The notes beneath the pieces are model-generated. The model searched no databases and had not been told where the DNA came from. It was given only the letters and a program-made list of their open reading frames with translations. A stretch of DNA of 64,000 nucleotides from Utricularia gibba (Eukaryota > Plantae > Magnoliophyta). Below, piece by piece: positions 1 through 64,000 of this stretch. A program made the position numbers and the translations under genes. The first letter of the stretch is position 1, and each line of letters opens with the position of its first letter. The DNA lies in assembly GCA_002189035.1 (NCBI GenBank), contig NEEC01000018.1:310001-374000 (forward strand), written 5' to 3'.

Positions 1-313
1 CGAATTTAAAAAACCTTTGGATTTAGGACATGTGTTGGCCAAGGCTCATGCCCAATCTTAATGTTTTCAACTTATTTTATTTTGCAATTTATTTTGTTGT
101 AAGAGATAAAGTCCTTTGTTTTTTTTTTTCTTTTTTTCCTGGAAACTTGCATTTCCCAATTCACCCTTATTCTCTATTTATCACTCTCTTCCCCACCCAG
201 CTTGGGTTTGCATTGCACCCCCGTAGATCCGCATTCGGCATAACCAGAAAAAATAAGAAAAAAAAGATCATCCTTTGAATTTCACTGATCACATTTCGCT
301 GTCCGTTGCGTGT

Positions 314-1697
314 ATGGGTCGATCGCCGTGCTGCGAGAAAGTGGGTTTGAAGAAAGGGCCATGGACGCCTGAGGAAGACCAGAAGCTTCTTGCTTACATT
401 GAAGAACACGGCCATGGAAGCTGGCGAGCCTTGCCGGAAAAAGCTGGTGTGCACTCATTTACCTCTTCCGGTGCATTGAAGACATTTTTATGGATGCCTA
501 ACTGCTTCTTGGTGTAGGGCTCCAAAGATGCGGTAAAAGCTGCAGATTGAGATGGACGAACTACTTGAGACCTGATATTAAAAGGGGCAAATTCAGTTTA
601 CAGGAAGAACAGACCATCATTCAGCTTCACGCTCTTCTTGGGAACAGGTGAAAATTTGTAGTTTTATTTGGGTTAAATTGCCTTTCCTTGATTGACTGGG
701 GATACAACAAAATTGGAATAACGCAATGCAGTTACATTGAGTTTTTTTTTTTTTTTTGTTTCGTTTGCAGGTGGTCAGCCATAGCCACCCATCTTCCTAA
801 AAGAACAGACAATGAGATCAAGAACTACTGGAATACTCATCTCAAGAAGAGATTGACGAAAATGGGGATCGATCCTGTAACCCACAAGCCCATGAATGAT
901 GCGCTTTTGTCGAGCGATGGGCAAGCCAAAAATGCTGCAAATCTGAGTCACATGGCGCAGTGGGAGAGCGCCCGTCTCGAAGCTGAAGCCAGATTGGTTC
1001 GTCAATCCAAGCTCCGTTCCGCCGGATCCACTTCTTCCCAGGTTCCATTGTCAATTAATTATGTTCTCTGAAAAGAAAAAGGAAATTTTTTGGTGTTTAA
1101 TCGAAGAGAAATTTGTGGATTCAGACCCAGAATTCGGAAATGGTCTCGTCTTCAAGCCAATTGCAGAAGCCTGTTGAGCCAATGCCGTGTCTCGATGTGC
1201 TGAAGGTTTGGAGTAATGGGGTCTGGGCGAAAGCGGGTGCCGTCAATGGCGGCTCTACGGCAGTGGGTGAAGTGGAATCACCGACATCGACTCTGACCTC
1301 TGCCACGAGGGCAGGGGACGGCGGAGCGACGAAGGAAAAATCCGGGAACTGGAAACACTTGCCGGAGTTCAAATCCGGGGGGCCGAATCCAGTAGCGCTC
1401 CAGGCATTTCAGGAAGCTTCGCCGACATTCACGGCGGCGGCGGTCTGGCCGCCTGGATCTGTCAGATCGAGTCCGTCGGAGAACGGTGGTCCTTATCCCA
1501 ACTTCGTGGAGAAGTTCACCGACCTGCTACTTAGCACCTCCCCCGGAGAACGGTGCATCGGCGACGAATGCCTGGAGTCGGAGAATGTCAGCGGCAGTGG
1601 GGGCGGGGGCGGCCATTATTTTGAAGACAGTAAGAACTACTGGAATAGCATTCTGAATCTGGTGAATTCGTCGCCGTCCGACTCACCCATCTTCTGA
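314..1697 (+). CDS. MYB16/MYB106-like: R2R3-MYB transcription factor, subgroup 9 (MIXTA-like), ~368 aa, 4 exons
   Basis: Exons 314-446 (133 nt), 518-647 (130 nt), 771-1041 and 1125(or 1131)-1697, all with GT-AG junctions. Starts [27 protein letters not shown]3 reads [28 protein letters not shown]. Carries the SG9 motif [14 protein letters not shown] and the C-terminus [26 protein letters not shown] typical of MYB16/MYB106/MIXTA-like proteins. Confidence 0.95.
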
Positions 1698-2423
1698 AGG
1701 AGGAGAATCAAGACCAAGAATGCCCATGCTTTCATGTGATTATTATTGATGATTAGCTTTTCTAAGTTACGTCAAAATACACGAAATTTAGAAAACTCAA
1801 TCCTCAATTCTTCCATTCATGCACAATTATCATTCATCTCTCCATTATTTTTGGTGCTACAAAATTTGTAAGGAATTGTTTCTAGTAAATTCCTATTCAT
1901 TACTGTAATTTCCCTACTCTCAAGTTCTTGTTCCAAAACATACGAAATACATATTCTCTTAATAAAATAATGCACTACCAATTATGAAGTGTTTCTCCGT
2001 TACGCACTCTCTCATCTACCCTGACCTTTTCAAGCGTAGCTACACTTCCAAATAGATTCCAACTGTTATCTCCAAAAACGGCCCAGTGACGACACAAAAC
2101 TCGAAAAAAATAATAGAAAATCCGTGTCAGTTCTATTTCTGGCCGTTGCTTTGAATCCACTATTTCTTTTTTTATTTCAGACGTTGCATGTCCTATCTCT
2201 CAATATCCAGGGAGTGACATTTCTACTGCGCGAAATGAATTATAATGCGCACGCTGCTTCTGGGCGGATTTGCAGTGATGAGAGTATGCGGGCATGGGAG
2301 AGAAGATGAAAAACACACAAATATCTTTTGGTACAAGTGAAGTTATGGAGTGGGTTTCATGTGGTCCATGCGGTGGATTAATTTGGGGTGGTTTGTTTCT
2401 TTTCTTTGACCCATATAATTGAG

Positions 2424-2448
2424 GCTCAGCTCAGCTCAGCTCAGCTCA
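2424..2448. repeat. (GCTCA)5 pentanucleotide microsatellite
   Basis: gctcagctcagctcagctcagctca read directly. Confidence 0.9.
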
Positions 2449-4289
2449 ATGGGAACGACGTCGTTGGAAAGATTTGATGATGCAATAATTTAACAACCTG
2501 CTTTGGAACGTAATCAATCAATCATCAGCCCTTGTGTCCATCATCGCCTTGGACTTTGACTCGCCCCTCCTCAGCCTCCACCCACCAACTCGCCTCCTCG
2601 CAAAGGCCTTGTGCGGTGCCACGCTGAGAGAGAAGGACAACGAGGCGTTTTATTTGTATTAAAAAATTTGTGTCCATTACACCCTTAACAAAGAGGCGTT
2701 TCTAATGAATCATGAGTTGAAAATATACAAACCAACAATTGCTCCTTGAAGTTTACTAGTTTTTAGGTGAAAAATAAATGTTTATCAAGACTAAGTCTAC
2801 CTTTAGTTGAAAAGAAAATGAATGAAGAGATTTAGTTTTATTAAAGATTATGTGCAGGCCCAATCTAAAGGAATGTGTAATGACCTTTGAGAAATCAATG
2901 TTATGCACAGAGTAAAGATATAATTTATATAAATAGATTTTATTTAATCTTCAATGAAGTTCTTTTTTTTTTTTAAAGAGGAGAATATAAAATTATAAGA
3001 GTTAAATACTCGAAATAGAAAATATTGTGCAAGTAGAGAATAAATCATTATATTTGATATTAAAATCAAATTCAAATATACAATGATTAAATCCCAATGA
3101 TAACATTGAGTTTATTTGAAAGTAAAATTTTTTAATCATATTTTCTATTGAATTTATTTTATCCTTTATGTAACGTGTGTTTGTTTTTACACAGGTTTAC
3201 TAAACTATTATATCAAACAAATTAAATACGTATCCTTATCCATTCGAACTTGTCTTTAACCACGGCTTGGGAATACAGGGTACCGTACAGAAATGGGCCA
3301 GGAGGTCTCCAAAGGAACTCACAGACTTGATACTAAAGACCATCGAGCGGGCCCAACATGCTTATTATTATTATTTTCACTGTGTTTTATTATAATTATT
3401 GTACTCATTCATTGGACTGGAGTCATTTATGAGGCCAGGCTGCCTTGCATTTAAGAAGCACGTGACTTTTGCATTTGGCTGGTGAATTAATTTCATATTC
3501 CAGTGCTTCTTTGAGATATATGATATGATTGTTAAATAAAATGGGAAAATAATCAACATATATCATCTATTTTTTTATAATTTCATATGGATATAATTTT
3601 AAATTCTCCTTCGCATTTAATTACAATTTGAAGTTTTTGTCTATAATTGGATGTAAAATGGATTCTTCCCCGTGCTCAGAAGATCTCTATTTCCTCGAGC
3701 AATTTATACAAAAAGCAGGAAGAGGAAAACCTCAAATTAATCCTGACGTGAATTTGCAGTGAAGGAAAACAGGCGGTTTCTGCACAATGGAAATTTACAG
3801 AGTTTTCGAAAGAAAAACAACGTGAAAATGAGGTATGTTAGGGCAAACATTGGGGGAAAAAAGTGAGATTCCACATGACTTCCATTTTGGAATAAATCAG
3901 TCCAGTACACAACAGGTTTATAAAGAAAGCTGATTCCATTTTGCATCGCCACTCCTCTAATCCCTTGATCCCATGCACCACAATCTTCATCGAAATTAGG
4001 AATAGTTTGATAGTAGAGGAAAACCGGCTCCAAGAATGGCCTCCTCATATGGAAAACGAACTTGTCCTTATTCTAATATTCATATTAACGTGTGTTGGTA
4101 TAGAAGAAAGGCCTCTTCCAATCGATTCCTTTCATCATTACCCTTACACCTTCGTATTATTTATTTATCGAAATTCTCACAACTTCAACAAAGTCTCTCT
4201 TCATGAGATTCTATCAGGCTTTTACTCCTGAGATCATGTTTATATCTGCCATGCTTTTATCCTTCAATAAGCTTTGCTAGAACTTGATA

Positions 4290-4460
4290 AGGATTATCAA
4301 AGACATATAGGGACTTTGGAGAGGCAAATTGTACCTTTAGTTGTCACACTTAATGCATTTGATTGAATTTGAAGCCCTTGGTTTCATCAAATAAGCCAAT
4401 CATTGAGATTGCTTCAATGAGTTCCATGAATTCAACTTCTATGGTAGATAAACCAACTCT
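4290..4460 (-). mobile_element. Degenerate Ty1/copia RNase H remnant
   Basis: Minus-strand translation VGLSTIEVEFMELIEA ... KCDN* / GTICLSKVP resembles copia VALSTTEAEYMAL ... CDNQSAICLAKNP. Contains a stop and a frameshift. Confidence 0.55.
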
Positions 4461-4572
4461 TAGTTAGTGTTTGGTTGTATAAAATAGATGAATTCAAAGG
4501 GAAGATTATAAATTAGGGTCACGTTTGGTTTTGGAACATCAGGTTTTATTTTTTTATAATAATAGTTTATCT

Positions 4573-4813
4573 TGTTAAAAAATTGTTATATAGAACATCA
4601 AATTTTAAAAATTACTTAAATAGAATATCACGTTTTAAAAATTACTTTATTGGAACATCATATTTTAAAACTTACTCTATTGAAATATTACATTTTAAAA
4701 ATTACTTTATTGGAATATCACGTTTTAAAAATTACTCTACCAAAACATTAAGTTTTAAAAATTATCAAAACAATGCATCATGTTTAAAAAAATTGTAGAA
4801 ATAGTGCATCATG
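4573..4813. repeat. 30-bp tandem repeat, ~8 degenerate units
   Basis: Units start at 4573, 4603, 4633, 4663, 4693, 4723, 4753 and 4783. Consensus is about TTTTAAAAATTACTYTATTGGAAYATCAYR. This explains the periodic ORF 4583-4798. Confidence 0.9.
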
Positions 4814-5254
4814 TTAAGAGTTACAGTTTTGGTTTTTCATTTTAAAAAAATTCGTTTGATACCAAAAGAATACGAAATTTAATTTATTTAAAAGCTACAT
4901 GATAGAGCTATTTAGGAAAAATTATGCAACATGTTTCAAAATAAAATAGAATTTTATTCAATTTAAAAACATCATAAGAATTATTTTAATAAGAACTCCA
5001 AATAAGTAGCCCAATAGTGATCTTCACTAGTTTTGGGATATAGAGCAGCCATTGTGCCATTTACACTTCACAAGCTTTACTCAAGAGCAGCGATGAACTT
5101 AAGGTAACTTGATTTGAAGTCTCAAATAGAATTTTAAAGAAGATATGTTTTCTTAATCACCTGGAATGATAAGACCCAGATGTATAATGAGAGTCTCTAG
5201 TTCCACAACACTTCATATGTGCTTTTCAATTCCAGTGAGATCACCAAGGATTAC

Positions 5255-6557
5255 TGACGTATGGAAAATTCTAAAGATGTCGCAAATATTAAGGTTTTCA
5301 CCATCAAAAGTAATTTATAAACTAAACAAAAAAATCATTTATTTGCAAAGAAATTAATGTAGTAGCAGTAAGTCCAGGCAAGTCCATAAAAATTAAATGA
5401 TTTTCAGTGGTCGGTCCTATACATAAGCTATGGGAGGTTTTTGGAAATGAGTTTCTACTCTAACTTAAATTGATAAAAGAGTTATTTTGTTTCTAAACTA
5501 AAAGTAGATAACGAAGTACATAGATCAGATGATGAAAGCATTTAAACATGTTGAACATTGAAAACATAAAACGAAAATAGTGTGCATGTTGATGAAATAT
5601 AATTCAAGAATTAAAATTTGCGAGAAACGTAAAATATTTGTTTTATTCTCCAGTTCTGTGTTCTCCATGTCTTGTTCTAATACTGCATATTCCAAGGCTT
5701 CCTTGTCTTTTGTTCAAGTCTCAGCTGCACTATTGACGTTAGAGATTAGTCTCATTGTCGTGCTGGAACACCTCTTCCATCGTCTTTTCTTCCACTCCAA
5801 TTGCAAAATAAAAAAAAGACTCTCGGGAGACAAAAACTCTCTAAAACAAAAGAATCCTCCTCAAAACAAAAGATATCATTGGGTCAAAGAAGAATACGTT
5901 TTGTTTTGGAGACTTCTTTGGCTACGCGATACCTTCTGTTTTGGGGTAGATTCCTATGTTGCAGAGAGATTTTTCTCTCTCGAGAGCGTTTTTGTAATTG
6001 AAGTGGAAGAGAAGACAAAGGAAGAGGCGTTAAAGTATGATTGGTTGACCGTGGAACTAATCTTTGATGTCTAGAAGTGCAGGTGAGACTTGAACACAAG
6101 ACAAGGCGAACTTGCAATTTGAGAAGAAAAAGACAAGTAGAATAGGAGAATTGGAGAATTGAACAAATATTTTACTTTTCTCTCAAATCTTATTTCTTGT
6201 ATCATACTTCATGAATGTGCACACTATTTCTGTTTCGTGTTTTCAATGTTCAATGTGTTCAATTGCTTTTACCATTCAATTTTCATATTCTGTTATTTGC
6301 TTTTGATTTGGAAAGCAATAGAAGACTTTTATCGATTTAAGATAGAGTGCAAACCTACTTTCAGAAAACTCCGGTTAATTCAGCTTATGTATATGATCAA
6401 CAACTAAAAACCTTTTGCTCTATGTGGATTGACATAGACTTACTACTGCTACATTAATTTATTTGTAAATGAAATGTGGTTTGTTTGTTTAGTTTATCAA
6501 TTTTTTTTATGGAAAAATCTTTAGACTTACTACATTTGTTGAATTTTCCACCCATCA
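5255..6557. repeat. 1.3-kb imperfect palindrome made of two inverted Athila-type LTR 3' portions
   Basis: Left arm 5255-5892 aligns along its length with the reverse complement of 5913-6557, leaving a ~20-nt loop. Example: ctcttccatcgtcttttcttccactccaattgcaaaa vs ctcttcctttgtcttctcttccacttcaattacaaaa. Ends are TGA...TCA. Confidence 0.9.
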
Positions 6558-6592
6558 AACCCACATAATCCGCCCAACCAAATTTGTCCTAA

Positions 6593-7522
6593 GGCCGTGT
6601 TTGGTAATAAGGATAAGATGAGATAAGATGTGATATCCTAATATGCAAGATAATAATAACGTATTTGGTAAGTGGAAGTAAATTTTTCTGGGATACTTTT
6701 TTCCTTTTTATAAGTCATAAAAGTATCCCCATCAAAACCCCTCTTTAATTTTATACCTTAATGGATAACTTTTTGATTATGAAAAGTCTAAAATACCCAT
6801 AAATACATCTACATCTTGTTTCCAGACACACACTTCTCTGATATGGATATCTGGGAAGGGGTATTTGAGACAGTTTTCCAGACACCCACTTCCATCATGT
6901 GGGTGCCTCGGGAGGGTGTTTGTGAGACTACAACCAAATTTCAGGCACCCACCTTTGCTCATGTGGGTGCCTAGAACCAGATATATCCAAACGTTTCGGT
7001 ACGAACCACGGTTCCGGTTCGAACCGAACCCACCTCTACCTATGTGTATCCTGTATTAATACTATCTATGAAATAAGTAATTTGGTAGAAATCCAACACA
7101 CGGACATAAGTTATCCATAAACCATGCCTATGTGTATCTCACATTAATGGCACCTACGAAATAAATAATGTGGTAGGAGTCCAACACATTTGTGTATTGG
7201 ACTCTTACCAAATTACTTATTTCGTAGGTAACGTTAATATAAAATAATTCAATAAATGAATTTCAATACAGAAAATTGGAGAATGATTGAAGAGCCGAAG
7301 CCAAGAACCTTACCCAGATAAAAAAAATGTAGAAGGGTAAAAATGTTTTTGTTCAAAATCTGTAAAAAGTAATCCAATATATGTCTACAAAACAACTCAT
7401 GGGATATCTTATTGCAACCCATAAATTCCATACTACCAAACATAATGTGTACTTATAGGAGGGATAATTTTTATCTGGTATAAATTATACCAGTATTACT
7501 AAAACTATTACCAAACACGGCC
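6593..7522. mobile_element. PIF/Harbinger (Tourist-like) non-autonomous element, 930 bp
   Basis: Perfect 17-bp TIR GGCCGTGTTTGGTAATA (6593-6609 and 7506-7522) with a TAA target duplication (6590-6592 and 7523-7525). Confidence 0.92.
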
Positions 7523-8625
7523 TAAATGTATTTCCAAACTGGTCAAGTTTTAACAAGTTTTTGGCAGCTATTCGGTTAACCAAAAAAGCAATTTCTGGTT
7601 TTGTGTGCCACAATCTCTACGTACTCATTTCAGCTTTTCAAGGAAGTGTATTCAAGGTGTCGTATTCCTCATTACATTTTTGACTTAAAATTTCTTAATT
7701 CTAAAATTCAATTTTCTAAAATAAAAAAATTTAGGTTTTCAAACTAAAATATGTCAATGATAATGTTATAAATTCTTTTACTTTTATAAAAAAACTTGCA
7801 TAAAAATTATTTCATTCTTATGGTTGTCACATTTAATCGAGTTGATAACTCTTGCAATTTTTACTTGATAAGGATGTCATATTTTATTTTTGTATAAATA
7901 CTAAAATGCTTCCATGTGTGCCTTATTGTCAACATGAGTTTTTGTTTATTGCAATTTTAGTGTATTATCTGTTTTATATTACAATATTGTTTGGTTACTT
8001 GAGTTTGTATATATGCTAGGGTTAGGATTTATTTAAATTTTTTTGAAGAAATTTTTTTATATTATTTAGTTGAGTTTTTAATCTATGAACAACAATAATA
8101 TCAATGATACATTGGGATTTGTGGTACTATAAAAAAATAGCAGCAGAAATGATGTTAGATAGAAGTGTGCAAGAGTTTAGATGATTGATGGAAAAATGTG
8201 ATTTTTGTAATTTTCGCAACAATAAGTTTTGAAAGATGTGGAATTAATTGTGTGAAACATCATTACACTTGTATCAAAGGACAAGTTATAAAATGTTTAA
8301 GAACTAGAAAAAGCATTTTGAAAACCTTCTGAACTTGTGATTATGATATTATCTAATTTGGAAAATCCAAATTTCGAAGATGAAAGTAGAAGTCATTATT
8401 GTGAAGTTGGAAGTAGCAAGGAGAAAGAAGTGAAGAAAACATCAATGAGAAAGTTCACAAATTTGAAAGATATGGTAGCCAAAGTCAAGGTATTGATTGT
8501 TCATTTTTTTTTTATGATACAAGTATTCCTTTGATAGGTATAGTTCCAAGTATTTTATAAAAATGTTAATGGTGGTATCTAAGTTGCTTGATGTATTAGA
8601 AATTTTGATTAATAGAAATTTCAAA

Positions 8626-9672
8626 TGTTGTTCAAACCAAAATTCTATATCAAATAAATTTGTAAGTCCTAATCTTCATACAAATTGAATACAAAATGCA
8701 CAATAGAATTTTGGGATCTATCAAGGAGCTAGTGCTTGTTTTGTGTTTTCTCAAATGCAAGATTACAAAATAAATATCACACTTATTCTAAGCTCAAATT
8801 AATAGTTGTATGCAAGTTTAGTAACTAAGATCAAATCTAAACACATGCAATATCAAATACAAGTTCTAAGCACAAAATAACAGTAAGATGTCTCAAGGTG
8901 ATTCAGGTGATATAGTATTCAAATTTCTAATCTAATATACAATTTGTCTATATGCATATTATAAATAACCTAAATCTACTTAGGTTGTTTCTTATGCTTT
9001 CAACTAAATCAATCCCCAATATCATCATCAATATCGCTTAGGTCTACCCATGTGCAAAACATGTAAAACTAGATTTACCTGGCTCAACTGCTTTTACCCT
9101 AATCTAATACCTACTATATTTATTTTAATTCGTTGGTCTAACTCTAATTAAGCTTATGAGCTGCACTGCTATTCATTCCCCTCCTAAGGTCTATCCAAGA
9201 AATGTTAGAAATGAAAGCTAATGTTTGAGGTCTTTTTTCTTGAAAAATTGCCTTTTTCTTCCCTTTTGTTCGTGTTGAAAATCTTGGTGTGTGTTCTTCA
9301 CTGATGCTTCCCTTTTCGATTCTCTCCCTCCAAAAATATCTCCTCTCCTTTTTTTTTTCTCAAATGCAGTGTTCTTGACACCAATACTATTCTTGGACAA
9401 TACCTGCAGATGGTGGGTGGTAGAATAGTACTTTTCATCCTCCTTTGGATATTGTGACTACTTTGACTTTATCCACACATCTTTCAGTCCGATTTGCTAC
9501 TAATCCTTCTACTAGACTTAATTAAACATTAGTAACAAGATGGACTAAATCAAAGGCTTTTTTCTGCTTTTATACATAAATATGAAATTAACCTAAACAA
9601 CACACATAACCTAAATCACAACAAAACATGGCAATTTTGTATTATAAAATACTATGAAAATGTGTGTTATCA
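8626..9672 (-). mobile_element. Probable gypsy-type LTR fragment or solo LTR inserted in the hAT remnant
   Basis: Ends TGTTGTTCAAACCAAAATT ... GAAAATGTGTGTTATCA look like LTR termini, and hAT coding remnants resume on either side. No matching TSD (TCAAA vs TATTC). Confidence 0.45.
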
Positions 9673-10552
9673 TATTCCTTTATTTCAAACTATTAAGAAT
9701 GAGTTACTTCTTTAGATAGATATAATAAGAATTAATTGGGTTGAGACATGTTACAAGATAATGGCAGATGATTGGATTAATATTTCATCAACAACTTTAG
9801 TCAATTTTCTAATATATAGTCAAAATGTCATTGTTTTTTACATATTTTTGGATTTTTCTTCCAAAGTTAAACATGCAATACATTGTCGTTATTATTTGTG
9901 GAAGTAGTCGAGTGGATTAGAGATAAAAATGTTGTTTAGGATATCATGAATAATGCAAATAATTATTATAAAATCGGAAGATTACTTGAGGAATACTATG
10001 GTATATGTTTTTGGCCATCTTGTGATATGTGTTGTGACAATCTAATGTTCATGATATTGGAATGCTACCTACTATTAAGCTTATTATGAAAAGAGCAATG
10101 GTTTTCTTTCTAGATTTAGATATAATCATGGTCGTCGGATTGTATGATTGAGGTCAAGGAAAAGTTGGAGAGAAATCTTCACATCTTTGGGGATTAGATT
10201 TGGATCAAATTTTCTTGCACTCTTTAGTTTTATGACTCATCAAGATGGCCTACAAGCACTTGCATTGAATACGGAATTTTCAAACTTAGTATTGGGAAAA
10301 GACAAAAAAGGTAAAGATTTTAAAGATATTGTAAGAGATTTTAGCTTTTCAAATGATTGTGAAGTGTTCATCCTTAAACCATTATGAAAGATTATATGGT
10401 CTATTTATGAAAATTATTGAGAAGTGTTGGGAAAGTTAGTTTAGTAAAAAAATTCATGCAACGACTTATTTCTTAAATCCGTACCTTCAATACCTTCCAA
10501 AGCATACAAGTGAATTGGAAAAATTTCTTTATCATGCCATTGATGTATTTGA

Positions 10553-12005
10553 TGTTGGGTTTCTCGTAAACATCACATGTCACAAAAGCAGCAGAATTTA
10601 AAAATTTTTGAGAAACCCTCAACGCAAATCTTGGAATACGGTATACATCATATAAGGGGATGCTGAAAATATCTTTCAGTGCACTCTGTTGTTCACCAAC
10701 CGCCAATAGTAGATGGCCTTTATGGTATCCACACGTGGAGCACTCCGTCAATAACCTTCTCAAAACTGTAGAATGCTGGTCGATCTCCTCAGGTGCTAGT
10801 AGAGAAATTCGCCCCCTTATGGATCAGTTTCAAAAAGCACGAAGATGATGGAAGATCTGTAGATCTAAATCTTTTGATAGATATTTGGTAACATATCAAA
10901 TAATATCTCCATAAAGATCTTATCTTGTGGAGATATGCATATGTTCAAAATCTTATCTATATGAGATCTTTTATTTTGAGTTTAATCAATATTTATCTCA
11001 GAATAACTCTCTATTTAATTTATCCACTTTACCAATTACATCTCATGTAATTGTGTCATAGGCTTCTTCAATCAAGGCCATAATAATGGATTTATTAATT
11101 AACTTTTAATTAATCAAATCCATCATTATCGATCATGAGTGATGTCTAGCAACATATCATGATCCCCAAGATATAAGAATAATCAGATGAACTGATTGAG
11201 CCTTTCCATGACCAGCCACCATGCAATGAACAACTTTCATCATACTTATATCTCATTCGATACCAGAACATGGGTATGTGTCTTTCTGTTATATCAAACT
11301 TATAATTACTTTCAAACACTAACACTCAATGATCTATTCAAACAATTCGAGTGTTATTACCCTAGGCCCAGGACTTACTGTTAGGCTTTGATGCATTTAC
11401 TTGAGATATGATCTCATCACTAACATGAGTGATGAATCCTTTATTGATCAATCAACTATCTCCAATCTTAAGGAGTCACATCACTACTCATCCAAATTAG
11501 GCAAGCCATGGTTAGGCTCTCATTAGTAATGAGCAAAAATGTGGGCTTAAGATCAAGATAACTTTGTTGACCTCAAGCCTAAGCTTATTTGCACGGTTGT
11601 CATATTCGAGATCTTGCTACTGACACTTGGTTAGCTTCCCATAATAGCATCTCGAAGATGAGTCATCCAGTGAATCGATTCTCTAATCGACACTCATACA
11701 TAGGTTCTAGTAATCTCATTACATCAATTGTGAGAACCATTGCCTAAACAATTTAAGGAACTCAATGTGTGCCAGCTTATCCGTATTTGTGATATCCTCA
11801 TTTCACAAATATGCTAGCCATGGAGTTTTTAACTTGAGCATAAGTGCTTGAAGAATCTCACATTATGATCTCATCATAATTTCTATAGCACATAGATCAA
11901 GTAAAGGATTTTATCAATGATATAAATTTGATCACAATTCAAAGTAAATATCAAAAGATAAGATTTGCCAATGAGTTGATTATCTCTAAAACACATGCAC
12001 CAACA
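10553..12005 (-). mobile_element. Solo LTR (1453 bp) of a Ty1/copia (Angela-like) family
   Basis: TG...CA ends and a perfect 5-bp TSD TTTGA (10548-10552 and 12006-12010). Colinear and highly similar to the PBS-adjacent LTR at 45163-46675. Confidence 0.95.
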
Positions 12006-12399
12006 TTTGAATGGTTTGAAAGAAACAATATTGATGAATATGTAAAGGTGTGGACGAGTCCTCCTCATAAGAGTTCGAGTTGAGTCAAATGAGTCAAAGA
12101 CGAGTCTGTTGATTTGCCCAATCCAACCCATCATGAGTTGATCCTTGACTCAATCTATGTACGTGTTAATAAGTAATAGAAGTAGAATCAATTAATTAGA
12201 GAAAAACACTTGATGAAACAAAAGAAAAATTATCTAGAATACATACTTAATCAACAATTTCTATCTTTTCACTTCATTCTTTATCATCTTCGTCACCTGT
12301 TATCAAGTTTTGTAACTTCTATTCAATTTGCAACCATTACATTAAGTATACACAAGCCTCCAAAATTGTTGGTGCCACACACAATCTTTTCATGGTAAG

Positions 12400-15300
12400 A
12401 ATTCATCCACGAGCAGTGAAAGTGTTCTTAGAAGCAATCGTAAAAGTTGGAGGTGTGAGAATATTCTTGGCAACCTATGACAGAATAGAATAATGGGAAG
12501 ATTGATTCTTTCAACATTAAAGTATATTAAAGTTGTCCCTCTTGTTACCATATAATTGATGTATTGCATCCAACATCATTGGCCATTGTTCCCTTGCTAG
12601 AAAAAACATAGACCTACACCATAGATCAACAATCATATGTAGTTGATACCATGACATTGTCATTCTCAACTTCTGATTGAATAGATTTCACAATATCTAC
12701 ATTAAGATTATACAACTCATATAAGTGTTCTAAAGTTGAAAGATCAGTCTCATGTAAATTTTTAGCATTCAAATCCACACTAATCATGCTACGAAATTAT
12801 AAAAAGCACAATGCACATTCAAATCAGCAAGCAAACCTAATCCTTGAACTTGAAGATTAATCATATTGGCCACTAGCAGCAAAGAAGTAATATGATTATA
12901 ATATTTCAAAAACTTTGAAATCATTTTTTAAATCATTAAAATATTTTGAAATGATAAAAAGCATTGACTTCTTCCACTGGCATTTCAGGAACTCTCGATC
13001 TAGAGTCAATGTGAGATGACATAGAACTTGAGGTTCTTTGATATCCTTCCCTTTGTTGAAACAAGGCTTGAAGACCAAACTTCAACGTGTCGCTCATTGT
13101 TGCAAGTTGAGCCAATACTTCTGAGTTGTCCACTCCATAGACCGCTTTCGCTGTTGCAATGTTTCCACCAGGCGGTCTATAGGAGTTGTCATAGCAATTG
13201 GCTGTGGAATAGGAATTAACAGCCATTTGTTCAATGAGTCTCCGAGCATCAGCACTGTGACGGTTCGCTAATAATGATCCATTACAAGCGGCATCCATCT
13301 GTCCTCGGATCATAGGAGTCAATCCTTCATAAAAGTGCTGCAAGATCTGGCCTTCAGTGAGTCCATGCTGAGGGTAGGAGTTGCAAATTCGGTTGAAATG
13401 ATCATAATACTCCTGCAAGTTTTCTCCTTCGCTTTGCATCATAGTTGTTAAGGCTCTCCTTCTAGTTGAAGCTCTTCTTAGTGGTGCATAGCGATCCAAG
13501 AATTTTTGAACCATTTGCTCCCATGTGGCGATCATGAAGGTGGAAGTGCATTGAGCCACTTCAAAGCTCGTTTGGTAAGACTGAAAGGAAAAACTCTAAG
13601 CTTGACTTGATTCTCTGTGGCTCGCTTGGGGTGCATGGATGCACAAGTCGTGTGCAACTCACATAGATGATGGTAGGGTCATCATTTTCCCTTCCAACAA
13701 ACTTTGGAAGCGTCTGGAATAAGTAAGGATGTAGTTCATAGTCTTCTTCTCCATCAAAGATGATGCATAAGGGACGGTCTGAATGATTTGCAGTGATTTC
13801 TTCCTTGATGGTCCATAGTGCTGGTCCACGGTTAGCGGGAAGTAGTACTGGAAAGTTTCCATGAGGTTGTTCGCCCTGGGTCTCAGGCACTATTGGTACT
13901 CCAATGGGTATATGCGCTGCCATGATGTTTCTAGTGGTTGAACAGGACATCTGCTTTCTCTTTTTGGAAAGAAAGGTTCGTTCCACCTCTTGGTCCAAAG
14001 GGTATAGAACTTCTAGGTAGGATCTCAGGCTTGGACGAACCCTTGGTGGATCTAGTTGCATAAAAAGAGAAAAACAGAGCAGAAATAGAAACAAGAAAAA
14101 GAAACTATAAGGAAAAGAAAGAAAAAGAAGAAAGAAAAAAAAAAAAATAAAAGAAAACTAAAAAAGAAAAACGAAACTCACACACACAACACCAAACACA
14201 AAAAAATTTAAACTCCCCAGCAACGGCGCCAAAAATTTGATGCATGTCATTTTCAAAACAAATTTTAATATTTTTAGAAATCTTAAAACACAAAAGCGTA
14301 GTACGGGTGTCGAACACAGGGAGTTGTTTTTCAGTGAAAGATGATGTTACACTAAATATAGCTATCACGATTTGTAAAAAGTTTGACAGGAGCCAAATCA
14401 TAGACACATCACCGGAGTGAGTTTGTAGCATAAAGATGGGAGAAACGTAAATAATGAAGCTTGAGTAAGGGAATAAGAGGGGTTTTGAACAGAGAACTGA
14501 AATGAACGTAAGTGATGAACCTCAAATAAAGTGAATGTTCCTGGGTATGGAATCTTGTCCAGCTATGTTCGTTGCATCTTCACTCTTCTTTGATCTTCTC
14601 GAGTATTCGGTTAGAGTAATATGTAATTTCCTATCCTCCCTTACACTCTCTTGCAAGAAGGCACGAGAATAGCCCGATGTTGTTCCTACTTGGACGAATG
14701 TCAGAATAAGAGGTCCTACCGGCGTACCCTCACGGCCGAACTGTCCGCGTGTGCCTGAGTGTTGCCAATGACCCAATGAGTCCAGATATGAGGTCACTAC
14801 CTATCCATTGATCCTGAGGTACATCCACATACAAAATGTTGTCTTCCTCCTACAAAAAGGGCACGAGTTGGTGCTCTCTACCTTGCTCCTCTCCAAAACT
14901 TGCGGGTAATGATCAGTTAACCATGAATCTTGAAGAAGGAGACTGTTACAGAAAAACTGCAATATAGTCGCACGAAGACATATGAAACCCGTTCGGATTC
15001 AAAGAAGAGATGAAGATAAGCTGCGAACAGCCATACAAACTAAAGGAAATGAAAACAAGGTTCTAGAGAGAAGCTAGAGGAAAATCCTCTAGAGAGAGAA
15101 ACAAAGTCTAAACTAAACTAACTACTGCCTCGCTTGTCCGAACTAAACTGAGCTGAACTATTTTGCCTGATATTTCGTGTTCCTCTGGTTCTACTAGAAA
15201 GGTTGGGACACCCCCGGATCTATGTTTCGTTAGCTTATCTTCATCTCTTCTTTGAATCCGAACGAGTTTCGTATGTCTTTGCACGACTATGTTGTAGTCT

Positions 15301-16650
15301 TTCTGTAGCAGTCCCTTTATTCAAGATTCATGGTTAACTGATCACTACCCGCGAGATTTGGAGAGGAAACAAGGTGGAGAGCACCAACTTGTGCCCTTTT
15401 TGCAGGAGGAAGACAACGTTTTGTCTGTGGCCGTATCTCAGGATCAATGGACAAGTAGTGACCTCGTATCTGGACTCATTGGGTTATTGACAACACTCGG
15501 TCACACGCGCGCAATTTGGACGTTCGTCCAAGGAGGAACAACATTGGGCTACGTGCCTTGTTGCAAAGAGAGTGTAAGGGAGGGTAGACAATTCCTTACT
15601 CCTATAACCGAGTACTCTAGAAGACCAAAGAAGAGTGAAGACACAACAAACATAGCTGGGCAGGATTCCAAATCCAAGAACCTTCACTTTATTTAAGGTT
15701 CATCACTTACGTTAATTTCAGTTGTTTGTTCAAAACCCCTCTTATTCCTTTACTCAAGCTTCATCATTTACGTTTCTCGCACCTTTACGTCCAAACCATT
15801 TACAAATCGTAACAATTGTATTTAGTGTAACCTCATCATTCACTGAAAAACAACTCTTTGCGTTCGATACCCGTATTACGCTTTTGTATTTTACGAGTTT
15901 TAAAAATATTAAAATTTATTGTGAAAACGACACAAATCAGACATCTAGAATCAAATAAAGCACAACTAACATAGGATTTATGGAAGTTTTCAGAGATTTC
16001 ATAATAGTTCAATTATTAGATGCATTATCAAATGTAATTGAGAAAATACGATCAAATATATCATATTCATGAGATATATCAGTAATTATAACGTACACCA
16101 ATTTGAGGATTATCACAAGGCCGAAACCCAAGGATTCTTTTTTCAATGATCCAATTAGAATTAATCCAATAAACAGTACTTAGAATATAGTTTTCATTAG
16201 TTATATCACGTCAACTATCACTAGTCAAATGAAACTTACATTTAAGTGATTAAAATAGAGAAATCAAAAGTTCTTTTCTTTCATTGAATTATTCTAAACA
16301 AAGCCTAATAGTTTTCTTCCAGAAAAAGGGACAAATAAAGGCTGTATTTTGTTTGTAAAAAATTCAAAATCAATAGATTCTCAACTTCGAAAAAAGATTT
16401 TTCATTAGTAATTAAAACAAACACATGGTCAATTTTAGCCATATTTGAATCAAATGTAAATTTGAAACTAATATTACCACCAACAACATCCATTTTTGGC
16501 TTTGTAAGATTTGAAGTATCTCGATCATGGTTTTTGTTCTTAATATGACATACAAAATTGGTAGTAGAACCACGTTTACCATGATTAGTACAATAGAGAT
16601 TTGAAGTATCTCGATCAGGGTCATGGCAGTGCAATGAAGATGATATGCGC
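12400..16650 (-). mobile_element. Second degenerate hAT transposase (Ac/Tam3 type), interrupted by the Athila-like fragment
   Basis: Minus-strand remnants: GSTTNFVCHIKNKNH (BED-like, ~16530), YWINSNWIIEKK (~16140-16180), FDRIFSITFDNASNN (~16010-16056, catalytic motif), ANMINLQVQGL (~12840-12875) and VAKNILTPPTFTIASKNTFTARG (dimerisation domain, ~12405-12474). Confidence 0.7.
12955..15939 (-). mobile_element. 5'-part of an Athila-like Ty3/gypsy element: fold-back LTR (14238-15939), PBS, frameshifted gag, truncated after gag
   Basis: PBS TGGCGCCGTTGCTGGGG (plus 14215-14231) is the tRNA-Asp type used by Athila. gag lies in ORFs 13561-14094 (LYPLDQEVERTF) and 12936-13559 (TWEQMVQKFLDRY...QSEGENLQEYYDHF...QILQHFYEGL), with a frameshift near 13560. 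Confidence 0.88.
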
Positions 16651-19600
16651 TTGTTCTAGGTTAAATGAGCTCCTCCAGCATCTCCAACATATTCATCCTC
16701 CATTTCCACAACATCGACGTCAATGTTATCATTGTGCAGTCGTGGGACAGAACGGTTCAACAATTCAAAGATTATACACAAACAGAAATATAAAAATCGA
16801 GATAAAAGATCATAAGTAGTGAAAAGCATCAAAATACAAAAGAAATCATGTTGAAAATCCCATTGAAAACATATAGAAAATTATAGAAATGAAACTATTT
16901 CAACCCCTAGATGCGATATTCGAAAAGTTAGTGTCAAGGTCACAATACTATTTTTTGTTGGCTTAGGCCTGATAATTAAGCTTGATAAAAAGACAGATAA
17001 TGAGTCATTACATTGACCTAAAGTAGTTTTTGATATAAAAGAATTGAGTTAATTCAATGAGTAGATTTGTACCTATGAACGTCTACTCGACTAATACTCT
17101 TTTCCACACGAGTACGATTCATGAGTCGACTCACTACAGGTCAACTTGCCAAGTCTATAGGTTAACCCGTATTTGTGTCCACCTCGATGAATATGTGATA
17201 CAAATGAGTTCTTTTAGATATTAAGATAATATGTTTGCAAAAATTTCCATTTCAACAAATTGTTAAGAATAATAACTTACAATCAAATATGATCTATTAT
17301 ATTTTTTAAATTATATATATATATGTATAGCTCAATGATGAAGGTCATTTGGATCAAATATCTTTTATTAAAGGATCTTGTGGTGAAGATTCTTGGACAA
17401 ACAAATTCATCTTTAGGTTTTGAAAAAAATTAGAAAGTTTTGATAATATATACAAATAAATATAATTGACTGGAGCAAAATGACTTATTGATCTAATATT
17501 TGTGTAATATAATAGCAAACTTGGATAAATTATATTTTTAATATTTAATTTATTGATTAAATTTTGATTAATGTGTAACAAATTTATGTGTATTTAATTC
17601 GTAGATAACATTTCGACAGTGAGTACTATAATCCTATTGATGTTGGTCATATTGATGAGATTGATAATGGGATTATTTGAAAATGATGATAATTCATTTA
17701 TTGATTGGATGATATAGAAAATGGTATTTATAAATAGATAAATGCAGAAAAACTTGATGATGATTAATTAAATGATGGTTAATTCAATTTTACTTTGTGA
17801 ATTTGATATTTTATGTTTTTCAAATTATTGTAGTTTTGTTGATGGCTAATTGATTATATTATTGATCGTACAGATTTAGACTTATCGATTTAATAAGAAA
17901 TTCAATATGATGACATTTAAAATTATGAAATTCTCAACATCATTAATTTAGAGATAGATAATAAAGACGACAGTGGATTCAGTAAAAATAAACATGTTGG
18001 TAATAAGGATATGGAAGACTTAGATATTCACGCTTTTATTAATAGAAATGCATAAGATGTGCATTTTTAAATTTATTTAGTATTATGTAATTGTTATTTT
18101 GAAAAATATAAAATATTCATATTAATTTCGAATATGATCGATCGTGCACCAGTCAGGTTCTTATTTCTGGTTTGAAAACATAGTTATAATATGCAAATTT
18201 ATTCAAACATACACTATTTTGCAAACAAACTTATTTTCTCTTCTGTGATTCACCAATTTTTCCTAGTTCACAAGGAATAATTAGGAACTTCACAGAATTC
18301 GCTCTCATCTCCTTGGGGGTTGTACGTCTTCACCTATAATCTAGAAGAAAATACCTCATTCATCCTCTTTCTTCCTTATATTTGTGCCCAAAAAGTTCTG
18401 GAGGTTGATGAGATTTTTCCTTTCTTTGTTATTTATCTGGGTCAAATCTGTTGGAAGATAAACTTGACTTAGAAAGGTTAAACTACTAGACGGAAGATAA
18501 GACTAGGAAGTTACAGCAGATACTAAGAAGTTCTTAGGATAAATATATCAAACATGTATGCACTAAAACACTGATATTGAATGCAATAATTTTACGTAAC
18601 TTTTCCTGGTATCTTTCCTTTGGAGCATTTCCTCAAACATATGCTGTGCAGATTTGTGTTTCGTAATCGACCAAAACCTGCAAACAAGTATACCAGATAC
18701 GATCACTCACCGAAAATACACAATTCCTCCAACAAAATCGCCAAAATGCGGTAATAACCACTAAGTGCATAGACTTGCAAGGTGATGTTGTTGGGAACCT
18801 CGTCGGACAAATGCTTGACGAAAGTCCTTATCCGGCTAACTTGGCAATAAAGGAAGGTTTATCATATTATCCGCACTATTTAAACATGTCCAACAGGCTC
18901 TCTACAAGGTATTCCTTATCGTATGGTCTACTCCTGTCTTTACCGTTGTCGGCTAGAGCTTAACACGATTGGACAATTACAAGAGAGACAACAAGGATAG
19001 CACTATCTCATTTGAGCGCAAATCAATTTATGACATTGTTTGTGGGTTCAGTTTTATAAAGAGAATGCAAATTCATCTGTTAGTAAGAAATAATACACCT
19101 ACAACTGCTTGTAATTATCGGACCTTCCATCCATAAAGCGTGCCTGGTGTATTAAATATACCACATGGACGGCCTCTTTCGCAAAATATCCCACTTATGA
19201 AAAGGTGTTTGCTGAATTCCCACCATTTAGAAAACTCAACTGAATACTCTTTACTTTTTGTTTGTTTGTTAAATATCCCTATTTAAGTCAACAGAAATAA
19301 TAAAATAATAATTTTTTTTAATATAATAAAAATAATTAATAAATACGTTTACATATATATATAGGCTTCGTTGTTGACAACGCTTGATGAACATAAATTA
19401 TAAACATGCAAATAAATAATGATTACAATATACAAATATATTCAAAATAAATCATAAATTTATATTCGATCATATTAATAATTAATAATTGAATGACAAC
19501 GTACAATATAAGTTCATAATGAATAACAAATAAATACTTAATTCAAATAATTTCAAATTCTAAAATGACATTTAACATAAATTTAAAATAAAGAATAAAA

Positions 19601-19684
19601 AAATTTGATCTGTATAATTCAAATTATCTAATGATCTGTAATATAATCACTTAAATATATAACTAATACATACTCAATCTAAAA

Positions 19685-22600
19685 GAGAAAATTTCAAATT
19701 TACCATTAATGTTTTCTCTAAAATTCATTTTTGTCATCAAACTTTTACGATTTCATTTTTACCATTAAACATGTATAACTTGTTTCATTTTTACTATTAG
19801 AGTATAAACCAATTTAAAAATATTGAAAAACGGCTCAATTCAAAAACCGTTCAAGAATGATGATTTTAAGTTAATAAGACACTTGCTTCTTCAGCTTGAC
19901 TCGGGTTTTGCTAGGAGAGATCTGACTTTAGTTAGTGAGGCTGAATTTGATAGAGTCACAACATTAGAGAGTGAAATGGATGGTCATGACATCCGTATAG
20001 AGATGAGTAAAGATTCTTAAAATTGGGCAAGCTTGGATGATCTTGTATTTGTTGAAAATGTTGTTGAAAGTCAAAAAAATGTTTCAAAAATTCTTGTTGA
20101 AAATGATAAAAAGGTTGTTGAAGTTGATGCTTGTTTTTTCACGGACAATGTTAATGAAAATGACAGTGAAAATGATTCTGAAGAAAGTGAAGATAAAGGT
20201 GTTTGTGACTCTCATTGCAGTGATGAAGAATTTTGTTGTGAAGAAGATCATGATTTTACAAGAGAGGGTGAGGCTTTTAAGAAGTTTGTAGATTCATGTG
20301 TAGAGTCTAGAATTAATGATGAAAGTATTGTGAGTGTTTGTCAGAGCTTGAGAGATAATATTGGTTTTGAAGGTAATATGAATGATATGGACTCAGGTTA
20401 TGATTTGGGAAGTCTCCAAGAGTTAGATGAAGAAGAAATCAGCAAGACTCCTCTATATAATCTTAAGAGTGATGCTTAAGATCCCAGTTTGGTTAACGGT
20501 TTGGTTTTTAACTCTAAAGAAGAAGCAAGATTTTCCATTCAGACAATGGAATGAAACATGGCAAAGATTTCATATTTCGCACTGACATACAAAGAGTGAT
20601 TGTTACATACAGAGCCAATGGATGTCCATGGTGCATCTATGTTTCCAAAAAAAAAAATGACAAAGGTTGGCTCATAAAAAGTTTCAATAACGACATCAAG
20701 GATGTGCTAGAAGTAGAGCAAATATTGGTTTAAGAACCAGCTATCTAGCAAAGAAATTTCTGCATAAATTCATTGATAATCCAAAACTTGTTTTGAAGGA
20801 GTTTAGGATGGATTTGATTAAAAATTTACGAACTGAAATTTTGAAATCAAAGGCCTTTAGAGCAAGGAAAAAAGCATTACATATTTTGAACAAGATTGAT
20901 TCTGAACAATGGAGTTTGATTCGAAATTATGTTGCTGAGATATTAAGATCAAATCTTGGGTCTACAGTGCATTTGCAGCCCTTTGATTTTGAGAAAACAG
21001 AATACAAGAGATTCAAGAGTTTGTATGTTTGCTTGGCGGCTTTAAAAGAAAACTTTAAATCCGGTTGTCGGAAAGTTGTGGGAGTTGATGGATGTTTTCT
21101 TAAAGGAGGCTTTAATGGCCAATTATTAACTGATGTTGGAATAGATGCTAATAATGAGATTTTTTCGATAGCATATGCAGTTGTAGAAATTGAAAATCAA
21201 TGGAGTTGGAAAGAGTTTCTTGAATTACTTAAGGAAGATCTTGAGGTTGTAGATGAACTTGAATGGACATTTATTTCTAACAAACAAAAGGGGTTGTTGG
21301 AGGCTTTCGAATAATTGATGTCAAATGTTGAAAATAGGTTTTGTGTTAGACACTTGCACTCTAACATGAAGACTGCTGGTCATAGTAGCATTAAACTAAA
21401 AAATCTTCTCTAGGCAGCAGCAAGAGCAACAAAACCTGAGGTTTTTGATGGACATATGAAGGAGCTGAAAAAAACAGACTTAGAAGCTTACAAATGGTTG
21501 CAAAAGAGGCCTGCAAACCAATGGAGTAGAGCGTTTTCCAGGATGACCAATAAGTGTGATACATTGCTAAACAATGCGTGTGAATGCTTCAATAGTGTGA
21601 TTGTTGAAGCGAGAGAGAAACCAATTCGTGGTTTATTAGAAGGAATTCGTAATTATCTCATGACAAGAGTGACAACAAATCTTGAAACTGCACAAAAGTG
21701 GACAGACACTATTTACCCTAGAATTCACCAATTTTTTGAAAAAATCATGGAAGAAGTTGGAAATATGATTCCAATAGGTATGACAAAAACAATTATCAAA
21801 TCATGGGACCATTTGAACAGCACACAATGAATATGGAAATAAGACTTGCACTTGCAGGAAGTGGGAGTTGATAGGAATTCCTTGTAAACATGCCATATTA
21901 GTCATGTGGGTAAGGAAGGAGAGGCCGGAAGGCTATATAACTGAATGCTACACTGTTTCAACATACATACGATGTTATAAACATGCTATAATGGGAATCA
22001 CTAGTCCCACTTTTTGGCATAAACTTAATTTTCCACCACCTATCCCTCCAATGTTTGAGAGAAAAAATTGGGAGGCCTAAAAAACTGAGGAAAAAGCAGA
22101 TGGATGAACCTCCTGGTAATCCCCACAAGCTTTCTACAAAGAGATTCAATAATCAGTGTAGCCGTTGTAAAGAAACTGGACACAATGCCAAAAGTTTCAA
22201 GATGGCACCTGCAACGCAACCTGAAGATGAAGGCCAACAGGTTGTTTCTAATCTCAAAATGAAATCAAATAAAAAAATGTGGTAAATTGTATATTTCAAT
22301 TATAAATTACATGTTTTTATTGTGCACTATTTTTTTCTTTGAAATAGTCCAAGAAGCCAAGAGGAGATAATGTGAGAAGAGGGCATGGGAGAGGTGGAGG
22401 TCGATGGAACAGTGAGCATTTAAGGCTAAGAAATAATGTCATTGAACACGTTGAAGTTGGCTCATCCAGCATACATGGAGCACCTAGCCAAAGGAAAATG
22501 ACAAAGGTATTTAAAATTGTGTGGTTTTTTGGTATAAAGAAAATTAGCTTTATTGTTATTTATAGAAAACCAAAATGCAACTAGTACGTGGAAAAAACAA

Positions 22601-23119
22601 GGAACTTCTACTACTAGAGCTTCTTTTAAGGTATATGAAGTGTAATCTTTTTATATACTGCAGTTCATTTAAACGCATCAAAAGTGTAGATTTGTAAAAT
22701 GATTTTTCTGGATTTTTATGTAGATTTCTCAAACTCAAGCTGTGGTTGATGCACCTATCATCGTGAATGATAGAAGAAGTTACATCACTTTATCTAATTT
22801 GAAATCATCATTAAAGGGCTCACATAACAACGATGATGGAAGGTAAGTAGTTAAATCTTAAGATAATAGCTTTCATATGTGTTTTGTTGTGAAATGAAGC
22901 TATAATTATGCCATTCATGTGTTTGTTTTTCATGGATTTACTGTATGAACCGGTCTAAACCGATTCAAATCAATTTTTCAATATTTTTAAACCGGTTTAT
23001 AGTATAATAGTAAAAATGAAACGTGTTCTACATGTTTAATGGAAAAAATGAAATTATGAAAATTTGATGGAAAAATTGAATTTTAGAACAAACATTGATG
23101 ACAAATTTGAAATTTTCTC
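19685..23119 (+). mobile_element. mudrA-like: Structurally complete MULE/MuDR element (3435 bp) with an inactivated transposase
   Basis: ~145-bp TIRs starting GAGAAAATTTCAAATTT at both ends and a 10-bp TSD CAATCTAAAA (19675-19684 and 23120-23129). The transposase is split into ORFs 20033-20479, 20551-20733 (CPWCIYVS), 20793-21314 (VVGVDGCFLKG...VGIDANNEIF...FISNKQKGL), 21456-21830 (NNACECFNS), 21868-22080 (SWIM, GIPCKHA) and 22055-22285 (CSRCKETGHN). Confidence 0.95.
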
Positions 23120-23559
23120 CAATCTAAAATATTTTACATGATCAAATGATACATAATACATATTTAAGATAAATAAATATGCACTTGATACACGTAACAC
23201 CTAAAAGTAAAATGTAGTTGGATTTTAAAATAAAAAATATATAATTGATCCAAATAAAATTTAAAAAACGAGTGTAATACAATTAAATATATTATTGATC
23301 CCAATAATAGCTAAGTATTGATTGATTATTTGATACTTATAAATCACACATGCCTTTACATTTAATGTAAAAATATAATTATATCAATATTTGATAAAAA
23401 AAATAGTTTATATATTTATATTTTTAATTAAGTTAAAAATTGCATTCACATAAATATTTTTTTATTATATGTCGCCCCCAGCATTTTTCATGTAGTCGTG
23501 TAGGGTATGACTTCAATATAAATGATGATGGATTCCAACGAGATTCATCTCAAAGAGGT

Positions 23560-25500
23560 TGGAATTCCTTTATATGTAGCACTTAACATTTTTATCGAAT
23601 TTAGCTTATCCATGAATTTTTGAGATTGAATATTGAAACTATGAAATGCTTATAGAAAGATAAGATTGATGATTTAAATAATTTACAATTTATTAAAGAA
23701 AAGTTTTTTTTTGATAAATCACTAGTTGTGTATGGTTGTAAGGAACTCTAAAACTCTATCAAAATCTAAAGTACAAGTTCTATGTGAAATATCAACTATG
23801 TATAATGTACTCCATGTTGAATCTATCTCCATAACAGAAGCACTCATGGTATTTCTACTGAAGTTATCGACTATAACACCATTAAGTTTTTTTGCTGCTA
23901 ATTTAAATCGCATGTCACCCTTCTTTTCCCATTTCATTCCTTTTGTAGTCATTAACAAAAATTCTCTGCTACATCAACACAATCTTTAAAAAATTCCTTT
24001 GCATTCTCAAATATCGTCTACAATCACAAATTTTTTATATATATTTAGCAAATCTACTATTAATTAAATTATTTTACATACCTAGACAATAGTCGTAGGA
24101 GGAAGCCATCACTCACCACTAAACACTACATCATATTCTTTTGCTTTATCAAATGTAGTGTATAATCATAATCTTTTTTATTATATATTTAGCAAATCTA
24201 CTAGTAATGAAGTTATTTTACATATCTTGATAATGGTCGTAGGTGAAAGCAATTGCTCACTACACTCAATTCATCGTTTCAACATGATTTGTTGTCATAA
24301 TAACGAACCTGCAAATATAATTGTGATATTTATTATAAAATAAATAATAATTGGAATATTACAATGATAACGAAAAAGAAGAATAATAATACAAAAAATA
24401 AAAATAAAAATAAGAGTAAGAATAATAATAATAACAACAACAATAGCAATAATAATAATAATAATAATAATAATAATTAATATACTTTACTCTTTCGTCA
24501 TGTGATAATGTTCATATATTAACCAATTTATAAGTATCAAATAAGGCATATTCCCTATAGTCCATATTAAACCATATAAATATATACTCTTGTATGTGTT
24601 AGACAATTCATGTGTACATGTCCAAGACACAATTGATGGTATCTATAAGGCTCCCAAAATGTTGGCACAATATTTGTGGTGGCTAGAAGTCCAGATCCTC
24701 GATCGCTAATTATGCATGTGGGATAATGACTGTGTACAATGGAGATACCAACTGCGATGAGTAACTTGTAATTATATCAAGTGTAGTAGAAATGCATTCC
24801 GTCAACTTGTATAACAAGTTGGCTATACGCATATCCTTTGATACATGTCCCAAATTCCCAAAACATGTAATGAAGAAAATAACCTTTGGAGTTTCATGAA
24901 TTATGGAAACGAATCATAGTTCAAGGATTAGTGCTTTGTACCTCTTGAAGATATCAAGATAATTTTGTTGTTGACTCCTCCAATGTACCATAAATAATAT
25001 CATATACTCTTATTAGAATTTATCATGCTTTCCTATAGAAACCTTGAACGTAAACTTTTGAACTATCATTCCTTGGATCATGGAAGTTTTAATTCTTGGT
25101 CTATCTCTTGCAACTTCTAAAAATGCCCTTGCATGAAATTCCTTCTATAGATTAACATGTTCTATGGCTAAAGAGTTACAAACATCACAAGTATGAGATT
25201 CCTAAATCGATGTAATTTTCCATACTTGTGTTCATTTATAAAAACATGCTTTCAGATGCCATGCACATCTTAACCGATTGTCATGATTCTCCCACCAAAT
25301 CAACTTATAGTGTAGATTGCATGTCTTTAGCATATCAAATTCTTGTCCAGTAGCTAACATCATTGTATTCACATCATACTCCAATGAAATATCAGATGGA
25401 TAGACGTAGTCTTGCCACATGGGAGGGTTACATTCGTATGGACCAAATTCAATATCCCTATCTTCATTGCTATCAACATGTGAATAATGTTCATTGTAAC
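23560..25500 (-). mobile_element. Highly degenerate second MULE transposase remnant
   Basis: Minus strand: GQEFD (MuDR DBD-like, ~25340), LVIQVDGMHF...KLLIAVGI (~24750-24825), IISDRG (~24695-24712) and YIVDISHRTCT (SWIM-like, ~23780-23810). Confidence 0.6.
24421..24477. repeat. (AAT)n microsatellite with AAC interruptions
   Basis: Read directly. Confidence 0.9.
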
Positions 25501-26044
25501 TTCACATCGTCTCTAGTATATCTTTACTAGAATATGACAATAAATCTTGTGAATAATAAAATCATTGAAATTTTTTTCACACACAAAAGATATGTACATA
25601 TGTGAATGAAGTAGTCATTGCACTTGTGAAATGAATGAGAATGTAGATGTAAAAAATGGGAATGAATATTTGTGTAGAGGATATGAAAATGTATAAAGAA
25701 ACAAAATCAATAGGTAAAACTGAAATGAAAATTTATGTATGATATATGATTTATAAAAAATCTTTATGATATTATATTTACTAGAATAATAAATTTAACT
25801 GTTATAAGTTTTTACAGCTATTTTTTTTCTATAAACTAATGATATAGTTGTTGGATATAGCCATTGAGATCCAACGGCTATTTTTTACATTAAATGTAAG
25901 GATAGTTGTGGTTTACATAAACCACGGTCGTGCCTACTAAACCATGCTCTCCATAGGTGTGGGTTATGTAACTAGAGGTGGGCACAGTTACGGGTTGACC
26001 TATGTGACCCATAGCTCAACCTGTGCTGCATGGGACAGATCATT

Positions 26045-26978
26045 TGTTGCATGTCATTTTCTCAAAAAAATTTAAATATGTAAAACGTAAAACAAAAAAG
26101 AGCATAGTATGAGTATCAATCTCAGGGAGTTGAGTTTTGCGAAAAGTGTTTTTTAGAAAACTTTCACGAATTGTCACAGATTTGTAAAAGTAGGTTTTTG
26201 AAGTACAAAAATAAAAGATACAACCTAAGTAATGGACCTTGACTAAGGGTTGCAGTTCCTTGGAAATGGACTCCGTTTCCTCCTTTTGTCTATCCTCGCT
26301 TTAGCTTTCACTGATTCCTTCCAAATAGCTAGTTATATGAGCAAGGAATAGCCTAATTTCCTTTACACTCTAATTGACTAGGAGGTATGAGAATAACCTC
26401 ATGTGATTCCTCCTTGGACGATTAAGAAGACAAGAGGATTGACGTAGATTGTCTTCAAAACCAAATTGTGCTAAGTGTTCTTCCTCCATTGGGGGAGAGG
26501 AAGAACAAAGTTCTAAGTGCCAAAATAAAATGTCAAAAGTCTGAAAATAAGTGTTCCAAGTCCCTTTTATCTCACTACTCACGTGCATTAACTCCTTCTG
26601 ATACTCTTCCCATCATTCCTTCTATCTTGCGTGTGACACCAGTTTTCCCTTGCATGCAAGTTAGCACTCAATCACTGCTGCAAACTCTAACTTGCCATAA
26701 GTCAAGGGCCTTGACTAGTGTCAGTCTTCCATCCACAATTGTTCCAAGTCGCGTGCAAGGCACGAAAAGTCAGAGTCTGACTTCTTGCAACACTCCACGA
26801 CTGCCTCCTGATATATTTCGGTCAAAGTGCCTAAAAAAGACAAAGAAAATATATAAAAAATAGAAAAATATGAATTTTCTAATAAAATCAATACTTAACA
26901 ATAAGTCTTCTAATTTGGACGTCTTAATAATTAACAATTAATAATACATAATGAACAACTAGAAAATGACACTTAACA
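26045..26978 (-). mobile_element. Solo LTR (934 bp), Athila-like
   Basis: TG...CA ends and a TSD with one mismatch (TCATT / TCATC). Homologous to the solo LTR at 35524-36780. Its minus-strand start TGTTAAGTGTCATTTTC matches the LTR start at 40879. Confidence 0.85.
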
Positions 26979-28774
26979 TCATCCTTACCTATACTGGATG
27001 GGAATGAGTCATCCATACCCGTATTGTACGGGTATCGCCTGAGTCACCCGAAAACAAGAACAGGTTGACCCACTAGATTGGGCTAACTTGTAAAAATCCA
27101 ATCAAAATTGAGATAAATTTTGGGCCAGATCTAAGATTTGGCCCATTGTAAGCCCCATGCTGGGATGTGGAGTAGCCTTCCATTGTAAGCCCTAGGGCAG
27201 GATCTTAGCCATTGCCTTGAAACGCTTTTCAAGTTCTTTTGTACGTCATGAGAACTTCAAGATTTTAGTGAATGTGGGTTGCAGAAAGGTCGCATGGATA
27301 TTGCGAGTTCCTCTTTCTTATAGTTTCAGTGGCACCCATTCATTGTTTCAATTTTTTTTAGCATTCACCTTTTTGTTGACATCCTTCATCGCTATGTTTT
27401 CATCATGCTTGTAACTCACCTTGCTTTGATCAAAGATAAAACATTTTGCACTAGTTGGACCATATTTTTTATCCTTACAATCTTCATAAAATGCATATTC
27501 GAGGGTTTGAAAAGTTACGATTAGTGTAAACCAATTTTTACTCACATTGGTCAGAGGTAGGAATATTCCTTGTTCAAACCAGCCATTACTTGAAGGTCAT
27601 GGTGAAAGTGTTGGTTTCAATGCTTCATCACTACAAACACTTGATGCAGATGAGGGGAATCACAAGTAGAATGAGTTATAGTTGGCATCACATTATTACA
27701 AAGTCTGCACAACAATAAGTAGAAAATTTCATGTATTCTTCTCAAAACAAAAACTTCTATGGTTGAGATATATCATCCCCATCACCCAAAAGATCAAGAA
27801 GTCATAATACAAAAACTCCATTGAGAAGGCTCAAAAGCGCCCAATACTAGAAAACCGAAATCCTACTTGGATTCATCTCAAAACCTCTAAGTGACGAATA
27901 GAACCAGAAAACGCAGATATTCTTTGAAAGCTAGTTGAAACACAGTAATTTGGTTTAATCCACCGAAACTCCCACATCAAGCCAAGAGTAGATGAAGAAG
28001 ACTGGAAAAATTACCTAGAAATAAAAGTGCTATTTGCGAGCTAACTGATCAGCATGGTTTGCTATCAGGAGGAACATGTGTGTTCACGCTGGACAATTGA
28101 TTCAGCGGATATTTCCCTATTGCACAACAGGGTTCATGTAGGGAGTGCAGGAGTGCGCTCTTGTGTATAATCGTGTGTAGTGAGGGAAAGGGGCAATGAT
28201 CCCATTGAATGTCTGGATCAAAATATACTATTGCAATCATTAAGATACATTTAAAAAAGTTGCTAACTCTGAATATGATGTCATTCGAGATATGATGATA
28301 AAGTTTGATAAATATTGGAATGATTATATGAAGATTCATCCATTTGGATCAAGAGATCCAAGAAAAAATTGCAATTTGTGAGTTTTTGCTTTGAAAAATT
28401 ATTTTCAAATGACCATGCATGAAAGGTAATTGATACAAAAACAACTTTGAATAATCTATTTATTTTTTTTGGACAAATGAGTGCTTCATTAGACACTATG
28501 TCTTCAACTTCTTTAGAAAAAACACATTCAAATTCAGTTGAAGAAGGTTGTTCCTCAATCAATTCAAAATCTTTTCTCTATGTACGTATTCTTTTTCTTT
28601 TATTAAAATTATGTATTTGATATCAGTTGTGCTTATATTTCAATTGCACTATTTGAAGGAATTACAAACAAAGAAGTTGCAAAGAGTACAAAGGAAAACT
28701 GTATCTGATTTAGATATACATGTAGCGAGGGATGTTGTGGGAAGCGATGTAGATCTTCTAGATATATATTTCTG

Positions 28775-28790
<16 letters not shown>

Positions 28791-28806
<16 letters not shown>

Positions 28807-28810
28807 TATA
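28791..28810. repeat. (TA)n microsatellite following a poly-A run
   Basis: Read directly. Confidence 0.9.
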
Positions 28811-29975
28811 TGCGTGTTGACTTGTTTTATGTTTATGATTTTTGTTGCTTATCAAAAATAATGAATTGTTTTTAATCTATTATTTATAGCACAAAAATTT
28901 TCTTTTTTTTATAATATAGAAATTACAAAATTTTTAATTATGTTTTAGTTGTTTATCTTATAGTTTTAAGTACTTTTATGTAATTTAGTGAATATATGGA
29001 TTTTGTATTCAAATGGGCTAAATCCTTTGATTTAGCCCATTCTATGTTACTAACGCGTTTTGAATCTAGTAGCAACTTCCAAAAAATCAAGGGAGACAAT
29101 AGTCTGCAAGTCAGGGCCAGGAGTAGTAGAACTATCAGAGATTGTAATTTCCTTGGGAAATGAGAGAGGATAAGATAATTTTGAAGGAGAGAGAATCGCA
29201 AAGAGGGGGGCAGGTAGGAGCTTCGGGAGCTTCAATAGCAACGACACATAGGATGCTCCTCCAACAATATGAACACCAATCAGAAGAGGAGAAGAAGGAG
29301 GTTATCGCGAAGAAGAATCCCCATCTTCAAGAACACTACCAAGATCCAATTCAGCGCTATTGTTCCATGCTGTGAACAATAGCAGACGAAAACAGAACAT
29401 TTTATATATTTAGTTTTCTGAAACCTTTGCTTTCTTTGGTTATTTGTTTGACAATGTTGGGGATATTTTCTTCAGTTTATGACTATGAAACCTTGCTTTA
29501 TTTTCCATACACAAGTAGCTAAATTTAGGGAATGCCTTAAGGTGTACAATGGTGATGTGAGGCTAAGGTTAATAATGCAATTGATCTTTGTTTTTTAGTT
29601 CTTGTTTCTATCATTTCATCCTAAGGGGGGGGGGGGGAACAAGTAACTTTACAACTTGGATGCTTGATTTAAAGGTAAATCAACAAATCAAGACTGGATG
29701 ATAGGTATTAGTCCTCGATAGAACTAGTAGAACTGGTAAACCTAGTTCTATATACTTTGTATGTGGATAGATCTAATTGCGTAATTGGTGATGACCTGGG
29801 ATATTAGTTTTGAACATCTTTTGAATATTGATTGTTGTTATGATAGCTTCACTTCAAAATTATTTTGATAGCTTTTTCTCCAACAATAGGCAATGAGCCA
29901 TAGTCCATGTGATCACTCTATTTTTCCTCTCAACAAAATCATTATATGATGGTGAGTATTAAATGATAGTATGAT

Positions 29976-31300
29976 GATGTGTGACATTCCATAAATTTTT
30001 TTAAAAGAATTTAAAACATAAAACACATCAAGTGTAATACGAGTATCGATTATAGGAAGTTAATTTTCTAAAAAATAATGTAGTTAGAAATCGGATACAA
30101 ACTATCACAATTTTGTAAAGGGTTTATGAAGGTGAATGATGAAAGAAACTAAACTAAAAAGACTATAAGGTAAGGAACAAAGCAAACTTAATCAATGACC
30201 CCTAAGTAGAAGTATTGCTCTAGAACTAGAATCTTTTCCAACTATATTCACTCTATCTCCACTCCTCTCTTGTTCTTTTGGGTACTCGGTTTTAGAATAA
30301 GGATTTGTCTAGAGAAACATGAAATATGAAATACAAGTTTAGAGAAATATGAAACACAAATTTAAGCTAGAAACTAGAAAGAGAATGTATTCTTTTGTCT
30401 ACATTGGCTAGCTCATAAATTCTACTACTAGTTTTGCATGTATTGCAATTAATCTTATTACTACTTTGATTTTGTAACACAATGCTCATTTTTTCTATCA
30501 AGGCTCATTATTAATATCTTATGTCTTTTAGAAATCATGGAATATATTTCCAAGATCTTGTTTGTCATCTTGTGTTGGCTCGTTTTCAACATTCTGTAAA
30601 ATGTATCTCTCCAACAACACACTTAAACACAACTTAATTTAAGAAAAGATTAAATGCAACACAATCAAAAAAGATAATTACCCTAATATAAGTAAAATCT
30701 ACAACTTATATTATTAACTTCTAATATAACAACTTTAATCACAGTTAAACACCAAAAAAATATAAAAAGCAAAAATAAAATTGATGGATGGAAATTTTTT
30801 AACGTGTCGCATGCCTACAAGCATTCTCCATAAGCGAATAAGTGTATTCTGAACATGCAATTAACACAATTCACAAAGAAATTAATATAGTAGTATTACG
30901 TTCAAGTCAATCCATACATGACATACATTTTTTAGTTGTTAGTCATATATGTAAACTGGATTAAACAAAAGAGTTTGATTTGTAAATAAGTTTCTAGTCT
31001 AACTAATTTATAATATTCATCTACTAGCTTCTAAACCATCAAGCATAAAACATAACGCATAACTCTTGTTCTAAAGTCGTACATATAAAAGCAACAAAAT
31101 CATAAGTCGCAACACCTTTATCCGAGCACAACATTTAATCCAATTGGTCAATAAAAACATGAGAAACCATAGTCGTTCAAATGCAACAAATTAAATATAA
31201 AAAGTGCTGAAAATGAAAATGCATGGAGAGGAAAAATGTTTAGTAGATTCTCCATCAATTTTTGCTCTTTTCGTGTGTTGCAGGACTTCTTTTCCATTTA
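29976..31300 (-). mobile_element. Two adjacent degenerate Athila-type LTR pieces (~29976-30781 and ~30782-31300)
   Basis: 29976-30310 resembles the arms at 14238/15939, and 30650-30780 resembles the ordinary U3 start at 40879. 30782 onward (TGATGGATGGAAATTTT...) resembles the arms of the 5255-6557 palindrome. Confidence 0.6.
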
Positions 31301-31879
31301 CGTTGAATGTTTCAAATTATGATTTAATTTTATGAGATTTTTTAGATATAATAATGTAGAAAAAGAAACTCACAATTGATAGCAATTTCCAAATTCACAT
31401 ATTGATGGATTACTGAAAAAATTCATTAATATAATATTTTAATCATTTTTTTATAATATCATTATAAAAAAAATCACAATTCATGGAAATGAAATATATC
31501 ATTCAAATACATAAAATATATGTATACAATTATATGTATATCTTAGCTATTTTGCAAATAACATTGAAAAACTCAGTTACCTTAAAAATAACTTATTCAA
31601 ATTAGGTACTTCCCCAATAATATTTAGTAACACAAGTCGTTTCCCCAATTTACTGGAATTATGTCACTAGGTTGCCCGCATACTAGACACGTGCAATTCA
31701 CAAGTGCCAGTAAAAAACATGTATTCTACAAACATGTTTCTATAAAACATGTATTTTTAAAACATTTTCATGATATTATGTATTTTTCTAATAACCTTTT
31801 TTAAAATATGTATTTTGCTTATTTTCTCCCCTGTTTTGCTCTTGTACAAATAATAACTTTGCAAAGTGGTTAGATTATT

Positions 31880-32140
31880 CAGCCCACACCAAATGGGCCA
31901 GACGTACACATGCAAGGATACACACTAAACCCCTCTTGCCCTTGGACTAAAGTAAAAATGTCCCAATTCACATTTTTACCCAAAAATATTTTAATTATGA
32001 TGCTTTTTGGTTGATATGACACAACATCAAAAATCACACTTAACATATGATCACTAATGCCCTCTTTCTTCAACTTATTCTTGAAGTGGTCGAAATAGAA
32101 CTCACCATCATTATCTAATTGTATACACTTTTGTGCACTT
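31880..32140 (-). mobile_element. Degenerate Ty1/copia integrase remnant
   Basis: KCIQLDNDGEFYFDHFKNKLKKEGISDH resembles copia integrase KCLRSDNGGEYTS..F..FC...GI.H. Confidence 0.55.
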
Positions 32141-34119
32141 AGAGATTCTCTTAGAGGAATCCCTAAAGATCAAACAGTTACTCAAAACTTAGTCTCATTT
32201 TCATAAATAGAATCCAATAATACTACGACATGTCATCAACAAAACTTATGAAATATTAGTTACGTGCAAGCAATTCCAAAAATATTAGTTGAGTGTCAGC
32301 ATTTCAAGCTCTATTTTTGCTACATGAGAGTAATTTAGTGTCGATAAATATTTTTTTTTTACCAAACCTATGAACTGAACATTTAGAGTCAACCAAAAAT
32401 CTATTGTTTGGGATGAATTTATAAGATTTATGACAAACAAACACTTATGTTTTGCAAAGCCTTTAGACAAAGTCTTACTTCCAAAGACACTTGGGTCAAT
32501 CAAATGGTAATCAATAAGCTTTCATGACTACTATGTTTAACAGCTTAAGCAACAAAAGCATTAAGCTTTAATTGTTTTTTTTTGTTTTTGCTTACACATC
32601 TTATCAATGTGACAAAGTTCATTATGCAAAAAATATGCATCTTCCTCCAAAAGCACTAATACTCAAAATGTAAGTTTCTCTTACATTTTTCTAAGAGTAG
32701 GATACTCAGCGCTACATTCTAGTGAAAAGCTTTTATGCGTAGGACTATAATAATCCAGGGTTTAGAAGTGAGAGAGTGGAAACGATTGATGCGATACTCA
32801 TCCCCAGCCTAGCGTACACCAAGCAGAGTGGTGGGGGTGACATTGCATTCATGGAACCGAAGGCACTAAGTCACAATGAAAACCCAAGTTCCGGACAGTC
32901 ACCCACAAAATGCACCATGGCACCGAGAGTGTACCCTTCGTGAGGAAGTCATGGAAGGGTATGCAAATTGAGCTTGGTGGGTGGGCTTGCGAGCAAGTTA
33001 ATTATGCCTTGTGGATTTTGCTATGCACATGAGGGAATCCCCCTCCAAGTTGTGTGTGCACAAAGTGGGCAGGTAGAGGGAACTTAGGCAGTGCGATAGA
33101 GACACGGGCAAGGATTTGGGGCGAAAATCAGGGTTCGTCCTAAGGGGGCCAGGAATGAGAGCATGAAGGAAGCAGCGTCGAAATGGTTTATCGGGTAGAA
33201 AGAGAGGTCAAAATATTGGGGAATCATGAGAGATCTTTAAGGTAAGGGAGATTTGCTTGCGCACCAAGAGTTTGGGGCATCGTGAGCCCCTTTGCGAGCA
33301 GGACTGGAGTTTAACCAAGAGATCAGCAGTAACTCAACTAAGCTGAGATCGTGGAAGCCATGAACCCTAGAGGTGGGGTCGACACGGGCGTTGTTTGACC
33401 GGAATGCATTGTCGACGGCAACGTGACTTGGTCATGTGTCTTTTAGTCAAATAAGCCTTTGAGTGAGCTAATTTTGCAACATGCGTTTAGGCGTGAGGTG
33501 GAGAACCCTACCCATGACTAACCCCATGCTTTTTGGGTGTAGATTTGGACGATGAGGTGTCTGTGGATGGCACCAATGGGGAGGCACCGATGAGGCAATC
33601 GGGCTGAGGGGAGAACCAAACTTGTGGCTCACACATATGCTTATTTTGGCTTACTTACTATTGCAAATGTTTCTCTTTTTGTCTTCATATGATGCTTGAA
33701 GAGAAGTGCCTTCCCATGTGATGTTGTGTGTTGTAGAAATGGGAAGTGTCATCCCTCATTACATTATGAACGCTGATTTTGTGAGGAAATGTTTTCTCTT
33801 AAGATCTTTTTGAAATGGGATACACCATGTTTGGAGATGTTTATTTTTAAATGTATTTTGAGCTTGTAACATGGGTGTGAGCCCCTTCGCAACATTGGCC
33901 ATGTGTAGTGTGGCTGAACACATTATGGTAGCACACATAATTTATGGTTCTGTTTTGCGGTGCATTGCATTTTGGTATCAAAGCCAGGTTACCCCATTGT
34001 CGCCACTCTTGATCACTATGGGATGCTTGGTAAGGTAAGTCAAAACTAATAGTTCGACTATGTCAAGGAACTTGAGGTAGCACAAAGCAAGACGGGGAGG
34101 TCACCTATAGAGAGCACCA

Positions 34120-35203
34120 TGCCTACAACTTTTTGCGAATAGTATCGTAGTTATGCTTTTTATTCCTAGTTGATTTAGTCTCAACCTTGTTTCTAATAGT
34201 TCTTTTGAGCAATGCAGCAATTTTCAGTCATTCCAAATCCGAGGAGCCGAAGAAGAATAGTGTGATTATAGAAAATATGGGCAAAAAGCTAGATAAAGTA
34301 CAAACAAATCCCAAGAAAGAGAAAAAGCAGATTTTTGGAAATGATGGGGGAGAGAGAGAAAGGGAGAAGACCATTGAATGACAATAGACACTTTTGGAAA
34401 AAAATCTCTCCATAGCAAGAACACCAAGGAGGCAGACGATCCAAAACAACAAGCTCCCTTTGAAGATTTCTTCTGCTCTTGAAAAACACTATTCCTAGCT
34501 TAGAATAGTTTTAGTTTTACAATGTGAACCATTTACCTTCTCTGTTTATGTGATGCACTATTTTCTGTTCTTTAACTTTGATACCAGAATGTTGCTTATA
34601 GTATGTTATGAAAATGTTTTTCTTTCTTTTTTTATGAGTGGCTAAGTACTTAGAATAGTGCCTTGGGGCCAAAGGGGTGTAATGTGCTAATCAATCATTT
34701 GACTTTGTTAATCATAGATCACACCACTTCCTTATCAAACCAGGATAGATCCAAGAGGAGGTAGGAGTGCATTCATCTTAACAATCCTAATTAGAGGAGG
34801 ACCAAAGATTATGGGAAAACAAGGGTTTGGGTAGACCTAGGCTTTTGCTTGTTAGATGTATGATTTGTGGTGTATGTGAGGTTATTTTAGTAATAAGCAT
34901 GCAATCCCTAGGAGTCCCAAGGCACATTCATTTCATCTTATACATAACCGAGTTCAAAAGTTTGTTGCTTTTCTTTATTGTATTTAATTGCAAATCCGCC
35001 TTAATCCTAGTTAAAACTAAATATATCCACATGATATGGATTGCATGCATTGATAATCACATGACAAGCCCCTACTATTCATGTTCGACCCTAATCACTA
35101 TACTCATAATTGAATTATGTTTGAATATGTATTAGATTATAAATTTTATTTGATAGCATAAATTTGCAATTCTAACAACACTGCATAAATTTTTGGTTTA
35201 TCA
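34120..35203 (+). mobile_element. Probable unrelated LTR inserted in the Tekay-like gag region
   Basis: Non-coding ~1.1 kb containing the ATGAGTGGCTAA LTR-type motif and ending AATTTTTGGTTTATCA, after which gag resumes. Left boundary and TSD are not established. Confidence 0.45.
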
Positions 35204-35523
35204 GGCAGAATGGGCGACATTCAAGCAATGATTTCTAGATAGATACTACCTGGCGATCGTGCTAACATAGAAGGTATAGGAGCTAAAGGTGATTGAACAG
35301 AGGAATGGAGAGACTGTCTACAACTTTTACACACGCTTCCAAGGGCTATTGCATTTCACTTGGGGACTCGCGAAGAGTAAGCATCTCGTGACACACAAAT
35401 TCCAACAAGCACTCTTATCGCGTTTAAGGAAACAAATTATCTTTGTGGCCGCATAAACACTAGAAGAGCTACTTCAAGCAGCACTAATAGTGGAGACAAA
35501 ACTTGGAGCAATCAATGAGGGTT

Positions 35524-36780
35524 TGTTGCGTGTCATTTCCTCAATGAATTTTAATTACAAAGACATAGAACACAAATAAAGCGTAGTACGAGTGTAGATC
35601 GCAAGGAGTTGAGTTTTGCAAAATGTGTTTTGTGCAAAACTTTTATAAATTGTCATGGGTTTGTAAAATAGGTTTTTGAAATATAGAAATAAAAGATATA
35701 ACATAAGTAATAGATCTTGATTAAGGGAAGTAGTTCCTGAGAATGAGATTCCATTTCCTCTTTTTGACTATTCTCGCCTCGGTTTTCACTTATTCCTTCC
35801 GAATAACTGGTTATAGGAGCAATGAATAGCCTACTTTCCTTTACACTTTGACTGAAAGGGAGACATGGGAATAGTCACATTTGATTCTCTATTGGACAAT
35901 TGAGAGGACAAGAGGATTGCTGTCGATTGCCCTCAAAATCGAATTTTGTACATGTGCCCAACTATTGCCAATGACCAATGAGGGATACAAGGTCACTATC
36001 CATCCATTATCGCGATATCCTGGTCACAGAGAATTCGCTATTTACCTCAAAATATTAGGGTTGTAGATGGTATTCATCACCTTGCTTTTCATCAAAATCC
36101 GTGAGAAGTAGCATGCAATTCATGGACCATGACTAGGAGACATTACAGGAAGATTGTAACATGATGCATTGAAATATGTAAAATCTGGAAGAAATTCAGC
36201 AAAGAATTGATATTGATGCTCAAGACGTGGAAGGAAACTTCATCTATTCCCTGAAATTAGAAAGGTTTAGTCATGAATCATCATGAAAGCAGAAAACGAA
36301 AACATAAAGCTAAAGTGCCTCTCCCTTAAGTGGAGAGGAAAGAACCAAAAGTTCTAGTTCCAAAACGAAGTGAGAAAAGGTCCGAAAACAAGTGTTCCCA
36401 ATTGTTCCAAGTTTCTTTTAATTCACTTCCACATGCATTAACTTACTCTACTTCTTTTTTATCATTCCTTCTATCTTGTGTGTGTAGTCAGCTTTCCCAC
36501 GCATGCAAGTGCTCAATCATTATTGTAAACTTTGACATGTCATAAGTTAGTGACCCTGACTAGTGTCAGTCTTCCGCCCACAATTGCGCCAAGTTGCATG
36601 CAAGTTATGAAATGTTAGGGTTTGGTCTGCTACAAGTCTCCTACAACACTTGAAACCTGCCTCTTGACTTTTTTGGTGAAAATACATGAAAAAGATAACA
36701 AAAATAGGATTTGTCTAAAAAATTAAATACTTAATCCTAAATTAACACATAATAAACACTTAAAAAAATGAAACATAACA
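35524..36780 (-). mobile_element. Solo LTR (1257 bp), Athila-like, inserted in the Tekay-like gag
   Basis: TG...CA ends and a perfect 5-bp TSD GGGTT (35519-35523 and 36781-36785). Host gag continues across the site. Confidence 0.93.
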
Positions 36781-37879
36781 GGGTTGCAACAAGAGGTTTG
36801 CCTCTTGGGAGGTGTGTCAATTGTGGGCGACACCATGAGGGGAAATGCCACTATGTGGGTACTTGCTTCAACTGTGGAGAGAGGGGACACATCACCTAAC
36901 ATTGCCCAGAGAAAGAAATGAGGGTAGTGTAGCACTTGACGAATCGAGGTGGAGGATGTATCTACCACTTGGATTGAGCGGAGGTGGAGAAGGACGACAA
37001 GGCCATGCTAGGCACATTTCTACTCGCAGGAAATATAGCTACAAGCTTATTCAACTGCGGGGCCATGCATTCCTTTATTACGAGGGAGTGCAAGCAATGA
37101 TGAGAACTAGAGGGATAAGAATTAACCCATGCCATCAAGCGAGGATACCGAGAGGAAGGATGTTGTATGGCAAGCGAAAGTATACTAAAGTGCCATTGTG
37201 TCTAGGAGCAATAAGAGCCAAGGTAGACTTAATAGAGTTGGATATTTCTGGAATTTATGTCATTCTAGGATTAGATTGACTTCATTGGTACCGAGCATGG
37301 ATCGGTTGTGCTCATGGAATGATCAAGTTCGATGATGTGAAGCAACAAAACGGGAGTTTAACACAAGGGAGGGAAATGGTCATCTTGGAAGTGTCAAAGA
37401 AGACAAAGGATACTACCTACTAGCTTATTTTCTGAGATGTATTTCCTAAAGAACTTCCAGGTCAGATGCCTAATCGAGAGGTCACCTTTGAGATTGATCG
37501 GGTAGAAAGAGCTAAGCCTATGTTCCACACACCGTACTGGATGGCATCTGCCAAAATGAAAAAATTGAAAACATTATTCGATGATCTTCTACAGAAAGGT
37601 TTCATCTGACTCAACTCATCGCCATGGAAAGTGCCAGTGGTGTTCATGAGGAAAAACGAGGCTTCTCTGAGATTATGCATGGACTATAGAGAGTTGAATT
37701 AGGTCAATGTTTGGAACCGGTATCCCTTACTGCAAATCGATGACCTGTTTGACCAATAGAGGGTAGCTATAGTGTTCTAAAAAATCAATCTTTGCTCAGG
37801 TTACCATCAATTGAAGATCAAGAAAGAGGACATTTCAATGACAGCATTTAGGATGAGATACAACCACTACAATTGTATA

Positions 37880-40800
37880 AAAGAAAGTTCTTTTATACAA
37901 TACCACTTTGAAATTTTTTCTTGGGAAATTGAGATCTAAATGGCAAGGACCTTATGAAGTTTCACATGTTTTCCCTTATGGTGCTGTTGTTATACGTTCT
38001 TATGAAACAGGGAAATGTTTCAAGGTCAATGGCCATAGGTTGAAACCGTATTATGAGAACCTTCAGCCGCAAATAGCTTGCTGTTTGCTCTTAATCGAGG
38101 ATCATCAGTAGCGTACCAAGTCAGCCAACGACTTTAAATTGGCGCTGCACGGGAGGCAACCCGTGAGTTAATTTTCTCTTTCCTCTTTTCCTTTTGTCTG
38201 ACTTCGCAGGTTCCCTAGGATTCTATTGGGATTACATACTATCCCACACATCATTACCGAGAGACATTAAAAGTTTGCTTTCCTTTCCCCTCATGATTAT
38301 CCTCCTTGGGACCCTTCTCTCACCATAACTACCCATTTCCCCATTCACACCACTACTTCTATCACTTTCCCCAATTTTCTGTAAGACACTCCCACTTCTG
38401 CCAATTTCCAATTTACCTTCTTCCTCACCTTGTGACCCATCGTAACCCACAGCCATGAAGGGAACATCCTCTGCTTCATCTCTTCAAACCCCTATTAGGA
38501 AACCCCGCACAGCTAGGCAACGCCAGGCCATCACTGAAGGTCCATCACGGAGGAACCGACAGCGTTCTACTTCACCCTCACCCAGATCTCACAAATTCCA
38601 ATCTATGCCTCCACTGGAAACTTCATCCTGGGAGATTTCTCCACTGTTTTCACCAGTCCCTTTAGCCGAACTCCCTCCTGTTTTGTACCTTCCATGGAAA
38701 GATGAGGATTCTTCGGCAGACAAGGAAATTCCGGCTGCAATCCCGGAGAGAGAAGCCACATCAGAACCTGTTGCAGAGGAGACACCGGAGCAAGACCCAG
38801 TTGCAACCCAGACTCATACCGATAGCTCCGACGAAGATTTCCGACTGGACGGCTTGGAGGAAGAAGAAGAAGAACCTAAAGTGGAAGAGGCGTCCAGCCC
38901 ACAAACTACTACAAATAGACGCTCACCCCATGAGGAAGGGGAAGGTGAGGATGATAATATTGATTCTGAAGTGGATTTGTGGATTGCAGAAATGCAGGGA
39001 GCCGCTAACGAAGGACCACCACTAACGTTCCAAGATGGGGAGCAAGCCATCAACGCTGGCCAAACAAGCAGGCAGCGTGGCAAAGGACAACGAGGGCGAC
39101 AAAAGTTCTAGCGGGACTGTTTGTTGGAGTCTCCTGCTTGGACCCAACTCCGAGACACTGTCAGGTTTCCCAATAAGAAATCCCAAGCCCTTTTTAACGC
39201 TTTAACGAGTCGCCACATCTTGTTTGCTTTCCGTATGCATGCTCCAACGTTAGCTCATTTGAATTTGATGCATGATATTAACCGCATGTTTGAGTTTTCA
39301 CCTGAATAGCGTCATTTTTCAGAAATTGCTCTTCCTGTTTTTCCAAAATTGGTCTTTGAATTTTATGCTACATTTGCTTTTGATGATGTGGAAGGGAACC
39401 CTATTGCTGAACCCCTCATTTCCTTTCGTTTGGGTGGAAAAGACTTTGAGCTTTCTGTTAATGATTTTAATGTTGCTCTTGGTTTTGTTTCTGAGGATGA
39501 ACTTACTTCTGCTCGATATCTGCAAGCTTGCTGTGATTATCCCCCATCATTTGATGTTTATAGTGCTTATGGTTCCATGTATGTGTGTGAACCACCCTTT
39601 CCTAGTTCCAAATTCAAGGCCCATCACTTGAGGGCCTCTGCGCTGTTAGTTTTGAACAGGTATCTCGGAGGATGCTATTCTGCCACTTGCCAAGGCACCA
39701 GTGTGGTCTCCAAGGTGGTAGTGTTCTTCCTCTGGGCCATGATGAAGAAGATCCCGATCAACCTTGGCTGGTGGATTGCCAAGCACATGAATCGTGTGGC
39801 ATAGCTCAGCGAACGAGTGCTTCCATTCGCATCCCTCATCACTAAGCTCGCGATGCACCTTAACGTGGATCTTACCGCCAACACACCCAAGGTAGAGGCT
39901 CATTTTCAATACCTTGACCTGGTTGATCTCTTTTAGTGTAGTTACCTCAAGGGAGCTGGAGGCCATACCATTTTCGTCCAAGCCGGGACGAAGAGTAATA
40001 CCACCGTGATGCCAACGCACCCTCCTGCTGGCTCTTCAAGATCTCCAGCGCCAAATCACCACACTGTCGTCCAAACTAGACACCTTGATCACCTCTATGC
40101 TGCATCATCACTAAGGTACCCTCCACCATGCTTGATGATGAGGACATCCTCAGAATTAAGTGTGGGGAGGAGCTCTTTTCTATCGATCGAACTATCTTTC
40201 ATTACCGTATTTGGACAAATTTTTCGTCCGTTTTTATCTTATGAGTCTACCCCATATCATGCTTCATAGGTTAGATGACATCTATGCTTCGGTATTCCTT
40301 ACGCATGCTTCATGATTAGGGTGCTTAGACTTATCTTGCTGCTAAGAAACCTTCTAGATTTTTCCTTACCTTGAATATCTTGCTTTTATGACATGCATTA
40401 GGTTTGAGACTTGCTTAGGATCGCTCTCACATGTTTTTGTTGTATATTCATGGCCCAGTGACATCTTCAAAAAAAAAAACGAGGATGCCAAAGGTAAGAA
40501 TTGTCTGGCGAAACCGTGGACAACGCAAACCTCACTTATGAACCACGAATAAGGTTTCGTAATCCAGACAACTCTTCCCCAAAGCGGGGGTCCTTATTCA
40601 AAAAAAAAAAAAAGAAAGAGAAGAGGAATAAGTCACTGTGGCCCAAACTTTTGAAAATTAGAGAGCAATCTCGAACTATCTCTTTCCCTGATTGTGTTGT
40701 TTGAGTAGCATGCTTTAAATTGATCTGAAGAGTTTGGAAGAAAATAGAAGGTGATACATGCAGTTAGATAGGGATAGGTTACCTTAGTCGTGCATCATGA

Positions 40801-41410
40801 GTTAGGTACTATCAGAGTTATGGATTGTCTATCTGTTTTCATACTTGAGGACAAGCATGATTTAAGTGTGAGGGAATATGTTAAGTGTCATTTTCTTATT
40901 ATTTATTAGGTTGTTTTTATGTTTAAATGTGATTAGAAGTGTCTAATTAGGAGTCTATAATGTGAGATTTGGGTTTTTATTTAGTTTAGGGTAATTATCC
41001 TAAATCTTGTATTTTATCTATTAATTTTACTAGTTTTATTTGAGTTTTTCTAGAGCCGCACACGTGGCAGGAAGTGAGAGAAAGAGGCCATCATATGGCG
41101 ACAAATTGGATCTTCCCGAGCTGACATTCCCTTGATTTCCGGAAGACTGCAGACGCCTAATCATGAGCCTTAGCGTGCGGAATACGGGAGTCTCTGACAG
41201 GCGACATCATTAGCGTACCAGTGTCAGACGTTGCTTGCAAGTCATCCCAAGTTCAACAGAATCACAAGAACACGAAATCTCATACCCTCATTAAAGTGGG
41301 AGTTCTGTTCAGACGAAAAGCGGTAGTTAATTTAGTTTTCCCTTTCGTTTTCTCTCTCTAGAGGAATTTTCCTCTAGCTTCACTCTAGAACATTATTTCA
41401 TTTTCTTTAG
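37880..41410 (+). mobile_element. 3'-part of an Athila-like element: integrase C-terminus, env-like/extra ORF region, PPT and truncated 3' LTR
   Basis: [21 protein letters not shown]...[13 protein letters not shown], followed by the post-pol motif GCGCTGCACGGGAGGCAACCC. ORFs 38455-39111, 39121-39309 and 39349-39804 (VFEFYATF). PPT-like AAGTGTGAGGGAA (40864-40876) precedes the LTR start TGTTAAGTGTCATTTTC at 40879. Confidence 0.85.
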
Positions 41411-42332
41411 TTTTTTAAAATTATTGATGGATTATGAGTTAAGTGTCAACTATCATCAGAGCAAGGCGAATGTTGTGGCGAACAGCTTGAGCCGAAGTGT
41501 GGGAGGAAAAGAGATCATAACAAAAATTGAGCAGATGGACTTGAGGTAGTAAAGGGCAGGCAGCTACTTACGAATTTTCAAGCGGAACCACACCTACTCA
41601 CAAGGATCTTGAATGTGCAAGAGGCCACAGCCGATGGCCACTTCCATTTATGAGCAGATGGGACTTGAGAACCCTTTATGAGACGATTGGATGCCCTGAT
41701 CACCGCACATGGTAGGGTGTGGCTACGAGAAGGAGAGTTGCAAGAAGTGACATTATGGGAGGCCCATGAGGTGGAATAAGGATTGCACCCTAGAGAAACG
41801 AAAATGTATCGAGATGTCTATAGCGCATATTGATGACCAAGAATGAAAAGAGAGATCGTGAAAGTTGTTAGCTGATGCAAGGTCTATCAACGGATTAAAG
41901 CAAAACATCAAAGACTAGGTAGATTGTTACAACCATTGGAGATACTAGAATTGAAGTGGGAACATATAGCGATGAATTTTGTAACAGGCATGCCAAAGAC
42001 AAGTTATGGGCATGATGCAGTATGGGTCATAGTAGACAGGTTGACAAAGAGTGCTCATTTTATTCCAATCCATTCGAGGTGGAGCATTTCTAAACTGGCA
42101 TGTATGTACGCCACCAAGGTTGTGAGATTGCACGGTGTGCTAATGAGTATCGTCTCGGACAAGGATGTAAGGTTCACTTCATGACTATGGCAGGCCTTAC
42201 AAGGGGCCATGGAGAGCAAATTGACCATGAGTACTGCTATACACTCTCTGATGGATGATCAATCGAAGTAAACAATCCAAATGTTGGAGGATTTACTACA
42301 GGCAAGTGCTTTAGAATTTCCCAAGGATTGGG
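41405..42332 (+). mobile_element. Tekay-like pol fragment (RNase H end and integrase)
   Basis: DYELSVNYHQSKANVVANSLSR, then LQPLEILELKWEHIAMNFVTGMPKTSYGHDAVWVIVDRLTKSAHFIP ... SIVSDKDVRFTS, with several stops. Confidence 0.88.
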
Positions 42333-42333
42333 A

Positions 42334-45300
42334 AATTCCCCACCACGATCTGATCGAAGTTTTTTGATGGAACGCTCAAGCTGGTTCTCGACCTCCATCC
42401 GAAACTCTTTGAACTCTTCAAAGGCTTCAGTTTTTCGTTTCATCTAGTAGATGCATCCATATCTTGAATGGTCATCTATAAAAGTGATGAAATACGAGAA
42501 ACCCCCTCTAGCAGTGATGCTCATTGGAACACATACATCAGAATGTATTAAATCCAATAAGTTTTCAGCTCTTGCTCCTTTTCCTAGAAAAGGTTGCTTT
42601 GTCATTTTGCCCAATAAACAAGATTCGCATGTTTCATAAGATTCAAAATCTTCTGAGTCCAAATATCTCAATGGATATAAGTACTCAACACACTTCTTGT
42701 TTATATGGCCTAAACGACAATGCCAAAGGTAAGAATTCAAGACATTGTCAATCCTTGGCCTTTTTATGCACATGTTAATCTGTTCCGAATCATGTTGATC
42801 CAAAACATATATATTCCATTTACTATCGTAGCAGTACCATAATGCACATTCCCTCGTCGTATGGAACAACAATTGTTCTTCATAGAAAACTCGAAACCAA
42901 TCTTGTCCAAACAAGAAATAGAGACGATGTTCTAGACAATGAAGGAACACAATAAACAGAATCTAATTCAAGAGATAATCCAGAAGGTAAGGCGATGTGG
43001 CAAGTCCCAACTGCCATGGCAGCAACTCGTGCACCATTCCCAACTCTTAGGTCAACATCGCCTTTCTTCAAGATTCTACTACTCATTAGGTCCTGCATGT
43101 TAGTGCAAATGTGAGCACCACAACCAGAATCTAACACCTAAGAACCATTTTTGATAGTAGTGTTAATCTCAATCATGTGTATACCTGAAGCTGAATTCTC
43201 ATTCTGCTTCTTGCCCTTGATTGACTCTAGATAGGCTTTGCAGTTTCTCTTCCAATGACCAGATTTCCCACAATGAAAGCATTCACCCTTAGCCGGTTTT
43301 TCAACAGGCTTCTTCTTCTTGATCTCACTTTTAGTTTTGAGTTTCTTGTCTTGACTCTTCTTCTTGGAAACGTTTTTCCTTGAAGAGACAAGCATGACAT
43401 TCTTTTGTTCCTTTATAATAGTTTTCTCAACAGACTTGAGTAACTGAATCAATTCAGGAACAGTTTGATCCATCTTGTTCATCTGATAGTTCATCACAAA
43501 CTGTGAGTAGCTATCAGGTAGTGAGGTAAGGATTAAGTTAATACTCAAGTCCTTATCCAACACAAAACCAAGAGTGGACAACTTCTCAATGTAACTCAAC
43601 ATCAATGTCGCATGATCAGCAGCAGAACTTCCTTCTGCCAAGCGACAATTGAACAACAACTTTAATGTCTTGAACCTTTCAAGTTGTGAGTGCTCACCAA
43701 ATAGATCCTTGAGGTGTGTTATCATCTGTTGGTAATTCATCGCCTCATGCTGTTTTTGGAGATCAGGGGCCATCGAAGCAAGCATGATATAGGAGACAAG
43801 CTCAGCATCATCTAGATACTTCTGATATGCACGCCAAACATCTTCAGCTGCATTAGCCCTGGGTTGTGCAGGAACATCTTGCTCAAGGATGTAGGCAATC
43901 TTCTCCGCCTTGAGAACAATTCTCAAATTGCGGTGCCAATCAGTAAAATTCGAGCCAACCAACTTGTTGGACTCTAGAATGGATCTCAAATTCACACTGG
44001 AAGACATATCTTCAACCTGAAGAAGAGAAAGCAAACACATCATGTAGTGTTCCTTAAATCACATCTAACTGGTCTTTACTAAATGTGATATACTCCCACT
44101 ATGTTTTTCGAGATGGCAGCCCCTTACTGACAAAACGAGAAAATCAGATTTTCTTAGTGGGATAGTGTCTCATTTCATTCATCTCCACCTTGACTGTAGC
44201 CAACAAGCTTTAATGAATGAAACAGGTAGTCATCTCATGCCAATTGTATCTCTCATACAACCACTGCATCATTGAGTCATCAACTCTTGATGTAAAAACT
44301 ATTTACCTCAACCTTTCCTCCAATTTTACCAACCTTGACTTTAGTCAACAAGTTGATAAAATCAGTTAAGCCAACCCACCGTGAATCTAATTCCATAATT
44401 CGAACATGTCATGTGTAGTGGAGAGCTTGACGGTAGCCAACAACTCTATGCACTAAAAATGACTCTCGTTCTCCTTATGTCAGTGGAATGAATAAGCTTA
44501 ATTATTTGATAGGGGATTTTTCCATAGGCAACACTTGCACTATGGATATCGATATCCTATCAGATAGGAATCCTGACAACTCTTGCCCTTTTGTTCATAA
44601 CGCATCATTTCCCTGGATTTTCATACATAAAGCTCGAAAATCCTAATTGACCCTAGATGCCTTGGTCACAAATAAATTATCAAACATCATATGCATCGAT
44701 AATTCACCAATATGATCAACATGATCAAAATTCGTGCAAAGGCCATCATGCCCTACGACTACACACATATAAAGCATCATCATGCTGCGCATATACACGT
44801 AAGATATGATTCTCGAAAGCATCAATCATGAATCAAATTTCGTGCATCCTAAGGCAGCAAAACAATCCAAAATAATCAGATTTCGTGCATCACATGCTAT
44901 TATGATGATCGCCAGCAAGGCTACATACGAGAACATCTCGCAATCACATGCTATCACAATAATCGCCAGCAAGGCAACATACGAGAACATCTCACAGATC
45001 AGCAAAGATTTTAACTTTTTACTGGCAAGCAACATACGAGAACATCTCACAAAATCAGAAAAGATTCTAACGTCACCAGCAAGGCAACATACGAGAACAT
45101 CTCGCAAAATCAACAAAGATTCTAACGTATACACATATTCCGCAACCTCGCTCTGATACCACTATTGGGTTTCTCGTAGACATCGTATGTCTCAAAAGCA
45201 GCGGAATTTTAAAAATTTTGAGAAACCCCCAACGCAGATCTTGGAATACGGTATACATCAGATTAAGGGATGCTGAAATACCTTTCAGATGACTCCATTG

Positions 45301-46675
45301 TTCACCAACCGCCAATAGGAGACGGCCTCTATGGTATCCACACGTGGAGCACTCCGTCGATAACCTTCTCAAGGCTCTTGAATGCTGGTCGAATTCCTCA
45401 GGTGCTAGTAAAGAAAAACGTCCTCTTGTGGATCAGTCTAAGAGAGCACGAAGACCTTAAAGCAGTTCTCAAGATCTAAATCTTTTTTACAGATATATGG
45501 TAACATATCAAATCATATCTCCGTAAAGATCTTATCTTGTGGAAATATGTATATGTTCCAAATCTTATCTATATATGATCTTTTATTTTGAGTTTAATCA
45601 ATATTAATCTCAAAATAACTCTCAATTTAATTTATCCACTTTACCAATTACATCTCATGTAATTGTGTCATTCTATTTTATATCGTTGAGTGACTCCATT
45701 ATTGTGTGTGACCCTATAGGTTTCTTCAATCAAGCCCGTAATAATGGATTTATTAATTAACTCTTAATTAATCAAATCCATCATTATCGATCATGAGTGA
45801 TGTCTAGCAACATATCATGATCCCCAAGATGTAAGAATAATCAGGTGAACTGATTGAGCCTTTCCATGACCAGCCACCATGCAATGAACAGCTTTCATCA
45901 TACTTATATCTCATTCGATACTAGAACATGGGTGTGTGTCTTTCTAATGTATCGAATTTATAATTGCATTCAAGCACTAACACTCAATGATCTACTCAAA
46001 CAATTCGAGTGTCATTACCCTGGGCCCAGGACTTACTGTTAGGCTTTGATGCAATTACTTGAGATATGATCTCATCACTAACATGAGTGATGAATCCTTT
46101 ATTGATCAATCAACTATCTCCAACCTTAAGGAGTCACATCCCTACTCATCCATACTAGGCAAGCCATGGTTAGGCTCCCATTAGTAATGAGCGAAAATGT
46201 GAGCGAAAATGTGAACTTAAGATCAAGATAACTTTGTTGACCTCAAGTCTAAACTTAATTGCACGGCTGTCATATTCAAGATCTTGCTACTGACACTTGG
46301 TTAGCTTCCCATAATAGCATCTCGAAGATGAGTCATCCAGTGAATCGATTCTCTAATCGACACCCTCACATAGGTTCTAGTAATCTCATTACATCAATTG
46401 TGAGAACCATTGCCTAAACAATTTAAGGAACTCAATGTGTGCCAGCTTATCCGTATTTGTGATATCCTCATTTCACAAATACTCTAGCTAGGGAGTTTTT
46501 AACTTGATCATAAGTGCTTGAAGAATCTCACATTATGATCTCATCATAATTTCTATAGCACATAGATCAAGTAGAGGATTTTATCAATGATATAAATTTG
46601 ATCACAATTCAAAGTAAATATCATAAGATAAGATTTGCCAATGAGTTGATTGTCTCTAGAACACATACACTAACA
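42334..46675 (-). mobile_element. 5'-half of a Ty1/copia (Angela-like) element: 5' LTR 45163-46675, PBS, gag, protease, start of integrase
   Basis: PBS TGGTATCAGAGC (plus 45150-45161). gag ORF 43138-44043 (NKLVGSNFTDWHRNLRIVLK; CFHCGKSGHWKRNC). Protease LDSGCGAH. Integrase LWHCRLGHIN...CESCLLGK...LIHSDVC...LRSDRGGEF, then truncated. Confidence 0.93.
44888..45128. repeat. ~54-bp tandem repeat (4 units) in the copia leader next to the PBS
   Basis: Core CCAGCAAGGCAACATACGAGAACATCTC recurs at ~44912, 44966, ~45024 and 45076. Confidence 0.88.
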
Positions 46676-48008
46676 CAAGGCTCGTCTAGTTGCCAAAGGA
46701 TTCGATCAAGTAGATGGGATAGACTACACTGAGACCTTCTCACCAATGGTCCGGCCTAGCACAATCCGACACATTCTGTCCATAGCCCTCATTCACAATT
46801 GGGAGGTCAAACAGCTGGACGTGAAAAATGCATTCCTCCATGGTCAAATAACAGAGAACATATATATGGAACAACCCCCAGATATGAAGGATAAACAACT
46901 CCCTTATCATGTTTGCAAATTGAACAGGGCATTGTACGGACTCAAGCAAGCTCCCCAAGCTTGGTATGATCGCTTCAACTCGTTTTTGTTAAGCATAGGT
47001 TTTTTCTATAGTTTGGTAGACCCTTCACTCTTTATTTCTCACGTTGGAAGTGAAATACTAATTTTGCTTCTATATGTTGATGATATAATTGTTACAGGGA
47101 CAAATTCACAGAACGTACAATGCTTGGTTTCAAAACTATTCCAAGAGTTTGCAATTTTTTTTAGGCGTTCAAGTTCACATGACTACTGATGGGATACATC
47201 TTTTGCAAACTCACTATGCTCTCTCTATTTTGGGCAGATTTGGGCTAAAAGACTACAAACCAGCATTGACCCCTCAGCCCTCGAAGGTGAACCCAAGGCA
47301 GGAATTAGCACCACTTTCTAATCCTACACCTTTCAGAGGTCTTGTTGGTGCCCTCCAATACCTCACCTTCACCCGACCAGACATCACCTTCATTGTGAAT
47401 TATGCTTCACAATTCATGCACTCTCCGATAGTATATCATCAAACATTGGCTACATGGATCTTGAAGTACATCAAAGGCACCTTGAACTATGGAATTCTTC
47501 TCAAACGCATAGCCCCATTACGGCTTGAAGCATATTTAGATGCTGACTGGGCAAGCTGCCCCTACACCTGCCGGTCAATAACTGGCTACTATGTTCTCAT
47601 GGGTGGCAATCCCATTGCTTGGAGCTCCAAGAAACAACATACTATTTCGTGTTCTAGCACTGAAGCTGAATATAGAGCGATGGCAAATACAGTGGCAGAA
47701 TTAACGTGGCTACAACATCTATTGAGTGATCTACGTATTTCACTCAGTTCACCTCTTGTTTTGCACTGTGACAACCTAAGTGCGCTATTCCTCACTGTGA
47801 ACCCAGTTCTTCACGCTAGAAGCAAGCATGTTGAACTTGACTATCACTTTGTGCGAGAGAGGGTTGCCATGGGGTCTTTAGTTACTCATCATATCCCAAC
47901 ACAACACCAAGTAGCTGATCTTTTCACTAAGAGAATGCCCAGTGAACGGCTGCTCTATCTCAGAACCAAACTTAGCTTACAACCTCAGCTAAGTTTGAGG
48001 GGGGGGGG
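46676..48008 (+). mobile_element. Ty1/copia (Ale/Retrofit-like) RT-RNase H fragment with PPT; 3' LTR starts at 48009 (end not defined)
   Basis: [71 protein letters not shown] and QVADLFTK. Frameshift near 47150-47170. A G-rich PPT at 47997-48008 is followed by TG. Confidence 0.92.
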
Positions 48009-48813
48009 TGTTAACGAATCAACTCAATGGAGAAATAAAGATGCTATAAGAAATAAGGAAGTGGAGTGATAAGGTTACTGAGGATTCGAAGGTTGGTTAT
48101 CAAAGTAACTAAATGCCCTCAGCTCCCTCCTCAAATCAAGGATTCCAAGTTCTGGGTTTGTTTCTAGCGCATACGTGGTTCCAAGAAGTGGTTAATGATA
48201 GAAATTGCATTAGGAGTATTTTTAGGATCTGCAACAACCCAACTTTGGATTCTATTTAAACCTATTATACCGCAATACATTTTGCATGGTGGAATAATAC
48301 ATTTTTCCTTCTTTATTTGTTTTCCTTCAGCGCCATCGTCTTGGGGTGCCAACTCAACGTTTGAAATCATAGAATGCTGCAGAATCGTTCTACTACATCT
48401 CTCGCAATGGGTATTGACTCAATCATGCACGCGAAGCCTTGTATGATGTGGGCGTCGGTCTACTAGGATGCGATATGGTGCATGAAATTCAACATTTTTC
48501 TTTTGTTTTTTGCAAGATTGATTGAAAGTGACTCCAAGTGATGCTCACAACACGAATTGTGAATCAGAATGTGCACAACAGGAGAGCTATAAATGTGTTT
48601 GAAAATAATAAAACAGTTTGTCTGCTTTATAAAAATCAAACTGTCATTGCCGATCCACTCTGATCCCTTCCAACCAATATCTTCCTCTCGTGCTGCATCT
48701 ACTTGCGCCACCATCGATCAAAGTATTTACTAACTCCAGCATTCAAATTTACCTTCTTTCACTAGAAAGCGCTTGTTGCGTCCACAGAATGTCTTTTAAC
48801 TTGGAAATCACGT

Positions 48814-48857
48814 GGGTGGGGGTAGGGTAGGGGTAGGGGTGGGGGTAAGGGTAGGGG
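48814..48857 (+). other. G-rich tract with eight runs of 3-5 G (predicted G-quadruplex), preceded by CACGTG at 48809-48814
   Basis: GGGTGGGGGTAGGGTAGGGGTAGGGGTGGGGGTAAGGGTAGGGG read directly. Confidence 0.75.
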
Positions 48858-49019
48858 CCTTTGAGTGCCCGCTCCCAGTTTCTTTCCTAAGCATTGAAAT
48901 TTGACTACATGCATTTTCATTTCTAAAATTTATTTCTGAAATTGTGGAAGGAACATCATCATCCAGAAGGCTTCGGGCACCCAATTCGGTCGGGGATGTT
49001 GTCTGGTCTCATGGGATGC

Positions 49020-49044
49020 CCCATCCCATCCCATCCCATCCCAT
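49020..49044. repeat. (CCCAT)5 microsatellite
   Basis: Read directly. Confidence 0.9.
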
Positions 49045-52000
49045 GAAACACACTGTTTGCATTTCTCCTCCACAAAAAACTCGAGGGCACTCCACAATTC
49101 AAATCTACAACATAGAATATTGGGATAGCCCTCTCTCTGCCCACCCACCCACTTGTACTAAAAAGGTATTGGAGCTAATCTAAAACACCTTGAGGACTCG
49201 CTGCACTACAGAAAGCACCCGCCAGGCTGCTTTTGCCTCCTGCTTTCCACCGTAGATTTACACTAACGTCCCTGTGCGAGGTGACGGGTCGAATGGGATT
49301 GCATCTCACCTCATGCTCCTTTGGCTCCATCATCACATTTCTCTCCTACTTTGAAAATAGGTTAAAAGGTTGAAATCACAACGAATTCCTCCTACAAATA
49401 TTTGCTTTTTACAAGCGTGCGGCTGGCGCAATAATAAATAGTGAGGCATCCCACCCACAAAAAGACACTCTTTGAATTGAATTCTAATCCTTAAATCGGT
49501 GACGTTGTTCGGGTAAAGCGAGCAAGTGAAAAGGAGCACAATATTCTGAATAAAACATTCTACTTTTTTCGATGTTCAAATTGTACAACAAAGATGACAA
49601 ACACTTGTGCGTTGGAGAGGGAAACGCTTTCCGTGTTCGCTTCTTTTTTGTGAACCAAAAAGTGATTTTTTTTTTTAAAAAAAATATGTGAACCAACACC
49701 CTCACCTCTTATATGAACAAATATTTGGATAATCCGTAATTATACACAATTAGATATTGAAACTATGCGTTAATGATTGATGCGCGTAATTAGTCAAGGA
49801 GGGTAGGTGATGAAGTGATGAATATGTAAGGCTGCTTAAAGTCGTGAATATGAATATCATACGTGTCACCATCCCAACACACACAAGGCTCGTCAGCATT
49901 TTCGTTCTCTCTGGTGAGTATTGGAAATGTAGACACAAAGTGGGTAGAGATGCGGTCAGGGGGCTCAACAACAGAGCCCCCCGTGGCCGCCTCCCAACTA
50001 GATGTCGTTAATCATACTTTAATGACCTGCCCACCTCGTTTAGTAGCCTGTGTCCCCCTAATCACCCTTGTTAAACGCCGCGCCTCCTCCTCCTCCTCCT
50101 AATACGTAGCTAACACATTCCGTACAAGAGCAATCCATCCGTAGATGCGACTTGGTCGTGATAAGCGTACGGAGTTGGTTTCATCCGGAGGAGGCGCAGC
50201 CGAGGGAACGCGCACCGCACCCATTCTTTGACTTCTTGATGCATGAGCCAACTAGGCTTCCTGAATTATTCAAACTGACTGTGGAAATAGATTTATTTTT
50301 ATGTATACTGTACGTCCATACGTTTGAAAAATCAACTATTTTAAAAATTATTCCTACTTTCCACACATCTATACATAATTCTACTAAAACCTTGAAATGA
50401 TTTTTTAGAATTATATATATATTAACCAATGCTTTTTTAAATGACATATTGAAATTCTTAATAATATTTTTCTGATAGTCTATTGAAATATTATCATTCT
50501 TAAATTACAATTTCAATACATATTTAATAATATAATGCAATATTATAAAATATGATATATATATATATATATATAATTTATATAATATAAAATGATTTTA
50601 AAATGCGATTTTTAATTTAAAATATATAAAATATGATTATTATTAATAAATATGATCAAATGCTTTATTTATTTATAAAATCAATTATCATTATTTTTAT
50701 ATTTCAAATAAGAATTGATTTTACAATAATTATTTTGAAAAAATACTACCAAATCTATATCAATTCTCATTATATTATAATTTTTTTTATTTCAATAGAA
50801 TCAACTCATGATATCATATATGATACATTTTGTACTCTTTAAGTGAGAGTTGGTGTAGTTGCACCCAGGTGGCAAAGAAAAAAAGGTCATTCCCGCAACT
50901 TGTGTGTTATTACAATGATGAATATTCGTCGTGAGGTATCTTCATAAAACAATAGAAATATGAATACAACCTTCCTTTAATTAAATATTGCAGTGTCCGT
51001 ATCAAAGTGTGATGAGTGCTGAGCTCTCATTCCACCCCTATATATAGTGAGTATTTACAACTACTTCAGCGTAAATAAGCGAAGAGATATGATTTTTTTT
51101 AAACAAGCCCACTATGATATATAATATGTATTTATCTAAATAAAAATCATTTAAATAAATTGATGTACCATTCTTATTCTTAAGCATCATTTATTGCTAA
51201 TTGTCATCATCTTATGGTCAAAACCCAAACATGTAATAACTTCAATATGCATGAAATCCTTGCTTTTATAATTAGAATTGAATATTTGGTATGTTTTTTG
51301 GAGTTTTAGGCAACGTTTAAAAAATTAATTCACTTCCATAAAATCAATTTTTATTTCATTTGAATCAGAAGAGAATAATTTCTCTATTAGGAGTAATTTT
51401 TTATAATTGATTTTGAAATTTGAATTGTAATTATACACTATTTATCTTAACTATAGATTTATATAATATTTTATGATATAAATAATTTATAAAGTATGAG
51501 TTTTTTAATTTATACATTTTTTAAATATGATTATTAATAAATATGAGTAAATGTTTCTTGTTTTTTTTAAAAAAAATTGAAATATGAATCAATTCTATAA
51601 TAAATATTTTCAGAAAAATACTTAAAAAATATATTGATTATTATTTTATTATGATTTTCAATTCTATATTCTTTTTCGAAAAACCTACCTTCTTCAGCTC
51701 TCATTATTACTATTTTTTTTTATTATCGAGAATTTATTCCATGTCTTTCCGACAAACTTTTCGTCCTAATGTGGTCCCGCGGAGGCAATGGTTTCTCATT
51801 TTTATGCTTTTTTTTCCCTCTATTGAGAATGATTTATCAATGATGGTACACGGTAAATACTAGTCCGGCACGCACGAGATTCTTCATTTATAGAACAGAC
51901 TTTTCCCACGCCCATCACTTTCTTGGACGAAGAAGGAAGCTTCCTAACACAATCATTAATCTGGAAATTGTTTTTGATATCGAATTTTAAAATCAAAATT

Positions 52001-52245
52001 GATTTTAAAAATATAGAGAAAACACATGACCAGGTTTGCAGTGCATGCGTTCCCGTTGTACTGTAGGAAGCTGGCTTCCTACGAACAGAACACTATAACA
52101 AAAACCATGAAGACAAGAGCGAAACATTAAATGAAGCTAGGGCAGGCTTTTTCTTGTTCTTGTGAGAAGGCCAGGGCGTGGATCGTACCACCGAGTACGG
52201 TATTCCGGCAGTAAAAGGGGTTGGGAAGCTCCATTTTGCACTCAC

Positions 52246-52360
52246 TCGCGCGTGGCGCGTGGAGTAATAGATTTTTTTTAGAGAAGTAAACGTACCATTT
52301 TCCGCCTTTTTTTGTGACGGACAACAATTCATGAGGCCCGAGGGTGTATAAATACGCGCA
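52246..52360 (+). promoter_or_regulatory. Putative core promoter of the H+-ATPase gene (CGCG boxes and TATA)
   Basis: CGCGCGTGGCGCGTGG at ~52247-52262 and TATAAATA at ~52347-52354, about 220 nt upstream of the ATG. Motif match only. Confidence 0.5.
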
Positions 52361-52568
52361 GTGAGGGTGGTGGAGGTTGAGTGCAGCTTTCTCACGCATC
52401 TTCAATTAATTTCCGCACCTTTCTTCCGCGTTCTGCGGAATCTCATACTTTCCGGCGAGTTTTAAGGTTTCCGTCCAATCACGAATCTCTGCCGAACTTC
52501 ATATCTGCATCGCTCTCTGTCTAGTCTAAGACTTGTGTCGTTTGGTTTTACTTTGTTGTTAGGTAGAA

Positions 52569-55500
52569 ATGGCGGCGGCGGCGGATGAAGCGATGGAGGC
52601 GCTCAAGAGAGAAGCAGTTGATATGGTATCCGCGTTATTTCTTTTCTTGATTTTGATTTAATTTTGCTGCTCTTTTTTTTTTATACTGATGAGTTTTTCC
52701 AACTCCGGTACAGGAGAATATACCAATCGAAGAGGTATTTGAACAGCTGAGATGTAATAGGGAGGGATTATCTTCCGATGGTGCTAAACAGAGGCTTGAG
52801 ATTTATGGCCCAAACAAGCTTGAGGAAAAGGAGGTGAGCTTTTATGATTAATTCTTCCATTTTCCTTGTTTACGGATTGATTTTTTGGATTGTGTGTTTT
52901 GTATATTTTTCCTTCTGAAGCCATCGTCGCATGCTTGAATTCGCAGGAGAGTAAGATTTTGAAGTTTTTGGGGTTCATGTGGAATCCTCTGTCGTGGGTG
53001 ATGGAGGCAGCAGCTATTATGGCTATAGCTCTTGCAAATGGAGGAGTTAGTAGTTCTCATAGCGCTATCTTTCTTGGCTATTTTTCCTTCTCTGAAATTA
53101 ATGGTAATGCTTTACATTGCCTGTTTTCCAGGGGAGGCCACCAGATTGGCAGGATTTTGTTGGAATCATTACTCTCCTTGTAATAAATTCAACCATAAGT
53201 TTCATTGAGGAGAACAATGCTGGAAATGCGGCTGCTGCTCTCATGGCTCGTCTTGCACCCAAAGCGAAGGTGTTTGGCTCGTTTATTATTATTTTTTTTT
53301 ATGTTGAGAATGTTTAAGCGGACTAAAACTTTTATAGGTGGCTATTACTTATTCACGGGCTGATTTGAGATGATTCTCTGCTCTTAACTTGTTAAGGTTC
53401 TTCGAGATGGACGTTGGGTTGAGGAAGATGCTGCGGTCCTTGTTCCTGGTGACATCATTAGTATCAAGCTGGGTGATATTGTTCCTGCAGATGCCCGTCT
53501 TCTTGATGGAGATCCATTAAAGATAGACCAGGTGCTTGGAACATTTGCTATTTCGTTTGCACTTACAATCCTTTATTAGCCATAACATAATGATGCATTT
53601 CCTTGCAGTCTGCTCTTACAGGTGAGTCCCTTCCAGTGACTAAAGGGCCAGGGGATGGTGTGTATTCAGGCTCTACAGTTAAGCAAGGAGAGATTGAAGC
53701 AGTTGTTATCGCAACTGGTGTACACAGTTTCTTTGGGAAGGCTGCTCACCTGGTAGACTCCACCCATCAAGTGGGGCATTTTCAGAAGGTGATCTTGAAA
53801 AAGAGACTAAGAACATGTGTTTAACAAATGAGGAAATCTAGCTCATTTTGAACGATCGCCCCATCTTTTTTTCTTTTTATGTGTTTTTCTTTTCATTTCA
53901 TCCTCACTATGTACTTTATTGCCATCTCTGGTTAAGCCCGTTTTCTGGGGGTTGCAGGTTTTGACAGCAATTGGTAATTTCTGCATATGCTCCATTGCGG
54001 TTGGGATGGTTATTGAAATCATAGTAATGTACCCCATTCAGCATCGCCCATACCGTACTGGAATTGATAATTTGCTCGTGCTCCTTATCGGAGGAATTCC
54101 AATTGCAATGCCAACTGTTTTGTCTGTTACTATGGCTATAGGTTCTCACCGTTTATCCCAGCAGGTAACACTTCTACCTGGGAGTAGCCAGAGAACTTTT
54201 TCAATGTATGTACCGATTTCATTCTCATTGTTTTATGCATCAGGGGGCCATCACAAAGAGGATGACAGCAATTGAAGAAATGGCTGGAATGGATGTTCTT
54301 TGCAGCGATAAAACTGGAACATTGACATTGAACAAACTAACTGTTGACAAGAATCTTATCGAGGTCAAAACATAGTAGACTGCTTATAGAAATAAACTCT
54401 ATTTTTCACTTTCCAATTTCATGTTCAATGTTCATCACCTCAGGTCTTCTCTAAAGGAGTGGATGCAGATACTGTTGTATTAATGGCTGCCCAAGCTTCT
54501 CGGCTTGAAAACCAGGATGCGATCGATGCTGCAATCGTGGGGATGCTAGCAGATCCTAAGGAGGTATGATTAGTTGGTGGGGAGCATTATATGCAGTGAG
54601 TACTGCCATAGGGGTGGGAAAGGTTTTGAAACAACTGGCTTATTTTGCTTAATTTTCATGCTCAAATGAAAGGCAAGGGCAGGAATCCAAGAGGTTCATT
54701 TCCTGCCATTCAATCCAACAGATAAGAGAACAGCTTTAACATACATTGATCATGAAGGCAAGATGCATCGTGTTAGCAAAGGTGCTCCTGAACAGGTACA
54801 CTCAAAGTTTTAAGAGAATAGTACAAGTGCATTGTCATCTTGACCATGTTTAATACGTTTTTGTTATCAGATATTAAATCTTTCATATAACAAATCCGAG
54901 ATAGAGCGGAGAGTGCATTCTGTCATTGACAAGTTTGCGGAGCGCGGATTGCGATCTCTAGCAGTTGCATACCAGGTAATTGTTGTACAGTGAACTAATG
55001 CGTGGAGTTTTCCATGTGTTGATAGCCTCTTTTCTTGCAGGAAGTTCCTGAATGTAGAAAGGATAGTCCTGGAGGTCCGTGGAAATTCATAGGCCTCATG
55101 CCGCTGTTTGACCCTCCTCGGCATGATAGTGCTGAAACAATCAGAAGAGCTCTGAATTTGGGTGTCAATGTCAAGATGATTACTGGTACAAATTTTACAC
55201 TAACTTCTGGTTTTGATAATACAACCCGAAATTAAACTAAAAGAGTTAAATTGAATCAGGCATACTTACTTTAATAGCTGCATCTTGCAACCCTCGCTAA
55301 TGATCACTCTACTGATGCAACGAAATCAAGAATTGTCCATATGCCCTTGATATTCCAGGTGATCAACTAGCAATCGGCAAGGAAACAGGACGCCGCTTGG
55401 GTATGGGCACAAACATGTACCCTTCGTCTTCATTGTTAGGACAAGACAAGGATGAGTCTATAGTTGCGCTGCCTGTTGACGAGTTGATTGAGCAGGCTGA

Positions 55501-57571
55501 TGGTTTTGCTGGTGTTTTCCCCGGTAAGACTATTTCTCTTTTCTTTCTTTCGCATCCAAAGATACTTTATGCAGCTGAGCACAGCATAGGATAGATTGCA
55601 TCAAGGGCATATCGTACGATATAGTTTTCACTTTATGGTGTGCATGGTTATATTTTTTTACTTGCAGAGCACAAATACGAGATTGTTAAGCGTTTGCAAG
55701 CTCGGAAACATATTTGTGGGATGACTGGTGATGGTGTCAATGATGCTCCTGCTCTGAAAAAGGCTGATATTGGAATAGCCGTTGCTGATGCTACTGATGC
55801 TGCTCGAAGCGCATCTGATATTGTGCTGACTGAACCTGGTTTGAGTGTCATAATCAGTGCTGTGCTTACTAGTCGGGCAATCTTTCAGAGGATGAAGAAT
55901 TACACAGTACGCATGCATAACCCTCATATCCAATATTATCATTAAATGTTTCTCTCTAACGTAGATTTAATATGATGAAGCAGTCTGAATTCTGAAAATT
56001 CTGTATTTTCTGCTATCATAACATTGATCTTGATGAGCTGTTAGACTGAAAAGTGTCCTTTTAACGCAGATATATGCTGTGTCCATCACAATTCGTATTG
56101 TGGTAAGTTTTGGAAGTCTTCATATTTGAAGATAATAAATGGCATCATCATGCGGGCTAAATTCTCGTTGTTAAAAGGCTATCAAAGACATCGTTGGTTT
56201 GCGACTAATGAGTAATGACTGCTGGTATCTTACTATGTTATTTTGCAGGTCGGCTTTATGCTGCTGGCTCTTATCTGGAGGTTCGACTTCCCACCTTTTA
56301 TGGTTCTGATAATTGCAATATTAAATGATGGTAAGTAGTTCTCTCATCTTCTCATTGTAAATCTCTAGTCATGCAAGTCAACAGGTCTTGCTTCCCCTGC
56401 CTGCTTTAAATCCTTGATGGAGAATGAACTCTGAGGCTATTTTGTGGATTGCAGGTACCATCATGACGATATCAAAGGATCGTGTTAAACCATCACCATT
56501 GCCAGATAGCTGGAAGTTGGCTGAAATTTTTGCCACGGGAATAGTTCTTGGTGGTTACTTAGCAATGATGACCGTTATATTCTTCTGGTTAGCATATGAC
56601 ACTAACTTTTTCACGGTAAGTATTTTTTGTTCTTTTTTTTAGGGAGATTGATGGATGGATTTCCCTAACATTCATTGTGTTGCACTCACTTGTAGAGAAC
56701 ATTTGGGGTTCCATCCTTGGAAGGAAATAGAACCCGTAACTTCAGAAGGCTTGCCTCTGCTGTATATCTGCAAGTGAGCATAGTTAGCCAAGCTCTAATC
56801 TTTGTGACAAGATCAAGAAGCTGGTCTTTCGTTGAGCGTCCTGGATTTTTGCTCATGATAGCCTTCGTTATCGCTCAGCTTGTAAGCCAACTCCGCCTTT
56901 GGTTTCACTTTCCTTAAAACAGGCAATTATGCTTCTCTGAACACTGCTACCAACCATGGTTGACGCAGATTGCAACCTTGATTGCTGTGTACGCAAACTG
57001 GAGTTTTGCTGCAATTGAAGGTATTGGATGGGGTTGGGCTGGCGTTATCTGGCTATACAACATCATATTCTACTTCCCACTGGATCCAATCAAGTTCTTC
57101 ATTCGATATGCCTTGAGTGGCAGAGCTTGGGATCTTGTCATCGAGCAGAGGGTACGGCGTTGCATGATTCCACATCCGTGGGAACCTCGGTTTTAATCAT
57201 TTTCCTGATTTTGCAGATCGCGTTCACTAGGAAAAAGGACTTCGGTAAAGAAGATCGTGAACTTAAATGGGCACAGGCACAAAGAACCCTCCACGGTCTC
57301 CAGCAACCCGTGCCTCAAACCCGTGAGCGCACTACCTACCATGAACTTAACCAGATTGCGGAGGAAGCAAGACGAAGAGCCGAGATGGCAAGGTACGATA
57401 CCGATGCACATATTCAGCATTTAAAGGTGTTTGAATCCGTTACTTGGCAAATGGATGTGTGCTGGGTGATGCAGGTTTAGGGAACTTACCACCCTGAAAG
57501 GCCACGTTGAATCCGTTATTAAGATGAAGAACCTGGACATAGATACAATCCAACAGTCGTACACTGTTTGA
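52569..57571 (+). CDS. AHA4/AHA11-like: Plasma-membrane H+-ATPase (P3A-type), 21 exons, 956 aa
   Basis: Exons: 52569-52625, 52714-52833, 52947-53045, 53132-53269, 53397-53531, 53609-53788, 53958-54164, 54244-54363, 54444-54563, 54673-54795, 54871-54975, 55041-55185, 55359-55523, 55668-55906, 56070-56102, 56249-56330, 56455-56615, 56696-56881, 56969-57151, 57217-57392, 57475-57571 (2871 nt, all GT-AG). Motifs: [39 protein letters not shown] and C-terminal 14-3-3 site SYTV. Confidence 0.97.
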
Positions 57572-58338
57572 GAGAAATGCACAACATGATAACGCTGCAA
57601 ATGTGACTTGACACATGGGGGTGGAGGGATTCACCAACGCCTCTCGTTTCCAGGTGCACGTTGTGAGTGAAGACGAGGAGCGCCTAGGCGCCTGTACTAT
57701 TTTCATTGTATTTCTGGGCTTTTTTAGTCCATGTGCTTTTGACTACTTAATCCTTGGAATAACCCCTGAATTCTCAGATGAAGCCGTGTGGCATGGCGAG
57801 GTTCAAAAAAAGAGAGTAGGTGCAGGAGGCGCATTATTACAATACATCATAGCATCCTTATTTAGAAGGCGTAGGATGTGCAGAATCACGACCACATCCA
57901 ACTTGTTAAATAAACTACACAACTCAGTGACACCCTCCTCTCTTTCTATTTATATATATCTGAGGACCATGACATCCCACCGTATGATGATACCCACTGT
58001 CATTCCTTACCATCCATCCGTTGATGTGTTTCGAGCGAAATGCCGCTGATAAAGCAGATATTCTCGCAATCATATTTGGAGTTGGGAAATAAGATAACTG
58101 TCTCTTTTTGTGTTGGCGTGATTGTGATTACACACACACATGGCCCTGCTTAATTCAAATCGCATTTATTCATCAACTGTTGTCGCAAAGTAAGACCAGC
58201 GGGACCCACTGCATGTGCACAGCTGCGTTTTCTAATGCATCACGTGCATAATCTTCTTGCCCCCGCAAAATTAACACCATTTTAATCCACATAATCAATT
58301 ATTTTACCCTTCGAGTAAATAATTATTAAGACAAGCGT

Positions 58339-59136
58339 TCACTGGAACTGGGCGCCGGCATACGTTTGTCCGAACGACCAGTTCGGCGGCGCTACGTTGT
58401 AAGAAACCAAACTCGCGCCGTCGCCGGTGACGATTCTGAAGGACAAGCTCTGGCCGTCAAGCAAAGAATTGCTCTGCCAATTTTGCCCCCAGTTTCGCGA
58501 CATTGGCTGCCACCCAGTCCTCGACCCCTTCACATACACCTCATGGACGTCGCCGGCGCCGCCGACATTCGTAATGAGGACAAGATTGAAGAAAGAGTGA
58601 CCGTTAATGGTGAATCGGATCCCACCCCTCTTCCGGCAAGGGACCCTTGTGTATATAACAGGGACTACCCCTGCCCTGTACTGCGCGATACGGAGGAAAG
58701 CGGGCTCCGATAAATCGAAATGCTGGTTTGGGGGATCGCACCAGCCGCCGGGAGGGCAGAAGTTAGTCGCCGTAACGGTGATGGAGCCACGGAGGCAGAG
58801 TGGGGTGCTGTGGCACATCAATTGGTAGCAGGATCCACAGCTGAGGCCGTTGTTGAACAGCGCTGAACTTAGTGCTGCCGTTTCGGTGCCGTACCCTTGA
58901 CTGTACAAGTTACCGTACCCGCACGCCCCACCTACAACAAAAGTATCTTCAGATTTTTGTTCACATTGGGAAATAGTTTTCGAATACGTCGTACCCATTG
59001 TGCCGGAGGCGTCGCCTCCGCCATAGAAGGTGGCGCGGGCGTTGATCCAGTCGGAGGCGTAGCCTTGCGCGGGATTGACCGCGAAGAGGACAAAGCCGAT
59101 TGGGAAGAGGATGGGGATGCGTAGATGGAGATGCAT
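58339..59136 (-). CDS. EXPA5-like: Alpha-expansin, ~244 aa, 2 coding exons (59136-58995, 58931-58339)
   Basis: Signal-peptide-like N-terminus, [14 protein letters not shown]|[33 protein letters not shown] (short loop as in AtEXPA5), HFD motif, [12 protein letters not shown] and WSFGQTY. An upstream in-frame ATG at 59226 makes the start codon slightly uncertain. Confidence 0.95.
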
Positions 59137-61539
59137 CTCGTGTCTGGGGCTGAAGGAAGAAGTGAAGTGGAATAAATACAGTAAAAGAACGCTACAGTCG
59201 TCAAGTTGACGGGAAGATGGGGCCATGGAAGCCAAAGTAGCTCTTGCCTTCCATAGCAGTTTTCTGAGTAGGAGGAACACAGCAACGACGACAGAACTAT
59301 ATACCGACCGTTATCGAGTTCAAAATAGTACCAAACCACAACACTTTGTTTTAAAATCCAAAATTAAACTTGAGATTCGGCACAGTTCAATCCAAATACA
59401 TGATTTTTTGGGATTAAGTTCATTAATTTTTAGAAAAATTAAAAGTATTTTGAAATTTACATAATTATTTTTATTTTTCATAATGTATTTATAACAGATT
59501 GAAGACAATTCAATCTATTATAAAAAGTATTCAATTTAAAATCATAAGTAAATTGTAAACCCAATTTTAAGCCAATTTTTAGGGAGGTTTGTTTAACGTA
59601 CTTTTTTCTAGTAAAATTAAAACTATTTCGAATAGATGGTATTCAGGAGGGTGAGAATGAGACACCCAAATGATCACATCAGGTCCATGATGGATTTTAG
59701 TGTGTTGTTCACAGGCTTCACCTGTCCTTATTTTCTCCAAGGAAACAGAGGCGATGAAGCAAAGCATGCACCGCGCACTCTCAGAGATGGGAGTCAAACA
59801 AAGAAAAAACAATGTCAGCGCTACCCGAATTCCAAGTTCGATGAGCGTCGGTAGTTATCAGAGAATGAAGGGCAAGCATTGCGTAGATTGCTGCTGCATA
59901 AATCTCGGTGTGATCGTCACATGGGAGATGGGGTCCAGCCGCGCACTGTTTTTGACAAAGCCGGCACTGTACCGACACCACTCACACACGATGTAATAAA
60001 CAGTGTTTGTGTTGAGTTACTTGCCTTGTCGGTTGGTTTTGTTTGGAGCAACTCAAGGATATCTCTGCTTGAATTCAAGTCCGTTAACGTGCCTCATTCG
60101 TCTTATGGAGTTGCTTTGCGTAATTGCAATCCCAGGAATCCCCAAATTGCTCTTTTTGTTCAACCTCGACCCGATTTCTAACGTGTTTTTACACATTTCA
60201 AGCTCCATTTGTCGTGTTATGTCATCACGTTTCTACATTTGTGTTGTTACATAAATCCAAAGCGGCTCTAAAATAAAATACGTTTCCTGTTGAGATTGAT
60301 GTTCAATAATATGTGAAACTGGAGATGCTAAGAAATCGGGTATACAAATCTGCATTAAGATAGCTAGCTGTGTATGCCGAAACACAAGAGAATTAAAAGA
60401 GTCTGCTGCGGATGGGGTTCTCCAAACACGATGGCCGATATCCTGGGCTGGTGCCACAGCAAAACAAATAACCGGAAACATGTTGCGTTGCGCGAAACCT
60501 GAGTTTAGTCAAAAATAAGTAAAAGTAAGTCAACATGTTGATGGACGATGCGTCAAATGCACTCACTCATTGTCTGTCTGTATGTCTGCATTTAAGAATG
60601 AGCCCTACCTTGTACCTGCATCCTGACCAAGTTCAAGAGATGGAGTTACCCATTTTATCCATATGCCGCCTTAACTGATTATCTTGGATAACAAAAAATG
60701 CAAATTTTCTTTCTGGGTTTTAAAAATGGGATAAGAAGAAGATTTGGAAGAAGTGGATAGCACAGCGCTTAGCTGGAGGATTTGTAGCAAAAGGATAAGA
60801 GCAGCGAACTCGTGGCCCAATCATATCAAAAGAATTGGAGATGAGATGTAGGTTTGAAGCAACTGGAGTCTTGATTAGTATAACTTGCACATCCTCCACA
60901 CAACCTCCCAAAACAAGTCGTCAATGTGGACGCAAATTCAGTGCATTCTTCATTCTTTCGTCGTATTTAACAACACATGAATCCCAGTGAAGTCACACTC
61001 ATTCCTAAACCGCGGTTCCCAAAATTTACACCTTGATGAATTCAGTTTTATAGAGGTGTTTGAATTGTGCTTTGAAATTGTATATAAATTTTTAAACAAA
61101 ACACGTTTATGAACAAGACCTGTAATAAGTTGAAAATTAAATTGCTAAAGTAAAATTTATTACAAAACACTCACTTCAAAAACCACATAGATATAGCACC
61201 CAATTTTATTTGGTCATCGGACAACATTCCAACATTTTATTATTCCATCCGTTAAAATAAGTGAGAAAGAAAATTCCACAACGCTACTTCATGTGGTGAC
61301 GAGTGAAAGTGAGTTGTGAAATCAGGTTGCACGGTTTTGGGTGTGCAAAATCCTTACTTTCCGCAACATGTCGTCGGGCAGCGGCGGGCGATTTGACTGA
61401 CGCCTGCTTCCGTGGTGCGTGTGACACACAGCTCACAACCGTGTGGGCTTGTTGATCAAATGCCATACCACGTGAAGCAAACTAAATTGCCATCCACAGC
61501 AGCAATACATCTAGCGGCGGATCACCTTAAAATTAGGGG

Positions 61540-61579
61540 GACCGACCGACTGACCGACCGACCGACCGACCGACCGACT
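61540..61579. repeat. (GACC)n tetranucleotide repeat, 10 units (two are GACT)
   Basis: Read directly. Confidence 0.92.
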
Positions 61580-62179
61580 ATGTTATTCATACGAAATTAT
61601 GACCTATTCACATTTTATACAAACTCTGATCTCTTCTTGACTTCAACTTTTCAAAATCTTCAATGATGATGTTGTAATGGACCTTTTATGTGATGACATC
61701 TTCAATATGCACTAACAAGATTTTGGCAACATAATTTACTGTTCGCAATAATTAAAGCACATTAGATATAAGCTGTTGATACTAGAAATGCAACAAGTAA
61801 ATGTAATGGATAAATAACATACATTTCATTTAGCACTAAGTTGTGGCATAGTGTGATCGATGTTGTTATTTATATCATCTTATCATTGACATAAGTATCA
61901 TGAATGAAACGAATCAACTCATATATCAACCTACTTCTCTCTTATGCATTGAAATTCTTAGGATATTACTTTTCCACATATTGCATGACATAAAAAGCAC
62001 TAAAAACATTTTGAAGGACTTAAGATCAATAAAAGGTCCCATAAAGTTATCACTGAATCTATAAGCTATCTCATGCAAGTGTATATACAAAGAACAATGA
62101 AAAAAACTCTTGGATAATCAGATTTTCATTGATTGCATTGTTGCAACATTATTTCTCATTACTAATATGTTATCCACGT

Positions 62180-64000
62180 ATAGTATGAGAAATATGGTTA
62201 TCAAGCCATTTAACTTCTTCTATACACAAGGTTCATCTTCATTTTGAGAGAAACCAAACTCTTTGATCATCTCACCAAATTTGATATTCCAACTTCTTGA
62301 ACCTTGCTTTTACCCATAAATGGATTTGTTTAGTTTACATACTTTACTAGGATCTTGTGTGAAATCTTCAAGTTGTGTCATGTACACTTCCTCAGCTAAA
62401 TTTCCATTTAGGAAAGCTGTTTTCACATTAATCAACCATATCTCATAATCAAAATGAGCAGCAATGGCAAGTAAAATTCGAATGGACTTTAGCATAGCAA
62501 CACATAAGAAGGTTTCGTCATAATCAATACCTTGTTTTTTACAATACCCTTTTGTCATAAGTCGTGCCTTATAGGTAGATATATTTCCATCCATGTCAGC
62601 TTTCCTTTTGAATACCCATTTGCATCCAATAGGATTTACTCCATCTGGAGCATTGACCAATGTTCTCATACATGGAATCCATTTCTGCGATCATGGCAAC
62701 AAGCCATTTATTTGACTCAACACTTCTGATTGCTTCGTCACAAGTCCAACGTTCCTCATCTAATATGAGATCACCCATGCCTTCAACATCAACAATAAAA
62801 CCATATCTTATTAAAGGGTCACATTGTCGGACTGATCTTATGATAGAAAATGTGCTTGGTGCATTTGGCAAGTGAGATTGCTCAGGTTGATTGCTTACTA
62901 GTACATTACCAGCTTTTGGGATACAATTTCGAGATGGTGAGCCTAGGTTAACTTTTGAGTCACCCATTGGTGCCTCTATAGGTGTTGTTGACTCTTCTGA
63001 ACCATCTCTTCAAGTTCAAAACGACTCCTACTTGCTTCTTTGAGGAGAAATTTTTTCTCTAGAAAGACAGCATTCCTTGAGATGAAAACCTTTCCCTCTT
63101 GAGGATGATACAAGTAGTATCCCTTAGTTTTTTTTGTGGATATCCCAAAAAGAAACATTTATCAAATTTGTTCTCCAACTTATCTGACTTCAACCTTTTT
63201 ATATAAGCAAGTCATTCCCAAGCTTTGAGGTAGGAGAAACTTGATTTTCTACCAGTCCAAATCTCATAAGGAGTGGTTTCAACCGATTTCGATGGGGACT
63301 TGTTCAAAACATGAGCCACTGTCTCATAAGCTTTGGTAGTTCTGCAAAACGCATTATGGATTGAACCATGTCAAGCAAAGTTCAATTTCTCCTTTCAAAA
63401 ACACCATTGTACTCAGGTGTATCAGGAGGAGTTCTTTCTGAGACAATATCATTGTCTTTCAAATGATTCTTGAGTTCATTACTCAAATATTCCCCACCAC
63501 GCTCAAGTTGGTTCTCGACCTCTATCCGAAACTCTTTGAACTTTTCAAAGGCTTCAAACTTGCATTTCATCAAGTAGATGCATCTATATCTTGAATGGTC
63601 ATTTGTAAAAGTGATGAAATACGAGAAAACTCCTCTAGGAGTGATATTCATTGGGCCACATACATCAAAATGTATTAAATCAATAAATTTTCAGTTCTTT
63701 ATCCTTTTCCCAGAAAAAGGTTGCTTTGTCATTTTGTTCAATAAACAGGATTCACATGTTTACTAAGATTCATAATCTTCTGAGTCCAAATATCCCAATC
63801 GATATAAATACTCAACACGCTTCTTGTTTATGTGGCCTAAACAACAATGCTAAAGGTATGAATTCAAGACATTGTCAATCCTTGGCATTTTTATACACAT
63901 GTGAATTTGTTCTTAATCATACTGATCCAAAACATATTTTTCGTTTACTATCATCCTAATACCATAATGCACATTCTCACGTCGTATGGAAAAACAATTG
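62180..64000 (-). mobile_element. Degenerate Ty1/copia (same Angela-like family): integrase and truncated RT, running off the window end
   Basis: 63540-64000 is closely similar to 42400-42880. Motifs GVFERRN, PIGCKWVFKRK, YKARLMTKG and VKTAFLNG, with multiple frameshifts. Confidence 0.9.

Follow-up and report, generated by a model that had tools for sequence, protein, structure and literature searches.

At positions 5255–6557 of the 64,000-nt stretch of Utricularia gibba DNA analysed here (the window), two repeat arms of about 640 nt face each other across a very short loop, which raises the question of how such a palindrome came about and whether it has any function. We confirmed that the 1.3-kb palindrome is genuine and transposon-derived. 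With somewhat better than even confidence, we favour a reading in which a ~640-bp unit from an unclassified dispersed transposable element (TE) family of this Lamiales genome was duplicated in inverted orientation, in one event while the copy was young, leaving a non-coding, single-copy structure that now persists as an inert relic. The parts of the palindrome are as follows.

5255–5892, forward strand: left arm, 638 nt, a single unit of an unclassified dispersed repeat, with outer terminus TGACGTATGGAAAATTC
5893–5912, no strand assigned: loop, 20 nt, AATACGTTTTGTTTTGGAGA, within which the arm motif TTTTGTTTTGGAG is partly repeated
5913–6557, reverse strand: right arm, 645 nt, the same unit inverted, with outer terminus TGATGGGTGGAAAATTC read on the reverse strand
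5887–5918, no strand assigned: innermost AAGAAG / CTTCTT pair around the loop, read from the sequence, a candidate fold-back microhomology

Global alignment of the left arm against the reverse complement of the right arm paired the two from end to end in inverted orientation, with 487 matches, 127 mismatches and 55 gap columns (21 indel events). Full-length pairing had been proposed earlier at an estimated identity of ~70–75%; the pairing stood, while the measured identity was 72.8% with gaps counted and 79.3% without them. Both arms were tiled by six collinear inverted repeat pairs (I1, I2, I5, I6, I7, and I10), and a further inverted pair, I16 (5832–5851 / 5899–5918, 85% identity), reflects an arm motif that was re-copied in the loop. 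The terminus of the right arm was also recovered as an exact pattern match at 6542–6557 on the reverse strand. The flanks (3000–5254 versus 6558–9000) had nothing in common in either orientation, and a larger element enclosing the palindrome was rejected for that reason. A scan for target-site duplications (TSDs) of 3–11 bp, allowing boundary shifts of up to ±15 nt, returned none, with just chance 3–4-mers. The original prediction was borne out in its termini, its 20-nt loop, its unrelated flanks and its lack of a TSD.

Public sequencing runs filed under the same species label, available as contigs only, so that their depth does not equal copy number and their 31-mer contigs cannot show small RNAs, contained the locus in samples from two studies. 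In run X1, a 1148-nt contig covered 5346–6493 with 0 differences and spanned the loop. In run X5, which belongs to another study, contigs covered 4400–5657 and 5659–6620 at ~97% identity, the second of these (record 12) crossing the loop. Since the loop was spanned by contigs of two independent studies, the palindrome is not an assembly artefact, and its presence in both samples makes it older than their ~3% divergence. The divergence of the X5 orthologue was ~2.7% over the flank and left arm, and ~3.0% over the inner left arm, loop and right arm; with the palindrome having diverged between the samples at least as much as the flank, it shows no sign of constraint.

The same runs placed the arms in a dispersed repeat family, represented by many contigs that were 80–90% alike. 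Contigs of less than 90% similarity concentrated on the outer ~450 nt of each arm, position 5644 being covered by at least 18 X5 contigs, and four X5 contigs entered unrelated sequence just before 5261. Paralogous contigs were ~81% identical to the left arm (e.g. X1 record 6 and X5 record 11). Over the inner ~200 nt and the central junction there were few or no paralogous contigs, and the X1 depth of 5.6 in bin 5814–5914 equalled that of the locus's own contig; the central junction thus appears single-copy. Within the window, two further features are relevant to this family.

30782–31403, forward strand: lone non-palindromic relative of the arms (T), with homology to ~31332, starting with TGATGGATGGAAATTT
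31404–31425, forward strand: fourth terminus-like motif TGATGGATTACTGAAAAAATTC, 622 nt past the start of the lone copy (about one arm length), with GGATTACTGA common to it and the left-arm boundary

The lone copy aligned to the arms by blastn at 68–70% identity over 144–282 nt (E down to 9e-14), and its local alignment scores, 146 and 184, exceeded that of the best shuffle (70). Its terminus TGATGGATGGAAATTT is the same as that of the right arm (TGATGGGTGGAAAATT), with the left arm differing by two changes. On these three grounds, the relative that had been predicted at ~30782–31300 is real. It has no inverted or direct partner within the 64-kb window, and a profile search of the window built from the three copies found no additional family member. 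Sequence downstream of the 31404 motif showed no significant likeness (score 55, shuffle maximum 52). Upstream of the TGA terminus, a possible extension of the family was marginal in both comparisons that we made: the left-arm flank against the lone-copy flank (p ~0.1), and the lone-copy flank against the consensus of X5 loose ends (p ~0.07), the latter in A-rich DNA. A metagenome scan with a conserved 22-mer produced three matches, which were discarded as chance, their homology being limited to the pattern itself.

Divergence between the arms (Kimura two-parameter, K2P) was 0.245 ± 0.023. At plant substitution rates of 7e-9 to 1.3e-8 per site per year, this corresponds to roughly 9–17 Myr. 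Identity was even along the arms (0.60–0.84 per 50 nt), with a longest perfect run of 16 nt and a transition to transversion ratio of 70/57. A transition partner was faced by 31% of cytosines in CG and CHG contexts, compared with 14.5% of those in CHH (Fisher p = 0.0013), and such an excess is the footprint usually left by methylation that a silenced repeat once carried. Transitions compatible with G:U pairing numbered 40 on the forward strand versus 30 on the reverse (p = 0.28). Overall, the substitutions between the arms look neutral. In the terminal 30 nt, each arm carried 5–6 private changes relative to the paralogue consensus (loose ends at 6508), and no derived change shared by the two arms was visible there. 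The arms were barely closer to each other (K2P 0.245) than to the lone copy (~0.29–0.30 for either arm, first 300 nt) or to the paralogous contigs (~81% identity). This combination of private but not shared derived changes, with the arms nearly as far from each other as from their relatives, points to a duplication that took place when the copy was young, or at its insertion.

Three features argue for a single event: both arms end at the same position of the unit, the AAGAAG/CTTCTT pair flanks the loop, and the loop holds a copy of an arm motif. The inverted duplication is most likely to have arisen by fold-back (snap-back) synthesis or template switching at AAGAAG/CTTCTT on either side of the 20-nt loop, or else by end joining of a hairpin-capped fragment, a route that would leave no TSD. 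From then on, over a period of the order of 9–17 Myr, each arm would have accumulated neutral changes on its own until 79% identity was left, former cytosine methylation presumably generating the transition excess at CG and CHG sites. We infer the fold-back mechanism, its timing and the present inertness of the locus from these patterns, some of which also weigh against the favoured reading. The arm–arm K2P is hardly below the values between arms and relatives, leaving the sisterhood of the arms unproven, and a native foldback element or a palindrome formed at insertion fits the arm divergences equally well. In addition, the outer ends of the arms coincide with the start of homology in the lone copy (TGA...), which is easier to understand as a true element terminus used by transposition or integration machinery than as the product of random fold-back.

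The near equality between arm–arm divergence and the divergence of the arms from other family members would also be expected if two members of the family had inserted independently, head to head and 20 nt apart. We consider this barely credible. It demands insertions ending at an identical unit position within 20 nt of each other, in a family of tens of copies; the partial copy of an arm motif in the loop points to a single copying event; and neither arm is surrounded by a TSD of its own.

In a different reading, the palindrome is a native foldback-type or long terminal inverted repeat (TIR) non-autonomous DNA transposon, e.g. one derived from a Mutator-like element (MULE), that was inserted whole by a transposase acting at two identical outer termini and has since decayed. 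Both outer ends do carry the family terminus TGAYGKRTGGAAAWTY, the unit consists almost entirely of two arms with a tiny middle, pairing over 640 nt at 79%, and the arms look equally distant from the family consensus, as if they had been identical at insertion. Moreover, 13 kb away lies a MULE that looks intact and is flanked by a perfect 10-bp TSD. Set against this, no TSD of 8–11 bp was found when up to two mismatches were permitted for 9–11 bp and one for 8 bp, with shifts of ±15 nt, and a 9-bp TSD with 21% divergence would escape such a scan in just ~29% of cases. Subterminal repeated motifs were not in excess (9-mers fell within the shuffle range) and the arms lacked tandem arrays. Comparison of the arms with the MULE TIRs of the window revealed no significant similarity, the one further family copy that the window contains is a lone arm with no inverted partner, and few or no paralogous contigs covered the central junction and inner ~200 nt. 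Taken together, this makes transposition of a ready-made palindrome unlikely, although it deserves consideration, and neither derivation from a MULE nor a foldback origin is demonstrated. The neighbouring MULE itself occupies 19685–23119, with TIRs of 146 nt and the perfect 10-bp TSD. Derivation of the palindrome from these particular TIRs was rejected for lack of significant similarity; a GGAAAATTC-like string common to them and the arms is a chance resemblance.

The original prediction had instead described the palindrome as LTR-derived and solo-LTR-like. We found this not to be demonstrated, given that there is no TSD, no significant primer binding site (PBS) or polypurine tract (PPT), and no match to an LTR of the window. 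For the unit as a whole, TG...CA ends are automatic, as every palindrome with TG at the start of its arm will show them. Both arms start with TGA, and their inner ends read ...TCAAAGAAG (left) and ...CCAAAGAAG (right), or ...AAAACA if the end is set ~22 nt further in; neither a clear CA end nor a terminal inverted repeat was found for the single arm. One string near the loop was considered as a remnant PBS.

5919–5933, reverse strand: PBS-like string GGTATCGCGTAGCCA, weakly resembling the tRNA-iMet primer binding site TGGTATCAGAGCCA, not significant

Its local score was 13, and 150 of 3654 random 70-nt windows of the same DNA (>4%) reached 14 or more; the left-arm counterpart is limited to TATCA. 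The same iMet PBS pattern search picked out the true PBS sites at 33973 and 45148, but none in the arms.

Each arm could still be a complete LTR, perhaps with a PBS remnant, the palindrome having formed from an inverted pair of solo LTRs, or from plus-strand strong-stop DNA (LTR plus PBS) that primed on itself by snap-back and was then end-joined. The arm does begin with TG, and its length of 638–645 nt approaches the 622 nt that separate the 31404 motif from the start of the lone copy, suggesting a unit with two defined ends. Both arms show ...AAAACA ~20 nt from the loop, on its outer side, and in the right arm this leads into the iMet-PBS-like GGTATCGCGTAGCCA (cf. TGGTATCAGAGCCA). A purine-rich run AAAAAGCAAAAATAAAAT precedes the lone copy, with a weak likeness to the upstream consensus of the X5 paralogues (p ~0.07), as a polypurine tract would show. 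The window is moreover dominated by LTR retrotransposons and holds a second LTR palindrome 9 kb away. However, the PBS resemblance is non-significant and almost missing from the left arm, the similarity of the purine run is marginal and lies in A-rich DNA, and the TG...CA ends of the whole unit carry no weight in a palindrome, where they are automatic. The scan for a TSD of 4–6 bp, with boundary shifts of ±15 nt, found none. Compared with all LTR-like repeats and internal retrotransposon sequence of the window, the arms showed no similarity, and the lone copy at 30782 has neither a direct partner in the window nor an adjoining gag, pol or other coding domain. We therefore regard an LTR identity for the arms as improbable.

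A broader version of the strong-stop scheme would hold that kilobase palindromes of retrotransposon-type units arise recurrently in U. gibba at the moment of insertion, when plus-strand strong-stop DNA (LTR plus PBS) primes on itself by snap-back and is end-joined without target duplication. Such palindromes would, while young, act as hairpin-RNA "killer" loci against their own family, and the one at 5255–6557 would be an old example, with no TSD and with a weak iMet-PBS-like string ~20 nt before the end of its arm. We rate this generalisation as very unlikely. Between the alternatives discussed so far, the inverted duplication of a single TE copy in one early event is the reading that we retain.

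The second palindrome of the window, an inverted pair of ATHILA LTRs at 14238–15939, was compared with the present one. The two share no sequence similarity, and their arm divergences differ (K2P 0.245 versus 0.14 ± 0.016), so that the palindrome at 5255–6557 is, as had been proposed, a second and independent case. The same two observations led us to reject a shared origin for the two palindromes, which lie 9 kb apart, and the different repeats and K2P values indicate separate events. An ATHILA-type remnant extends from ~10.5 kb onward.

The immediate setting is a gene-free, AT-rich stretch in a window that is itself AT-rich and gene-poor. A 30/60-nt tandem array lies at 4575–4765 and a high-copy MITE-like hairpin at 7047–7246, and neither a tRNA nor a sizeable ORF was found near the palindrome. 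Upstream, an R2R3-MYB gene was recognised from R2R3 repeats and a 14-residue motif in ORFs of 275–1697; we take this motif to be the subgroup-9 (MIXTA-like) signature. The gene ends ~3.56 kb before the palindrome. The best-matching expansins came from Lamiales (82–84% identity), placing the genome in that order.

We then considered whether the palindrome could act as an RNA. The predicted minimum free energy (MFE) was −555.5 kcal/mol for the forward strand and −508.9 kcal/mol for the reverse, and 512 of the 638 left-arm bases were paired with the right arm in the MFE structure. Relative to 25 dinucleotide shuffles, which averaged −280 ± 9.3 kcal/mol, the fold had a z-score of −29.6. The original prediction of a ~640-bp stem, should the locus be transcribed, is thus supported by the predicted fold (−555.5 kcal/mol on the forward strand, z = −29.6). 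Its proposed reading of the substitution spectrum, where a C>T/G>A excess would indicate methylation-driven decay and G:U-compatible changes would suggest selection on RNA structure, gave the CG/CHG transition excess and G:U-compatible changes without strand bias (p = 0.28). Given the absence of such a bias, the 47 kcal/mol by which the forward strand folds better than the reverse needs no selection to explain it.

With so stable a predicted fold, an advantage of 47 kcal/mol on the forward strand, and retention of the locus in a second, ~3% diverged sample, the palindrome might be imagined as a functional hairpin-RNA locus like Mu killer or Arabidopsis IR71. A transcript running through both arms would be diced, the resulting siRNAs would silence either a gene or the repeat family, and selection would maintain the locus. 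Several observations speak against this. The run guessed to be RNA (X9) had 0 contigs on 4400–7400, which for a single run seen as contigs is no proof of absence. G:U-compatible changes were unbiased by strand (40 versus 30, p = 0.28), between-sample divergence in the palindrome was not below that of the flank, and the longest perfect duplex is 16 nt in a stem interrupted by 21 indels. The Rfam search found no family, and hence no miRNA family, within 5255–6557; the nearest match was a sub-threshold MIR475 at 7150–7231 (35.5 bits versus a gathering score of 70). A weaker argument comes from run X6, which looks bisulfite-converted: over 6225–6491, which includes 3 CG sites, its contig(s) showed 35 changes per 38 cytosines. 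These counts hint that non-CG cytosines in the flank and outer right arm were mostly converted, i.e. unmethylated, unlike what would be expected of a hairpin active in RNA-directed DNA methylation (RdDM), but they are too indirect to count as a result, being per-contig change counts from contigs that hide partial methylation. On this evidence, a functional hairpin locus seems highly improbable.

Coding capacity offered no alternative role, as the ORFs of the palindrome (short or loop-spanning) had no Pfam domain and no homologues. According to the original prediction, a single-copy loop junction accompanied by neither small RNAs nor transcription would mark the palindrome as a dead, one-off rearrangement. 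As far as the data go, this is what we see: the junction appears single-copy, and X9, as one contig-only run blind to small RNAs, has no contig there. We infer that the palindrome is inert and a one-off, with nothing to indicate transcription or a maintained structure.

Long inverted repeats of transposon sequence are a known source of hairpin RNAs that start transposon silencing, and occasionally of new miRNA genes, and it is against such systems that the palindrome may be judged. Among foldback and long-TIR non-autonomous transposons (Drosophila FB, plant foldback elements, long-TIR MULEs), the unit is nearly all made up of two long inverted arms. These elements have identical outer termini in common with other genomic copies, as does the U. 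gibba palindrome; unlike them, it has no TSD, no subterminal arrays and no similarity to MULE TIRs, and it comes with a lone single-arm copy and an unrepeated centre. The ATHILA inverted LTR pair at 14238–15939 is likewise a kilobase palindrome of retrotransposon or repeat sequence, old and with no expression evidence. Its spacer, however, is ~210 nt versus 20 nt at 5255–6557, and it is built of LTRs, whereas the arms described here are untied to any retrotransposon.

A closer functional parallel would be with Mu killer of maize (PMC3440606) and the inverted duplications generated by alternative transposition of Ac/Ds (bioRxiv 10.1101/2020.01.07.897926), which resemble the U. gibba palindrome in being an inverted piece of a transposon that can potentially yield a long hairpin RNA and whose outer ends are transposon termini. 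Those loci have near-identical arms, are transcribed from a flanking gene, have demonstrated siRNAs and heritable silencing, and face an active target family (PMC3440606; bioRxiv 10.1101/2020.01.07.897926). In contrast, the U. gibba arms are 21% diverged, the hairpin is a prediction, and the family looks old and dead. The Arabidopsis hp-siRNA loci IR71 and IR2039, together with the inverted-duplication route to new MIR genes (PMC10827316; PMC2582634), share with it a long intergenic inverted repeat, a short loop and the potential for RDR-independent dsRNA. They differ in being defined by their small-RNA output, while the U. gibba palindrome is known from sequence, and in that its arms consist of repeat sequence in which no captured gene fragment was found and pair far less perfectly. 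Being old, imperfect and apparently silent, the palindrome adds little on its own to what these systems have taught and is best seen beside them as an ordinary relic.

Across window positions 4400-7400, around the palindrome formed by two inverted arms of ~640 nt, the public sequencing run X6 behaves like bisulfite-converted DNA when compared as contigs, a form in which partial methylation is hidden. Its changes include 181 C>T and 139 G>A, and in the palindrome flank at 4402-5174 it carries T in place of C at 87 of 89 cytosines. Further features of the window are listed below.

Features annotated in the window
7047-7246: high-copy MITE-like hairpin
19685-23119: Mutator-like element
31404-31425: terminus-like string TGATGGATTACTGAAAAAATTC
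33973-33990, + strand: near-perfect tRNA-iMet primer binding site (PBS), TGGTATCAAAGCCAGGTT
34576-34586, - strand: inverted TGGTATCAAAG, 600 nt downstream of the preceding PBS
43138-44040, - strand: copia-type gag ORF
45148-45161, - strand: PBS TGGTATCAGAGCGA
45165-46675: LTR-like repeat, 1.5 kb
58342-59280, - strand: alpha-expansin gene

The single non-palindromic relative of the palindrome arm in the window, starting at 30782 (+), sits between two direct repeats (26043-26851 and 35522-36706) that lie ~9.5 kb apart and share ~78-81% identity (K2P 0.23); the intervening ORFs showed no retrotransposon domains. The terminus-like string lies 622 nt past the start of this lone copy, an offset of about one palindrome arm length, and has a 10-mer in common with the boundary of the palindrome's left arm.

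The + strand PBS agrees at 17/18 positions with the 3' end of tRNA-iMet, and the sequence 5' of it (...TTGCA TTT) resembles the end of a 5' LTR, for which no partner LTR was present in the window. The second PBS directly adjoins the LTR-like repeat, with the gag ORF to the left of both; the sole other copy of this repeat in the window (10555-12005) is 34.6 kb away, at 89% identity.

The Mutator-like element has TIRs of 146 nt (86% identity; termini GAGAAAATTTC) and an internal MULE transposase-domain ORF (20793-21311), and the target-site duplication flanking it is a perfect 10-bp repeat, CAATCTAAAA. Over the high-copy MITE-like hairpin, summed contig depth in public runs, a measure that is not a copy number, reached ~1900; against the MIR475 precursor model the hairpin scored a sub-threshold 35.5 bits (gathering score 70). 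The alpha-expansin gene, with at least one intron, encodes DPBB_1 and Expansin_C domains; the proteins most similar to it come from Lamiales and share 82-84% identity.

Follow-up and report, generated by a model that had tools for sequence, protein, structure and literature searches.

A host MYB gene lies near the left end of the 64-kb window (the whole stretch of DNA that was analysed), and further in the minus strand carries a broken gag, a PBS and an LTR in which the start of U3 has given way to an inverted copy of the U5-side (Table 1). The surrounding sequence is rich in nested and truncated elements, among them two solo LTRs, copia fragments and a truncated LTR abutting an integrase fragment.

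Table 1 Features of the fold-back LTR, of the element remnant that it belongs to and of the LTRs used for comparison.
Feature	Position	Strand	Length (nt)	Remarks
Host MYB gene	275-1697			
gag	12936-14094	minus		broken, C-terminally truncated, in one part; just beyond the PBS
Second GACAT	13018-13022			
PBS	14220-14231	minus		TGGCGCCGTTGC
Linker	14232-14237	minus	6	AATTTT, AT-rich
Proximal arm	14238-15027	minus	790	U5-side of the 5′ LTR of the minus-strand element; ends ...GCATCA at 14238
Spacer	15028-15225	minus	198	ordinary mid-LTR sequence (U3-side); contiguous and collinear with the proximal arm
Distal arm	15226-15939	plus	714	inverted second copy of the LTR U5-side
GACAT	15940-15944		5	first 5 nt of the right flank
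Solo LTR	26045-26978	minus		related family; flanks TCATT/TCATC; U5 end at 26045 by collinearity with the PBS-side arm
Short LTR-like unit	~29975-30811			comparator
Solo LTR	35524-36780	minus		related family; perfect 5-bp target-site duplication GGGTT/GGGTT
Truncated LTR	40879-~41425	plus		starts with the ordinary U3 start TGTTAAGTGTCATTTTCT; carries a homologue of the spacer

The 1.7-kb inverted repeat is real, old and far above chance. An earlier, sequence-only reading of this DNA had described 14238-15029 and 15223-15939 as reverse complements, and self-alignment within the window upheld this with slightly narrower inner bounds (14238-15027 and 15226-15939), the arms agreeing at 620 of 711 aligned sites (87.2%; 78% counting gaps). 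They differ by nine indel events of 1-21 nt, 82 nt in total, and their K2P divergence is 0.143, with transitions and transversions at 64:27 (2.4:1). Comparison of the arms by blastn gave 78.3% over 780 columns; an ungapped repeat search found four collinear blocks of 136-222 nt with 84-89% complementarity, together with a 38-nt block at 87%; and Smith–Waterman alignment of the region with its own reverse complement scored 1372, against 25 ± 4 for shuffles. The longest run identical between the arms (33 nt) is located at their inner edge, so the inner breakpoint is sharp, while at the outside the symmetry extends as far as the end dinucleotides, TG at 14238 and CA at 15939, which bears out the claim that it ends at LTR termini on both sides. 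Among the transition differences, the A/T allele is found 31 times in the proximal and 33 times in the distal arm. Such symmetric decay is easier to reconcile with equally old arms than with an older target LTR, and it agrees with an inversion within a single element (route (b) below) or with a burst of insertions.

Polarity was set by comparison with the four other ATHILA-like LTRs in the window, one of which, the solo LTR at 35524-36780, sits within a gypsy gag-protease-RT fragment, and because it could be fixed in this way, the structural part of the sequence-only reading proved right. Read on the minus strand from 15225 to 14238, the spacer and the PBS-side arm are collinear with the middle and the U5-side of ordinary LTRs; together they form a 988-nt LTR that begins in mid-U3 and runs to the U5 end, the ~350 nt of the U3 start being absent. 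The truncated LTR at 40879 shows what has been lost. The ordinary U3 start (TGTTAAGTGTCATTTTCT and AT-rich sequence) is absent, and an inverted copy of the PBS-side sequence (714-790 nt) occupies that place, a replacement that had been proposed and that comparison with all four window LTRs confirmed. The spacer had likewise been taken for ordinary LTR sequence; its match at 41320-41413 was found again and extended by sensitive alignment, in which 15037-15208 aligns to 41413-41245 of the truncated LTR (score 163; shuffles 33 ± 5), the outer ~17 nt (15209-15225) having no match. The related LTRs of the window, each tested for a hidden fold-back, contain no internal long inverted repeat and are thus ordinary, as had been stated.

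LTR ends in this group are near-identical terminal inverted repeats of ~18 nt (15 of 18 positions match in the solo LTR at 26045), and 14238-15939 has the same TG...CA structure with such repeats. On the plus strand the distal arm reads as the 3′ part of an LTR, and its ...AAATCA at 15939 directly abuts non-LTR DNA. Both outer ends of the structure are integrase-type termini, as would be equally true of two ordinary LTR ends, and on its outer side the distal arm stops at a natural LTR end that borders the flanking DNA. Poly(A) signals were uninformative for the U3/R and R/U5 boundaries.

At 12 of 13 positions, the PBS TGGCGCCGTTGC with the next base, T, agrees with the ATHILA PBS TGGCGCCGTTGCC (tRNA-Asp/Asn; motif from bioRxiv 10.64898/2026.03.20.713144). 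It is not duplicated, in agreement with the sequence-only reading: PBS-like TGGCGCCGTTGC occurs once in the 64-kb window, at the left end only. Also as described there, gag lies beside one end only, with Pfam Retrotrans_gag (1.7e-12) detected on the minus strand past the PBS and Ty3_capsid under its cut-off. The same layout of LTR, linker and PBS (...GCATCA, AATTTT, PBS) was common to all eight loci of distant gag relatives. The gag reading frame is interrupted by two or more frameshifts, and alignment to some of its relatives also shows a few stops; ~3-5 breaks were counted, where ~7 would be expected from the divergence of the arms (Poisson p ~0.15, an estimate), and a clear shortfall would have meant arms that had diverged ahead of the insertion. 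A HMMER search with gag returned 2333 relatives at E ≤ 0.001 (best 1e-43), and since the homology to relatives covers 13062-14034, the left limit of element-derived sequence can be placed within 12925-13062.

Between the gag remnant and the host MYB gene, pol (protease, RT, RNase H and integrase) and the ATHILA-specific downstream ORF are absent, and the window contains no second LTR copy that could serve as the 3′ LTR and no PPT-3′ LTR junction. With pol and the 3′ LTR missing before the MYB gene and gag broken, the locus has undergone large deletions. Judged by its surviving parts, the element is a dead ~3-kb remnant of the ATHILA lineage (Ty3/gypsy), consisting of LTR, PBS and broken gag. 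It has in common with that lineage the PBS TGGCGCCGTTGC(T), an AT-rich 6-nt linker after ...CATCA, an LTR of kilobase size and a Ty3-type gag. It differs in being a remnant without pol, the ATHILA-specific downstream ORF, PPT or 3′ LTR, in the replacement of its U3 start by the inverted U5-side copy, and in its gag, whose nearest proteins in public collections are only 40-46% identical and show a flat distribution.

The sequences flanking 14238-15939 are AAATT and GACAT, which offer no target-site duplication to inspect. The second GACAT falls inside the interval that holds the left limit of the element, and the pair could be a direct repeat that encloses a block of 2.9 kb, or could be due to chance (~13%, an estimate). 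The right flank had been assigned to a hAT element; we take its resemblance to hAT to be one of motifs only, and the assignment was not confirmed, Pfam being negative in 20 flank ORFs. A word search with the left-flank ORF yielded no candidate, the flank motif string occurs in no paper of the literature searched, and no further copy of the flank was found in the window or in the loci of gag relatives. The two flanks resemble one interrupted transposase frame; the resemblance is not statistically strong, and Pfam is negative. Together with GACAT on both sides, the interrupted frame is a weak hint of a discrete 2.9-kb insertion, which, if true, would favour the capture of an aberrant cDNA.

Within the 64-kb window neither arm was found a second time, nor was the junction; the two arms, side by side, are the sole copies of their LTR family there. 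Long inverted repeats were found at none of ~10 LTR-PBS junctions of distant gag relatives in eight other plant assemblies, and the loci of eight distant gag relatives showed no nucleotide similarity to the LTR. Scans of viral and metagenome contigs with gag gave no close relative; exact 23- and 25-mers conserved in both arms were absent from metagenome and prokaryote contigs; and an exact look-up of eight window ORFs, two of them spanning the inner junction, gave no match. A survey that covered six Brassicaceae species, with 2,322 intact ATHILA elements and 4,124 solo LTRs, contains neither ‘palindrom’ nor ‘inverted’ in its text.

We consider it most likely, at about an even chance (probability roughly 0.5), that the fold-back is a one-off, non-heritable structure in a dead ATHILA-lineage remnant, formed when two ordinary LTR copies of the same family were joined after integration. 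The two copies would have faced outwards, and a non-homologous breakpoint would have joined them at 15225/15226, removing the U3 start. Two routes could lead there: (a) the minus-strand element landed within or beside a same-family LTR of opposite orientation, and a deletion followed, or (b) both LTRs came from a single element that underwent an inversion with one break in each LTR. A subsequent deletion would have taken pol, the downstream ORF and the 3′ LTR. Antisense nested LTR insertions able to form LTR hairpins have been directly observed for EVD (PMC11624286). That the adjacent arms should be of the same family and its sole copies in 64 kb would be a coincidence if they came from two independent insertions, which counts against these, and no other trace of a second element survives at the locus.

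The sequence-only reading had drawn its main argument from the exact stop of the symmetry at CA. The argument holds against a simple fold-back of DNA; the outward-facing ends of two LTRs, a cDNA by-product and a palindromic LTR are all compatible with it, and it is no proof of palindromic transposition, because two natural LTR ends explain the stop equally well. As it stands, the locus adds another rearranged transposon remnant to a repeat-rich region and is of minor importance; its value is that of a clean case in which two natural LTR ends imitate a ‘palindromic LTR’. Autointegration was considered as another source of joined LTR sequence and rejected, because its products have a CA end linked to internal DNA; the inner junction here connects two internal LTR positions, with the CA ends outermost.

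More tentatively, reverse transcription may itself have produced the fold-back, which would then have come in as a finished, aberrant cDNA. Possibly, though we would not favour it, minus-strand strong-stop DNA primed plus-strand synthesis at an ectopic mid-U3 site: with respect to the sense strand of the element, the distal arm has the sequence of minus-strand DNA from the U5 terminal nucleotide, like minus-strand strong-stop DNA. The product would run inverted(U5-side), mid-U3, U5-side, PBS, and PBS-mediated transfer would turn it into a 5′ LTR with two U5-type ends, which could be integrated or, as an incomplete fragment, be trapped in a chromosome break. One event would account for arms of the same family and equal age, for a PBS present only once and for a stop exactly at the terminal nucleotide. 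The near-identical ~18-nt terminal inverted repeats at both LTR ends also speak for it, since an inverted U5 end would then look like a U3 start to integrase, as does the compact block of 2.9-3.0 kb, possibly GACAT-flanked. Retroviral reverse transcription is known to include self-priming of strong-stop DNA as a side reaction (for example PMC6088434). In Arabidopsis, the virus-like particles of ATHILA contain mainly short LTR fragments, which have been read as aborted strong-stop intermediates (PMC7197481).

Several observations weigh against a cDNA origin. The 198-nt spacer is U3-side sequence in sense orientation, whereas classical self-priming leaves no U3 between the arms, so a rarer, intermolecular and non-homologous priming would be needed. 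There is no TATA box in the 1.7-kb region in either orientation, and the inner end of the arms therefore cannot be shown to be a transcription start. The GACAT pair has the ~13% likelihood of chance given above, and a 5-bp duplication made by integrase is not expected, because the block has no LTR end on its left. No integrated plant example was found in the literature searched. Self-primed minus-strand strong-stop DNA arises as a side product of retroviruses, suppressed by the nucleocapsid protein, and is known as an unintegrated dead-end hairpin without U3 between its arms. The structure described here shares with it an inverted duplication of the U5-side (putatively R-U5) that starts exactly at the U5 terminal nucleotide; it differs in the 198-nt U3-side spacer and in being chromosomal and joined to PBS and gag. 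An aberrant cDNA of this kind would be a dead end, since the 3′ LTR remains ordinary. If one was inserted here, the locus is a fossil of a side reaction of reverse transcription, the mis-priming of strong-stop DNA, which to our knowledge is otherwise known only as a retroviral side product and never as an integrated copy; it might then be, though this is doubtful, the first case in a plant of an integrated fold-back cDNA for which minus-strand strong-stop DNA had been the primer.

It is highly improbable that the locus belongs to a heritable ATHILA-type sub-lineage in which both LTRs are palindromic and transpose as such, from an RNA with inverted(U5-side) in its 3′ U3. Both outer ends are of the integrase type, with U3 and U5 termini that are near-identical inverted repeats of ~18 nt, arms passed through replication cycles could diverge in a way that fits both the 13% divergence and the symmetric decay, and the loss of the 3′ LTR at this locus leaves some room for the idea. 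Against such a lineage stand the lack of a second copy, 3′ LTR or target-site duplication in the window, the ordinary form of four related window LTRs and ~10 distant relatives, and a survey of more than 6,000 ATHILA LTR units that makes no mention of a palindromic LTR. Its founding would require entry of the fold-back into the 3′ LTR, which no simple origin supplies: in standard LTR replication the 3′ LTR is the template of progeny U3, and a fold-back confined to the 5′ LTR is therefore not inherited. Hairpin RNA is a strong trigger of silencing in plants, and an RNA with an intramolecular duplex of ~700 bp would be expected to provoke it strongly; LTR hairpins and silencing have been treated for EVD (PMC11624286). 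The proposal that this LTR architecture had transposed as a palindrome was not supported: the element is a remnant with no copy in the window, and a 5′-LTR-only fold-back is non-heritable. Were the junction to recur elsewhere, it would reveal an LTR retrotransposon that replicates with a built-in long hairpin, and this would bear on how plants first recognize new retrotransposons.

A fold-back duplication at the DNA level, by template switching or hairpin repair of a break in the 5′ LTR, is very improbable: the short spacer and sharp inner breakpoint are typical of such inverted duplications and arms of equal age fit, but copying would naturally continue into PBS and gag, and its end exactly at the LTR terminal nucleotide would have to be accidental (~1 in several hundred). 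Palindromic artefacts happen in long-read assemblies and have near-identical arms, whereas 13% of sites differ between these, transitions outnumber transversions by 2.4:1 and there are nine indels, which marks them as old genomic sequence and not an assembly fold-back, and the structure lies 14 kb from the window edge in continuous sequence, its junction outside any shared direct repeat that could mislead an assembler, so that a chimeric palindromic read or mis-join is scarcely credible.

The predicted RNA fold of the region has a minimum free energy (MFE) of -1057 kcal/mol, against -424 for shuffles, with ~650 inter-arm pairs, and in this model a read-through RNA across both arms would fold into an imperfect hairpin of ~650 bp. 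The suggestion that the element makes its own dsRNA was not supported: its own promoter would be located between the arms and would transcribe the PBS-side arm only, so dsRNA would need transcription reading in from outside. Given such read-through, a passive role as a hairpin would, by analogy with known systems, be the sole plausible present-day activity, and the hairpin could be a substrate of Dicer-like enzymes and a source of RNA-directed DNA methylation aimed at the family, as in Mu killer or antisense nested EVD LTRs.

Inverted repeats within LTRs also occur in maize Sireviruses, where individual palindromes are reportedly short. PMC4728375 describes a palindrome-rich region in the cis-regulatory part of U3 that recurs over thousands of elements, and these palindromes have been proposed to form hairpins and attract siRNAs. 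What the two cases share is inverted-repeat structure within an LTR; they differ in that ours is a single pair of 0.7-0.8-kb arms in one gypsy copy, absent from related LTRs. Synthetic ATHILA hairpins (bioRxiv 10.1101/2023.08.02.551486) were set aside as a natural parallel because they are constructs.

Mu killer (Slotkin et al. 2005, cited in PMC11624286) is a maize Mutator element duplicated in inverted orientation. The locus has in common with Mu killer and the antisense EVD LTR hairpins the close inverted copies of transposon terminal sequence, which could give a hairpin RNA and small RNAs that silence if transcribed through. It differs in that the copies are fused as a seemingly single LTR, 198 nt apart with the LTR ends outermost, and in that the arms are old, being 13% diverged. 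The long, foldable inverted transposon duplication that characterizes systems of the Mu killer type is present, with arms of 714-790 nt at 87% identity.

A repeat search paired 14238–15022 with 15232–15939 as an inverted repeat of four collinear ungapped blocks (136–222 nt, 84–89% complementarity), with an additional block of 38 nt (87%), and 14238–15939 aligned to its own reverse complement with a Smith–Waterman score of 1372 (25 ± 4 for shuffles). The inverted repeat claimed in the sequence-only reading is therefore present, and self-comparison put arm identity at 78.3% across 780 columns by blastn and at 87.2% (620/711 aligned sites) in the gapped alignment that set the arm bounds (see table). 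The aligned sites differed by 64 transitions and 27 transversions (K2P = 0.143), and nine indels of 1–21 nt separated the arms. The outer edges were a terminal TG at 14238 and a terminal CA at 15939; because the longest identical stretch of the arms (33 nt) lay at their inner edge, the inner breakpoint is sharp.

Features of the fold-back region and of the surrounding window.
Feature	Position	Remarks
Proximal (PBS-side) arm	14238–15027	bounds by gapped alignment
Spacer	between the arms	198 nt, by gapped alignment
Distal arm	15226–15939	bounds by gapped alignment
Copia fragment	10552–12031	
MULE transposase fragment	20033–21314	
Solo LTR, ATHILA-like	26045–26978	flanks TCATT/TCATC
Short ATHILA-like LTR unit	~29975–30811	
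Solo LTR, ATHILA-like	35524–36780	flanked by a perfect 5-bp target-site duplication (GGGTT)
Truncated ATHILA-like LTR	start 40879	
Expansin-like gene	58339–59280	DPBB and Expansin_C in a single 313-codon ORF

The ATHILA-like LTRs of the window (edges at 14238, 15939, 26045, 26978, 35524, 36780 and 40879) shared near-identical terminal inverted repeats of ~18 nt, TGTT..GTCATTTTC, far longer than the usual TG..CA, and this motif was over-represented in the window (23 matches versus 12 ± 3 expected). As both LTR ends carry these repeats, terminal similarity alone is uninformative on orientation, and we relied on longer collinear matches. The PBS-side arm ran collinear with the region at one end of the solo LTRs, whose opposite end matched the start of the 40879 LTR. 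The spacer, read from 15208 to 15037 on the minus strand, matched the 40879 LTR at 41245–41413 in forward orientation. From these matches, 15225 to 14238 on the minus strand is a contiguous ordinary LTR running from mid-U3 to the U5 end and lacking ~350 nt of U3 start, as gauged against a 40879-type LTR, and 15226–15939 is an inverted copy of its U5-side part. The structure proposed in the sequence-only reading, with U3 replaced by an inverted R–U5 copy, is thus borne out with two corrections. That reading also compared the region with related LTRs of the window; these are indeed ATHILA-like but belong to other families, being just 72–78% similar over short patches. The arm is also just a putative R–U5 unit, as no TATA box was found in the fold-back region.

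On the minus strand, 14238 is followed by AATTTT and then by the PBS TGGCGCCGTTGC, a site occurring once within the window. This junction fits the ATHILA signature of an LTR terminus, an AT-rich 3–6-bp linker and the PBS TGGCGCCGTTGCC (ATHILAfinder, bioRxiv 10.64898/2026.03.20.713144), with 12 of 13 PBS bases matching. Beyond the PBS lies a gag in which Pfam recognised a Retrotrans_gag core; a full HMMER search returned 2,333 gag relatives, the best only 40–46% identical; the junction type (..CA, 4–5 AT-rich bases, TGGCGCCGTTGC-CGGGGA) was present in all eight gag relatives fetched with flanks, which came from eight other plant assemblies. The 5′ junction and the gag match therefore assign the element to the ATHILA lineage, but as a remnant only: gag is broken by at least two frameshifts and shows a few stops when aligned to some of the relatives, and no protease, RT, integrase or second LTR was found between the gag remnant and the host MYB gene at 275–1697. 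The latter is R2R3-MYB-like, with two Myb repeats in separate exons.

Of the one-off origins considered, we give a probability of roughly one half to the structure having formed after integration, by the joining of two ordinary LTR copies through either of two routes. In route (a), a minus-strand element would have landed in or alongside a same-family LTR of opposite orientation, with later deletion of the U3 start and the junction. In route (b), part of a single plus-strand element would have been inverted, the two breakpoints falling one in each of its LTRs; this yields gag′, PBS′, arm′, spacer′, arm, right flank in the order observed, with arms of equal age. A tentative alternative, route (c), is an aberrant cDNA, in which the distal arm, as minus-strand DNA, would have primed plus-strand synthesis in mid-U3 and produced this LTR in a single step. 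On the element's sense strand the distal arm is exactly minus-strand DNA from the U5 terminal base, like strong-stop DNA, and the idea has some footing in Arabidopsis, where ATHILA particles hold mainly short LTR fragments interpreted as aborted strong-stop DNA (PMC7197481). Decay of the arms was symmetric, the A/T allele at transition differences falling 31 times in the proximal and 33 times in the distal arm, and a small outgroup comparison, made by eye from the alignment, was also balanced; this fits arms of equal age, as under (b), (c) or an insertion burst under (a). The two arms are the sole copies of their LTR family in the 64-kb window. The locus certainly underwent large deletions, and these, with the many nested and truncated elements of the window, favour (a) or (b).

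A heritable lineage of palindromic LTRs transposing in that form, which the sequence-only reading had raised as a possibility, is very unlikely and has no support. No internal inverted repeat above shuffle level was found in the four related LTRs of the window, no 3′ LTR of the fold-back element was found in the window, and ~10 LTR–PBS junctions of distant relatives contained no fold-back (best inverted scores 26–86), the exception in score being one 102-nt palindrome (score 204). Neither 'palindrom' nor 'inverted' occurs as a word in the ATHILAfinder survey, which covered 2,322 intact elements along with 4,124 solo LTRs (bioRxiv 10.64898/2026.03.20.713144). In standard LTR replication the 3′ LTR is the source of the U3 that progeny receive (PMC7197481), so a fold-back confined to the 5′ LTR would be lost in the next cycle. 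The exceptional palindrome, perfect and probably low-complexity sequence, lies at 16251–16352 of locus L001 (GCA_047302245.1), within an LTR belonging to one of the distant ATHILA-type relatives; two PBS sites separated by 7.9 kb at the same locus suggest tandem elements.

A DNA fold-back through replication or repair is very unlikely, as it is disfavoured by the exact terminus at CA; the exact stop had been offered earlier as an argument against a plain fold-back, and there it holds, but it is equally expected from two ordinary LTR ends facing outwards. An assembly artefact is hardly credible, as an assembly fold-back would give near-identical arms whereas the observed divergence is old and transition-biased.

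GACAT occurs directly right of the distal arm (15940–15944) and at 13018–13022, within the interval holding the end of the gag remnant; the pair, which would bracket a 2,917-bp block and is ~13% likely by chance, may be a direct repeat or coincidence. The right flank (15940–16146) encodes the peptide stretch ...SITFDNASNN... and the left flank (12784–12960, minus strand) ...VANMINLQVQGLG..., in a compatible reading frame; we take these motifs to be hAT-transposase-like, although the hAT identity given to the flank in the earlier reading was not confirmed, with Pfam recognising nothing in the flanks and a protein word search likewise giving no confirmation. Together with the GACAT pair, the motifs hint weakly at a discrete insertion of the 2.9-kb block. 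Further into the right flank, 16507–16531 and 16597–16621 form a 25-nt direct repeat (96% identical, 90-nt spacing), and the 109-codon ORF containing it had no family match.

RNA predicted across the whole region formed a long imperfect hairpin with ~650 inter-arm pairs and an MFE of −1057 kcal/mol, against −424 for shuffles, so a transcript through the whole region would be expected to fold in this way. A transcript initiated by the element itself would begin between the arms and thus lack one of them. Transposon inverted repeats of this kind that trigger small-RNA silencing include antisense nested EVD LTRs (PMC11624286) and Mu killer (as given in PMC11624286), and palindrome-rich regions of maize Sirevirus LTRs are siRNA hotspots (PMC4728375).

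Among the other LTRs, the solo copy flanked by GGGTT is inserted where the gag zinc knuckle lies in a gypsy gag–protease–RT fragment on the plus strand (36781 to ~37860); at ~37860 this fragment jumps to a C-terminal portion of integrase. Around the solo LTR flanked by TCATT/TCATC, the DNA to either side (25960–26040 and 26985–27090) looks like one interrupted short repeat in which GGGTTGACC-like motifs are abundant, and 17090–17190 resembles this repeat. An ORF at 39349–39804, which ends 1 kb upstream of position 40879 where the truncated LTR starts, scored below threshold against Pfam PF20167 ('Putative plant transposon protein'); it may be the ORF that ATHILA elements specifically carry downstream of pol, in which case the 40879 LTR would be a 3′ LTR. 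Several pieces of a single copia family were present, 89% identical between 10555–12005 and 45165–46675, and 87.5% identical between 42372–42875 and 63499–64000. Within the copia region 42372–48100, gag and pre-integrase domains (42444–44043) lie on the minus strand and RVT_2 (46746–48069) on the plus strand, suggesting two elements or one rearranged element.
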